A stretch of 64,000 nt of DNA. Origin: Cyanophora paradoxa CCMP329. Taxonomy: Eukaryota; Plantae; Glaucophyta. Each line of letters begins with the position of its first letter. Positions within the stretch are counted from its first letter, which is position 1. The notes below the pieces were generated by a model. The model worked only from the letters and a program-made list of their open reading frames with translations. It was not told the DNA's origin and made no database searches. Both the position numbers and the translations under genes were made by a program. Location: contig QPMI01000200.1 in assembly GCA_004431415.1 (NCBI GenBank), forward strand, positions 128,308 to 192,307. The letters are read 5' to 3'. This document shows, piece by piece, positions 1 through 64,000 of this stretch.

Positions 1-3000
1 CGCCACCCTGCCCGGAGAGCCGCGCTCGCCGCGTCTCCCACCTGGCCGGAGGGAGCTGTGCCACCACCCGCTGTCTCGCTGAACCCGCCAGGCAAGTTAA
101 GCGGGGGAGAGAGGGGGAGGGAGGGAGAGCCGTGGGCGAGGGGAGGGCATACTCCGAGGCGCTTCGGCGCGGCGGCGGCAGGGCTCTTGCGGCCGCGGGG
201 TGCACAGGCAGCCGCGAGGGCGGCGCGGGGCGCTTGTCGTTGTGCGGCGCGGCGGGGGCGGCGGGGCGCTCGAAGATCCTCTCCCGCGGCAGCGGGACGC
301 CTCGAAAATTCAAAATCCTCGAGAGCTGCGAGGGCGTCAGCAGCAGGCAGGCCGGGCTGTGCCGGGCAGGGCGCTCGGCACGGCGCACCGTCTCTGCGGG
401 GCGGGGCGAAAGCGACGGGGCGGGGCGGGGCGACGGCGACGGGGCCGGGCGAAGCGACAGCGCCGGGGCGGGCCGGGGAGCCGGCGGGGCTGCACGGGCT
501 GCACGGGGCGTGCGCCCCGGGCCGCCGCCCGCCGATCCTACGCCCGCCGTGCAATCCATGCTGCCGCCCTCCGCTCCCTCCGACCATCGCCCCGGGACTC
601 GATCATCCTGCGCGACAGGAGCGCCTTGTCAGCGACGCGTACGCACACAGACCGCTCAACTCACCTCGTCTAGGCCTGAGCCTCACCAAGCTGTGGAAGA
701 GGGTCCAGAATTCGGAGCCTGGAGACGGCGCGCGCGATCCAGCGCCTGGAACGCAAGCAAGAATCGTGAGACATGCGTTCGCGCGCCGCTGACGCAAAGC
801 TATGGTCCGGTGGCCCACCCCCGGCGATGGCGACGCGCTCGGCAGGGCGCGCTCGCCGCCAGCGGCGTGCCGGCACTCCATCGCCCGCTACGAAGGAGAG
901 ATCAACAGCGAGAAGCGTGCGGCAGTTCGCCTGTCCCCCGTTCCCGGCCAGGCGGCCGCCGCACCTTGGCTCGGCTTGGGCGCAGGGCCAACCAACTGGG
1001 CCGACGGGGCTCACCGCCGGCGATCCCTGCGAAATCGAGTGAGCTGTACGTCACGCGTGGAACGCGGAGGGCACGGCATAGACGCACGTCGTCGGTTTGT
1101 GGGAGGAAGGCAGGCCGTGAACGCAGCGCCGCACGGAAACACGGCCACGCCAGGGCATAGACATGCAGCTGCGAGAACACGGGCCACATGCGCCTAGCTA
1201 TAGCTAACGAAAGGGCCGCGCGCCGCATCTGCGAGCTTCCGCCAACGTGCTCGGCACCGCGGCCGAGCGAGCTGCGAAGGAGCATGGGACCGCTCAGGCT
1301 TCCTCGGAAAGCTGAGCCGAAGGGCGTCCTCAAGCATCCTCGATCGATATCGCTGTTGGTGTCGCTGCCGCTTTCGCCCAACAGCTGTGTACCCCGAATT
1401 CCGCGGCCTTGCACTTTGAAGAGCACGCAGGGCAAGAACTGGCTGCGGCCTCCAGCACGGGACGCAATGCAATCTCGGTGCGTCGGCGCTGGGCTCTCCA
1501 CCGCAGCGCATCCTGGTCTCCCTTACTCCACAATTTCAAACAGGTCAAACGGAGTCCGCACAGCTGCCGCGAACTTGACGAGCCTCGAGCGCGAACGACG
1601 TTCGAAGGTGCCTACTTGCATCCTCTCGCGTCCCCCGCCTGTCGCCGGCCTGATTTCAAACGCAGAGCGATGCCCCAGGGCGGCGGGCGCCCGCTCGTGG
1701 CGAAGAGCGCTCGTGTACGCGTCGTTCTTGCCTCTTCAAGCGCCCTTGATCTGCATTCTTAGCCCGGCCGCCGCCGCCAAGTGTTCCTTCTTTTGGTCGG
1801 CTCGCGCAGAAAGGAGAAGGCGGCTGCCGATGCGAAGCAAGGTGCTTTTTCGTTTCATCTCCTTTGCCCCAATCCCTCATTCCGCTGGCGGTCCAGGGAA
1901 CGGGGTGACTGGCCCGCGCGAGCAGAGCACCACCATCCAGTTCGCCTAGCGTCTTCTCCCGCAGGCCAGGTGCTCGCTCTTGTTTCCGCTACTCTCGCGT
2001 TGATGTTTTTGTGACGCCGGCCGCGTGCGCAGCGGAGCGGGTGCCGTTCTCGGACGCGTGGCTTCTGGACGGCCGCGGCCTCGGAGTTCTTGTGCTTGCG
2101 GCCGCTGGGGCGCAGGTGCGGCAGGTGCGGTCGTTTGCCGGCGCGCATTCTTCTCTTCTTTCGGTTGACGCTCCGAGCTCAGCGAGCGCTGCGCCGTCGC
2201 GGCGACCGCGTTCCGGGCGCTCTCAATCTCGGTGTGGGCGCTCGGCGACAGGTGCGGTCTGTTTATTGGCGCGCGTTCTCTCTTCTTTTGATTGAGATTC
2301 CTCTCCGTGCGCAGCGAGCGCTCTGCCTTCGACGTCGGGCACGGGCAAGGGATGCTGGAAGCGGGGACGGGCCTCCTGCTCTCTCCTTGCTGCGGTGCGC
2401 AGACGTCCCCTTGCTTCCCACTTCTCTCTTTATGCTAGGAGCCCGCTTATCCTGATGCGCGCAGCGCAGCGAGCGCGGCGACGTTCCGCAGCGAGTGCGG
2501 CGAGGGCGCATTCTGCCTGGGCCGGAGGCGGGCTGCTGGCGATCGGCTGGGCATGCGCAGGCGGCGGACGATGCCGCAGGCAGGACAGCAGTACTACCTG
2601 CTGTTCGGCAGCTGATTGCAGTTAAAACGTTAGTTTTCCTTTTCTCGGCAACTAGCGCGGGGGACGACGCCGCTTGCAGGTCATTGCGTATTGTGTAAAG
2701 CCCTTACAGCCTAAGTTGCAGGCGGGGCAGATTGGGGCAGATGAGCTCGAGGGCGCCCGCGCACGATCGGCCACGAGGCCGCTAGCTGTTTCACAGTGTG
2801 CGCACATCTACACGAGGCGCCGCGCGGGCTCGGGATTGGCCCCCACGAGGGCGCTGAGCTGTGTGCGCATGCGCACATGTACTACGGTACGACCTAGGGG
2901 CGCCGGCGCCACGCGTACGCGTGCCCCGTCGAGCTTGACGACCGACTCTCTCTCTCGGCGAGCTCGCCGAGTCGAGCCGCGTCGAGCTCAGGCCCATAGC

Positions 3001-3280
3001 AACGAGCTCGACGACCGTCGACCGGTACCGGCCACGCTGCTGGCTATAGCTACGTATACGCCGGCGCAGTGCGTCGGACACTGCGTCCAGCTGCGTCGAG
3101 CGGCGCAGTGCGTCAAACTTCGAGTGCGTCGAGCGACGCAGTTTCGTGAAACTTGGCGCACTGCTTGAAACTGCGTGGAGATTTCGAGCAGTGCTTCATT
3201 TCCGACGCAATGCTTGAAATTCCCACGCAATGCTTGAAATTTCCGACGCAATGCGTGGGTGAGCCAAAAGTGCCGGGGTA
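1..3280 (+). mobile_element. Right portion of a second copy of the 9.4-kb foldback TIR element (left end outside the window)
   Basis: 1-3280 is near-identical to 9802-13087 (same ORF set at offset ~9806) and ends in the same TIR ...GAGCCAAAAGTGCCGGGGTA at 3280. Confidence 0.9.
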
Positions 3281-4257
3281 CCTCGCTCAGTCAAACGCAC
3301 GAGAGCTGGAGCAGCTCTTCCAGTTGGCGGCGGCGACGCTTCGCGCCCGCTTTCGTGCGGCGGGGTCCGTCCTCTACAACGCGCACGGCGGTGACGAGAT
3401 CTTCAACAAGATGACGCCGCTGGACTTGTGCTTCTCTCCGGGAACGCGGGCTTTCTACCTTCGCTTCGCTCCGCACGAGCTTCGCAGCCCCGTCCCGTGC
3501 CCGGCCCCCTACACGCCGAGCGCACGCGGGGGACGGCCGATCAAGCACACTCACTCGTACCATGTCGTCGTCATTTACCCGTGCCTGCTTCATGACGCCC
3601 AGGGCGCCATCGTGGGCACCTGCTGGGAGCTGATTTCTGGTTGCGGCATCTGCGGCGCCTTCCCGGGTACCCCGGCACTTTTGGCTCACCCACGCATTGC
3701 GTCGAAATTTGAGTCATTTTTCGACGCAGTGCTCCGAAATTTCACGCAATGCTTGAAAATGCGTCGGGGTTTCAAGCAGCGCTTGAAACCCCACGCAGTG
3801 CGACGCAGCTGCCCGAAACTTCGAAGCACCGCGACTGCGCCAAATTCCCACTGCGTCTGGCTGCGTCGAGCGATGCAGCCTCAGGGCCTGGCAGCGCTAG
3901 CAGGCGCTATAGCTAGTACTAGTAGCTCGTAACCCATGCGGATTGCGGATTCAATGATTGCAGCGCGCGCGCTCGGGATCCACTGGGGCAGATCCGAGTG
4001 CGCGGGCGGATTGCAGCGCGCGCGCGGCTGTACCAGTACCGCAGTACTAGTATATACGTACGTGCATGCTTAGTTTGCTCGCGCTTCTGGGCCGCTGGGC
4101 CGCGGCCGGGCCACAGCGGCGACAGGCCCGTGGCCAGCTATTGTGAATCTGTGGCATGCGCTGTTCATAAAAGATGATGAACTGGAAGTATACAGGCTGT
4201 CCGGGATCCGAAATCTATCACACGCACCAGCCCCTGAAGCCCGAATCCGAGCGCTAG

Positions 4258-6768
4258 CTAGTTGCCGAGAAAACGAAAACTAACTGCAATCAGCTGCCGA
4301 ACAGCGGGAAGTGCTGCTGTCCTGCCTGCAGCATCGTCCGCCGGCGGCACAGGCAGAATGCGCCCTCGCCGCACTCGCTGCGGCAAGTCACCGCGCTCGC
4401 TGCGCTCAGAATAAGCGGACTCCTAGCTTAAAGAGAGAAGTGGGAAGCAAGGGACGTCTGCGCACCGAGGAGAGGGTAGCAGTCCCGCTTCCTCCGCATC
4501 CAGCATCCCTTGCCCGTGCCCGACGTCGAAGGCAGAGCGCTCGCTGCGCACGGAGAGGAATGTCAATCTAATGAAAAGAGAATGCGCGCCGATTAACAGA
4601 CCGCACCTGCGGCCGAGCGCCCACACCATGGACTGGAAGAGCGCCTCCTCTGGCCAAAAGGGCGGAGGCGTTGATGGCGCTCGCCGCGCTGCGGCATCAC
4701 GGTCAGCGCGCGGATCGAACGAAGATAAGCGAGTGGTGACCGGCAAACGGACCGCTGTGCACCACAGCAGGGTGAGTGAGCAGCAGGCCGGCTCGCGCCG
4801 CGTCCGGGCCGGTCCGGCATCCCTCGACCGCGATGCCGAAGCTGCGTTCGGAGCGTCAACCGAAAGAAGAGAAGAATGCGCGCCGGCAAACGACCGCACC
4901 TGCCGCACCTGCGCCCCAGCGGCCGCAAGCACAAGAACTCCGAGGCCGCGGCCGTCCAGAAGCCACGCGTCCGAGAACGGCACCCGCTCCGCTGCGCACG
5001 CGGCCGGCGTCACAAAAACATCAACGCGAGAGTAGCGGAAACAAGAGCGAGCACCTGGCCTGCGGGAGAAGACGCTAGGCGAACTGGATGGTGGTGCTCT
5101 GCTCGCGCGGGCCAGTCACCCCGTTCCCTGGACCGCCAGCGGAATGAGGGATTGGGGCAAAGGAGATGAAACGAAAAAGCACCTTGCTTCGCATCGGCAG
5201 CCGCCTTCTCCTTTTTGCGCGAGCCGACCAAAAGAAGGAACACTTGGCGGCGGCGGCCGGGCTAAGAATGCAGATCAAGGGCGCTTGAAGAGGCAAGAAC
5301 GACGCGTACACGAGCGCTCTTCGCCACGAGCGGGCGCCCGCCGCCCTGGGCAGCGCTCTGCTTTTGAAATCAGGCCGGCGACAGGCGGGGGACGCGAGAG
5401 GATGCAAGTAGGCACCTTCGAACGTCGTTCGCGCTCGAGGCTCGTCAAGTTCGCGGCAGCTGTGCGGACTCCGTTTGACCTGTTTGAAATTGTGGAGTAA
5501 GGGAGACCAGGATGCGCTGCGGTGGAGAGCCCAGCGCCGACGCACCGAGATTGCATTGCGTCCCGTGCTGGAGGCCGCAGCCAGTTCTTGCCCTGCGTGC
5601 TCTTCAAAGTGCAAGGCCGGAATTCGGGGTACACAGCTGTTGGGCGAAAGCGGCAGCGACACCAACAGCGATATCGATCGAGGATGCTTGAGGTTGCCCT
5701 TCGGCTCAGCTTTCCGAGGAAGCCTGAGCGGTCCCATGCTCCTTCGCAGCTCGCTCGGCCGCGGTGCCGAGCACGTTGGCGGAAGCTCGCAGATGCGGCG
5801 CGCGGCCCTTTCGTTAGCTATAGCTAGGCGCATGTGGCCCGTGTTCTCGCAGCTGCATGTCTATGCCCTGGCGTGGCCGTGTTTCCGTGCGGCGCCGCGT
5901 TCACGGCCTGCCTTCCTCCCACAAACCGACGACGTGCGTCTATGCCGTGCCCTCCGCGTTCCACGCGTGACGTACAGCTCACTCGATTTCGCAGGGATCG
6001 CCGGCGGTGAGCCCCGTCGGCCCAGTTGGTTGGCCCTGCGCCCAAGCCGAGCCAAGGTGCGGCGGCCGCCTGGCCGGGAACGGGGGACAGGCGAACTGCC
6101 GCACGCTTCTCGCTGTTGATCTCTCCTTCGTAGCGGGCGATGGAGTGCCGGCACGCCGCTGGCGGCGAGCGCGCCCTGCCGAGCGCGTCGCCATCGCCGG
6201 GGGTGGGCCACCGGACCATAGCTTTGCGTCAGCGGCGCGCGAACGCATGTCTCACGATTCTTGCTTGCGTTCCAGGCGCTGGATCGCGCGCGCCGTCTCC
6301 AGGCTCCGAATTCTGGACCCCTCTTCCACAGCTTGGTGAGGCTCAGGCCTAGACGAGGTGAGTTGAGCGGTCTGTGTGCGTACGCGTCGCTGACAAGGCG
6401 CTCCTGTCGCGCAGGATGATCGAGTCCCGGGGCGATGGTCGGAGGGAGCGGAGGGCGGCAGCATGGATTGCACGGCGGGGCGTAGGATCGGCGGGCGGCG
6501 GCCCGGGGCGCACGCCTCGCGCGCCGCCGGCTGCCCGCCCGCCCCGGCCCGCCCGGCGCCGTCGCTTCGCCCGCCCCGGCGCCTTCGCCCCGCTCCGCCC
6601 CGTCGCTTTCGCCCCGCCCCGCAGAGTCGGTGCGCCGTGCTGAGCGCCCTGCCCGGCACAGCCCGGCCTGCCTGCTGCTGACGCCCTCGCAGCTCTCGAG
6701 GATTTTGAATTTTCGGGGCGTCCCGCTGCCGCGGGAGAGGATCTTCGAGCGCCCCGCCGCCCCCGCCG
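4258..6768 (-). repeat. Left internal inverted arm of the foldback element
   Basis: Reverse complement of ~10054-12461; mirror ORFs, e.g. 5075..5833(-) vs 10994..11755(+). The arms differ mainly at ~4580-4850. Confidence 0.9.
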
Positions 6769-6779
6769 TCCTCAGGGAC

Positions 6780-7195
6780 AGCGCCGGGGGTCGCGGAAGC
6801 TCAGCAGGCGGCGGCGCGGCTCACCTGGCGGGGCGGAGGCGCGGCGGGCGGCGGCACGGCTCGCCGGGAGGGCGGCGGCGCGGCGGGCGGCGCGCAGCTC
6901 GCCGGGCGGGGCGAGGGTGCGGCGGGCGGCGGCGAAGCTCGGCGGGCGGGGCGCGGGAGCGGCGGGCGGCGGCGCGGCTCGCCAGGCGGGGCGGAGGCGC
7001 GGCGGGCGGCGCCGCGGCTCGCGGGGCGGGGCGGAGGCGCAGCGTGCTGCGGCCCGGCTCGCCGCACGGGTGGAGGCGCGGCTGGCGGCGGCGCGGCTCG
7101 CCAGGGGGGCGGAGGCGCAGCAGGCGGACAGGACGGCAGGCGCGGCGGGCGGCGGCGTGGCTCGCGGGGCGCCGCGGTGGCGCGACGCGGCTTCG
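6780..7195. repeat. G-rich degenerate minisatellite (GGCGGCGCGGCTCGC / GGCGGAGGCGCGG motifs)
   Basis: Recurring ~35-40-bp GC motifs; its inverted C-rich counterpart lies at ~9230-9835. Confidence 0.75.
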
Positions 7196-7245
7196 ATTCG
7201 TGATCACTGATCATGAGCGTGATGATCTCTTGTCATTCAATTTAA

Positions 7246-9180
7246 ACAGATCCGAGGCTGCGCTGCCCTGCAACTTGGCACAAATGAAGTGTTGGCAATT
7301 GGGGCCCACTATTGCTTGGCGAGGCACCAGCACCTTTTCAGCGCTTGCCACTATTAAAATCAAATCTAGCGCCTTTGATATAGTCCAGGTACGCTTCTCC
7401 AGTCAGTGAAAAGGCCGGGATCTTTTCCTGGCTTCATGATCAATTCTCATGATCATCATGAACACTGCATGCATGGGTGCTCAGATCCTCACTGCGAGCC
7501 AAATTGAAACTCGGGGCCCATATTGCATACGCCCGCGAGCATGCTGTTGGGGGTTCTCGAGGGCGCTGGATTTGATTATGAAGTCGGTTGAAGACAGATC
7601 CGAGGCTGCGCTGCCCTGCAACTTGGCACAAATGAAGTGTTGGCAATTGGGGCCCACTATTGCTTGGCGAGGCACCAGCACCTTTTCAGCGCTTGCCACT
7701 ATTAAAATCAAATCTAGCGCCTTTGATATAGTCCAGGTACGCTTCTCCAGTCAGTGAAAAGGCCGGGATCTTTTCCTGGCTTCATGATCAATTCTCATGA
7801 TCATCATGAACACTGCATGCATGGGTGCTCAGATCCTCACTGCGAGCCAAATTGAAACTCGGGGCCCATATTGCATACGCCCGCGAGCATGCTGTTGGGG
7901 GTTCTCGAGGGCGCTGGATTTGATTATGAAGTTGGTTTAAGACAGATCCGAGGCTGCGCTGCCCTGCAACTTGGCACAAATGAAGTGTTGGCAATTGGGG
8001 CCCACTATTGCTTGGCGAGGCACCAGCACCTTTTCAGCGCTTGCCACTATCAAAATCAAATCTAGCGCCTTTGATATAGTCCAGGTACGCTTCTCCAGTC
8101 AGTGAAAAGGCCGGGATCTTTTCCTGGCTTCATGATCAATTCTCATGATCATCATGAACACTGCATGCATGGGTGCTCAGATCCTCACTGCGAGCCAAAT
8201 TGAAACTCGGGGCCCATATTGCATACGCCCGCGAGCCGCTGAGCATGCTGTTGGGGGTTCTCGAGGGCGCTGGATTTGATTATGAAGTCGGTTGAAGACA
8301 GATCCGAGGCTGCGCTGCCCTGCAACTTGGCACAAATGAAGTGTTGGCAATTGGGCCCACTATTGCTTGGCGAGGCACCAGCACCTTTTCAGCGCTTGCC
8401 ACTATTAAAATCAAATCTAGCGCCTTTGATATAGTCCAGGTACGCTTCTCCAGTCAGTGAAAAGGCCGGGATCTTTTCCTGGCTTCATGATCAATTCTCA
8501 TGATCATCATGAACACTGCATGCATGGGTGCTCAGATCCTCACTGCGAGCCAAATTGAAACTCGGGGCCCATATTGCATACGCCCGCGAGCATGCTGTTG
8601 GGGGTTCTCGAGGGCGCTGGATTTGATTATGAAGTTGGTTTAAGACAGATCCGAGGCTGCGCTGCCCTGCAACTTGGCACAAATGAAGTGTTGGCAATTG
8701 GGGCCCACTATTGCTTGGCGAGGCACCAGCACCTTTTCAGCGCTTGCCACTATTAAAATCAAATCTAGCGCCTTTGATATAGTCCAGGTACGCTTCTCCA
8801 GTCAGTGAAAAGGCCGGGATCTTTTCCTGGCTTCATGATCAATTCTCAGAGTCTCATGATCATCATGAACACTGCATGCATGGGTGCTCAGATCCTCACT
8901 GCGAGCCAAATTGAAACTCGGGGCCCACATTGCATACGCCCGCGAGCATGCTGTTGGGGGTTCTCGAGGGCGCTGGATTTGATTATGAAGTTGGTTTAAG
9001 ACAGATCCGAGGCTGCGCTGCCCTGCAACTTGGCACAAATGAAGTGTTGGCAATTGGGGCCCACTATTGCTTGGCGAGGTACAAGCACCTTTTCAGCGCT
9101 TGCCACTATCAAAATCAATTCTAGCGTTTTTGATATAGCCTAGATACGCTTCTCCAGTCAGTGAAAAGGCCGGGATCTTT
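7246..9180 (+). repeat. Tandem array of ~348-bp units (about 5.5 copies)
   Basis: Unit start ACAGATCCGAGGCTGCGCTGCCCTGCAAC recurs at ~7246, 7594, 7942, 8298, 8645 and 9001. Units are near-identical, with no unique spacers. Confidence 0.95.
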
Positions 9181-9229
9181 GCTGGGCCTCATGATCATGA
9201 TCAGTGATCATGATCATCATGAGCACTAC

Positions 9230-9835
9230 ACCGCCTGGCGACCCGCGCCACCGCCCGCCGCGCCTCCGCTCCGCCCGCGAGCCGCGCCGCCACCCTGAGC
9301 CCCGCCCCGTCCGACGAGCCGCGTCGCCGCCCGACGCGTTTCCGCCCCGCCCCGCGAGCCGCGGCGCCGCTCGCCGCGCCCCCGCCCCGCCCGGCGACCC
9401 GCGCCGCCGCCCGCAGCGCCTCCGACCTGCCCGGCGGGCCGCGCCTCCGCCCGCCGCGCCTCCGCCCCGCCCCGCGAGCCGCGGCGCCGCCCGCCGCGCC
9501 TCCGCCCCGCCCGCGAGCCGCGCCTCCGCCCGCCACGCCTCCGCCCTGCCCGGCGAGCCGCGCCTCCGCTCGCCGCGCCTCCGCCCCGCCCCGCGAGCCG
9601 CGGCGCCGCCCGCCGCGCCCCCGCCCCGCCCCGCGAGCTGCGCCGCCACCCGCTGAGCCCCCGCCCTGCCCGGAAAGCCGAGTCGCTGCCCGACGCGCCT
9701 CCGCCCGTCCGGCGAGCCGCGTCGCCGCCCGCCGAGCCTCCGTCCCGCCCCGCGAGCTGCGCCGCCGCCCCCGCGCCCCCGCCCCGCCCAGTGAGCCGCG
9801 CCGCCACCCTGCCCGGAGAGCCGCGCTCGCCGCGT
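9230..9835. repeat. C-rich degenerate minisatellite, inverse of 6780-7195
   Basis: Repeated GCGAGCCGCG / CCGCGCCTCCGCCC motifs. Confidence 0.75.
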
Positions 9836-10053
9836 CTCCCACCTGGCCGGAGGGAGCTGTGCCACCACCCGCTGTCTCGCTGAACCCGCCAGGCAAGTTA
9901 AGCGGGGGGAGAGAGGGGGGAGGGAGGGAGAGCCGTGGGCGAGGGGAGGCATACTCCGAGGGCGCTTCGGCGCGGCGGCGGCAGGGCTCTTGCGGCCGCG
10001 GGGTGCACAGGCAGCCGCGAGGGCGGGCGCGGGGCGCTTGTCGTTGTGCGGCG

Positions 10054-12461
10054 CGGCGGGGGCGGCGGGGCGCTCGAAGATCCTCTCCCGCGGCAGCGGG
10101 ACGCCTCGAAAATTCAAAATCCTCGAGAGCTGCGAGGGCGTCAGCAGCAGGCAGGCCGGGCTGTGCCGGGCAGGGCGCTCGGCACGGCGCACCGTCTCTG
10201 CGGGCGGGGCGAAAGCGACGGGGCGGGGCGGGGCGACGGCGACGGGGCCGGGCGAAGCGACAGCGCCGGGGCGGGCCGGGGAGCCGGCGGGGCTGCACGG
10301 GGCTGCACGGGGCGTGCGCCCCGGGCCGCCGCCCGCCGATCCTACGCCCCGCCGTGCAATCCATGCTGCCGCCCTCCGCTCCCTCCGACCATCGCCCCGG
10401 GACTCGATCATCCTGCGCGACAGGAGCGCCTTGTCAGCGACGCGTACGCACACAGACCGCTCAACTCACCTCGTCTAGGCCTGAGCCTCACCAAGCTGTG
10501 GAAGAGGGGTCCAGAATTCGGAGCCTGGAGACGGCGCGCGCGATCCAGCGCCTGGAACGCAAGCAAGAATCGTGAGACATGCGTTCGCGCGCCGCTGACG
10601 CAAAGCTATGGTCCGGTGGCCCACCCCCGGCGATGGCGACGCGCTCGGCAGGGCGCGCTCGCCGCCAGCGGCGTGCCGGCACTCCATCGCCCGCTACGAA
10701 GGAGAGATCAACAGCGAGAAGCGTGCGGCAGTTCGCCTGTCCCCCGTTCCCGGCCAGGCGGCCGCCGCACCTTGGCTCGGCTTGGGCGCAGGGCCAACCA
10801 ACTGGGCCGACGGGGCTCACCGCCGGCGATCCCTGCGAAATCGAGTGAGCTGTACGTCACGCGTGGAACGCGGAGGGCACGGCATAGACGCACGTCGTCG
10901 GTTTGTGGGAGGAAGGCAGGCCGTGAACGCAGCGCCGCACGGAAACACGGCCACGCCAGGGCATAGACATGCAGCTGCGAGAACACGGGCCACATGCGCC
11001 TAGCTATAGCTAACGAAAGGGCCGCGCGCCGCATCTGCGAGCTTCCGCCAACGTGCTCGGCACCGCGGCCGAGCGAGCTGCGAAGGAGCATGGGACCGCT
11101 CAGGCTTCCTCGGAAAGCTGAGCCGAAGGGCGTCCTCAAGCATCCTCGATCGATATCGCTGTTGGTGTCGCTGCCGCTTTCGCCCAACAGCTGTGTACCC
11201 CGAATTCCGCGGCCTTGCACTTTGAAGAGCACGCAGGGCAAGAACTGGCTGCGGCCTCCAGCACGGGACGCAATGCAATCTCGGTGCGTCGGCGCTGGGC
11301 TCTCCACCGCAGCGCATCCTGGTCTCCCTTACTCCACAATTTCAAACAGGTCAAACGGAGTCCGCACAGCTGCCGCGAACTTGACGAGCCTCGAGCGCGA
11401 ACGACGTTCGAAGGTGCCTACTTGCATCCTCTCGCGTCCCCCGCCTGTCGCCGGCCTGATTTCAAACGCAGAGCGATGCCCCAGGGCGGCGGGCGCCCGC
11501 TCGTGGCGAAGAGCGCTCGTGTACGCGTCGTTCTTGCCTCTTCAAGCGCCCTTGATCTGCATTCTTAGCCCGGCCGCCGCCGCCAAGTGTTCCTTCTTTT
11601 GGTCGGCTCGCGCAGAAAGGAGAAGGCGGCTGCCGATGCGAAGCAAGGTGCTTTTTCGTTTCATCTCCTTTGCCCCAATCCCTCATTCCGCTGGCGGTCC
11701 AGGGAACGGGGTGACTGGCCCGCGCGAGCAGAGCACCACCATCCAGTTCGCCTAGCGTCTTCTCCCGCAGGCCAGGTGCTCGCTCTTGTTTCCGCTACTC
11801 TCGCGTTGATGTTTTTGTGACGCCGGCCGCGTGCGCAGCGGAGCGGGTGCCGTTCTCGGACGCGTGGCTTCTGGACGGCCGCGGCCTCGGAGTTCTTGTG
11901 CTTGCGGCCGCTGGGGCGCAGGTGCGGCAGGTGCGGTCGTTTGCCGGCGCGCATTCTTCTCTTCTTTCGGTTGACGCTCCGAGCTCAGCGAGCGCTGCGC
12001 CGTCGCGGCGACCGCGTTCCGGGCGCTCTCAATCTCGGTGTGGGCGCTCGGCGACAGGTGCGGTCTGTTTATTGGCGCGCGTTCTCTCTTCTTTTGATTG
12101 AGATTCCTCTCCGTGCGCAGCGAGCGCTCTGCCTTCGACGTCGGGCACGGGCAAGGGATGCTGGAAGCGGGGACGGGCCTCCTGCTCTCTCCTTGCTGCG
12201 GTGCGCAGACGTCCCCTTGCTTCCCACTTCTCTCTTTATGCTAGGAGCCCGCTTATCCTGATGCGCGCAGCGCAGCGAGCGCGGCGACGTTCCGCAGCGA
12301 GTGCGGCGAGGGCGCATTCTGCCTGGGCCGGAGGCGGGCTGCTGGCGATCGGCTGGGCATGCGCAGGCGGCGGACGATGCCGCAGGCAGGACAGCAGTAC
12401 TACCTGCTGTTCGGCAGCTGATTGCAGTTAAAACGTTAGTTTTCCTTTTCTCGGCAACTAG
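10054..12461 (+). repeat. Right internal inverted arm of the foldback element
   Basis: Inverted copy of 4258-6768 and direct copy of ~250-2655. Confidence 0.9.
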
Positions 12462-15400
12462 CGCGGGGGACGACGCCGCTTGCAGGTCATTGCGTATTGT
12501 GTAAAGCCCTTACAGCCTAAGTTGCAGGCGGGGCAGATTGGGGCAGATGAGCTCGAGGGCGCCCGCGCACGATCGGCCACGAGGCCGCTAGCTGTTTCAC
12601 AGTGTGCGCACATCTACACGAGGGCGCCGCGCGGGCTCGGGATTGGCCCCCACGAGGGCGCTGAGCTGTGTGCGCATGCGCACATGTACTACGGTACGAC
12701 CTAGGGGCGCCGGCGCCACGCGTACGCGTGCCCCGTCGAGCTTGACGACCGACTCTCTCTCTCGGCGAGCTCGCCGAGTCGAGCCGCGTCGAGCTCAGGC
12801 CCATAGCAACGAGCTCGACGACCGTCGACCGGTACCGGCCACGCTGCTGGCTATAGCTACGTATACGCCGGCGCAGTGCGTCGGACACTGCGTCCAGCTG
12901 CGTCGAGCGGCGCAGTGCGTCAAACTTCGAGTGCGTCGAGCGACGCAGTTTCGTGAAACTTGGCGCACTGCTTGAAACTGCGTGGAGATTTCGAGCAGTG
13001 CTTCATTTCCGACGCAATGCTTGAAATTCCCACGCAATGCTTGAAATTTCCGACGCAATGCGTGGGTGAGCCAAAAGTGCCGGGGTACCCGGGCACCTTC
13101 TCCTCCCTGATGACCAGCGGCAGAGGAGTCGACACTGACACGGGCGCGACGTACACGGCTCGCCTCCCGCTCCAGACGACGGTGTCACGGACAGAACCGC
13201 CCTTCTGCCGCCAGGTTCCTCCGGCCATGTGCGACCTGCTTCATCGCATCTACTGCAACCTCGCCGTCTACGCCCCCCAGCTCGCTGGTCTACGCGAGGC
13301 GGTCTTCCCTTCTCTTGCCGACGAGTACATCAACATCCCCCTCGCCGACACGTCCACGTTCGTGGTCACGGACCCGCCGCGCCCGACGAGCTGGACCAAG
13401 TCCGTCAGGCCGGGCGACGAGTACGGGCTCCTTCGCTCTGCCAGGCTGGATGCTGGGTCGCCCGCGGCCTACTCTCACATTCAGCCGGCGTACGGAACGG
13501 ACATCTCGGCTGTACCGTGGACTCAGGTGGGGCAATGCGACGTCACGGGACCGTTCACTCGAACGGATCCGGTACAGCCTCCGAACCTCGACAATCTCCA
13601 GTGGACCTGGAATCCTCAGTCCCTCCCCGCACTGGGCACGGGCTACATGGAGGACTACCCTCCCCACGTCCTCCTTCGCGTGCTTCTGCTGATGGCGCCG
13701 GCACACCGCGAACGAGTGTGCACGGCCTTCAAACTGTCGGAGCTGGAGGTGGAGCGGGCGATCATTCAGTTCGCCAACGATGATCCTCTCCCGTTCTTCG
13801 ACGACATCGTGCCGCATGCGAACGAGCGCATCATGACGCTCATGCAGCTCACCGCCCTCCGCACGGCGGACGAGGAGACGGACCAGCGGCGGAGGAACGA
13901 GGAGTACCGCCGGCGCGCCCAGGACCGCGACGAGGAGTCGCCAAGTGACCACGACGAGCCAGCTGGAATTCGAACGCCGGCGGGCTTGGCTGCTGTCTTG
14001 TTAACCCGCCCTGCAAACGACGGCTTGGACGATGCCATCCCGGCTGCAGGCGGCTCGTGGCGCCCACCATCCGCGCGCCCGCGCGGGACGATGCCTTCGG
14101 ACCAGCTGCCCACCGCACCCTCGGCCGCGCCGCCGACGGTACAGGTTGCAGTCGCAACTCCGACGCCCGCGACGCATCCCCCCACGCCCTCGGCCACGCA
14201 GCCGATGGCGCCGGCTATGACTCCAGCCCCGTCGGTGACAACGTCCGCTGTCGCACCCTCGGCCGCGATGCCGACGGCGCCGACAGTCACGACGCCGACC
14301 GCGGGACCCTCGACCACGACGCCGACGGCCCCGGAGGAGGCTGAGGACACGGACACGTCGTTCAGCAAGGAGCTCTGCGCGCGGCTTCACATTGCACCTG
14401 ATCATGACGAGCACGGCAGACTTCACCCGCCTCCCGACGTTCGCGAGATTCCCGCCCACACATTCTCCCTTGCCCCAGGCTGCGCGATCTACTGGCCAGG
14501 CGAGCAATCGTACATGCTCATGACGACGGCGCTGGACAACGCAGACCTGTACTCGGACGAGCGCCCCGTCGCGTGGTGCCCCGCCTCTTATGACGCGGTG
14601 GGCATCGCAAACACGGGCGTGTTTCAGAACAACCTTGCACGTCGGATCGGCAGGCGCCCGCTGAACGACGATGACATGGCCCGTTTCAAGGACGAGAAGC
14701 GCCCGATCCCGCTCACGTACAAGGTCACTCGCGAGGCGCAGGCTGCACAGTTGCTGCATCACATTCCCCGCTTCCGCTCAGCAGTCTACCTTGTCGCCTG
14801 TCTGGCCTACGACAGCACCCCGGCGGAGCTCGTGACTGTACGTGACCTGACTTCGTCGGTTCCCTTCCTCGAGTTCCTCGGCCTCAGCGCAACCGACGCG
14901 AGCATCGCAAGCTACACGACAGACTCGGTGGCTACCGCGATCCTTTCCTCAGTGATCGACACGGCCCGGGCCTACAAGACGGCGCTGGACGCTCGCAAAG
15001 GCGAGGGGGCCACGACCTCACCGCTGCACCACCACTCCACGCTGCGCGCAGTCACGGCGCAAGGCGACACGCATGCTGTACGCATTCGACTGTTCCACCA
15101 GTCTCTTCGAGAATTGCACAGGCTCCCTCCCGCGCTGGAGGCAGAAGAAGGGCAAGTTCTCATCGATTACGTCGACTCGAAGCTACGGCACACGGCTGCG
15201 CTGATACCTCGCGTCTCCGTCTATCTCCGGGCCAGGGCACTCGCTCAGGGCACGCTGCTGGCAAGCGTCGTCAGTGCCACAGATGACGCCTCTCTCCGCA
15301 CGACCTTCTGCGAACCGCAACCGCTTCTGGTCGAGAACGATGCAATCCCGCGGACCTACATCTTCAGTGTGATCATTGAACAGTCTGAGTACATGCTTCG

Positions 15401-18250
15401 GGCACTGAACCTCACGACGGATACGGCGCGGCTCACTCCGGACCTGATGTCCTGGACAACACATTTTGGCCGTCTAGTTCTTGACAGCCACCGAGGCGGC
15501 CGCCTCACGTCCTGCTTCCTACGTGACCTCGCGAAGGAATTTGAGCTCACGTACTCATCCATCGCCATCTCCATTCCGAACCCCGGTCATCGCTTTTACG
15601 TCCCGACGAACGCCGACGCGGCACTGAAGGCATGCGAGGCGGGCTTGGAGCAGCATCGCAAGGGGTCCTCGCCGACGGGCACTGCCTTCGTCACGGAACT
15701 TAGCCCGACCGTCGCTATGGCACGCATGAACAGCATCCGTGACCAGACTGCGTACACGCACGCCATCATCAACTACGTACGCGACGCGTTTCCCAGTGAG
15801 GGGTTCGGCCAGGCCCAACCGCCTACGATGAAGCTCAAGCGCCTCCCGGCTACCGACCCGATTCCACTCAGCTACGAACCTCACAGTGAAATCCTCATCA
15901 CGCGCAACGAGGCCGCACTTCTGGCAGCTTCGCAGCCTCGGGCTCGCGTGCTCGCTGTTGCGCTCCGCGTTGCGCTGGCGACGCGGTACCAGGAGGCGTC
16001 GACGCCGGAGGGCCACCTCGTCGCCGAACGGATGGCTACGGCGATGGCGAACCGCATCCTCGCAATCCCTGGCCTCGAGCATCCGCTCACGCTTCTCTCC
16101 GTTCTTCGCGCGTACCTGCGAGACGCCCATGTGCACCTCGGTGTCTACCTCTGTTGGGACCGCGATTCCCCGGACACTCCGATCCGCCACCTCCTGCCGC
16201 GACTCCCGAACGAGTACATGCCCATCTCGACGGCGATCGCAGAGCTCCTTCCGGGTACCGATTACCGTGGGAGAGTCGGACCGCACAAACTCCCGCAATA
16301 CTTGCGCACGGGACTCAGCTGGGAGGACATCGTGGCGCGCTCTCTGGGCACGGATCCGTACTTCACGGCGGAGGAGGAGCTTCGCGTGACGCAGCGGCCT
16401 CTCTTGGTGGGCACCAGCAAACGATTGCGCGAATCCGGCAAGAAGGACGAGCAGCTGTCGCAAACTCAGCGGCGGCGCCTCACGGAGAACAAGCGGAATG
16501 AGATCACGAGCCGGGCCCTCCAGCATCTCTTGCAGTTCAATACGGGTATCGCCTTCCACCCTCCCAAGGCTGTCGACGCCATGTTCGCGGAACGGTTGGC
16601 GTACTTCTGGGACGTGCAGGACGACGAGATCGAGGACGGACACGGCGAGAACGACCTCGCACGAGCACTTCGACGACGCCTCACGGCTATTTGGCCGGAC
16701 ACTCTCGGGCTCACCACGACACCGTTATCTCGTCCCGACCCTGAATTCTACCCGAATCCCGTAGCAGACGGATACTACGAGATCGCGGGAAGGGGGGGCA
16801 AGCGCTTCCACGATCACGCCCTTGTCCCCAAGGAACGTGATTTTCTCCCGGATTACGGGTCTCTCGAACCCCCACTTCCCCCTGAGCTTTACGGTACGGA
16901 GGCGGGCGACGCGATCCTGGAGGACGCGACGCGTGACGACCTTGTCTCGTACTCCCAGCCACCGATGCCGTTCCTTCAGCAGCGACGGATGCTGGCCAGC
17001 TTATACTCGCTTTCCGAGGAGTATCAACTTCGGGGGCCGTGGTTGACGGGAGCTATCTCGGAAATCTTCACGCGTCCTGAGCGCCCCGTGGAGAGGACCA
17101 ACAACCCAGATCCACAGGAGGGCGACCTTCCCCTGGATCGCACTCAGGGCGGTCTCCATGCGATTCGACTCATGCATGGTGACGCCGACATCGACAACTT
17201 CTTCCGCAAGTTTTATCCGCTGCGACCTCTTTACGGTCTCTTCTACGCGGGGACGAAGAATCTCATTCGGGCGTGCGATCGGGCCATCCGCTTCCGTAGC
17301 GATCCGGAACTCAACGCGTACGGCGCGGGCCTTCGTACAGACGGACCCCGCCTGCGCAACCGTGGAACGACATGGTTCAAGCAGTTTTCCATTACGACCT
17401 CCAACGAGGCTTCTCCGTCCAACCCCTACAGGTCGTATCTCACGGCTGCAACGAACCCGACCTTGCAGCCTAGCTTTGTTCCGGAGCTGCGTCTCTCGGA
17501 AGAGGCGGGTGACCCGACCACTCCGCTCTTCCCCGACCCCGTCAACACTCCGACTCAGACCCCTCCCTTCCGCACCTTCTTTCACGTACCTGCGGACTTC
17601 AGCGGCAACGCCAACGGGCCTCTTCTTGCAGCCCTCGACCCCACGCCGAACCGAGGGGTGCGCAAGCTCACCATGGCCATGTACGATCCAAACCACACGG
17701 ACACGTGGACACTACTCACGAATGGCATTATTCGTCCGTCTCGCGAAGACGCGCGGACCATCGATTACGTACGGCTGGGGATCAGTGCAAGCAACATGCT
17801 TCTTCCGGGCGGCATCATTCACGAGACTCACGAACGCCTCGCGGGTACGGATTGGCAACATGTCGTCATTGCCTTCCCGCTCGACGTCCACCTCTACATC
17901 GCGGGCATTGCCTTCTTCGTTGCACAGTGGGGAATTCTTTCCAGCTCCTTCCCCACGCACGTCGTCGATCTCCACCCGGCGTTGCACCGCATGCTGTCAG
18001 ATTACGTGCACCGGATGCGGGAAACATTGGGTTTTACTGTCAATGAAACCGGCATCGCCAGCTTGACAGATTACTGGACGAGCGAGTCCAGCACGTGGTC
18101 GCCGGCATACCGTATTCCGGCGGGCTCTCTACAATCGGCGTTGTCGGCACTTCTCCTCAAGTACATCATCGCTCACAACGCGCGCCTCATAGTCCCTCGT
18201 GACGTGCATCGGAGGGTGAACCGCAACGGCCCCAACTACGACACCCTGCG

Positions 18251-19783
18251 TATCCTCCCGCATAATTTCAAAGCTTGGAGGGCGACGGCGCGGCGCCCCG
18301 TCCCCTCGCCGCACCGTCGCACCTTCGGCCGCTGAGCGCACGCGTCGCCAGCAGAGGCCGCGGCGCCAGAAGAGGCCGCGGCGCCAGAGTCCGCCCGCGG
18401 CCCGCCCCCAGCGACCGAAGCCAGCGGCTGCGGGAAGTGCCGCCCAGCGCCAGCTCGGTCTGCGCTTGAGTTGCCTGCATAAATGTGAGCCAAGGACGCG
18501 CCGCAGACCCATGAGCTGCATGGGCGGCGCACCTCACCCGGCGGGGGTTGGAGGGGATCAGCGCAAAGGTGGAGACGAACGCTATAGAGCACGACATGCC
18601 ATCGCTTTCGCCCGCTGTCATCCGCCACGCCATCGCCCCGCCTGGTAAGCCACGCGCTGGGCATGCGCACGCCCCACACCCACCACCGCCGCCGAATCGG
18701 AGGCGGCGTGCGGAAGATCCAGCGACCGGGGCTGCAATTGCACAACGTGAGCACTGCAAACGCGTACCGCCGGCCCCGAAGCGCGGCTCGGCCGGCTCGA
18801 CCGGACCGATCGGTCCGAACGCGGCGGCGGAAGCGCTGAAGCTGCGATTGCTTCGTCTACATGTGCATCAGCGTGACCAGGTCGATGCTCCACAGGTCCG
18901 AAAGCGCTGCGCGGGAAGGGGACAGCCGGTCAGCTGCAGGGTTCGGAGCGGATCAGCCCAGAAGCGGCCACGGACGCTCTGGAGCTGCACACGCATCGCT
19001 CGCATCACGCTCACGAACTGCGGGAGTCAAAACTGTGCCTCGGGGGCGCGAGCGCAGCGGTCAACGAGCCGCGCATCCCGTCGACTCGCCGTGGAGCCTC
19101 CCGACCCGTTCCTGTGCGCCGCGTGAGCCAGGAGACGGAGCAGGAGCCCTCCTAGCACGGGAAAGACGCACCGCGCGACCCCCGGGCCTTCACAGCGGGG
19201 AGCTGCCGAGCGAGGGAGTACCGCGCTCCGCGGGGACGGAATCGGGCGCGACTCGGCGAGCTCGACGCCAAACGAGCTGCTAACGATGCGGCTGCACGCT
19301 GCTAGCGTCCGCAGATGCCGCGAGCTGCGGATCTGGCCCCCGTGGCTAGCGAGCCAGTACTGCTAGAGTTGGCAAGCGTTGGCAGGCGCCCCGGCGGCCG
19401 CTTGCGAGCGCGAAGGGAGCTAGAACGCCGCCAGGCCGTAGGCGCGTTCGGCGGAGAACCGTAGAACGTTCTACGTATACGCGTTCTACGACGGATCTAA
19501 GCTTCCACGCTCTACGTTCAAAACCATTCTAAAAGTTCAAAACAAACAAAAACCATAGAACGTTCTATAGAACGGTTCTACGTTCTAAGAAAGGTTTTGA
19601 AATTATGCGGGAGGATAGTTCGGCGGAGAACCGTAGAACGTTCTACGCGTTCTACGACGGATCTAAGCTTCCACGCTCTACGTTCAAAACCATTCTAAAA
19701 GTTCAAAACAAACAAAAACCATAGAACGTTCTATAGAACGGTTCTACGTTCTAAGAAAGGTTTTGAAATTATGCGGGAGGATA
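18251..19783. mobile_element. 1.5-kb non-autonomous TIR transposon (TAT..ATA termini, 5-bp TSD)
   Basis: 22-bp TIR TATCCTCCCGCATAATTTCAAA. TSD CTGCG at 18246-18250 and 19784-19788. Removal restores ...YDTLR|QQLNEF... The right ~170 bp is tandemly duplicated (~19446-19617, 19618-19783). Confidence 0.9.
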
Positions 19784-22263
19784 CTGCGCCAGCAGCTGAA
19801 CGAGTTCAAATCGGCACGCCTGCAGCGCTGGTGGCCGAACGCGTTCACTCTCACGGACGAGCTGCGGGAGCTATTCAAATCCGAGACGGTCACTGCGGAG
19901 CAGGCTGAGAACCTCACGCCAACAGCAGGCTTCGTTGAAGTGGACCGCAACATTATCACGGCCCAAATCCGCGACTTCATCGACGTGATGCGCCCTCATG
20001 TCGAGAACGCCATGGCGGACGAACTTGACCCGGACACGCGTACGGACGCCTGGGACCCATTCCTCATTCGCCTCGGCGCAGTCCTCTACGAGCCGGACCT
20101 GCGACTGGAGCTGTCGAACTGGATCACACGGGTCTTTAATTGGCCGAGCTCTCCCTCGATGGAGAACTACGACTACAGCAACTCGCTGTACTACACTTAC
20201 GAGGCGATTCCCCCGCTCCGCTACTCAGACTCCCGACCCGATGATGAGGACTATCGGCGACACTTCCCGCACGTGTACTACGAGTGCTCGCCCGGTCCTG
20301 GTCGCTGGACTTCTCCATTCGATGGTCTAGCCGACGGCCACAAGGTCTTCAATCCGCTCAAGTTCGCCCTCCGCCACAACCCCGCCACTCCTTGAGTGTA
20401 TGCCATCGATATCTACGAGGCGCCGTACGCGGACCGGCTCCCATCCGAGCAGCGGACGGCCGATCTCCCGGCGACGCCGACGCGGTGGTCCATGTCCCCG
20501 AGCCTCGGGCCCGCGGACGTTGACGGCGCCCCTGCTTCGCCGCCTCTTCATCCGCGTGGCTATCGCATCCTGCGAACCCGTCGCCGCACTCTGAAGCCTG
20601 TGCGCTCGTGGGTGGAAGGCTGGAACGCTACGCGGCGCCTCTACTACGCCCACTCGATCGCCGACGCTCTGCGACAGCACACGAGCTCCACGCCCCCGGA
20701 CTCGACTTCGGTGGGGTTGACGGCGACGGGTGCGGCAGCGGTCGACCCCACTGCAACAGTGACGGTCAAGATGGCAACCGTACCGGCAGCCGTCGCGCCT
20801 GACGACGAGATGTCCAACGCCGACGCAATCTGGGGTTCGGATGACGAGATGCCGACGGCGCCCACGTCTGCGACAGAGGACCCGCCTCCGCCTGACGACA
20901 CTGGCGTGCCTTCCGACCGCCCCACCTCGCCTTTCCCGTGGTACTGCGGTCCTCTCCCGATCCCGCGCAACGGGCTTCTTTTCGTCGAGACCGCCGACTT
21001 CGCGTACTCTCCCTACTCGGCCCAGGGCACGCCGTACTGCTGGATCGAGTTCGCCCTGACGTCACCGGCTCACCAGACGATCATCGTGCCACGAGTGTCG
21101 CTGTTCGACGACGTGTCCTTCGCTCAGTCCTTCCACATGTACGACTGGAGCCGCCTTTCGCCCTCGCACTGCGTCAACGCTCAGTACCTGGCCCGTCTCG
21201 CTGACGAACTGCGCGACACTCCGGTCGTTCTCAACACCAGCGCGGGCTTGGCTTTGGAGCTGGCACGCTCGCAAGTCATCCTCACGCGCCTGGCGTTTGT
21301 CATGAACACGCTCGGCCGCCCGGCGTACGACGCTCTCCTGTACTCGTCGCTCGATTGCGTTCACGCTCAGCGTTCGCGTTACTACGTCGACATCATCCTA
21401 CGCGGTGACCGTGGGCTGACCCAGGCCTGGCCGATCCTCATTCAGTACCTGCGGAAAACGGCCCCGTTCTTCCGTTCGAGCTTGGCGTACGAGACTCTGG
21501 GACCGTACATGGACCCTCGAGAGATCACGGTGGCCCAGCTGACGTTGGACCCTGGACTCGAGACGGATGAGGGTGCGGGTGGTGTCACTTTTGGGACCCT
21601 CACGACGGCGCACATCACCTCCTGCAGCAAGCGGAATGGTGCGAGGGGTATTCGCGGCGACCTCTACACCCAGGGCCTGGGCTACACGGACACCGGCACC
21701 GACTCTGCACGACCGTCGCCCGCGACAAGCCCGTTCTTCTGGGTGGCAGCTGGACGCCTTCCGCGGACGCACCCACCGAGGCTCGCCCTCGCTGGCGCGC
21801 GCGTCAAGCGTCCCTTCACGCCGGAGTGGCTCCTCAAGCCCGCTCCCTCTTTGGTGAAGGCGATGTGCCGCAAGAAGGTGAACACGGCGAATCTCCAAGC
21901 ACCTGACTTATAATTACACCCGATGGCAACCGTCTTCAAGGCCACGTCCACGGTCGATCCCCCTCACTTCGCCGCCCTGCAACTCGCGACGCACTCTCTC
22001 CTGGCGCGACCAGGCGAGCAGTTCGACCCGCACGAGGCGGACTTGTTTCCTTCTTCACCCTCAGGCCTTGCGGTTCGACTGGTCGATCCGAAGAAGGCTC
22101 TTGACAAGCGCCTCGCCGACGCAAGAATCTGCGTTCGTCTTCAAGTTGGCGCGCTCATCCCCGGCCAACGCGTAAAGTCGATGCGTACGGTTCTCGCACT
22201 GGTCGACACGGGTGCGGCAGCGGATGTCATGGACGGCAGCATCGCGGACACGTAAGGTCCCTA

Positions 22264-22555
22264 TGTTTTTCAAATCGATTTTTTTCGCGCGGGACCGTCC
22301 CGCGCGGGACGCGGTACCGTCCCGAATTTTGGAAATTTCCGGGACGCGGTACCGTCCCGAATTTTGGAAATTTCCGAGCTGCCGGCACCCGCCTAGCCGG
22401 GATGCGGCTAGCTCGGACGCAGGACTTCTAGACTGCTTTCAAAGTTCTAGACGCTGGACTGTCCCGTGCGGTGCGGCAGGCGTCCCGCGCGGGACTACCC
22501 CGCCCCGCGTCCCGCGCGGGACGGTCCCGCGCGAAAAAAATCGATTTGAAAAACA
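22264..22555. mobile_element. ~0.3-kb MITE with 51-bp TIRs (hAT-like ends) inside the protease
   Basis: TGTTTTTCAAATCGATTTTTTTCGCGCGGGACCGTCCCGCGCGGGACGCGG at 22264-22314, inverted at 22505-22555. Imperfect 8-bp duplication CGCGGACA/CGAGGACA at 22243-22250 and 22559-22566. Exact ends ambiguous. Confidence 0.85.
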
Positions 22556-25500
22556 ATGCGAGGACAACACGATTGAGGGGCTCCAGTACTCGAATCAGGC
22601 TCCAGTACTTCTGACGGGCTTCGGCGACAACATGAACGCGTACGCACGCGTCGCCTTCGTCACGTTCAAGATCGGCAACGTCTACATAGCCCGCAAGATC
22701 CTTGTAGTCGCCAAGGGCCTCATGGGCGACACGCCGATGCTTCTCGGTCTCTCAACGCTGACGGCTCTTCGGGCGAGCATCAGTCTGGACACGGCCAACT
22801 CGGGCATGACGATTCTGCCGCCAGGCGATCACACTGCGACGCCGTACTTCGTCCCTTTTACGCAACGGGCCAGCCCGACGGGGGCACGCTGGTCCGTCTT
22901 GCGCAAACGGTTACGTTGCCCCCTGGCGAGGCCCTGGTACGATGCCACGTCCCCACGTATGATAAGACGGCGAGTGCGCACGCGCCTCACATGGAGGTCT
23001 CACCGCCGCCGGTCTTCATCTCGGAAACCGGAGATGATCACACTGACGAAGTCGACTTTCTTACACCTTATCAACTCCATCTCAACCCTCACCGACGAAC
23101 TTGCCTCGTGGCGGTCCGGAACCCTCACCGCACAGACGTCCGCTTGAAAGCGGGCACCATTGTCGGCGAGGCGGCGTACGGTGACTGGCTGGAGAGCGAG
23201 TACGACCCGCATCCCGACGTCTCGCAGTACCCGCAGGGACGGTACAAGAACTGGAGTCCAGAAGCCCAGCAGACGTTTCCGATCAGGCGTGTCGTCCAGC
23301 AGATCTTCGAGACGGCTCGCCCCGTCACCTTGCTGCGAAGTTGCCAGCCGCGACGATTTGCCTCCGTGGCACGCGCCAAGTACCCGGAAGCCTTCAGCCA
23401 TGGCAACAACCCTCAGCCCCAACCACATCTCGATCGCTCACGCCCCGCCACCGAACGGGATCGGGAAGACGCAGCGTCGTTCGTCGAGTCGCTCCTCGCC
23501 TATGACGCGTTCATACGCGACCGCAACTTCATGACCGACGACTACACAGACGAGGAGGTCGAAAGACTGATCGATTTCTTCCTCCCGTACTTCACCGACC
23601 CCCAACGGTTCCGTGGGAGCTTCCGTGAGACTCTCCTACGAATCCGCATCGGACAAGCGTCGATGGCTGATGCAAACGCCATGGATCCCCCCTCCACGTT
23701 GATGGCGGGTCCTGCGGCAATGACAGAAGCTGAAATCGACGCTATGGTCGACGGGTTCTGCAAATCCTCTGAGGCCGACCCCGACATTACATCGGACCAA
23801 CGCTTGACGTTCCGGAACCTTGTGCGCGAACAAGCCCGATGCTTCGCAAAAGTCCTTGATCCTCGTGACCTCCTCAAGTACACGAACTCGATTCGTCTAC
23901 TGCCAGGTGTCAACCCCAAGCGGCTGCCCCTCTACACAGTCCCTCGGCGGCTCTCTCCCCCGGCGGAGAAGGCGGCCAAGGCGACCATCGAACAGCTGCT
24001 CAAGGACGGCCTCATCGAGCCCTCACAGGCTGGATATGGCAGTCCCGTGGTGCTGGCGCCCAAGAAGGACGGCACGATGCGCTTCTGTGTCGACTACCGA
24101 CGGCTCAACAACTTGATCGAAGGCGATGTCTTCCCTCTTCCCCGCATCGATGATCAACTTGAACGTTTGCAAGGCTCCTCCATCTTCAGCGTTGGCGACT
24201 GCCTGAGCGGATTCTGGCAACTCGGCCTCGAAGAAGCCTCTCGGGACTACACCACCTTTCTCCTGCCATGGGGAGCCTGGAAATGGGTGTGCACCCCCTT
24301 CGGTCTCAAGTCTGCTCCGTCAGCATTCTGCCGGGCGGTCAGTTCAGTACTCGGGGACCTTCTCTCCACGTGTGTTGTGGCCTACGTCGACGACTTGACT
24401 CTGCACTCGCCGACGGTGGCTCAGCACCTCATCGATCTCGAGGCCTTCTTCGCGGCGCTCGCTCGGGGCAACCTCAAATTGAAACCGAGCAAGTGTCACT
24501 TCATGGTCCGCGAGATCGACCTTCTCGGTCACCGTGTCAGCGCTCAAGGCGTCCGCATGGACACGAAGAAGGTGGAGGTGATCTCCAAGATTACTGAACG
24601 AGAACTGCAGACCGTCGAGCACATGCGCAGCTTCCTCGGCATGACGGGCTTCTACAGGCGCTTCATCCGCAACTACACGCGACGCGAGCTTCCGCTCCGT
24701 GACCTGATTCACGCAGCGAAGCTAGCGGACACGACGCAGCTTCAGTGGACGCCAGAAGCCAGCGAGGCACTCGCAGACCTCAAGAAGGTCATGTGCGACG
24801 ACATCGTGCTCATGCTCCCCGACTTTTCCAAGCCGTTCATCATCTACACGGATTGGAGCTTGCGAGCAATGGGCGCGGCGCTCATGCAGACCGACTCTGA
24901 CGGTCGAGAACGACCAATCGCCTTCATCAGTCGAACCCTGACGGCCACGGAGGCGAGGTACAGCTCCCCGACGGAAGGCGAATGCATCGCGGTCATGTGG
25001 GCCGTCAAGACGTGGCGACACTACTTCGACTGCGGGCACCCGTTTACCATCCGCACGGACCACTCGCCTCTGCAGTGGTTGAAGTCGCAAGAACTCCTGG
25101 CGAACAAGGCGCTTTCACGCGCGGCGCTCGTCATGCAAGGCTTCAACTACACGATCGAGTACAGGCCGGGCTCGACCAACGTCGTCGCCGACTTCGAGTC
25201 GCGCATGGCTCGTACGCATCCGATCTACGAGCCTGGAGCGGCGGACGGATCGGACCTCACTACCGACCTGCCCAACGGGGCTCACGGACACTCGGTACCC
25301 CGCAGCGGCGATCCCGACGACCCGACGGAGATCTACGGCACGCTCGTCCCCGTGACGACCGAGCCTACGACATCTATCGCGGCCGCTGGCCTCGACGGAC
25401 GTGCATGGGCACCACCAGCACCTGGAACAAAGCGACGCCAACCAGTGACATTGGCCGAGCCTTGTAGCTCGCCCAACTCGCCACCACAGCGCGCCCGCCG

Positions 25501-25878
25501 CGATCCAGAGGAGCAGGTGACAGAAGACGCCGAGGACGTGACTTCGGAAGTGGATCCCGCGGAGTTCTCCGACGCTGACGACGACGAACTCTCGTCTGAG
25601 GAACAGCGGAGCTCGCCCTCGCGCGCCGAGGCCGATCTCCCTGGACGGACGGGACTTCACTCTGAGGAACAGCGGAGCTCGCCCGCGCACGGCAACACCA
25701 CGCGCGACGGGACTCGCGACTCAGGAGATCGAGGGAGGGGGAGGGGTACACTGCGCGGGCGACCTCGTGGACGACCACGTGGACGACCTCGCCTGCACCA
25801 CCCCAGAAACCGCCCTTCGGCAACCGAGCCTCGCAAGCCGGTGCTGCCTGACGCGGATCCGATCGGGAACCTTCTCCC

Positions 25879-26427
25879 CACTGCGGTACGCGTTTGTATG
25901 GGCCCATAGTGTTTGAAGAAAGCTCCAACGGAGGTTTAACAATGGCTAAATGGTAAGTAAAAGTTACATACTCGCAGTTTTTTTCGATAAGGTTCTGGAC
26001 TTGACTTTGCGCCGTACCCCCCCGTTTTGCCTTAGGTTCTGGAAAAAGCGCCGATCTTGCTCGCTCAAAATTGGACCGATTGGGAGCAAATTGGAGCAGA
26101 TCGTAGACTAGCCGCTAGATAGATCGTAGCCGCCGCGGCGGGCGAAAGTCTACCGCAGTTAAAAAGATCCTACCAGCCGAATGTTTTACTGGCCGTTTGA
26201 GCAAAAAACTTTTTGAAAGTCGCCCGGTACCCCGGCGTTTTTTGGAACGTGACTCAAGGGCCGACAGAATCCGCAAGCTTAATTCAATGGCTAGTAAAAG
26301 CTCTACATGCTTGCATTCGAGCGTCATAGCAGCATGCAATCCATGGCTATGGCGATCGTAGAGCTAGCGGTCGCGATCGTGGAGTTGCTTCCAGGACTAT
26401 GGGCCCATACAACGCCGTACCGCAGTG
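25879..26427. mobile_element. 549-bp non-autonomous EnSpm/CACTA (CACTG) element
   Basis: Termini CACTGCGGTACG...CGTACCGCAGTG, ~32-bp imperfect TIR including TGTATGGGCCCATAGT, 3-bp TSD CCC. Removal restores ...GNLLP|PPQLPGG... Confidence 0.92.
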
Positions 26428-28856
26428 CCCACCTCCACAACTCCCCGGCGGCATTCAGCATGAGATCGAGAACTACTGGCGGCAGGAGGCACAACGCCAT
26501 CTTGACGGACGCCAACACGAACTCGCCTTGCCGGAGCCCGACGGCGAGGCTGACCCGCCGCTCTCGCCGAACAGCTCGGCTGGGGAACCGATGGACGTGA
26601 CGGACGGAGAACCCGCTCAGGCGACTCCTCCCACGCCCTCAGCAACACCTGCCTATATATGCGGGGCAGCAGGGCAGCAAGCAGCCTCGACGCAGGGCGG
26701 AGGATCGCCATCGAGCCGCGAAGCAGGCCCAACACCGTTTGCTCAAGCAACAAGCGCAACAACGACACGAGGAGAATGTGCGCAACAACGCAGATCCTGA
26801 CGGAGCCGAGGCGCGTCCTCGCCTCTCGAAGGAACAGCGTAAGCAGCGCCGTGACACTCGTCGTCAAGAACTCGAGGCACAAGCGCCACGCCCCCCGAAC
26901 CTTATCCTCACGCGAGGTGCAAGGTCTCGCAAGGGTCGGTACGCCATCGCGCCTCCCAACGTGATGGACGTACTCGACGAGGCTCTCCTCCCGACACCGA
27001 CCCCACCCGAGACGTTGGGCAACGAACGCGAACTTCCACCTGCGGAGCCGTTTACGACAGACGGCGTCGCTCCGTTGGATGACCGTACTGGCGGGCGCAA
27101 CGCTCCGAAGCCGGTCTACTTACCGCCAGAGACCACTGTTGCCGATTGCTGGATGCAGGGGCCTCAGCCGCTGGTTGAAGTCCCTGTACCACCTGCTCTC
27201 CAGCCTCTGACGGTTGACGGAGCCTCCATGGTGGAAGATCAGAAGACAGATCCACTCTGTCAGATGATCATCGCGTTCAAGCTGCGGAAGGAGAACCTTG
27301 CTCGTTGCTACGGCCACACCCACAGCGCTGACGCCCTGAGCCGTGACCCCGACGTCTACAAGACCTGCTTCGCCTGCGGACAGGCGCGGGAACGCTTTGC
27401 GAAGGAGGTGGGACGCTACTGCCTCTCTCGCTCCGGCGTGGTCCTCCGCGCTCCCCTCTTCCCAACGATGGGCTCGCCGGTGGTAGTGCCCCAGCGCTGG
27501 AGAGCTGCAGTGATGGAAGCGTATCACGATGACTGGGCTCACCGAGGCGCGTCCATCGTCGCCCGGCGCATCGCGGCTCGCTTCTGGTGGCCCGGCATGA
27601 CGAACATGGTGCACCGCTACGTTCGTACCTGTCATCACTGCCAGTTGGCGAAGGCCAAGCACCGGCCTCGAGTGCAACACATGATCATCGAATCGCGGCA
27701 CCCCGGTGACCTGCGCCAAGCTGATCTCTGCCCGATGCCCCACGCCAAAGATGCCCCTCACCGCTTCACGCAAGTGCTGATTGACATCGACGCGTACACC
27801 AAGTATCCGGAGATCATCATGCTCACGGAAGCTGACGGTACGGCCATGGAGTGGGCTGCGCAGAGCATTCAGTCCTCGAACGGCACGCCCAAACGTTACC
27901 TCACTGACAACGGCACGGTGTTCAAGCCGAACACGCCCTGGGGCAAGTTCTGGACCAAGCAGGGCGTGCGGCTCATCTACACTGGTGTCTCTCATCAGTC
28001 GACCAACGGCGGTGCCGAACGACTTGTCGGGGTGTACAAGCGGCTTATCTTCGCGCTCTGCGCCGAAGACAAGCGTGACAACGTTTACTGGCCGTACTAC
28101 CACTACCGTGTGCTCTTCGCGTTGCGCACTACGATCCACGCGGCAACCGGCTTCTCTCCGGCTACGCTTCACCATGGACGCGAGCTGGTGCTGCCTGGGG
28201 ACCTCCGCTTGGATCTTGTTCAGCGTGAACCCTTCGGCGAGCCTTACACGTACGCGGAGTACGCGCTGGCTGTCGCGCGGGCGGCTTCAAGTGTCGCCGA
28301 GGCGGTCAAGGCCCATCGGAAGATGTACAATCACAAGCTCCTTCGCTACGGCACCGGCAACGAACCTCGTCAGATTTTCGTGCCGGGTGACAAGGTGCTT
28401 TGCTGGAGCGAGAGCGCGAAGGCGACCAACGTCATGAAGCACGGTACTCGTAACGGCTGGACCGGTCCGTACGTGGTCGTGGAGGTCTTCTCTCGCGGCT
28501 ACCTCTACACCGTATGCGGCGACCCGTCGTCTCGAATGCATCGTTCGACGTACGTTGTGGTGCACGTCGACAACATCATTCCGTACTACGACCGCCCCGA
28601 TAACTTTGCCGAGGATCCGAAGCCTGGCCGGCCTCGACGGCGCGCCCCTGAACCTGTTCCCCCGCCTCCGGTGCATCTGGACGCGGATGGTGATCAGCCA
28701 ATGGAGGATCCGCCGATCCTGCACGACGACGAGCCTCACTCGGAGGACCGCCCGGCCGAGGAGGACAGTGCACGTGACGACGACTCCGTGGAGTCCGAGC
28801 AAGAAGAGAGCGTACAGCTCCATGTTGTAGGCTGGCCGAAGCACGACTTCGCCTAG

Positions 28857-29693
28857 CTATGATGCTGGTGCTGGTGGCGTTCGCCTCTGTGACGGACGCG
28901 GAGCTTGGGTCTCTGAGCCTCGCTTGAGTAACCTTGGTGACGATGACAGTGAGGGCTGCTGCACCAGCGGCAGGCTCTGTTCCATGGTCGGCCGCTGCTC
29001 ATGGCAGTGGAGGGCGCTGCATCCGGCAGTGAGCCCTGTTGGTTGGCCGCTGCTCATGGCAGTGGAGGGCGCTGCATCCGGCAGTGAGCCCTGTTGGTTG
29101 GCTGGCCGTCGCTCCTGCGACGGAGGGTCCTCATGGGACCTACCCCCAGTTTTCCCGTTGCTCAGCCGGAGCAGCGGGCTGGGAACCTTTTCTTGTAGCT
29201 GTTCCATTCAGTGCGTCCGATCCGCGTTGATCGCACGCCTCCTGAATTGCTCCGCCTTCCTTGGGCGCTGATCGGGTTGCGCAGTTCAGGCCGCGGGCTG
29301 ATCACCCGTCCGGCCCTGGACCCTGCCACTTCCTGCTATCACCCTCTACGCCCCCCTGGCCGGCCCCTTCCGGCTGCTTCCTGGCCTCCCTCGGGCGGCA
29401 CGGGGACGTGCCGACGAGGAACACGCGGAGCTATTGCCTCACGGCTTTATGCCGTCAGGAGCCGGCGCCCCGAGTCTCGCTACTCGCAGTGCTTGGCCTT
29501 AGTCTCCGCAGCGCTCACATTGAGTGCGCCGATTGGACCCCCACTACTTTTCATGTACCCCTCCCGGGCTGACACCCCGTGCGACACACTTGTACCCTGT
29601 ACTTGTGCTTGCTCCTGGAATACCAGCTCTGCTCGCTCTCACCGCCAGCTTGCTAGAACTGCACAGCACGCATGGCTAAGCCTAGCAGCACCA
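28857..29693 (+). repeat. Candidate 3' LTR or 3' non-coding region of the Gypsy element
   Basis: Follows the integrase stop. TGGTGCTG (~28867) is inverted to CAGCACCA (~29686-29693). A ~56-bp internal tandem duplication at ~28990-29102. No clear PPT and no second LTR to compare. Confidence 0.35.
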
Positions 29694-29855
29694 TAAACTA
29701 GGCTCTTCTGACTAGATCATCGAATCGATAAAATATAAATAATCGATCCATCGCATTCAATGATTCATGCGCGCTAAAAAAAGGGGCCCCGGGCCCGCGG
29801 ACGGGCGCGGACGTGGCGCGCTCGTGCGTTAGGGAAGGGCGGGGGGCGGGGGTCC

Positions 29856-32800
29856 TCAGTGCTCGAAGGAGACGATGAGGAGGTCGTCGGGGCCGAGCGC
29901 CGCCCCCTCCATCCACCCCGCCCCCCGCGCGCCCCGCAGCCGGCTCCGCCCCGCACTTGCCGCCTGCCGCAGCGCGAGCGACGGCGACGGCTGCGGGGCG
30001 GTGCTGTATGGGTCCTGCCCCGCTGGGCGCCTCCCCGGCGTCGAGGCCGTCGAGCCGGCCGTCCAAGGCCTTACCGCCCCGGGGGCCGGCGCGGGGCCTG
30101 GCGAGGGGGCGGGCGAGGGCCGGCTCGCGAGGGCCGCGAGGGCGGCCTCGCGTGCCGCCGGGCTCGGGAGGCCGCAGGGAGGGACCTCCCGGGGGAGGCG
30201 CGTCGGGGCGCGGGGCGGGGGCGGGGGAGGCGTGGCGCGCCGGGGAGAGGGCGGGGCGGGGGCGGCGGCGGCGGCGGAGCGCTCGCGGGCGACGGCGTCG
30301 ATGCGCTCGAGGGCCGCCTCCAGCCGCGCCGCCCCCAGCGGCGCGCCCCGCGCGCCCCCGCGCCCCTCCCGCCGCAGCTCCTGCGCCGGCCTCGGCGGGG
30401 GCGGGGGGCGGGGGGCCGGGGGGCGGGGCGGGCACGGCGACGAGGGCGCGGAGGGAGGCGAGCTCGGCGGCGGACTGGGCGAGCTCGTGCCCGAAGACGA
30501 CCTGCTGGGCGCGCACCTGCCGCCCCGCCTCCTCCAGCCGCCCCCGCAGCTCCCGCGCCTCCGCCTCCGCCCGCGCCCGCCCCGCCTCCAGCGCCGCCAC
30601 CCGCCCCTCCGCTGCCGCCGCCGCCTCCCCGTCCTCGCGGGCGTGCGAGGGCGTGCTCCTCGGGGCAGGCCCCCGGGCCGCGTCCCGCGGCGCCGGCGAG
30701 AGGGCGCGGACGCTCGTCGGCGTGGAGGCCCCGCTCGGGGCGCCGTGCAGGGCGCCGCCCGGGCCCCGAGCCGGCCCTTGAGGCGGGCGAGCTGCGCCGA
30801 GGCGTCAGGGGCGGCAGCGGCGGGGCGCGTGGGGCGGGCCTCCTCCTGCGCGACCTCCGCGCGGGCGGACTCCTCGCGGGCCCGCGCCTCGGCGCGCCGC
30901 ACGCGCTCCCGCAGGCCCCCCGCCTCCTCCCGCAGCGCCTGTCCCCGTCAGCCCCGCGCCGGCGCCCGCCCCGCAGCGCCGCGCCGACCTTGATCTGGGC
31001 GCCCTTCCCTGCGACCTCCTCCCGCAGGCGCTCCGCGTCCGAGAGGCCGGCCGCACCGCCCCGAGGCCGGCGTGGGCGCCCTGCCGGGCCCTCCCGCCCC
31101 GCCTCCTCCGCCCCGGCCGCGGCCCCCTTCGCGGCGGCCTTGCGCTTCAGCTCCTGCGCGCGGCTCGGCGCTGTGCGGCGCGCCGCGGCGCGGCGGCAGC
31201 GGCGGGCCCGGGCGCACGCTGACGAGGCCCGAGAGGCGGGCGACCTGCGGCGGGGTCAGCCGCCCCGCCGCTGCGGCGCCGGGGCCCCGGGGCGCGGCAC
31301 CTCGCGCGCCAGCGCCTCCCGCCCCTGCCGCGCCTCCCGCAACGCTTCCTGTGCCTCCTCCGCCCCGCCCCGCGCCCGCCCGCCTCCAGCCCCTGCCACG
31401 CCGTCAGCGCGTTCGGCGCTCGGGCGGGCGGCGGCGGCGAGCCTGCTGGGCTGGCGCCGGCGTCCTGGCCTCCTCGGGCTCCGCCGCCGGGTCTCCTGCG
31501 GGGCGCGTCGAGGGGTGGGGCAGATGGGGCGGGGCAGGCACCGGGGGCGGGGCGGGGCGGGCGTCGGCGAGGGCCCTGACAGCGCGGGGTGCGGCGGGGC
31601 GCCGGCGGCGAGGAGGGCCCCGAGGGCGCTCTCGAGGCGCTTCACGAGCTGCTCCTTCTCCTCCAGCGCCGCCTCCAGCGCCCCCGCTCCCCGCCCCCCC
31701 GCCCCGCCCCTCCTCCCCGCCCCCGCCCCCGCCTCCTCGTCGCCGCCGGCGGCCTCGGCGGCGGCCTCGAGGAGGCGGTCCCCGGCCGCGGCCGCCTCCG
31801 CCGGCGTCCCGCGCCCCGCCAGCAGCGCCTCTGCGCGCCGTCAGGCCGGCAGCGGGGCGGCGCGGGCCGGCGGGCGGCACCGAGGGCCCCGTGGAAGCGC
31901 GCGGCGGCCTCGCGGAGGGGCTCCGGGACCCTCCGCGGCCCCTCGAGCGAGTGCCGCAGGGCCCGCTCCGAGATGCGAAGCTCGTCCTGCCAGCCGAGGT
32001 GAGGCCGGGTGGCGCGCGGCGGGCGAGGCGGGCGCGGCGGGCCTGGAGCTGCTCGACGGTCGCCTCGAGCATGGCGCGCTCCTGCAGCGCCTGCACCGCC
32101 GCCCCCGCCGCCCGCCCCAGCCGCTCCATCGCACCCTCCGCCTCCAACGCCCCGCGCCCCTCTGCCCCCTCGCCTCGGCGGCGCGACGGCTGCGGGACGC
32201 GGGCGGCACCTGGGGGGCGGGGCGTGCGGGGAGGGCGGCGAGGAGGGAGTGGGCGGCCTCGGCGGCGGCGGCCTCGAGGGCGGCGAGGAGGGCCTGCGCG
32301 TTGTCGCGCTCCTCGCGCAGCAGCATCGCCTCGTCCCCGAGCGCCTCGAGCCCCGCCCCGCCGCCGCCGCCTTGGCGCCCCCTCGCGCCTCCTCCGCGCC
32401 CGCCTCCAGCTCCCTCACGCGCCCCGCCAGCTTCTCGTTCTGCCGCCCCGTCAGCCTCGCGCCCCGGCGGTAAGGCGGGGCCGGGCGGGGCGGGGCGCCT
32501 CGGCGGCGGCGGCGGCGAGGGCGTCGAGGAGGCGCTCGAGCTCGGCGGCGTGGTGGGCGCGGAGGGCGTCGAGGGCGGCGGCCTCCTGCTCGGCGGCCGC
32601 GAGGTCGCCCGCAGCTGCGCCACGTCCCCCGCCAGCGCCCCCGCCGACCGCAGCTGCCGCTCCCCTGCCTCCCGCGCCTCCTCCAGCTCCACCGCCAGCT
32701 TATGAATCTGCGCCTCGTACCCCTCCGCCATCTCACGCAGCGCCGCCCGGTGCCCGTCGGCGTCGGCCTGCAGTTGCTCCACCCGCTCCGCCATCTCCCG

Positions 32801-35800
32801 CAGCGCCTCCGCCTGCCCCGCCTCCGCCGCCTCCGCCGCCGCCCCGCGCGCGCCCTCCTCGTCGGTGGAGGCGACCTCGTCCTGCGCCAGCGCCTCCAGC
32901 CCGTCGAGCCGCGCCTCCAGCGCGGTCACCTGCAGCCGACTCGCATCGCCGGCCCCCGCACGCCGGCCCCGCCCTGCGCACCCCCTGCGCCGTCTCCCGC
33001 AGCTCCGCGCCGATGCGCGCCCCCGTCTCCTGTGACGCCGCCTGCGGGGAGCTTCGACAGCGCAGCAGATGGCGCTGCGACCCGGGGCGGCGCACGGTCT
33101 GCGACTGCAGGATCCGCATTGCGCCCTGCACCGCCGCTACGCCGGCCTGCAGCTCGGCCGCCCGCGCCGCCGCCGCCTCCTCGGCCGACCGCGCCGTCGC
33201 GAGCTCCGCCCGCAGCTCCGCGGCGCGCCCAGTGGCCTCGTCGAGCTGCGAGGCCGTGAGGGGCTCGGAGCGGCGTAGGGGTGCCGGCGCGCCTGGCGGA
33301 CGAGCTCGGCGTTGCGCGCGGCGAGGGCCTCCAGCTGGTCCCGGAGGCCGGCCGCCCCCGCCACGCTGCTGCGCTCCAGCTCGTCCAGGCGGGCCTGCAG
33401 CTGGGCGAGGGAGCGCTCGGCTGCCAGCTTCTCGGCGGCGAGCGCCAGTGCTGCATCCGCCTCCCCAGCCCTCTCCGCCGCCAGCCGCGCACTCTCCTCC
33501 TGTCGCGCATCGAGGGTCAGCCTCCTGATCGGGGGCCTCGAAGCTAGGGCTTCTAGGGCTGGCCGTGGCCGATTCGATTTCGAGACAAAGAATTTGAAAA
33601 GGGTGCCGCGATCGACCGTAGTCTGAATTGAGTTCCGGCCCTCGGGCCGGCCGCCCAATTGGACCCTCATTTCAGCTGCCCCCCGGCGGCGTTTCAACCA
33701 CAGCTCGCCCCCTTCGGCCTTGCGGCCTCGTGGGTTTTGCGGCGGTGTGGGGCCATTTCCGGTACCGGGGCCAGGATTGCGCCTCGGGAAAAAAATTTTG
33801 CTCGGATAGGTCCGGCCAGGCAGGGAGGGGGTTGCCCCCCTCCCCACGCGCCGCTGTTTCCAGCGGCTCGGCCGGACCCTAGGATTGCGCCTCGGGCCCT
33901 CCTAGGGCAGCTCGGCAGCTCAGACCTTCCCATGCCATTCGGGAGCGCTGTATCCCCGTATGTTGGGCGTTCCCCATCTAGGGGGGTGGGCGGCGTCGAT
34001 TGCGGCTCCCCGTCGAAAATAATCGCACAATTTCCACCTGGAAAAAAAGAGGCCCGAGTCGCCTGGTGGGACCCCGTTCCGTTGCAAACTAGCCCACCCC
34101 CCATTCTCTTGCGTCTTCTCCCCCCGCTGCAACGAACTCGGTAGCGCACCTTGGCCGTGCGGAGCTCGTCTCGCAGGCTCGCCAGGGCGGCATCGCGATC
34201 GGAAATACTGCAAGGGACGTTGAAGGCTTGGGGCGAGGCGCACGTGAGATTTGATCCGGGGGGGGCGGACCTGCCCACGGCGTCGCGCAGGTCCTCCCTC
34301 TGATCCTGCAGCTTACCCCTCATCTCCTCCAGCTCGAGCCGGAGCGCCTCTACTGTTTCTCGCGCCGCCGCGGCCTCCTCCACGGCCTCTTCCAGCCTGC
34401 CGGCCACCTTTTCAGCAGTCCGGCAGCAGCAGACGCCCCCGGGGGCCTGCACCTCGCGGCTTCGTCTGCTGCCCCGGCAGCGCGGTCGCGCGAGACAGCG
34501 GCGGCGCGTTCGGCCTGCTCCTCCGCCTCCCGGGCCCGCGCCTCGGATCGAGCGGCGGCCTCGTGCGCCGCGGTGGCCGCGCGCTCCGCGCCTGCGAGCT
34601 GCTCCCGGAGGTGCGCCGCGAGCTCGCCGCCGGCCGTCGCCTCGCGCCGCGCGGCCGCTGCGGCCTCGGCAGCTGCCGAGAGGTCCGCCTGCAGCGCCCC
34701 AGGCGCTCCTCGCGGCCGCGCGCGCTGCCTCCGCCCCCGTGCGAGCACCTCGGCCTCCTCCGCCCGCCCCTCCACGCCCCCGCCTCCTCCTCGGCGCCGG
34801 CAGCGCGAACCGCCGCAGCCAGGGCCTCCTCCTTCGCGGCCGCCGCCTCGGCGCTCGCGGCGGCTGCCCGCTCTCTCCAGTCGGCCGCTTCGCGCTCCGC
34901 GTCCGCCGCGCGCTGCTCGGCCCGTGCCGCCTCCTGCCCCGCCTCCTCACTTGCCGACTCCCGTGCTGCCATCGCTCCCGCCTCCGCCGCCGCCGCCCGC
35001 TGCTCGGCTGCCGCCGCCCGCTGCTCGGCCGCCTCCGCCCGCTGTTCCGCTGCCTCGACGGCCTCCTCGCTTTGCAGCGCGCGCACCTCCGCCGCCTCCG
35101 TCCTGTGCAAGCTCAATACATGGCTCGGAGGGCGCGGAGGGCGGGGAGATGGCACCTGGCGGCTGCCGCATCGACCTCCTGGCGAGCGTCCCGCAGCTCG
35201 GCATCCGATACGTCGACCCTGCGCGGCCCTCGGCGCGTGCCGCGGAGGCGAGCGGCGCGGCGCGGACCGGGCGGCGGCCTCGCGGGCAGCTGACTCGGCG
35301 TCGGCGGCGCTGCGGGGGGTCGGCGGTGCGGGGGTGGGCGGGGGCGGGGCGCGGGGGTGGGGGCGGACCGGGCGACGGCGGCCTCGAGGGCCCTCGCCCG
35401 CTCCGCGCCCTCCTCGCTGGCCCGCGCCCGCGCCGCCCGCAGCTCCTCCACTGCTCCGCCGCCTCCCGCTCGGCCGCCTCCCGCGCCGCATCGGCGGCCT
35501 CCAGGCGAGCGGCCAGGGAGGCGAGCGCCTCGTCGCGCTCCCGCAGAGAGGCCTGCGGCGGGTGAGGCCGGGCGGGGCGCCGGCGGGGGGCGGCGGGGCG
35601 GGCCAGCGCGGCCTCGTGGCGGCCCTCCATCGCCTCGAGCGCCGCCGGCAGCTCAGCGAGCTCCGCCTGCGGGGCGCTCGGGGCGGGGGCGGGGCGCGGG
35701 GCGGGGCGGGGCGGCGGGCCTCGGTGCGGCGCGCGGCGGCGTGGAGCTCCTCGGACTGCGCCCTCAGCTCCCTCACCTCGACAGCGCTCCGCTCCGCCCG

Positions 35801-36744
35801 CTCCCGCCACTCCGCCACCTGCCCCAGCGCCTCGTCCAGCTGCCCCAGCGCGTCACGACCGCGGAGCCGCCCGCCGCGGGGGCGGGGGGCGCGCCTGGGC
35901 CTGCAGGTCTGTGAGGGACGCCAGCAGCGCCTCCCTCTCCCCGCGGAGGGCCGCCTCCTGGCCCTGGCTCTCCTCGAGCTGCCCCCCAAGTCAGGCCCGC
36001 CGCTAGCACGCCCCGCGGCGTCGCAGGCTTGCCAGTGAGGCGAGCTCGTCGGCGGCCCTCCACCGGTCCGCAACCTGGGCTTGCAGTTGCGCCAGCGTCT
36101 CCCGGCGCCGCGCCGACGAGTCGCCCTGCCGACCATCAGCTCGGCCCCGTGGATCGCTGCATCGGCCGCGGGGCGTGAACTGACATCGACCGCCTCGGAC
36201 CTCCTCGCAGATAGGTCAGTCTGCGCCGTGCCGATCGGCAGGGGAGAGCGCGTTTGAACCCCCCGCCCCTGGGAACGTACATCTCCTGCAGAGAGGCTAG
36301 AGACACGCTCTGTTCGCCCTTCGTGTGACAGGGTATCCCGCTCCTGCTGCAAAGATTTGGAGTTCTATTTGCACACGGCGGGCGGGGGGGCGCGGGCCGG
36401 GGCACCTGCATTGTAATTAACGACGTGTGCGCCTCGGCCAACGCGGAGCGAGTGCTCTCTGCTTCTACGCGGGCCTCTTCGAGCTCATTCTCAAGTTCGG
36501 CGACGCGACGACTTAGCTGATCGATCTGAGATTGATCGGCAGCTGGGCGCTCTTGCTCGGACGGGCGCCGACTGGGTGCAGGATCGACATTTTCGACCTC
36601 TGTCGATGTTGACGACACCGGCCTTTGACCGCGGCGCTTCTGCTGGAACTGCGCGAGCTGGGGCGCGCTGGGTAAGAAGACGCATAATCTGCAGAGGGAG
36701 CGCACCCGCTGCTTGCCAGCCTGAAGCAGTCTTTCGCGCTCCAT
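29856..36744 (-). CDS. Long multi-exon coiled-coil protein (golgin/pericentrin-like N-terminal motif)
   Basis: Starts MERERLLQAGKQR|LAQFQQKRR, resembling the 'LEAGKxKLAQFRQRK' N-terminus of AKAP9/pericentrin/golgin-type proteins. Many E/A/R/L heptad exons with short introns; last exon ends LLIVSFEH*. Confidence 0.75.
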
Positions 36745-37249
36745 CGCAGCTGGACCTCCCGCGACCCTTACGCAGATAGCTAGAGTTAGGCGGGGTGCAC
36801 GCACACTCGGAAGGTCTCCCGCGCGCCACAGCGGCCGCGGCCGTTCGTTTTCAGACTTTGCACAAGTTTGCACTTCAACTTTGCAGTTGTAGGGGGGTAG
36901 AGCTTCATAGTATAGCCTTCGGCGACCACTATATAGCTAGTACTGCTAGTCAAACTGTACAGCTAGTCCAGATGTCGGTGGTCGCGCGGCTGTGCATGCT
37001 CATTGCGACACTGAATCTCGATATGCGCATGCGCATGCAGCTAGCTGTGCAGCGCTTGATCTGGATCTTACCCAGCGCGCCCCAGTTCGCGCAAATCAAA
37101 CATTCTGCATGAATTTTTCTAAAAACACACTCAAAAGTAAGACAGATGCGCATCATGCGCCGCTCGGATGAAGAATGCGCGTTTTTTAGGGGAAAACGTT
37201 CCGAGGTCGGGCGCGAAAAAGTCCGCTCAGAAACGGTGCTCTCTATAGA

Positions 37250-38444
37250 TTACTCCGAAGCCGGCGCAGCGTCGCCACCCGCCGCACCGCCACGCCCGCG
37301 GCCACGGCCGCGGCCGCGGCCGCGGCCACGCCCGCGCCCGCCGCGCCCGCGGGAGCGCCCTCGGCGCCGGCGAAGCCCTGGTCCGGGACGAGCATGGTCC
37401 CAGGGTGGGCCTCCCCTCGCCAGCCGGGCCCGCGCCGCGACCACGGCCACGACCGCGCCCGCGCCCGCGGCCACGACCGCGCCCGCGCCCGCGCCCGCGC
37501 TCTGCGGGGGCGTCAGGCGCGGCCGGGTGGGGCCCGTGCGCGCAGCAAGGGAGCGCGACGTACCGCCCTCCGCCTCGACGGGCGCCGCCGACTCGACGAC
37601 CTCGCCGCCCGCCGCCGCGCCGCCGCGCCCGCGGCCGCGCCCGCGCCCGCGACCAGCCGGACCGGCGCCACGGCCGCGGCCGCGGCCGCGGGCCGGGCGA
37701 GCCTCATCGTACTCGCCGAAGTCCTCCTCTGCAAGAGCAAGCGCAGTTGAGTGTGACGGCGAGCGGCAAAAGGGCGACAGATAAAATTCACCCTGAAGAG
37801 GCTTCACCTGGTCCTCGGGGATCGGGGGCTGGTACCTGCCGCACGAGAGAGCTGTCAGCGGTCGGGACCAAAGGCGGCAACGGCGAGCTCGAACCCGGGC
37901 AAGCTGCTGTCGAGCTGCAGCTTAGAGAGGGTGATGGTCACCATAGACACGTGGCGAGTCGTCTCAAGCCTGCGCGGGAGCTCGCACGTCCCGCAAAGGG
38001 GCGGAGGGCGGGATACGCACTTGTTCAGGCCCTCCTCGATGGGCTCCCAGACGTCGGTGATGTCGGTGGAGTCGATCTTGGTCAGCTGGTGGAGGCCGGG
38101 GATGCGGCGCTTGATGATCTCGGCAATCGTCACCGTCTTGTTGATGGCGCGGCCCATAGCTTTCAGCACCACCTCGTTCGCATTCTTCTCGCCCTGCTCC
38201 GGAACAAGCTCGTGAGCTCGCAGTGGCCTCAGAGTGCCGTCGAAACGCGCGATGGCCAACCTGGAACAGGTTGGTCGCGTAGGAGATGTAGTTGCGCATC
38301 TTGCCCTGGGTGGTGATGCGGATCTGGCGGGCGCCCGGTGACGCAAGCTGGCGAGGACAGCGTCGATCGAATGATTCGTCGCACCTCATTCTCCTCGATC
38401 GACTGCTCCTGCTTGGGCTTCTCGACCCGACGGTACTTCTCCAT
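37250..38444 (-). CDS. Alba-domain (Rpp25-like) nucleic-acid-binding protein with RG-rich tail
   Basis: Exons MEKYRRVEKP..NE|IRITTQGKMRNYISYA..|VVLKAMGRAINKTVTIAEIIKRRIPGLHQ..DVWEPIEEGL..|ETTRHVSMVTITLS..|YQPP, then GRGRGRG repeats. Confidence 0.95.
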
Positions 38445-38853
38445 GGTCAATGGCCTGCTCCGCAAGGAGCGACGTGTTACGATGTCATTGATATGGCGGG
38501 CGACGCCGATCGGAGTCGCAGAGTTGGGCCGATGGGCGGCAGACGTGGACGGGCGTTTCTAGGAATGACAAGCCGTCAACGGAGACAGCTCACCTGCCTG
38601 ATCACGATCTCGGAGTGGGTCTCGTTCGACTCCGCTGGCCTGCGAGCGTCTCGGGGAAGTCTCTTTGCTTCGATGGAAATGGCACCTGCCCAAAAAAAAG
38701 CGAGAGAGTCTACTCGCTCTTGCTCCCTCTACAAGCGCCTGGCCGGCAGCGTCAGTACCGGCTGGCGAGAGACGCTTGGCTGCCTCACCTCGCTGTGCCT
38801 GTATCCCCCACGTGCAGGCGTACCCCCTCCCATTGCTGCTGCGTGATCGAAAA

Positions 38854-39838
<985 letters not shown>

Positions 39839-40206
39839 GCGAACAACTCGATCTACGCGCCATCGACGCAGCAGCAGCAGCAGCGGACGGGAGCGGCCAG
39901 GCGCTTCTCCAGACGGCCACCCGTCGTTCCAGGGCGACGGTTCTGTTCAAACTTGTATGCAGAACCGAGCTTCTGACGAAGGAAGCGCTTGTGGGGCATG
40001 GCGGTTATCTTTGCCGCGCAATGCGCGTTCTGCCGCTCTAAGCCAAAGATTAGCTGCACACCTGAGGTTGCAGACACTTGCACTGAACATGCACATAAGC
40101 AGGACAGAGCGATCCGGCTAGCAATTGAACGCGCAGCGGATCTGGAGCAGGCCTAGGCTGCACAGCGCCCCCCCCCCCCTCGAGCTTAACCGGAGTACAG
40201 AAGCGA

Positions 40207-41788
40207 ATGGCTCCCGCGTTCGCTGGGCCGCCGCCTGCAGCGCCCTGGTGTCGTCTGGATACGCCTTCAAGAACTGACACACCTTCCAACCAGTCATCCA
40301 AGTCGCACCGCTCCAGCTGTTGCCGCGGGACCCCTCGACAAGCGGCGCAACCGGCGCGGCCGAAGATAGAGCGCCACTTCCTAGGACAGCCCTTACCATC
40401 TGTTCGGTCGAGGCACGGCCGCGCGGATCGTACTGCGGTGCCCACCGATGTCGTATGCGAGCAGCGGCGTGCTCCATTCTCTCTGAATGTACAGGTGCAA
40501 GGCCGCCAATACGCGCTCACGCCTATTCATGCCACGGAAGCGAGCCGCGGCTTACGCACGACGCGCAGGGCGCGGACGCGAGGCCCGAGCCGTTCGAGCG
40601 ACGGCAGATCTCGCTTCCGAGCCGTCTCCCTCTGTACGGATACAGGAGATTGGAGTGGATTGCGTTTCCGGCGCTCTGCGAGCACGGCGTCGTGCACGGC
40701 GCCTTCACGCGCCGCGGCGGGGTCAGCGGCGAGGGTCCCAGCGCCTCCACTGATGGCATCGGCCTGTCGGGTGCGCCGCTCGAGAGGTGCTTGCCCTCCG
40801 AAGGCTCACGCCCCTCCCAGGGCTCAACGTCGGCCTAAACGTGAACGACGAGCCGACGATGCTGGAGGAGAACTACCGCCTCCTGCGCTCGGCGCTCTCC
40901 CTGGGGCGCGTCGTGGTCCCCCAGCAGGTGCACGGCGTTGGCGTCATCCACGTCACCGAGGACACGCCGGGTGCGCCCCCTGCGCGCGCGCCCGCGCCCA
41001 CCATCCGACGCGTCCCGGGGCGGCGGCAGACCTTCCGGGGGAGGCGGATGCGGTGATGACGAACGTTCCCGGCATTGCGCTGATGGTGCAGCACGCTGAC
41101 TGCCAGGTGCCGAAAGCCCGCCCTGCCGCGCGGCGGCGCGCGACAGGCGGCGCAGGCGGCGATCCTGTACGACCCGCGGCACCACGCGGTGGCGGCGGTG
41201 CACTCGGGCTGGCGCGGCCTCGTCCAGAACATCTACGGTGAGACCGTGCGCCGCATGGGCGAGGCCTTCGGCACGCACCCCGCGGTGCGCCGGCAGCGCC
41301 AGCCGCCCCCTCGCCGCGCGCCGAGGGGCCGGCAGGAGATCATCGCGACGATCTCGCCGAGCCTGGGGCCCTACGCCTCCGAGTTCGTGAACTACCAGGT
41401 GGGGGCCGCCCTGCGCGACCCGCGCCGGCGGGGCGCGTGACGCGCGGGCGGCAGGAGGAGTTCCCGCGCGAGTTCTGGGAGTTCAGCCTGCCGCGGCTGG
41501 AGGAGACGGGGCGGGGCGCGCTGCACGACCCGCGGGCGCGGGAGCTGCGGCAGCACTTCAACCTGTGGGAGATCGGGCGGCACCGCCTGCAGGAGGCCGG
41601 CGTCGCCCCCGAGCGCATCCACGTCGCCACCCTCTGCACCTTCACCAACTCCGACGGTCCCGCCCGCCCCGCCCGCCCCCGGGGCCGCCTCACCCTCGCC
41701 CTGCTCAGACTGGTACTCCTACCGGCGACAACGGGGCGGGCCCTGCGGGCGCAACTGCACGGTCGCGCAGCTTGGCGACCGGGCATGA
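40207..41788 (+). CDS. YfiH/PgeF/LACC1 (DUF152) family protein, possibly plastid-targeted
   Basis: Motifs FTRRGGVS, LNVG, QVHG, ADAVMT..HADCQ, AAVHSGWRG, ISPSLGP, LCT..WYSYRR. The start at 40207 (MAPAF.., Ser/Pro/Arg-rich) is inferred. Confidence 0.9.
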
Positions 41789-41995
41789 GAGCGCTCTGCT
41801 TGCTTGCGTGCACGGGATGCATCCCCGTTGTGATTTCAATCGCACACGCGCATTGCAGGGCGGCGCCGCTTGCCAGCTGAACTGCGGCGGGGGCATGCGG
41901 GCCTCGCGTGCCCTGTCGCGGGGCCTGGCGGGTACCCGGGAGGGGCGGGGGGGGCTGGAGGCGGGGGTCGGGGGGATGGCGGGGGCGCGGGGCGG

Positions 41996-44900
41996 CTAGG
42001 GGCCGGGGCTGGCGTGGGGCTCGGGGGCGCCGGCCTCGTCCTCCTCGGCCTGGGAAGCCTCGGCGACCATCACGAACTCCTCGATCAGGCGGTCCCGCAG
42101 CCGGGGGATCCCGAACAGCGCCCCCACCAGCTCCTCCAGCGCCCCGCCCCCGGCCCCCGCCGCCGCCTCCGCCGCCGCCGCCGCCGCCCGCGCCGCCGCC
42201 CCGGAGACCCCGCCCCGGCACCGCCCGGCCGGCGGCGGCGGCCTCGGCCTCGGCGAGCTGCGCGGGGCGCGGGTGGGGCGGGAAGGGGCCGGGGGCGGGC
42301 CGGTGCGGACGCGGCGGGCGAGGGCGGCGCGCTCCTCCTCCCACTCGCGCCGGGCGCGGTCGAAGTCGATGCGCTGCTGCAGGATCGTCGCCTCCAGCCT
42401 GCCGCCCCTCACGCCCGCCGCCCCGCGCCCCAGCCCGCCCCGCCCGCAGCGCGCACCGCTCCACGCGCTCCTCGAACTCGGCGCGCACCTCCGCCCGGAT
42501 CTCCCCGCGCTCGCCTCCCGCGCCCCGCGCGCGCCGCCGCCGCCGCCGCCGCCGGCAGGGGCGGCGCCGGCGGCGGCGCGGCGGCGGGGCCGCGGGGGCG
42601 GGGGCCGGGCCGCGGGGACCGGGGCCGGGGTGCGGGGGCGCGGCGCGGCGGGGGCTCCTCGCGGCCGCTGCCGGATTCGGTGTCGCTCGTGTAGCGGCGG
42701 CTGCGGGAGCGGCGCCCGCCGCGCCCGCCGCCGTCGGCCCCGTCGGCGCCGCCCGAGTGGCGCTGGGGCCGGTGGGAGGCGGAGCGGCGCGGCGAGGCGT
42801 CGCGCTCGGGGCCGCCCTCGGGCTGGGCTCGCCCCACCCGGGGCTCCCTTGCTGCGAGGGCGTCCGCCCTCCCGGGCCCCGTGCCAGGCCAACGGCGGGC
42901 TCCCCTCGTGGCCCCCGCTGCTCCGGCGGCTGCCGCGCGTCCGGCCGCCCCAGTCCTCCTCGTGCTCGTACATCTCCCGCCCGCCGCCGTACTCCTCGCG
43001 GTGCCCCCGCGCGTACTCGTCCCCGCGCGAGCCGCCGCGCCGCTCGCGCCCGAAGTGGATGGCCGAGTGGGGCCGCGAGGGCGGCAGCTCCTGCGCGGGG
43101 CGTCGGCGGCGGCGGGCGGGAGGGTGCGCGGGGGCGAGGGCGCCTCGACGTAGGGCATGGCGGGGTCGAGAAGGCGGCGGGGCGCGGCCTCCTCGTCGCC
43201 CCAGCGGGGGCGGGCGCTGGGGGCCCTGCGCGCCGCCTCCTCGGGGGCCTCCTCGTGGGCCCGCACGCCGGCCTTCACGAGGGCGTCCCGCAGCCCCGAG
43301 ATCTCCCGCGCTGCCGCCCCGTCGGCCCCACCCCGGCCCCCCGCCCCCCCGAGGCGCGCACCCAGCGCGTCCGCCCGCTCCTCGCTCTGCCGCAGCTTGT
43401 ACGCTAGCCGGAGCTCGAGCCCGTTCGCGGCCCCGCTCGCCCGCCGCTGCGCCCGTCATTCCCAGCGGCTCTGGGGCGCAGGGCGAGCACCTCGCGGGGG
43501 GGCCTGGCGTGCTCGAGCGCGCCGGCCTCGTCGCGCTCGCTGCGGGCATGGGGCGTGAGGGGCCGGCAGGGGGCCGCGGGCGGGGCGGGAGCGCGCTCGA
43601 GCTCCCCGAGGCGCTCGCTCGTCGAGTAGATCGAGGGCGCCGGCGACGGCCCCGCGACGGCCCGCCGCCCTGCCCGCCCTCGCGCCCCGCCGGCGCGGCG
43701 CAGCGGGGCGAGGGCGGGGCGGACGGGGCGAGGGAGGAGGAGGAGCGGATGTGGTCGAGCTGGCCCCGCAGGAGGGCCACCTCGCGCTCTGCGCCCCGCT
43801 CGCCCCCGCCCCGCCTCCCCGCGCCCTCGGCCGCGCGCACCGAGGCTCGAGTTGCGCTCCAGCAGCTCCACCTTCTCGGAGTCGACCCCGTTCCCCTCCG
43901 ACACCGGCCCCGCCCCGCCCCGCTGCTGCGGCGTGCCCCCGCTCGAGGCGGCGTGGTGGGCGGGGGCGGCGCGGGGCGCGCCCTGCCGGCGAGGGACTCG
44001 TTGACGTAGACGTGGTTCTTGACGGCCCTGGGGGGCGGCTCAGGGCTCGGGGCGGGGCGGGGGCGGGGGCGGGGGCGGGGGCGGGGGCGGGCATGGCGCG
44101 GGTGGCGAAGAGGAGGGTCGTGAACGTCTCGTCGAAGTTGAAGGCGGCGGGGCCGACGTTCCCGCACAGCACCGTCTTCGAGTTGCCCCTGCCCCGCCCC
44201 CTCGCCCCGGCCCCGCGCCCCCGCACAGCGCCCGCCCCCGCCGCACCCGAGCGAGTCGGTGAGGAGGCGCGTCAGCTTCGACTCGCGGAAGGGAACGTGC
44301 CCGAGGCCGGCCCCCGCGCGCCCCGCTGCGGGGGCCGTGAGGGCGGGGGCGGGGAGGGGGCGGGGCAGGGCGGGCCGTCGGAGAGGGCGGCGACGCAGTT
44401 GCCGAGGGCGGCGATGGACTTGTTGATCTTCTTGGCCTCCTCGAGGCGGAGGCCCTCCGAGCCGCTCTTCGAGACGCGCTCCGAGCCGGCGAGGTCCACC
44501 ACCGTCAGCGTCGCCCGCTTCACCTTCACCACCCCCACCTCCGCCCGCGACGGCAGCTGCCCCGCCCCGCCCCGCTCACGCCCCCCGCCCGCCCCCGCCC
44601 CCGCCCCGCGCACCGCCTGCTCCACCGTGATGTACATGATCACGTGACTGCGGCTCGAGGTCTTGTTCTGCGCTGCGCGTCGGGGGCGGGAGGGGCGGGG
44701 CGGCGGGGCGGGGGGACCATGGAGGTGGAGGAGGTGGCGCGCATGCGGGCGCCGGCGGCGATGAGGCGCATGAACTCGGAGGCGGAGCGGACGGGGACGG
44801 CGGTGAGGCCCTCCACGAAGACCCCCTGCCGCGGGTCCTCCCGGATCGCCAGCGCCCGCCCCGACGGCTCCAGCAGATCCGTGATCACCTGCGCCGCCTC

Positions 44901-45860
44901 AGCCGCCTCGCCCCGCCCCGCCCGGCCCCGCCCCGCCCCGCTCGCCTCGAGGTAGATCTGGAAGAACTGGAGGGTCACCGAGACCTGCGCGCCGGGCACG
45001 CCCTCGCGCACCTGCCGGCACGCTCAGCGCCCCGCCGCGGCGGGGGGCAGCCCGCGGGGGGCGCACGCGGGCGATGTAGTCGAAGATGGCCACGACGGAG
45101 CGCGGCAGCACGCCGCACATGCGGAACCAATCCTGGCCCATCCCCTCCTGCGGCCCCGCCCGCCCCGCCTGCTGGTTCCAAAGCGCAGCCGGCCCGAAGA
45201 TCGTGTGCGTCTTCCCCGTCCCCGTCTGGCCGTAGGCCATGATGGTCCCGTTGAAGCCGGAGAGGATGTCCTGGCGGGGGTGTGGGCGCGGGGCGTCGGT
45301 GAGGCGGGCAGGCGAGGCGGCGGGCCTGGACGATGTCGCGGGCGATGGCGTCGTACGCCTCTTCCTGCGACACCTCGGGCCCCAGCACCGTGTCGAACGC
45401 GAACTCGCGGTCCTGCCCCGCCAGTCGCCCCCCGCCCCGCCGCCTCGCAGCGCCCGCGTGCACCTCATAGAACTGTCGGAACAGTACGAGTCTGTTGGCT
45501 CCAGGCACGACGCGGATGCACTCTTGATATGGCCCAGCCTTCCTGTTCTCGACATCCTCCTGGACCGAGGGCCGGACACGGACCACCACTGCGGCGCGCG
45601 AAGCAACCTCAATCCGCATTTAGCTTGTGCACTCAACTCTCGTGCAGCCCCGCACCTCGAATCCTGACCTCCTCCGGCGGTCGAGCGCTGCCGGCAACTC
45701 GCCGGCGGACGGGGCTAGCGGCTCGGGAGCCTGGGGCGGAGCCTGGCCCAGCTGTCGTTGCTATGCTGACCTCTAGCGGGTCTGCATGCCCTTCCGGCGT
45801 TCGCCGAGGCGGCGCTTGCAGTCGGAAAACAGACTGCCGCGCGGGCGACGACGACCGCAT
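41996..45860 (-). CDS. N-terminal motor kinesin with coiled-coil/low-complexity tail
   Basis: [32 protein letters not shown] (P-loop), [41 protein letters not shown]. Confidence 0.96.
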
Positions 45861-46055
45861 AGGAGCGCTTTATCCGCTCTTGCAATTGCGCTAGTGCACG
45901 ATAGCTCGAAATGCCGTCTGGCTCGGCAGCTGCTTTCTCTACCGGCTCGTTTGCGATCGTAGTACCCCCATGGCCACGATGCAATCGATGCTGCGGGGCC
46001 CAGGCGCGGCCGCCAGCGCCGGCCGTACGCGAAGGCCGTCATAGACAGTGCTACG

Positions 46056-48303
46056 ATGCAGTCGATGCTGCGGGGCCCAGCGGCCGGCGAGCTGCTGCCT
46101 CGAATTGTACGATATCTGTCCTCGGGCCACGGGCATGCACACGGGCAAGCGCCGCAGCCACCCCCTACGCTGAAGACCCAGCTCAAAAAGCTGTACTTGC
46201 GAGTGCATCCCGACCTCTTCCAGCTCCATCCCGAAAAGAAGGTGCGCCGCTCCAGCGCGGACTGCAGCGGCTCCAGCGCGGCCGCCCGACTCGGCGCGCT
46301 CGCATGTGCTTGTCCAGGCGGTGAACGAGCGCAGCCTCGCGGCGCTGATGAGCTTCGGTGCGCGGTGTGCCGCTGTCTGCAGCCGGTCGGTCTCACGCGG
46401 CGTTGTGCGGCGCGCGCAGTCGACGGCGTCATGAAGCCGGCCGGGGAGAAAGAAGGATCGTCGGGGCCGGCGTGGCAAGACAGCGCGGCGCGCGTCGAGT
46501 TCTACATCCGCGAGAACGTGGGCAAGGGCGGCCCAGACCCTGGCGGGGGCGCGCGCCGGCCGGCGGGGCCCCCGGAGGAGCGCTTCCGCCTCGTCTCTGC
46601 GATGGTGCGGCCTGCCGGTCACGCGCCCGCGCATGCGCGTGCGAGCGGGCGCGGGGGCGCAGCTGCGGGCGTCGGGGGTGCGGGGCGGGGCGGGGCGATG
46701 GGGTGGCAGGGGCCGGGGGCCTCTTCGCGGCGTCCCTGGGGCGGCTCTTCCGCGAGTGCGGCCTGGACCCGACTTCGTGCTCCACGAGGGCCAGGCCCGC
46801 CCCGGCCCCGCCGGCACCGCCCCGCCCGCGCGACGCCCCGCAGGCGGCCGACTTCGCGCACGGCGCGCGCGCGCCGACGCTCGGGGAGTTCCTGGCGCAC
46901 GCCGGGCCCGCCGCACGCGTCAAGCGCGCCGAGGCCCGCGAGCGCGAGCGGTGCGCCGCCCCAGGCCTAGGCGCCGCCGCGCGCGGGGCCGGGGGCCGAG
47001 CGGGGCGGGGCCAGGGCGGAGCACTTCGTGGGGACGAGCCTGCGGATGGTGTTCGGGGTGCGGAGCCTCTTCGAGGGGGAGGCGGCGCCGCTGGCTCGCC
47101 TGCACGCTCTCCAGCAGCTCCGCCAGCTCCTCGAGGCCGCCCCCAGCACCGCCTCGTGCCCCCGCCCCGCCCCGCGCGCCCGCCCCGGGCGACGGGGCGC
47201 AGGACGGGGCGCGGCTGGCGGCGCTGCGCGAGCTCCCCGTCGTCTTTGCCGAGGGGCCCTCCCGCCTCGACCCCCGCGGCCGCGTCCGCCCGCCCCGCGC
47301 CCCGCCCGCGCCCCCGCCCTCACCGGGCGGGCCGGGCGGGGCGGCAGGTGGTGCTGGGGTCGGGGAGGGGGCGGAGGCGTGGGGCGCCTTCCTGCGAGAC
47401 ACGGACCTCGAGGCGGCCGCCGCCACCCGCCGCGCCCTCCGCCTCGTCGCCGCCGCCGCGCGCCCCGCACCCCGCCGCGCGCCCGGGCGGGGGGCTGAGG
47501 AGGGGCAGGAGGAGGAGGCGGCGCGGCGGCTCGGCCTGGGGGCCGTCTTCGCGTCGGACCCCCGCCTCGTCCTCTCCCCGTCCGCCCCGCCCGCCCCCGC
47601 CCGCCCGCGCCCCCCACGCCCGCCCACGCCCCCAGGAGTACGCCGCGCTGCTCCAGGCCCTCGCCGCCGGCCCCGAGCCGCCCCTCCCCGCCCACGGGCC
47701 CGCGGGGGAGCCCGAGGGGAGGGGAGGGGAGGGGAGGGAGACGGGGAGGGGGCCGGGACGGGGGCGGGCGGGGGCCGCTGGGCTCCCTCTCCCTCTACGT
47801 GGTCCCCGGGGCGAGGCGGAGGCGCCGGCCTTCGAGCCGCGCGCCGGGACCCTCACCGGGCGCCGCACCCTCGCGCCCCCGCCCGCCCCGCGCCCCGACG
47901 CCGGGCCGCGCAGGTGCCGATCGGGACGGGGCCGCGGGAGGTGGCGGAGGCGCTGGCCGGGGCGGCGTGCGGGCGGCGCGGGCGCGGCGGAGGGTGGAGG
48001 GGGAGGAGCGGCTGGTGGGGCGGCTGCTGGACAAGGTGCGGGCGCGGCTGCGGCTGGCGAGCCTGGGGCACGAGGCGGAGGCGGTGGCCCGCGGCAGCTG
48101 CGCGCCGCCGCCGAGCGCCTCCTCGCCCTCGCCCCGCGCCTCCAGCCCCTCCTCGCCGACCACGCCCTCGTCATCGGCCGGTGCCCCCGCCCCGCCCCGC
48201 CCCGCCCCGCCCCGCCTCCGCCGCCCCGCGCGACGGGGCCGCCAGGGCCTACGGGGTGACGGAGGAGGGGAAGCTCGTCATCCCACACAGCTTCGACGTC
48301 TAG
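46056..48303 (+). CDS. TCAIM: TCAIM-like (DUF4460/DUF4461) protein, likely mitochondrial
   Basis: LKKLYLRVHPDLFQLHPEKK|AVNERSLAAL motif, C-terminal YGVTEEGKLVIPHSFDV*, and a presequence-like N-terminus. Confidence 0.8.
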
Positions 48304-48327
48304 CCGCCCCCCGGCAGCGGCAGCCGC

Positions 48328-48965
48328 TGATCATGATCTGACATCAGCCTCGGAGCCGATAGCTAGCTAGATATATATGCATATGCTAGCGCTTCCGAGG
48401 CTTCATGATCAGCTCATGCCATGATCATGATGATCAGCGAGGCAGCGGTCACCAAATTATTTTCCGAGCTCAAATTTCTTTAAAATCTGGTCCAACATAA
48501 TCATCATCACATATGCACTGCGACATTGAATCGTGAATCATTGAATTGTTGTCTTTGAGGAAATTCGAAACTTTTGTTTTCTTTGAGGAAATTCGAAACT
48601 TTTGAAATCAAGCTAGAAGGTAAGCCTAGAACCCTTGAACTTACACCTTGAACGTTCAACCGCTTTGAACTCCGAGGCTCCGTGCGTGACGGTTGAACGT
48701 CACGGCCGGGCGTTGGGGCGCCGAGCCTCGGAGCATTCAATGATTCGATGATCATCGGATCTCCGAGGCTCAGAGTCCGACGGTCCCGGGTCCACGGTCT
48801 CATCATGGCATGATGATTGTGCCGCAGAGCCACGCTGCCAGGCCCTGAGGCTGCATGCCGCAGCCTTGGCAGTGCCATGATGATCGGATGCCATGCCATG
48901 ATGATCATGATCATCGGATGATCGCATCATGGCATAAATATCGAATCCACTTGGCTAGAGTCATA
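48328..48965. repeat. AT-richer intergenic block with palindromes and TGATCATGA/ATGCCATGAT clusters; possible MITE remnant
   Basis: Hairpin at ~48328-48412, duplicated CTTTGAGGAAATTCGAAACTTTTG, and ATGCCATGAT in both orientations (~48416, ~48926). Confidence 0.4.
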
Positions 48966-49162
48966 ATCACGACTCAGTGACCAAGAACAGGGGCAGGGAC
49001 TCCGCCAGGGAGCCTCGGAGAGCCAGGGCTAGGCCTAGGCCTAGGGCAAACCCGATCGCGATCGCACGCGTGAATCGGGAGCTCCGAAACCGTCGGGCTC
49101 GAGGCTCTGTCTCAGACCTAAGAGGTACATGCATTTGTTTGGCCGGGGTGAGGGTCGGGGGG

Positions 49163-51434
49163 CTACGGAGCGGGGGCGAGCTTGCGGCGGAGGGCCTCGA
49201 AGAGGTCGCCGAGGGCGCGGGCGCCCCGCGGCGAGGCCGCCTCCCCCTCCAGCCCCCCCTCCGCGGCCACCTGCCCGCCGCGCGCCTCAGCCGGCGGCGC
49301 CGGTGCGGGGGCGGGGGCCGTGGCGGGCCGCGCCTCGACGAGGAAGGTGCTCGGAGCGGAGCGCATGATCTGCACGCAGAAGGCCACCTCGCGGCCCCCC
49401 GGCGGCCCCGTCGCGCCCCCGCCCCCCCCGCCCCCCGAGCCCTCCTCGCCATCGCCGCCGCTCCCCGCGCTGCTCGGCGTGAACGCCTCCCCCGCCTCCT
49501 CCCCCGCTCCCTCCGCCCCCTCCCTCCCCCCCGGCGGCGTATCTGGAGCGCCGCCGGCGTGCCCCGCGGAGGGCGCCTCGGGGGGGTCTCCCGAGGTGCC
49601 CTTCCGCCCAGGGGAGAGCGCCGAGGGCGCGGGGGGCCTGCGGGAGGCTCGGAGGGGCGCGGGGCGGGGCAGGGCGCGGGCACCGGAGGGCGGGGGGAAG
49701 GGCGGGGCCGATCTCCTCCGCCCCGTCCCCCGAGGTGGACGGGGCCTCGGCGGGGCCGACGCGCAGCAGGCCCTGGGCGGGGCTCGGGCGCGGCGGGCGC
49801 GGCCGGGGCGGGGCGGGCCTGGAGGCGGGCGGCGTGGCGGTCGAGGGAGCGGACCTCGCACTGCGCGCCGCGTGAGGCCCGCACGGCGGGCGGCCGGGCG
49901 GGCGGGGGGCGGGCCCCGGGTCGAAGGAGGCGACGGCGCGGGCGGCGTCGGCGAGCAGCGCCGCCGCGCTCGCCGCCGCCGCCACGAAGCGCCGCCCCGG
50001 CCCCCGCTCCCGCGCCGCCCGCTTTGCCGCACGCTCCGCCCCCGCCGGCGCCTCCCGCCTCGCCTGGGGGCGGCGTGGGCGGGACGGGGGGCGGGCGTGG
50101 GGCGGGCGGACGCGTGCGGCGGCGAGGAGGGCGTCGAGGCCGTGGTCCGTGTGGGACCAGGCGAGGCCCCAGCGCGTCGTCCGCCCCTGCACGAACTCCG
50201 TCACTCGCACGTTGCGCACCTGCGGCGGCATCAGGCGGGCGGGGCGGGGCGGGGGCGGGGCGGGGACGGGGGTGCGGGCCCCGCGGGCGTGGAGGGCGCG
50301 GCGGAGCGGGGCGAGAGAGGCCTTGCGGCCGAGCATGGAGGAGTACCAGAGGACGCGCGTGCCGAGCCGAGCCGACTCCTCCACCATGCGCGACACGAAC
50401 GCCACCTCCCCCCCTCCGTCGCCACCTCGTGCCCCCGCCCCGCCGCCCGCCCCCCTCCCGCCCCCCGCCCTGTCGGCGGGCGCCCGGGGCGGGGGCGGGG
50501 CCCGGGGCGGCGGCGGGGACCTTGGCGCTGGCGTCGGCGTCCTCGGGGGTGGCGAAGAAGGGCGGGTTGCACATGCAGAAGTCGAAGGCCTCGCCCTCGC
50601 GCAGCACGCCGGCGAGCAGCGCCCCCGCCTCCGCCCGCCGCACCTCGATCCGCCCCTCCAGCCCGTTCCGCGCCGCCAGCCCCCGCGCGTGCTCCACCGC
50701 CCCCTCCTCCGAGTGTGCCCCGCCGTCAAGGCGCGGCGCGCGGCGCGGGGCACGGCACGCGCAGAGGGGGCCCGGCGGGAGGGATATCGGTGGCGAGGAA
50801 GCGCCAGTTCGCAATGCGGACGCCCAGCAGCGGGTAGATCAACGAGTAGCCCGTCCCGCTGCGGAGAGCCGCCCATCGGAGGCCCGAGCCTGCAGCGCTC
50901 GCAGGGACCGGAGGCCCTGAGGTGCGCACATGTCGATGCCGTGGACGGAGGGGTCGCCCGACATGCGCCCGCTCTGCGCCAGCACGTCCTCCAGCCAGTG
51001 GATGTAGTTCGCCCTGCCCCGCCCCCCGTCGCGTCGCCTGGCCATGGCGCGCTGCGGCGCGCAGGCGCAGGCGCCCGCACCGGTTGGTGACGGGCGGGCA
51101 GAGCTGATCACGCGGCATATCCCAGTCCAGGTTGAAATCGTGCTTGAGCAGCACGCGCGTCAGCGCCCTGCTTGCGCGTCATTGCGGTAGCGCTGGGCGT
51201 CGCGCGTACGGGGCACCGGTTGGCGTCCGGATCGCGCCAGTCGATCGAGGGCGCGCCGAATTTGTTAACGAACACGCTGCGGCGCGCTTCGAATCGCCGA
51301 GTCGCGCGCGGCGGCTCAGGGCGGCAGACTCACTAGGGCGCGAACTCGGGATGCGCATCCGCCAGCTGCTTGAAGTCTGGATGCTTGTTCCTGTATAGGT
51401 TGCGCTCGTGGGGCGCTCGCTCTCTCTCAGCCAT
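49163..51434 (-). CDS. METTL16: METTL16/RlmF-family U6 snRNA m6A methyltransferase
   Basis: MAERERAPHERNLY..PDFKQLA, LTRVLLKHDFNL..LCPPVTNR|ANYIHWLED, GIDI|GTGYSLIYPLLG, FDFCMCNPPFF, GGEVAFV..WYSSMLG, EFVQGRTTRWGLAWS. Confidence 0.96.
50715..50787 (-). other. U12-type AT-AC intron in METTL16
   Basis: Donor ATATCCCT at 50787, branch CCTTGAC at 50731-50725, acceptor AC at 50716-50715. Removing 73 nt gives the required frame change and FLATD-SEEGAVEHA. Confidence 0.85.
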
Positions 51435-51487
51435 CGCGCCGTCGGTGTATCCCCTCACACCTTCGCCCCCCTTGGCGGTTTCTCCTC

Positions 51488-51549
51488 TTTTTGCTCGAAC
51501 TGTACCTATTTTGCTCGAACTGTACCTAATTTGCTCGAACTGTACCTAA
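51488..51549. promoter_or_regulatory. 3 x 20-bp tandem repeat next to a TATATATA tract in the divergent METTL16/DPCD promoter
   Basis: TTTGCTCGAACTGTACCTA(T/A) three times; TATATATA at ~51557. Regulatory role inferred from position only. Confidence 0.5.
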
Positions 51550-51775
51550 CCTCGCTTATATATATGAAACTTTTCCAACTTGGAGCAGCACGCCCTGCCA
51601 GTTCAAGCTTCGTCGTCGTCTTCAGCGCGCCGCTAACGAGTCGCGCTCGACAGATCGTTGAGCGCACCGCTGCCGGAGCTTTACCTAGCCAGGCCCCCAA
51701 AGAAGCCGCGCGCTTCCCAGCTTCTTCTGTGAGGAAGCCGCAGACGGCGATAGCAGCCACGCCTGGAGCGCCAGG

Positions 51776-52818
<1,043 letters not shown>

Positions 52819-53087
52819 TGATCATGAATTTCGAAGTCTCGCTAGCAGCAGCTATTGCAATGCAGCCAGCTGTGGCGCCAGATCTGGATCCGGAAGCTCC
52901 GGATCGATCAGAGCTGCCCACAAGCAAGGGGGGGGGTTCGATATTGGGGGGTACAGTGTAACCGCTTCTTCTTGCTCTAGGTAGAGCTCGAGCTCTCAGG
53001 TGCAGCCGCTGAGCTGTGTAGTGCGCACGGAAGCCATCGGACCAACCCACGAGCTGCCACATCCAGCGCCAGCGGACTCGTCCAAAA

Positions 53088-54890
53088 ATGAAGCCGCCGG
53101 CCGGCGGCGCTGGGAAGATCAGGAGACCGGCTAGAAAGATCATAACGTGCGTGCAAAGCTTAGCTCTGGAGCACACGTGCACCGGCGCGCTGACGGCTCG
53201 GCATTGCAGGGAGACCCTGGAGGACCTCGTTGGCGACGTCGACGAGGACGACGCGGGGTGAGCTGGTGGCCGCAATCCGGCCGGGCGGGGCTGACGGGGC
53301 GCGGGGCGCGCGGGGCGCAGGCTCACCATCACGTTCCTCGTGGAGGCCGGCGAAGACGGCGAGGCGCCGCGGCTGGTGCCGGCCGGCCCGGCCCCCGGCC
53401 CCGCCGTGCAGTACCGCTCCTACGACGACGAGGCCCGGGAGCCGGCGCGCCCCGCCCGCCCCCGGCCCCCGCCTGGGCGCCGAGCCCGGCCCGCCCCCGC
53501 GGCTTCACCGCGAGGCGCCCGGGTTCTTCTGGGCGGGGGGCCGCCCCGCCTCCGCCCGCGCCCTCTACGCCGCCCATGCCCGCCCCGCCTCCGCCCGGCG
53601 GGGGCCCCGCGCCCCTCCTCCGCCCCGCCGGCGGCCGTGCCCGGCGAGAGGCGGGCGCCCTCGGCGCGGGGGCCGGCGCGGGCGGCGAGCGTCGCCTCGC
53701 GGCGCTCGAGCTCCCGCTCCTCGCAGCGGCCCGCCGCCCCGCGGCCCCGCTCCGCCCCGCCGGCCCCCGCCGCCCCCCGGAGGAGGCGGCCGAGGGGCGG
53801 GCGCGGTGGGCGGCGCTGCACCGCGAGGGCGGTGCCGGCCCCTCCATGCACGCCCGCCTCGCCGCCGTCGGCGCCTCCGATCTCCCGTACCCCTCGCCCT
53901 ACGTCCGCGCCCCCTTCGGCCGGGCAGCGGGCCCGTCGCCCGGCCCCGCCGCCTACGAGCCGTGGAGGGCGGAGGTGCAGACGCGGGCGCGCCCGCCCTC
54001 GGCCTCTCTCCGCGGGGGGTCCCTGCCTCGCCCCGCCGGCGCGGAGGCGTTGGGAGCGGGCCCGGGGCCGGCGTACAACACGCGGGGGCCGGCGCGACTG
54101 CTCTCGTCGCACCGGCGGGCGCCGGCGGCTAGCATCTCCGCGAGCCGCACGCCCCGCATCCACCAGTACACCAGCCCCTCGTCCGCCGCCCCGCACGCCC
54201 CCTCCCCCCGCCCCGCCCTTACGCCCCGCAGCCCGGGCCCCTGCCACTACGACCCCGTCACGCCCCGCGGCCCGCCGCGCGGGGCCCGCATCCCCACCGC
54301 CCCCATCCCCACACACCCGCTGCACTTCCGTGCGCGCCGGGTGGCCGCCCCCGGCCGGCTTCCGCTGAGGGGCCCCGCAGCGTGGGCCCCCGACACCTTC
54401 CCCGGGCCGGCGAAGTACTACCCCCAGCCGGAGGCGGCGACGGGCAGCGGCTGGCGCACCGCCCGGGGGCAGCCGGCCTTCTCGCCCCGGCCCCCCTGCA
54501 CCCTCTTCCCCCCCGACGAGGCCGTGCGCCCGCCCCGCCCCGCGCCGCGCCGCGCCGCGATGCGGCGGCCGACGGGCGGCTTAGACGATGGAGGCGGGGC
54601 TGGGGCGCTCGCCGGGGCCCCAGGCGTATGCCCCCCGCGAGTGGGCCCGCAGCTCGACGCCCCGCGCCCCCGCCGCCTCCTTCGGCGCCACCCCGCGGCG
54701 CGGGGGCGCGGGGCCGGGGGAGGACTCGCCGGGCCCCGCGTACAGGCCGCGCCTGGAGGCGTACAAGCCGGCCTCGGCGGCGCACTCGTGGGGCGCCCCG
54801 CCGGCCTCCCCCACCCTCCAGCGCCTCCTCCGCGGCACCAGCCCCCGCGCCCGCAGCGCCGCCCCCGCCCCCCGCAAGGCACTCCAGTAG
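53088..54890 (+). CDS. ODF3/STPG-like SHIPPO (PGP..Y) repeat protein, likely axonemal
   Basis: Repeats SPGPAAY, GPGPAYN, SPGPCHYDP, FPGPAKYYP, SPGPQAYAP, SPGPAYRP; multi-exon. Confidence 0.8.
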
Positions 54891-54970
54891 CCTTCCCCCT
54901 CCCCTGCCTGCCCCCGGCCCCGCTTCCGCGCAAGCAAGCAGGGATTGGAAGAGGGGTCGGGGGGCGGGGG

Positions 54971-57900
54971 CTAGAAGAGGGGGGCGGGGGTGTGGTCGTG
55001 GAAGGGGGCGAGGGCGTCGGGGCCGGCCTCGCAGGCGTGGCCCTCCTCGAGGCCCCAGTAGAGGCCCTCCTGCGCCCCCTCCGCCCCCGCCTCCCCCGCA
55101 CCCTCCTCCCCCGCCTCCATCCCCTCCCCGTACCCCTCCGCGCTGTACCCCACCACCTGCTCGCCCCCGTCCACCATCTGCGCCTTCGCCGCAGGCGCCG
55201 GGGCCGGTGCTGGGGCCGGGGCCGGTGCCGGGGCCGGGGCCGGGGCCGGGGCCGGGGCCGGGGCCGGGGCCGGGGCCGGGGCCGGGCCGGGCTCGCGGGT
55301 TGCGGGAGGCGGGCGCCTGGGCGGGCGCCGTCGTCGCCGAGACCACTGCCGCGCGTCAGGCGGCGCCCCACGCCCCCGCCGGCACACGCACCCGCCGTCG
55401 CGACGGCCGGCGCCGCGGGGACCGGCGCCGGCGCGGGGCCGGGGCCGGAGCCGGCGGGGCGGGCGGGGCGGAGCAGGTGGGGGCGCTGGCGAGGGTCTTG
55501 GTCTCCGGGGGCGCGGGCCCCGTGCGGATGATCTTCACGACGACGCGCTCCGAGGCTGCGGCGCGGTGGGCGGGGCGGGGCGGGGCGCGGGGCGGGGGGC
55601 GGGCGGGGCGGGGCGGACGGCGGCAGAGCTGGGTGGAGGGGGCCTCGTAGACGATCTCGAGGGCCTGCGCCGGCACCTCCGCCAGCACCTTCCCCTCGGG
55701 CTGCACGTACCGGAACTCCGGCTTGCCGATCTGCACCTGCACCTGCTGATCCGGCTGCCGAGAGGCGAGTCGCACGCAAGTCAGTCGCGCGCCCAGCGAT
55801 CTCGGAGGCCAGGTCGAAAGCGGCGGACCATGCGCATCTCGAGGGGCCCCTTCGAGTCCATCTCCACGTTGACCTGTCGAGGCGGGCCGCGTTGACGACC
55901 CCGCCGTCCCTCCGCAAGCCAGCAGATCGACGGTGCCGGCGGCAGCTACCTTTGGGGCCGGCACGCGGACCTAAAACAGCGCCGGGGGCAGCGATCAAGA
56001 GGGGATTCAGCATCGAGGAGGCGGGGGCGCACGTTGATCGTGGGCGCCGGCACAGTCACGTTGACGGGCTCGGTGGGCCCCTGCGGGGCGGTGCGGGTGA
56101 GGGCGGGGCGTCGGGGGATGGAGGGGCGGGGGGGACCTGAATGGTGACGGGGCTCTCGGGGACCTGCACGATCAAAGGCGCCGACGGCACCTCCACTGCC
56201 CGCCCCTCAGCCCCCCACCCGCCCCGCCGGCGGGGGCGGCGGCGGCGGCGCACCGGTCGCGGCGTCGGGGACCTGCAGGCGTCGGGGGCGTCGCGGTCAT
56301 TCGCACGCGCCCGGCCGCGGGGCCTAGCTCAGCGAGGGTCTACGCCCGCTAGGCGCGCACCTTCACTGAGACCTCCTGCGGCTGCTGCACGACCTGCGCG
56401 CGCCTGAGCGCCGCTGCCGGGCGGCGGTGGGGCGGGGGCGGGGCGCGCCTTGAGGGTGCCCATCGGCACAACAACCTTCTGCGTCGACGGCGTCGAGGCG
56501 ACGATTTTCGGCGCCGTTGCTGCAGTCACGTGCGTCGGACAGAGGGAGGGTGCTCGCGGCTAGGCGGGGCGGGGCCGGGGGCGGACACTGGACAGTGTAG
56601 ACTTGCTTGGGCGCGATGACGGAGGTCGTCGCCGGCTTCTCCGTGTTCTGGCGGGCTCGCTTAGACGCCTGTGCCCCGGCGAGCGAGCTCTGCACGGCCC
56701 CCGCTCACCAGCGCCACGGCCGCCACCTTGACCTTGACCTCGCCGGCCTGCCGTGGCGAGGGGCCCCGCCGGTGAGGCGCCCCCCGAGGGGCCGGCGGGG
56801 GAGGGGCACCGGAGCATCGAATTTCGCCGCCGGGGCGGCTGCGATGTCGGCGGAGTGCTCGCGTTGGTGTTAGAGGGAGAGGAGCTGCTGACTGGAGCCG
56901 CACCGGTCACGTTGACGACGGGCTTCTCGGTGCGGACGAGGATCGGCTGGGCCGGGAGCTTGACGGTCTGCGCGGCGGCCGCCTGCGCCACGATGCTCGG
57001 CGCCGCCACGCGGACTGCGCCCCGTCAAACGATGCCCCCGCCGCGGCCGAGGTGCGGAGCGCACTCTCGAGGGGGTCCGGCGTGACGTTCACGACGCGCG
57101 TCGGCGGTGCTGCGCCGGCTCCGATGACCTTGACAGGGGCCTGGAATGACAGTTAGAGCTCGGCCGGCTCATCTCCTCAACAGGGCGACGCTAGCGCGGA
57201 GGGATGGGCGCCGCTGGACGCCGAGAGATCGCCGGGGGAGCGCTGCATGGGGGTGCGCCACGAACCTGCTGGAGGAGGACCTCCTGCTCACGGGTCCCCC
57301 GGTTAGCCCCGCTTTGCGATCGGGATGAGGGGACTTGCCTGCTGCGGCACCGTCGCCGCCTCCTTCGCCTCTTCGCTGAAGGCCACCTTGATCCTGCCGC
57401 CGCCGTCAGCGGCAGGCCAACCCCCGGCGCAGGCCTCGCGCACGGAGCGGGGTCCAATTTCAAGTTGGGAAGCTGCGGGTGCGACGATTGAGGGTTTAAA
57501 GGGTACATAAAAAATCCTAGGGTGCGCACGGTGATTGGCACAGTGACTGCGGCGGGGCTCTCAAAGGCCACCGTCGCGTCAGCCGCCTTCACCGCCACAC
57601 TCTGCACGCGTTGAATTAGCGCTCAAGCATCTCACCCGCTCTCAATCTCGGCCCCGCCCGCTGAGCTTGCCTGCTGAGGCACGCTGATAGGCGCCAGGGG
57701 CTTGGATTCCACGGAAATGCTCGCTGTACCGCACGGGGAGACGGATCAGGGGGACGATCATTTAGACGTGGCGATTATGCGAGGCCGAGGGAAGTCGGGA
57801 ATACCTGGCGCCACTTTGACGGGAACCGACATCCTGGCGGGCGCCGTGAGCGCCCCGGCGGACGGCTGCCGGTGCGGGGCGCGCGGGCGCGCACTCGGGG

Positions 57901-58306
57901 ACGTTGACGCTGATCGGAGCCGGACATGAGGCCTGATCGTGAGGACGAGCCGCAGTCAGCGCCGCGGCGTGACTGCCGCAGTGCTCTCCCTTCAGGGGCG
58001 GGGTCGGGCATGATGACCTGAGACGGGTCCACGCAGACGGCATTCGTGGGCGCCTTCGCGGCGCACGTGGGCGCTTTAACTGCCGGCGCGAGAGACGTGC
58101 ACATAAGCGAGCGGCCCGAATGTATCAGGCGGGTATGGGGGACCATCGGCAGGCTTTGCGGCGTCCGGTCCGGGCTTGGCGGCTTCTGCGGCCGGTGGGG
58201 TCTTCGGAGCGTCGGCGGAGGTGGATGCCTGCAGGGCGTCACTCTAGATGTGCGGCTGAGCTGCGAGGTCGGGCGGCCTCACCGGGGCGGCCGCGGCCGA
58301 GGACAT
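54971..58306 (-). CDS. Val/Pro/Ala-rich multi-exon protein of unknown function
   Basis: Spliced exons such as APISVNVPE, TVKLPAQPILVRTEKPVVNVT, VEVPSAPLIVQVPESPVTIQ, QVQIGKPEFRYVQPEGK, and a (PA)n tract at ~55200-55290. Start inferred. Confidence 0.65.
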
Positions 58307-58777
58307 TGTGCCGAACGCGCCCTGCGGTACGGCAGTTACTACCCCAACTTGCTATTTGCTTCATCTTGATGAGAACTCTCGAAGTCACCTTGATGCTTGA
58401 GCAGCGACCCTGGTGAAGACCCGCTGATAGAGAGCGGCGGTTGCGAACGAAGCTGATCAGTGATGAAGAAAGGCGCGCGGCGTACCCCTGGAGGCGGCCA
58501 AATTTCCGCAAAAAAACGTAAAGCAGCGCGCGCACACGAGCCTGCGCATTGCGCTTCTTAAAACTCTCATGTAGCTCGCGTTCTACACGCCGTGCGACGA
58601 AGCCACGTCGACGTCGACGAGGCGCTCGCCGGGCCCGGGGGAAGTCTGCTGTGAGGGCGCCGCGGCCGGCGCCTAGCCTAGTAGGCCTCCAACTTGGCAA
58701 CGCGACATGTGCTGCGATGCCCACGAGCCTGGTGCGAAGTCGAACGTTGACCTAGCCTGCTCGCGCGCCCCTGCCGC

Positions 58778-59300
58778 ATGCGCAGTGCAGTTGTGCTGGC
58801 AGGATGGGCACGCTCGCTGAGCTCGAGCGCCGGCCGAGCAAGTGGAGGTCTCGTGCGTTTGCGGGGACGGGAGGGTGCTGGCGCGCCTGTCGGTGGGGGG
58901 CCTGGTGGCTCGCCCTCAGGGCCTACATCACGGCTTCACCAATCCCGCGGCCGCCGCCCCGGCCCAGTCCCAGTCATGACGCGGGGGCGTGGCGCAGACA
59001 CGGGTGGCGTGCGAGTGCGGCGGAGTGCAGATGGCCATGGAGGCCGAGCTCGAGTACGACGCCGTCGCCTGCTCCGGGCGCAACACTGTGACACGTGCAC
59101 TCAGGTCCGCGCCGCCCCTGCATGCGCCGCGTGCTTGCAATTGTCTCTGGGGTCCGCCGACGGGTGGCCACGGGGCAGGAGCTGAGCCCGGGGGAGGCTT
59201 GCGCGCGGCGGGCGGGGCCCCGGCGGGCGAACTAGTACTTCGGAAGGTGGAGCGGGTACTGCCCCTCGGCGTGCTCCTCGCTAGCGCTGGAGCTGGACAA
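58778..59300 (+). pseudogene. GFA/CENP-V (Mss4-like Zn-binding) gene fragment, frameshifted
   Basis: VACECGGVQM..DAVAC then, after 11 extra nt (59073-59083), HCDTCTQ, giving the CxCG...CHCxxC signature. No intact downstream exons seen. Confidence 0.6.
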
Positions 59301-59641
59301 GATTTGCGCCGGCGCCGCCGCGCGCCCTGCACTGCAAGCACACCAAGCACTAGTACTCGGTGCGCCAGCCGGCGCCGCCCCGGGCACGCCCTGCCCCTCA
59401 CGGACACGGAAGGTGAAGGTGCATGCATGCGCAAGGCGCATCATGCATATGGCATTGCCGCTGCGCATGCGGGGCCCACCGTGGCCCATGCATATGGCCA
59501 AGTACGCATATTTTCGGTGATTTATATATATAGATGTTATAGATGTTATATATGGATGAACTATTAATTAATTTGATAGGTATATATATGTACATGTACT
59601 ATATATATCATAATATATGAATGGACGAATTATAATATTGC

Positions 59642-61007
59642 TTTAGCGCAGTGGTATAAGGTCGTGCTACGACCTCCCGGATTCCCGGGTTCGGTTCCTG
59701 CTGTTTCCGCTACGTTGTACTTCGAATCCCTGTGATTCCCGATACCGTGACAAGATCCGTGCTCCTGCGGAGCACTAAGTACGGCGAAGCCTCGCGGACG
59801 CCCTCGCGGCTGTCACAGTAGGCCTATAGGGCACTGGCCAGCGGCCTGGCCGATCGCGAACAGCTTTCTGGTTGGAAGCTGGCCGGCTGACGGCCAGTCC
59901 AGCTACCGCTGGCCGGCTAGAGGAATATAACTAGAGGAATATTAATGTACTGAGGAAATAAAGGGAGGCCGGAGCAGGTTGAGATTAGAGGAGATGCATT
60001 ATATATAATATTGTTGAGAGGGAGGCCCGGGAGGGGCAAGGTTCTCGCGGCCAGGCGCATGCACAGAGCTTGCGAATCGCTTAAACAGAATCTTGAATGC
60101 ATATAGCTATAGCATCGATGTGCGGGGCTGCGGAGCTCGAGGCGAGGGCGCGCGGAAAGATGTGCAGGTCCATGCAGGATCGAATTTTCGGGGTCGGCTG
60201 GGTCCTCGCGGCCCGTCGCATACGCAAAGCGTGCGGAAGACTTTGCCTACATCTTAAATGCTTATGCTATCGTTCCGCGCATGCGCCGCGGCGTGGGCGC
60301 GCGGAAAGATGTCAGGGCGCGTGCAGGATCGAATTTTGGCCGTCGGGTACCTTCCTGCGCTGTTCCGGCTCCGAAAAGCGGATTTCGGGGGTGCGCAGGC
60401 CCTGCTATGTCCATGCGCGCCAGTACGCATCGATTGCGCGCGTCGCGGGACCGGGCGGGACCGGCTAGCGCTGGATCAAATTTTCGGCCGACTCTTCGCA
60501 CTGGAGCGTCGACGGCGCTTGAAATCGAGCTTGCGGCGATGCGCTCGCCCTCGCGCGGCATTCTGTATCGTTCTGGGGCGTCCCTGGCGCGATTTCGTCG
60601 CGGGACCGGCGGGACCGGGTCCCACCTTCTGACTCGGACTGCATTTGTCGGAGGTTAAGTACCGGAATTGATCCAGAGGGAAATTCGATTTTCGCGCGAC
60701 GCCCACGGGCGAGCGGTCGTCTTAGGGGAGCCACGACGCTAAAAATGGATCTAGAGAGGTCTGTGGGGGTTAGGGTAGCTGAGTCATTAGCGGCAATCGC
60801 GTCCGTGTCGAGGCAGAATTAATAATTCGTCCTCGAGGGAGTGCGACGCGGAAATTATTTAGCAGGGGGGATCTTGAGTGGAAAAAAAGGTTAAAAAAGG
60901 AATTTATATCGGCGGTTTTTGGGTTTGAGAAAGAGGCTTCGCCTGACTTGTATCCTCGTTGTGTACTACGAGTGGGCACGCCCACCGTAGATCTTAAAAA
61001 AAAAAAA
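59642..61007 (+). mobile_element. 1.37-kb tRNA-headed, poly(A)-tailed retroposon (long SINE)
   Basis: A box TAGCGCAGTGG (59644), B box GGTTCGGTTCC (~59688), 3' stem-loop 60966-60990, A14 run 60996-61009, TSD AATTATAATATTGC at 59628-59641 and 61008-61021. Confidence 0.88.
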
Positions 61008-61689
61008 AATTATAATATTGCATGCAATTTAAGTCTAGCTCTAGCTGCATGCTAGCTAGCTATAGCTAGATCTCATGTGTAGGCTAGCCGTGGCAAGGGG
61101 TACAGGAGCATACTGTGGCTTCAGCTTTAATTTACGGTACCAGTGTGTGCGTAGCAGCAGCTGCTAGCTAGCGCTTGGCTGCACATATCATCGCGGTATG
61201 CATTTGCAGTTGCAACAGCAGCTGTGACTAGCGTGTCAGTGCACGCGCAGCCTCCCACAGCAGGCGCAGTGAGCGTTATATGTGACACCCACGGCGCGAT
61301 TGTGCGGACCGTCCCCATCCCGCATCCCTGAGAAGTGCTAGGCCATGCGCCACGATTCAGCTGTCCGCTTTCTCCAGAGCTCGCCGGCCCGTAAGGATTG
61401 ACCGCAGAGCGTGCCGGGGTGCGTGGGCCGGGGGAATCCGGGCCCAGGGGCGCGTCCCATGACGAGCTGAATGGTCCTGAATTGCGCAGGCGACCGTCGT
61501 GGCCGCCGCCTTGGCGGGAGACGCATCTTGCCGGGTCGTGCTGAGGGGGTCCCGCTCCTGCTGCCAGCCTCCACCAGTGGGCCGAGGCCAGCGAGCAGGC
61601 CCCTGGTGCCTGCGGCGAAAGCGCCTGCAGTGGGCCGCTAGCGCGCCAGCGGCGAGCCTGGGCGGCTGCGGTGCGGGCAGCGGGGCGCG

Positions 61690-64000
61690 ATGTCGACGCC
61701 CGGGGCGGTGCTGCGGCCCTTCGTGTCGGGCCTCGTGGTGCAGCACCTCCTCCGCTCGCGGCGGGCCAAGGAGGCGCCCCCCGGGGATGCAGGCGGGGAG
61801 GAGGCGGGGCCGTCGGGGCCCCCGCTGGAGCGGCGGCTGCGCGGCGTCGTCGCCCTCCTCGACATCTCTGTGCGCCCCGCCCGCCCCCGTCCCCCCTCGC
61901 CCCCTCACCCCCCGCAGGGCTTCACCGGTGCCCGCCCCGCCCCCCGCGGCGCCCAAGCCGGGGCTTGGAACGGGGCTGGAGGCGGGGGCGGGGCGGGGCG
62001 GGGGCGGGGCGGGGCGGGCTCGGGGCGGGGCGGGCGGGGGCGTGACGGGGCGGGGCGGGGGCCAGTGCTGTGCGAGCGGGCGCACACGGACGAGGGGCTG
62101 ATGGAGGAGCTGTGCGCGCTGATCAACGGGGCCTTCTCGCGGGAGATCGAGGTCGTGCAGAGCTACGGCGGCGAGGTCCTCTGCTTCCTCGGCGACGGCC
62201 TCCTCGTCTTCTGGCCCCTCCACGACGACGACGCCGGCCCCCCGCCCGCCCCCGCCCCCGCGGCCGGCGGTGGGGAGCGGGGGGGGCGGGGGGCCGGGGG
62301 CCTCTCGGGGCTGCTCTCGGGGGCGGCGGGGCTGGAGCGGGAGGCGCCGGACGCCTCCCTCGCCTCGACGCCCCCGCTCTCCCCCTCGGCCCTCTCCGAG
62401 GCCGGCGACGCGGCGGGCCCCGAGGCGCCCGTCGAGGCGATGCGGCTGCGGGCGGCGCGGGCCGTCCTCTGCGCCCTCGAGGTGCAGGACCTCTTCTCCT
62501 CGGCGTGCACGGGCCTCGGCGCCGGCATGCGCCTCCGCGTCGCCGTCGCCGCGGGCGAGTTCCGGGAGTACTTCTGCGGCATCGGGGCGGCGCCGGCGGG
62601 GGAGGCGGCCCCCGAGAGCGCCCTCGTCGACGAGCGGGGCCACCTCGGCGCGCCCCGCCCCCGCCCCCGCCCGCCTCCCCGCTCACCCGCCCCGCAGTCC
62701 CCGGCGCATGGTGCACTTCGTCAGCGGGCCCGGCATCGACGAGGCGGGGGCCGGCCTCTCCGCGATCCAGCCCGGCGAGGTCGCCGTCTGCCGCTCCGCC
62801 CTCAGGTCCCCGCCCCGCCCCGCCCGCCCGCCCGAGGGCCACCGCGAGCCGCGCGCAGTGGCTTCCCCCGCCTCGGTCGTCCCCGTGCGGCGCCTCGCCC
62901 CAAGGGCGTCGCCCGCTCCCCGACGGCGTCCGGAGCCCCGGGTCGGACGCCGAGACGCCCCTCAGCCCGGGCTCCGACGCCGGGCCCCACGCCCGCTCCT
63001 CCTCCCGCGCCGACCTCGCGCCACCTCCGCTGCGGCCTCGGCGGCGGCGGCGGCGGCCCCTGCGGGGGGCCCGGGGCGGGGCCGGGGCGGGGAAGGGCCG
63101 GAACGGGTCGGTGGCGTCGGGGGCGTCGCTGGTGTCGGCCTCCTCGCTGGGGCGCCTCCTCTCCCGCAACTCCCTGCCCGCTCCGGCACGAGACGGACGC
63201 CTCGGAGGAGGCGAGCCGGCGCGGCGCGGCGGGGGCAGGGCGGGGGGCGCTCGGGGCGCGAGCAGGAGGCGGCGCGCGGGGCCGTCGTCGCGCACGCCTC
63301 CTCCCGCGAGAGCCTCCACCCCCTCGCCTGGGCCGCCCGTCCGCCCCCGCCCCGCCCCGCCCGCCTCCCGCTGACGGCGCCGCGGGGCAGCGCTGGCGCC
63401 GGCGCCGGCAGCGCTCGGGGAGGAGGAGGAGGACCAGCTGGCGCTCTACGTGTACGCCCCCCGCCCCGCCCCCGCGGCGGCCCGAGCGGGGGCAGAAGGA
63501 GGGCGGGGGCGGGGCAGGCCGTACACGGTGCGGGCTCGGTTCGCGGAGATGCGGGGGTGGGGCGCGGGGGCCCCCGGCGCCTTCGACCCGACCGCCTTCC
63601 TCTCCGAGTTCCGCGTCGTCTCCGTCCTCGTAAGCCCCGCGCGCTCCGCCCCGCCCGCCAGCGTCGCCGACGGGCGTGCAGTTCTGCAAGCTGGAGGGGC
63701 TGGTGGCGGCCCCGGAGGCGGTGCAGCGCTGCACCCGCACGCTCCAGGCCGTCCTCTACTCCCACGAGGGCTCCCTCCGCCAGATCGTCCTCGACGACAA
63801 GGTACCCCCCGCCCCCGCCCCGCCCCCGAGCCTGCTCCTCGCCCCGACCCCGCCCTCCCCCGAAGGGCCTCGTCTTCATCGGCGTCTTCGGTCTCTGGCC
63901 CATCGGTGCGCCGTCGCGGGGCGCGGGGCGGGGCCGGCCGGCGCTGACGGGGCGCAGCGCACGAGGACGACGCCCTCCGCAGCGTCGCCTGCGGTCCGCC
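61690..64000 (+). CDS. ADCY10-like (soluble-type) adenylyl cyclase with two class III cyclase domains; runs off the window
   Basis: LLDIS|GFT|VLCE..YGGEVLCFLGDGLLVFW; second domain LSEFRVVSVL|FCKL..HEGSLRQIVLDDK|GLVFIGVFGL..HEDDALRSV. Confidence 0.9.

What the first reader, a model, noticed from the sequence alone, without database searches (positions are those of the whole stretch)
3668..13087. 9.4-kb non-coding foldback transposon that carries its own satellite array
Seen: a nested symmetric layout of 37-bp TIR, subterminal repeats, 2.5-kb arm, GC minisatellite, 348-bp tandem array, inverted minisatellite, inverted arm and TIR, with a 6-bp TSD and no credible ORF. A near-identical second copy ends 387 bp upstream, so the whole unit was recently mobile. 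Known: TAY..RTA ends with 6-bp TSDs are the IS3EU signature, and some hAT groups also give 5-6-bp TSDs. Inference: a satellite-dispersing, hairpin-RNA-producing element, probably of an undescribed family.
Basis: partly seen in the sequence, partly recalled or inferred. Interest (0 to 1): 0.85.

Follow-up and report, generated by a model that had tools for sequence, protein, structure and literature searches.

The report
Gene-less foldback transposon in a glaucophyte
This is a real, recently mobile 9.4-kb piece of gene-less jumping DNA with mirror-image arms and a short internal tandem array, inserted twice into a retrotransposon of the alga Cyanophora paradoxa; such foldback elements are known in flies and plants, but I found no description of one with this type of end.

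Summary
The structure is real. Element 3668-13087 (9,420 bp) has perfect 37-bp TIRs (TAC..GTA), motif-rich subterminal zones, inverted internal arms, an inverted 40-bp GC minisatellite and a central 348-bp array of 5.6 units. No coding signal was found. The host is the glaucophyte Cyanophora paradoxa; the contig was not identified. The element and a second copy sit in one ORF of a large Ty3/Gypsy retrotransposon, and paralogous retrotransposon proteins show both empty sites, so these are true insertions. The two copies differ by no substitutions over 3.3 kb. Gene models on two other contigs carry left- and right-arm alleles, so a palindromic assembly artefact is unlikely. Corrections: the 6-bp TSD is a palindrome, so 6 bp is favoured, not proven. 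The arms are layered (0.4% divergence inside, 7% further out, about 400 bp unalignable), which fits arm-to-arm conversion as proposed for Galileo. The array looks like an in-place amplification of the central spacer; satellite dispersal and hairpin RNA are untested. Best reading: a non-autonomous foldback-type DNA transposon, most likely moved by an IS3EU/GingerRoot-type transposase (about 55%). It is a new variant of a known kind.

The parts
3662..3667 (.). Left target-site copy CCCGGG (palindromic)
   Evidence: empty site in paralogs
3668..3704 (+). Left 37-bp terminal inverted repeat, TAC start
3705..3900 (+). Left subterminal zone rich in (C/G)ACGCA motifs in both orientations, likely extra transposase-binding sites (inferred)
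   Evidence: 7 motifs vs 0.46 expected
3901..4256 (.). Left-end-specific segment, not alignable to the right end
   Evidence: local score within shuffles, p 0.2
4257..4627 (+). Old arm layer (left); 7.3% substitutions plus gaps versus 12037-12462
4628..4840 (.). Left-only stretch, partly an old internal duplication (65% to 12057-12282)
4841..6768 (+). Young arm layer (left); 98.3% to 10054-11989, 0.37% substitutions over 4860-6500, longest perfect run 620 bp
6782..7190 (+). Left 40-bp GC minisatellite (20+20 substructure)
7191..7240 (.). TGATCA-rich left edge of the centre, inverted relative of the right edge
7241..9230 (+). 348-bp tandem array: five full units (0-3 differences apart from two 8-bp insertions, with a 1-2/3-4 dimer pattern) and a diverged partial sixth unit merging into a TGATCA-rich edge
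9231..9809 (-). Right 40-bp GC minisatellite, inverted, about 80% alike to the left one
9810..10053 (.). Right-only stretch
10054..11989 (-). Young arm layer (right)
12037..12462 (-). Old arm layer (right)
12463..12849 (.). Right-end-specific segment
12850..13050 (-). Right subterminal zone with the same motifs and a 20-bp tandem
   Evidence: 9 motifs vs 0.73 expected
13051..13087 (-). Right 37-bp terminal inverted repeat
13088..13093 (.). Right target-site copy CCCGGG
1..3280 (.). Right 3.28 kb of a second copy in the same orientation, cut by the window edge; its own right flank starts CCTCGC
3281..3667 (+). Host retrotransposon ORF segment between the two insertions (128 codons)
   Evidence: 93-98% identical to paralog proteins; coding signal
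13094..29693 (+). Rest of the host Ty3/Gypsy retrotransposon: long ORF, RT, RNase H, integrase, LTR-like end; context, not part of the element

Best explanation
A non-autonomous cut-and-paste DNA transposon with foldback architecture in Cyanophora paradoxa. Shown: it is an insertion with perfect 37-bp TIRs, carries no gene, and has moved very recently, including two insertions 387 bp apart in one Gypsy ORF. Inferred: a transposase made elsewhere binds the TIR and the subterminal (C/G)ACGCA motifs and inserts the unit with a 6-bp stagger at GC-rich, CC..GG-like sites; IS3EU/GingerRoot is the likeliest enzyme (about 55%). Also inferred: the long arms arose when internal sequence next to one end was copied in inverted orientation next to the other, and a later conversion tract re-homogenised about 1.9 kb, leaving layers of divergence. 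The 348-bp array grew in place by unequal exchange or slippage of the central spacer. The unit is most likely a methylated passenger with no host function; hairpin RNA is possible only on read-through.
For: TIR and flanking repeat. Paralogous retrotransposon proteins read straight through both insertion sites. No substitution between copies. Gene models on tig00021358 and tig00000383 match the left half (306/323 aa in exact runs) and right half (367/387) with arm-specific alleles and cannot be spliced from the window sequence. Non-coding. Motif enrichment. Layered arm divergence. IS3EU: TA..TA ends, usually 6-bp TSD (PMC10045372), TIR over 30 bp (PMC12730594); GingerRoot TSDs are GC-rich (PMC6839031); Styx has a 36-bp TIR, 6-bp TSD and local clustering (PMC10853768). 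Galileo extends TIRs by inverted recruitment of internal sequence (PMC3573991). Repeats in this alga are CpG-methylated (PMC12344493).
Against: No transposase or autonomous partner found. Only one complete target site, and it is palindromic. A neighbouring element with TAT..ATA ends has an unambiguous 5-bp TSD, so TA ends in this genome do not imply 6 bp. Published fungal IS3EU ends are TAYGG, here TACCC. Most foldback elements are assigned to Mutator or P. Centre and far ends of the other copies were not seen.
Confidence: 0.8

Rival explanations
1. Same foldback transposon, but moved by a hAT-type enzyme (hAT5/hAT6-like), or with true ends GTA or GGTA and a 4- or 2-bp TSD from another superfamily.
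For: hAT lineages with 5- and 6-bp TSDs exist (PMC12730594). The neighbouring TA-ended element has a 5-bp TSD. GG precedes the TIR start at all three ends and at a TIR-like motif at 26228. Short subterminal motifs are typical of hAT (own knowledge).
Against: One assumption, a CC..GG-like target preference, explains all ends under the 6-bp reading. The bases after the upstream copy's GTA fit the host Cys-Leu codons of the empty site. hAT5/6 are placed in an animal lineage.
Confidence: 0.25
2. A gene-less derivative of a polinton-like virus (PLV), with its long inverted ends collapsed around a small centre and inserted by a PLV rve integrase.
For: Glaucophyte genomes hold 156 such elements, 85 with rve (PMC12220804 supplement). 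PLVs have TIRs of hundreds to thousands of bp and 5-6-bp TSDs.
Against: Only 37 bp are perfect at the ends and about 400 bp further in do not align, the reverse of terminally homogeneous PLV TIRs. Polinton ends are given as AG-type. No viral gene remnant; no TIR match in IMG/VR.
Confidence: 0.08
3. One reading: a vehicle that disperses a satellite and makes hairpin RNA that feeds RNA silencing.
For: A 1.9-kb, 98% inverted pair would make long dsRNA if read through. The alga has Dicer, Argonaute and RdRP homologs (PMC3700990). It lies inside a retrotransposon transcription unit. Tetris is a precedent for satellite seeding.
Against: No RNA data. No array seen outside the element; 5.6 units in one copy. 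The monomer resembles the host's TGATCA/CATG-rich intergenic DNA between convergent genes in composition, so it could stop read-through instead. Methylated repeats in this alga are mostly silent.
Confidence: 0.15
4. Assembly artefact: a flipped long read or a mis-joined repeat.
For: The published assembly is PacBio with majority-rule Illumina correction (PMC6704402), which could make copies look more alike. Copy differences are all homopolymer indels.
Against: The arms differ at 31 positions in 1.9 kb and far more outside it, and the differences recur in independent copies. Both insertions fall at exact empty sites of a host ORF.
Confidence: 0.03

Closest known systems
Foldback-type non-autonomous elements: Tetris (Drosophila virilis, PMC4079207)
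   Same: No ORF, long modular inverted arms, internal tandem repeats, non-coding middle, few complete copies, autonomous partner unknown.
   Different: Tetris has 8-10-bp TSDs (assigned to Mutator), AT-rich 220-bp repeats inside the arms and shown satellite arrays outside. Here the TSD is 6 bp or less, the long repeat is in the middle, the arms carry a GC minisatellite, and outside arrays are not shown.
Galileo extended-TIR copies (P superfamily, PMC3573991)
   Same: Non-autonomous copies lengthen their inverted part by recruiting internal sequence and by tandem expansion; conversion between ends is proposed.
   Different: 7-bp TSD, known THAP transposase, TIRs up to about 1.3 kb and continuous from the end; here the long arms are separated from the 37-bp TIR by end-specific segments.
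IS3EU/GingerRoot superfamily, including Styx (PMC10045372, PMC6839031, PMC10853768)
   Same: TA..TA ends, 6-bp GC-rich TSD, TIR over 30 bp (Styx 36 bp), size 4-13 kb, local clustering of new copies, gene-poor targets.
   Different: No integrase-like transposase here; ends are TACCC rather than the fungal TAYGG; I found no report of foldback arms or of this group in glaucophytes.
Polinton/Maverick and polinton-like viruses (PMC12220804)
   Same: 6-bp TSD, kilobase inverted repeats, present in glaucophytes.
   Different: No pPolB, capsid, ATPase or integrase; TA ends; arms not homogeneous from the tips.

Membership tests
TIR DNA transposon, non-autonomous | Terminal inverted repeats | tested here: met
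   37 bp perfect
TIR DNA transposon, non-autonomous | Insertion with target duplication at a site that is empty elsewhere | tested here: met
   paralog proteins continuous across both sites; flanking repeat
TIR DNA transposon, non-autonomous | Dispersed near-identical copies with different flanks | tested here: met
   two in the window; arm sequence on two other contigs, flanks unseen
TIR DNA transposon, non-autonomous | No transposase ORF | tested here: met
Foldback-type architecture | Long modular inverted arms with internal tandem repeats around a non-coding middle | tested here: met
   arms interrupted by about 400 bp of end-specific DNA
Classical Foldback/Mutator group | 8-10-bp TSD | tested here: not met
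   longest flanking direct repeat is 6 bp
IS3EU/GingerRoot | TA..TA termini | tested here: inconclusive
   met on the favoured boundary; the palindromic target allows GTA or GGTA ends
IS3EU/GingerRoot | 6-bp TSD | tested here: inconclusive
   one complete site, palindromic; 6, 4 or 2 bp all give the same empty site
IS3EU/GingerRoot | TIR longer than 30 bp | tested here: met
   37 bp; definition
IS3EU/GingerRoot | IS3/integrase-like DDE transposase in an autonomous partner with the same TIR | not testable with these tools
   no Cyanophora genome DNA reachable:
hAT (incl. hAT5/hAT6) | hAT transposase; 8-bp TSD, or 5-7 bp in sub-lineages | tested here: inconclusive
Polinton/PLV | pPolB, integrase, ATPase and capsid genes | tested here: not met
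   no coding signal or family hit
Polinton/PLV | Long TIRs homogeneous from the tips, AG-type ends | tested here: not met
Satellite DNA | Long high-copy arrays outside the element | not testable with these tools

The most novel reading that the evidence does not exclude
The first foldback-type family of the IS3EU/GingerRoot superfamily and the first in glaucophytes. It is currently mobile at 9.4 kb without a gene, inserts preferentially into young Gypsy elements, turns their read-through transcripts into 1.9-kb hairpins that feed small-RNA silencing, and seeds a 348-bp satellite.
Probability: 0.1. Interest if true: 0.65.

Novelty: new variant of a known kind. Interest (0 to 1): 0.36.

Why it matters
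Foldback structure is thought to arise independently in several transposon superfamilies. A case with IS3EU-type ends would add one, and its layered arms preserve steps of that process. It also shows very recent DNA-transposon activity in a genome reported as having little repeat expansion (PMC6704402), with 11.5% of it unclassified repeats, and gives a concrete locus on which existing Cyanophora methylome and small-RNA data can test hairpin silencing. If neither hairpin RNA nor outside arrays exist, it is a repeat-library entry of modest interest.

Tried and rejected
No DNA copies were reachable: TIR or monomer patterns gave 0 hits in JGI metagenomes, IMG/VR and GTDB genomes; four contig look-ups were blank; five element ORFs are not in the protein collection; the arm has no match in phages. 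Rfam gave only a chance hit outside the element. A hidden decayed or intron-rich gene in the arms was rejected. I first took the window for contig tig00000448 and withdrew it: that gene model differs by about 10 residues and lacks two of the window's insertions, so it is a paralog. Local duplication as the source of the two copies was rejected because flanks differ and both sites are separate empty sites. The monomer fold is weak (z -1.9). The bacterial promoter scan is uninformative for a eukaryote. No paper was found on Cyanophora DNA transposon superfamilies; Repbase could not be checked. For that reason host genes could not be used to name the contig.

Full report
Source. The window is GC-rich eukaryotic DNA with short-intron genes. 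The reverse transcriptase at 22916-25906 matches EukProt models of Cyanophora paradoxa at up to 100% identity (species named). It is not human. The contig is not established: the best-matching model is a paralog with about 10 residue differences and without two of the window's insertions. The published assembly is PacBio-based and probably haploid (PMC6704402).

Observation. The layout is as described. The TIR is perfect for 37 bp from 3668 and 13087, and CCCGGG flanks both ends. The TIR occurs at only three places in the window. The 40-bp minisatellites and the 348-bp array are found by TRF. The upstream copy (1-3280) equals 9802-13087 apart from ten single-base homopolymer indels, with no substitution, and has a different right flank. 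The element is non-coding: its best codon-scored segments equal shuffled sequence, whereas six control coding regions, five of them from host genes, stand out. None of 83 six-frame pieces has a credible family hit.

It is a true insertion. Both copies interrupt one long ORF of a large Ty3/Gypsy retrotransposon (RT, RNase H and integrase zinc domain; zinc knuckle in paralogs). Four paralogous proteins from other contigs read continuously across the site of this element, and five across the site of the upstream copy. I did not build or search a joined sequence; the empty sites are read from these natural proteins. Two further gene models, low-complexity and evidently spurious, lie over this element on other contigs. 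One matches the left half in exact runs over 306 of 323 residues and the other the right half over 367 of 387, each with its arm's own alleles and each ending at the edge of the centre. Neither can be spliced from the window sequence. So there are at least three loci, and four if the window comes from the same assembly. Because left-right differences recur between copies, a flipped-read artefact is unlikely. Majority-rule polishing could still have inflated the identity between copies.

Anatomy, refined. The arms are layered. After the TIR come about 200 bp enriched in (C/G)ACGCA motifs (7 and 9 seen, under 1 expected), then about 400 bp that do not align between ends (p 0.2), a 370-430-bp block 7.3% divergent with many gaps, a 1.9-kb block 98.3% identical (0.37% substitutions over 4860-6500), end-specific stretches, and minisatellites about 80% alike. 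The array has five nearly identical units with a dimer pattern of variants and a diverged partial sixth unit that merges into a TGATCA-rich edge; an inverted relative of that edge bounds the other side. This points to amplification in place rather than capture of a ready-made satellite (inference). The monomer occurs nowhere else in the window. Its composition resembles host intergenic DNA between convergent genes, and its CpG ratio is 0.63 against about 1.17 in the arms, a marginal difference on 14 sites.

The TSD caveat. CCCGGG is a palindrome, so ends at TA (6-bp TSD), GTA (4 bp) or GGTA (2 bp) all give the same empty site, and the upstream copy's flank also starts with CC. I favour 6 bp (about 75%). 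One assumption, a CC..GG-like target preference, explains every end; the two bases after the upstream copy's GTA fit the host Cys-Leu codons; and TA ends with 6-bp GC-rich TSDs are a described combination. A neighbouring, different element has TAT..ATA ends with a clear 5-bp TSD, so TA ends alone do not fix the superfamily.

Mechanism. Shown: insertion, recent movement, no gene. Inferred: cut-and-paste movement by a transposase made elsewhere, binding the TIR and the subterminal motifs, with local hopping or target preference giving two insertions 387 bp apart. The likeliest enzyme is IS3EU/GingerRoot (about 55%): TA..TA ends, usually 6-bp TSD (PMC10045372), TIR over 30 bp (PMC12730594); Styx has a 36-bp TIR and clusters locally (PMC10853768). 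Rivals are hAT5/6-like or short-TSD enzymes (about 25%) and a polinton-like virus integrase (about 8%; glaucophytes hold 156 such elements, 85 with rve). The arms most likely arose by inverted copying of internal sequence and later arm-to-arm conversion, as proposed for Galileo (PMC3573991). Repeats in this alga are CpG-methylated and methylated genes mostly silent (PMC12344493), so the default is a silent passenger. Hairpin RNA needs read-through across about 7 kb; the RNAi machinery exists (PMC3700990), but nothing here shows the transcript.

Comparison and novelty. It works like the foldback elements Tetris and Galileo; Tetris is already reported to seed satellite arrays (PMC4079207). It is not a member of the Mutator-type foldbacks, since an 8-10-bp TSD is excluded. 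IS3EU membership is plausible but unproven: ends and TSD are inconclusive and the transposase could not be reached. I found no paper describing this family, a foldback with IS3EU-type ends, or DNA transposon superfamilies in Cyanophora; Repbase was not available. Verdict: real and well supported as a transposon, a new variant of a known kind, interest 0.36. The satellite-dispersal and hairpin claims remain hypotheses that public data can test.

Noticed in passing
window <1-29693: Very large Ty3/Gypsy retrotransposon: paralog models of 2,270-3,081 aa with a zinc knuckle, and a 1,700-aa ORF part with no Pfam hit. This one young copy carries five DNA-transposon-type insertions, with empty sites seen in paralogs.
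   Followed up: partly
window 18251-19783: 1,533-bp non-coding element with TAT..ATA ends, 22-bp TIR, an unambiguous 5-bp TSD (CTGCG) and a tandemly duplicated right end of about 166 bp that includes the TIR.
   Followed up: partly
window 25879-26427: 549-bp element with CACTG..CAGTG ends and a 3-bp TSD, EnSpm/CACTA-like; empty site in a paralog.
   Followed up: partly
window 26228-26245: Inside that element, a motif resembling the start of the foldback TIR, also preceded by GG; no partner end in the window. The pattern was chosen after seeing it.
   Followed up: partly
window 22253-22566: 314-bp MITE-like insertion with a long inverted repeat set back about 11 bp from mismatched ends, flanked by a 5-bp direct repeat.
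   Followed up: partly
window 28866-29693: LTR-like 3' end of the retrotransposon bounded by short inverted TG..CA ends, with a 55-bp tandem inside.
   Followed up: no
window 48310-48970: Host intergenic region between convergent genes, rich in TGATCA/CATG like the array; also holds a 24/24 match to element 3873-3896.
   Followed up: partly
window 29700-64000: Dense host genes with short GC-rich introns, recognised by eye from translations only: long coiled-coil protein, Alba, NAC-alpha, a polyphenol-oxidase/YfiH-like gene, kinesin, METTL16-like, DPCD-like, a possible cyclase.
   Followed up: no
window 59400-61300: AT-richer non-coding stretch with three 147-149-bp-spaced diverged repeats and CTAG-rich DNA; possibly another repeat.
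   Followed up: no

Follow-up and report, generated by a model that had tools for sequence, protein, structure and literature searches.

In Cyanophora paradoxa 77 minor introns have been described by Larue & Roy (2023), who found a significant match to the Rfam models of the minor snRNAs only for U11 and suggest that the splicing machinery of this organism is transformed (PMC10639083). The genome comprises 99.94 Mb in 712 contigs, has a GC content of 67.6% and harbors introns with a mean length of 86 bp (PMC6704402). Conversion between the two intron classes is generally assumed to proceed from minor to major and to be nearly one-way (PMC10639083). METTL16 installs m6A43 on U6 (PMC7960923), and a literature search yielded no paper that ties METTL16/FIO1 to a minor intron. 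The intron analyzed here lies in the METTL16 gene of C. paradoxa and belongs to the same class as the 77 minor introns, METTL16 not being named in the text of that study (PMC10639083). It is an RNA-verified instance of a kind of intron already known in this species.

The intron is the fifth of the gene and spans positions 50715-50787 on the (-) strand of the window, i.e. the whole stretch of 64,000 nt that was analyzed. It interrupts the Asp codon 135 of the FLAT-D motif in phase 1, and the reverse complement of the region, 73 nt long, starts with ATATCCCT and ends with CCTTGAC-N8-AC. The 5' splice site ATATCCCT (50780-50787, (-) strand) agrees with the consensus RTATCCT(T) at positions +1 to +6 and +8 and is mismatched at +7, where C replaces T; the first-pass annotation, which had proposed the intron, had noted a donor deviating from the consensus by one base. 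A C at +7 is a mismatch to canonical U11/U6atac. The branch site CCTTGAC (50725-50731, (-) strand), also located by that annotation at a distance typical for U12-type introns, has its presumed branch A at 50726, at -12 from the 3' end; this assignment follows the consensus (T)CCTTRAC, found about 10-20 nt from the 3' end. The AC 3' splice site (50715-50716, (-) strand) is not preceded by a polypyrimidine tract. Thus, the intron resembles U12-type AT-AC introns in its ends, its ATATCC donor, its CCTTRAC-type branch site with the A at -12, the missing pyrimidine tract, its phase 1 and its position as single minor intron amid major ones. It differs from them by the C instead of T at +7 and the G in the branch site, and, unlike in typical U12-type AT-AC introns, the intron body of 73 nt is very GC-rich and resembles the other introns of the host, the GC content of the window being 0.61-0.85.

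Only one of the ATATCC/GTATCC sites of the window, that of METTL16 intron 5, has a CCTTRAC-type branch site downstream, and the remaining RTATCC sites, which have none, were rejected as U12 introns. A loose chain of donor, branch site and acceptor arises 0.19 times per simulated window by chance (at least one in 23 of 150 windows) and the motif alone is therefore not proof; the proof of METTL16 intron 5 is the combination of spliced RNA, reading frame and position. We regard its assignment to the U12 type as very probable.

The region is covered by public runs of one organism, X1 (study P1), X2 and X7 (study P2), and X18. The RNA status of X1, X2 and X7 was guessed by a tool and is borne out by precise exon joints at GT-AG sites. 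Contigs of these three runs, which come from two studies, join 50713 to 50787 and skip 73 nt, with a slide of one base that includes 50715-50787, i.e. exactly AT..AC, giving GCCACCG|ACTCGGAG, the very junction that had been predicted. The four upstream introns are likewise confirmed by contigs of X1, X2 and X7. X18 is DNA-like and contains none of these splice joints; one of its contigs spans 50657-51884 and shows no difference from the window, and the intron is therefore real DNA and not an assembly error. The intron is cut out at AT..AC, which restores the METTL16 reading frame. A retained form is not evident in X1 and X7, where the contig depth in the bin of the intron corresponds to the exon overlap alone (contigs drop rare forms). 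If translated, the retained intron reads FLATDIPPAG..., followed by a stop, as an in-frame TGA (50728-50726) inside the branch site ends the protein ahead of the catalytic NPPF motif.

According to the first-pass annotation no GT-AG or GC-AG solution keeps the residue spacing of the orthologs. An enumeration of all frame-restoring GT-AG, GC-AG and AT-AC pairs contradicts this, as three of them preserve the spacing: 50787..50715 (AT-AC), 50785..50713 (AT-AC) and 50776..50704 (GC-AG). The GC-AG pair does so at the level of the sequence, and it is the RNA only that excludes it: the three pairs yield distinct mRNA letters and the RNA joint agrees with 50787..50715 only. The AT-AC pair 50785..50713 (73 nt), which would give different mRNA letters, is absent among the joints listed, 14 weaker joints lying outside this listing, and was rejected. 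The same holds true for the GC-AG pair (73 nt; FLATDIPPGAVEHA), which is absent among the joints listed and has a poor donor, CCC|GCCGGG. Splicing of METTL16 at this GC-AG pair, or a frameshift that is just an assembly error, would dispense with an AT-AC intron altogether. The GC-AG pair preserves the number of residues and, moreover, the conserved D-I, and the METTL16 sequence of the window contains at least one genuine indel error (at 50407); however, the AT-AC junction is found in three runs and the DNA contig agrees with the intron at every base. This reading is already refuted as the main form and we give it next to no weight.

The ATG of METTL16 lies at 51434, and the four introns upstream of intron 5 are GT-AG introns of 49-71 nt. 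On the (-) strand exon 1, the upstream end of which is inferred, extends from the ATG over 51334-51434. It is followed by intron 1 (51277-51333, GT-AG, 57 nt, phase 2), at a position shared with Diversispora, Basidiobolus, Saprolegnia and Balamuthia, intron 2 (51168-51216, GT-AG, 49 nt, phase 2), shared with Diversispora, Basidiobolus, Saprolegnia and Acanthamoeba, intron 3 (51014-51080, GT-AG, 67 nt, phase 2), shared with Diversispora and Basidiobolus, and intron 4 (50859-50929, GT-AG, 71 nt, phase 2, GID|I), shared with Diversispora, Basidiobolus, Acanthamoeba and Balamuthia. Exon 5 (GTGYSLIYPLLG...WRFLAT; 50788-50858, (-) strand) encodes part of the SAM-binding region, is covered by RNA contigs and matches PF05971 110-132. 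Exon 6 (50521-50714, (-) strand) starts with D-SEEGAV, contains the catalytic NPPF motif and matches PF05971 139-197 (E 1.3e-9); its 3' end presumably lies near 50521, and the RNA contigs stop at 50526-50535. A later exon with the H-E-V-A-T-E-G-G-E-V-A-F motif (50282-50435, (-) strand) matches PF05971 232-271. All METTL16 introns other than intron 5 are GT-AG or GC-AG introns without U12 motifs.

The exons, which were searched singly, match PF05971 in order, and the best PDB matches, obtained with exon 6, are structures of human METTL16. For local alignments the joined protein was used. The gene combines the PF05971 domain with the GxG and NPPF motifs and has eukaryotic METTL16 proteins as best matches. 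Its identity to named eukaryotic METTL16 proteins is 36-51%, and across the N-terminal domain it is 42-51% identical to most homologs from eukaryotes; in a protein tree the deep branching has no resolution. Residues 129-150 of the spliced model align without gaps to 337 of 414 homologs, all 337 of which have D or E at the junction codon. Most of the homologs that are not gapless here are plant proteins, which are shifted by one residue at a later point. Both the identity of the gene and the residue spacing across the junction are thus as initially proposed. The gene also shares the GIDIGTG, NPPF and GGE motifs with the METTL16/FIO1 U6 snRNA m6A methyltransferases (PF05971) and, judged from its family, it is a putative U6 A43 methylase.

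Downstream of 50521 the gene model is uncertain as a consequence of assembly indels. At 50407 the window misses one base of a G run, X2, X7 and X18 carrying an extra C after this position, and the missing base gives the METTL16 exon a spurious frameshift within its EGGEVAF motif. The segment 50436-50525 is very GC-rich and is not crossed by any long contig of the four runs among those listed; no obvious GT-AG intron closes the frame between exon 6 and the HEVATEGG exon, which makes further indel errors, or an intron that escaped mapping, likely in this segment. At 49861-49913 ((-) strand) three runs share an RNA joint that leaves out 53 nt, reading CC..AG (or GC..CA); this is probably a GC-AG intron of which the assembly lacks one G, or otherwise a non-canonical intron. 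RNA-supported GC-AG introns are located at 49773-49818 ((-) strand) in METTL16 and at 52341-52401 ((+) strand) in the neighboring gene, and GC donors seem to be common in this genome.

The introns of METTL16/FIO1 were mapped exactly in 11 genomic loci, from Salvia, Vanilla, Marchantia, Diversispora, Basidiobolus, Balamuthia, Acanthamoeba, Saprolegnia, Neocallimastix, Anneissia and Tubulanus. This comparison of intron positions, which had been suggested along with the intron, revealed that the same site is occupied in five loci and that the intron is of the GT-AG type in all of them. Three land plants and two fungi have the intron at the same codon and in the same phase (phase 1, Asp/Glu codon), with lengths of 83 nt in Salvia, 302 nt in Vanilla, 280 nt in Marchantia, 97 nt in Diversispora and 53 nt in Basidiobolus. 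They differ from the intron in C. paradoxa in being major GT-AG introns, four of the five with AG| at the exon end, and in having no U12 branch motif, which is missing in Basidiobolus, too, although minor introns abound in this genus. A minor-type intron is thus present at this site in none of the five (11 loci being a small sample). The site is devoid of an intron in the amoebae Balamuthia and Acanthamoeba, the oomycete Saprolegnia, the anaerobic gut fungus Neocallimastix and the animals Anneissia and Tubulanus. Moreover, all five 5' introns of the C. paradoxa gene coincide with positions in Diversispora and Basidiobolus. The gene thus keeps an ancient structure, and chance is an unlikely reason for the shared position of intron 5. 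As the site of intron 5 is shared with plants and fungi, we infer that it is ancient and that the intron has switched class there, a new observation of this analysis.

Small indels also occur precisely at the junction codon in several further protein models from fungi, which is what an intron at this place would lead one to expect. Public FIO1/METTL16 models err at this site (Vanilla, L004 1601-1902; P0284, P0332, P0347 and P0282), the errors being a wrong acceptor or small indels, a sign that the junction is hard to predict in plants and fungi, too. In Diversispora (L007) and Basidiobolus (L012) a micro-exon of about 12 nt (P/M-IPN) seems to be present in the LCPPIPNR motif, and Saprolegnia has an intron nearby. 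The GTATCT donor of intron 2 in Balamuthia was rejected as U12-like, being the start of a CT microsatellite. A search of metagenome contigs with a degenerate pattern of exon end and U12 donor for a second U12 copy returned three copies of bacterial RlmF only; eukaryotic genomic DNA is probably thin in this collection.

Based on these findings we favor, with a probability of roughly 75%, that METTL16 intron 5 is an old minor intron of the U12 type, which was converted in plants and fungi and has no special regulatory job. Following established minor-spliceosome biochemistry, U11/U6atac-like RNAs would pair with the donor ATATCCCT, a U12-like RNA would pair with CCTTGAC, bulging the A at -12 (50726), and the AC acceptor would be picked by its distance from the branch site. 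The natural inference from the intron would be a working minor splicing system, as implied by the first-pass annotation. The complete set of U11, U12, U4atac and U6atac in canonical form that this annotation calls for is putative, as U11 is the only one matched in C. paradoxa (PMC10639083). A scan of the 64,000-nt window with Rfam models, at gathering and E-value thresholds, detected no spliceosomal snRNA. That the AT-AC intron is removed not by a canonical minor spliceosome but by the major one, or by a machine that is transformed or hybrid, would be in line with the detection of U11 alone, the transformation proposed for C. paradoxa (PMC10639083) and the C at +7 of the donor. Nevertheless, donor positions +1 to +6, the branch motif, its distance from the 3' end and the missing pyrimidine tract are all typical of the U12 type, and failure of the Rfam models on GC-rich, divergent RNAs would be a simpler reading, so that we consider another machine improbable. 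As to its history, the intron most likely was minor in an early eukaryote and stayed minor in the glaucophyte, underwent separate conversions to the major GT-AG type in land plants and in fungi, and disappeared from the sampled animals, amoebae, the oomycete and Neocallimastix. An ancestral minor intron is favored because conversion from minor to major is the standard view; what counts against it is that all five orthologous introns are major and that no second U12 copy was found in the metagenome contigs.

If the site was ancestrally occupied by a major GT-AG intron, which in the glaucophyte lineage then changed into a minor AT-AC intron or gave way to one, one change would suffice instead of two. 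Not only are the five orthologous introns major, but so are, in both lineages, the four neighboring introns common to the gene and to fungi. A route would exist as well: after loss of the old intron, the usual coding sequence for Thr-Asp-Ile (ACN GAT ATC) already spells G|ATATC, a latent minor donor, and V or I follows D/E in about 90% of the gapless homologs (I in 122 of 337), while the C. paradoxa gene has S; bacterial RlmF spells GGATCTGATATCC at the corresponding place. A major origin has been inferred for 15-20% of human minor introns by Olthof et al. (2024), and a large gain of minor introns is known from Physarum (PMC11347168). On the other hand, several concerted changes are needed to turn a major GT-AG into a minor AT-AC intron, conversion is assumed to be nearly one-way (PMC10639083), only 11 outside genes were read, a comparison by eye of the intron with exon 6 shows no remnant of a duplication, and the Asp-Ile match may be coincidence, since any phase-1 AT-AC intron after G reads Asp-Ile. 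An ancestral major intron thus appears unlikely, and we are equally doubtful about its extension, i.e. a switch from major to minor at a site as old as the plant-fungus split, with glaucophytes making new AT-AC introns that are spliced by divergent snRNAs missed by Rfam. A possible cross-talk point between spliceosomes had been suggested at the outset. As a regulatory switch of this kind, the intron would be spliced slowly, limit METTL16 and tune U6 m6A and thereby major splicing, and two facts would suit such a role: retention of the intron leads to an early stop ahead of NPPF, so that the TGA in the branch site would truncate the protein made from unspliced RNA, which might itself be subject to decay, and METTL16 is the installer of U6 m6A43 (PMC7960923). 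The analysis gave no evidence for such cross-talk. No ortholog among the 11 loci has a minor intron at the site, the retained form is not seen in contigs of X1 and X7 (which drop rare forms), m6A on U6atac is not listed in a review (PMC7960923), and Larue & Roy argue that such functional biases are largely neutral. As the intron is major in plants and fungi and the site is empty in the six other genes, a conserved regulatory role is unlikely; we think it improbable that the intron acts as such a switch, and most likely METTL16 intron 5 has no special regulatory job.

The immediate consequence is a corrected METTL16 gene model at a junction where read-through of the AT-AC intron mimics the conserved Asp-Ile and a GC-AG model could take its place. 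One RNA-verified minor intron is added to a lineage already known to have such introns, and the site is a clear-cut example of a class switch at a position of great age. Should a genome-wide comparison show that major introns are turned into minor ones in Cyanophora, or that minor introns arise there anew, the case would carry greater weight, as conversion is usually held to be one-way, and also because three of the four minor snRNAs of Cyanophora were not found.

METTL16 is arranged head to head with a gene of the DPCD family (PF14913; 51776-52684, (+) strand). Transcript contigs start at about 51458 (METTL16) and at 51464-51476 (DPCD), and these close starts imply that both genes have a very short divergent promoter region in common. 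The region between them (51434-51776) contains three copies of a repeat of about 20 nt, at about 51490-51550. Elsewhere in the window the gene for nuclear RNase P RNA is located at 33610-33978 ((-) strand; Rfam RF00009, 33 bits, E 4.6e-6), and one helix region of this RNA is enlarged by an insertion of about 116 nt. Two intron-split genes follow, one at 38859-39700 ((+) strand), presumably encoding NAC alpha, and one at 37855-38390 ((-) strand), which we take to encode a protein of the Alba/Rpp25 type. This Rpp25-like gene is about 4 kb away from the RNase P RNA gene.
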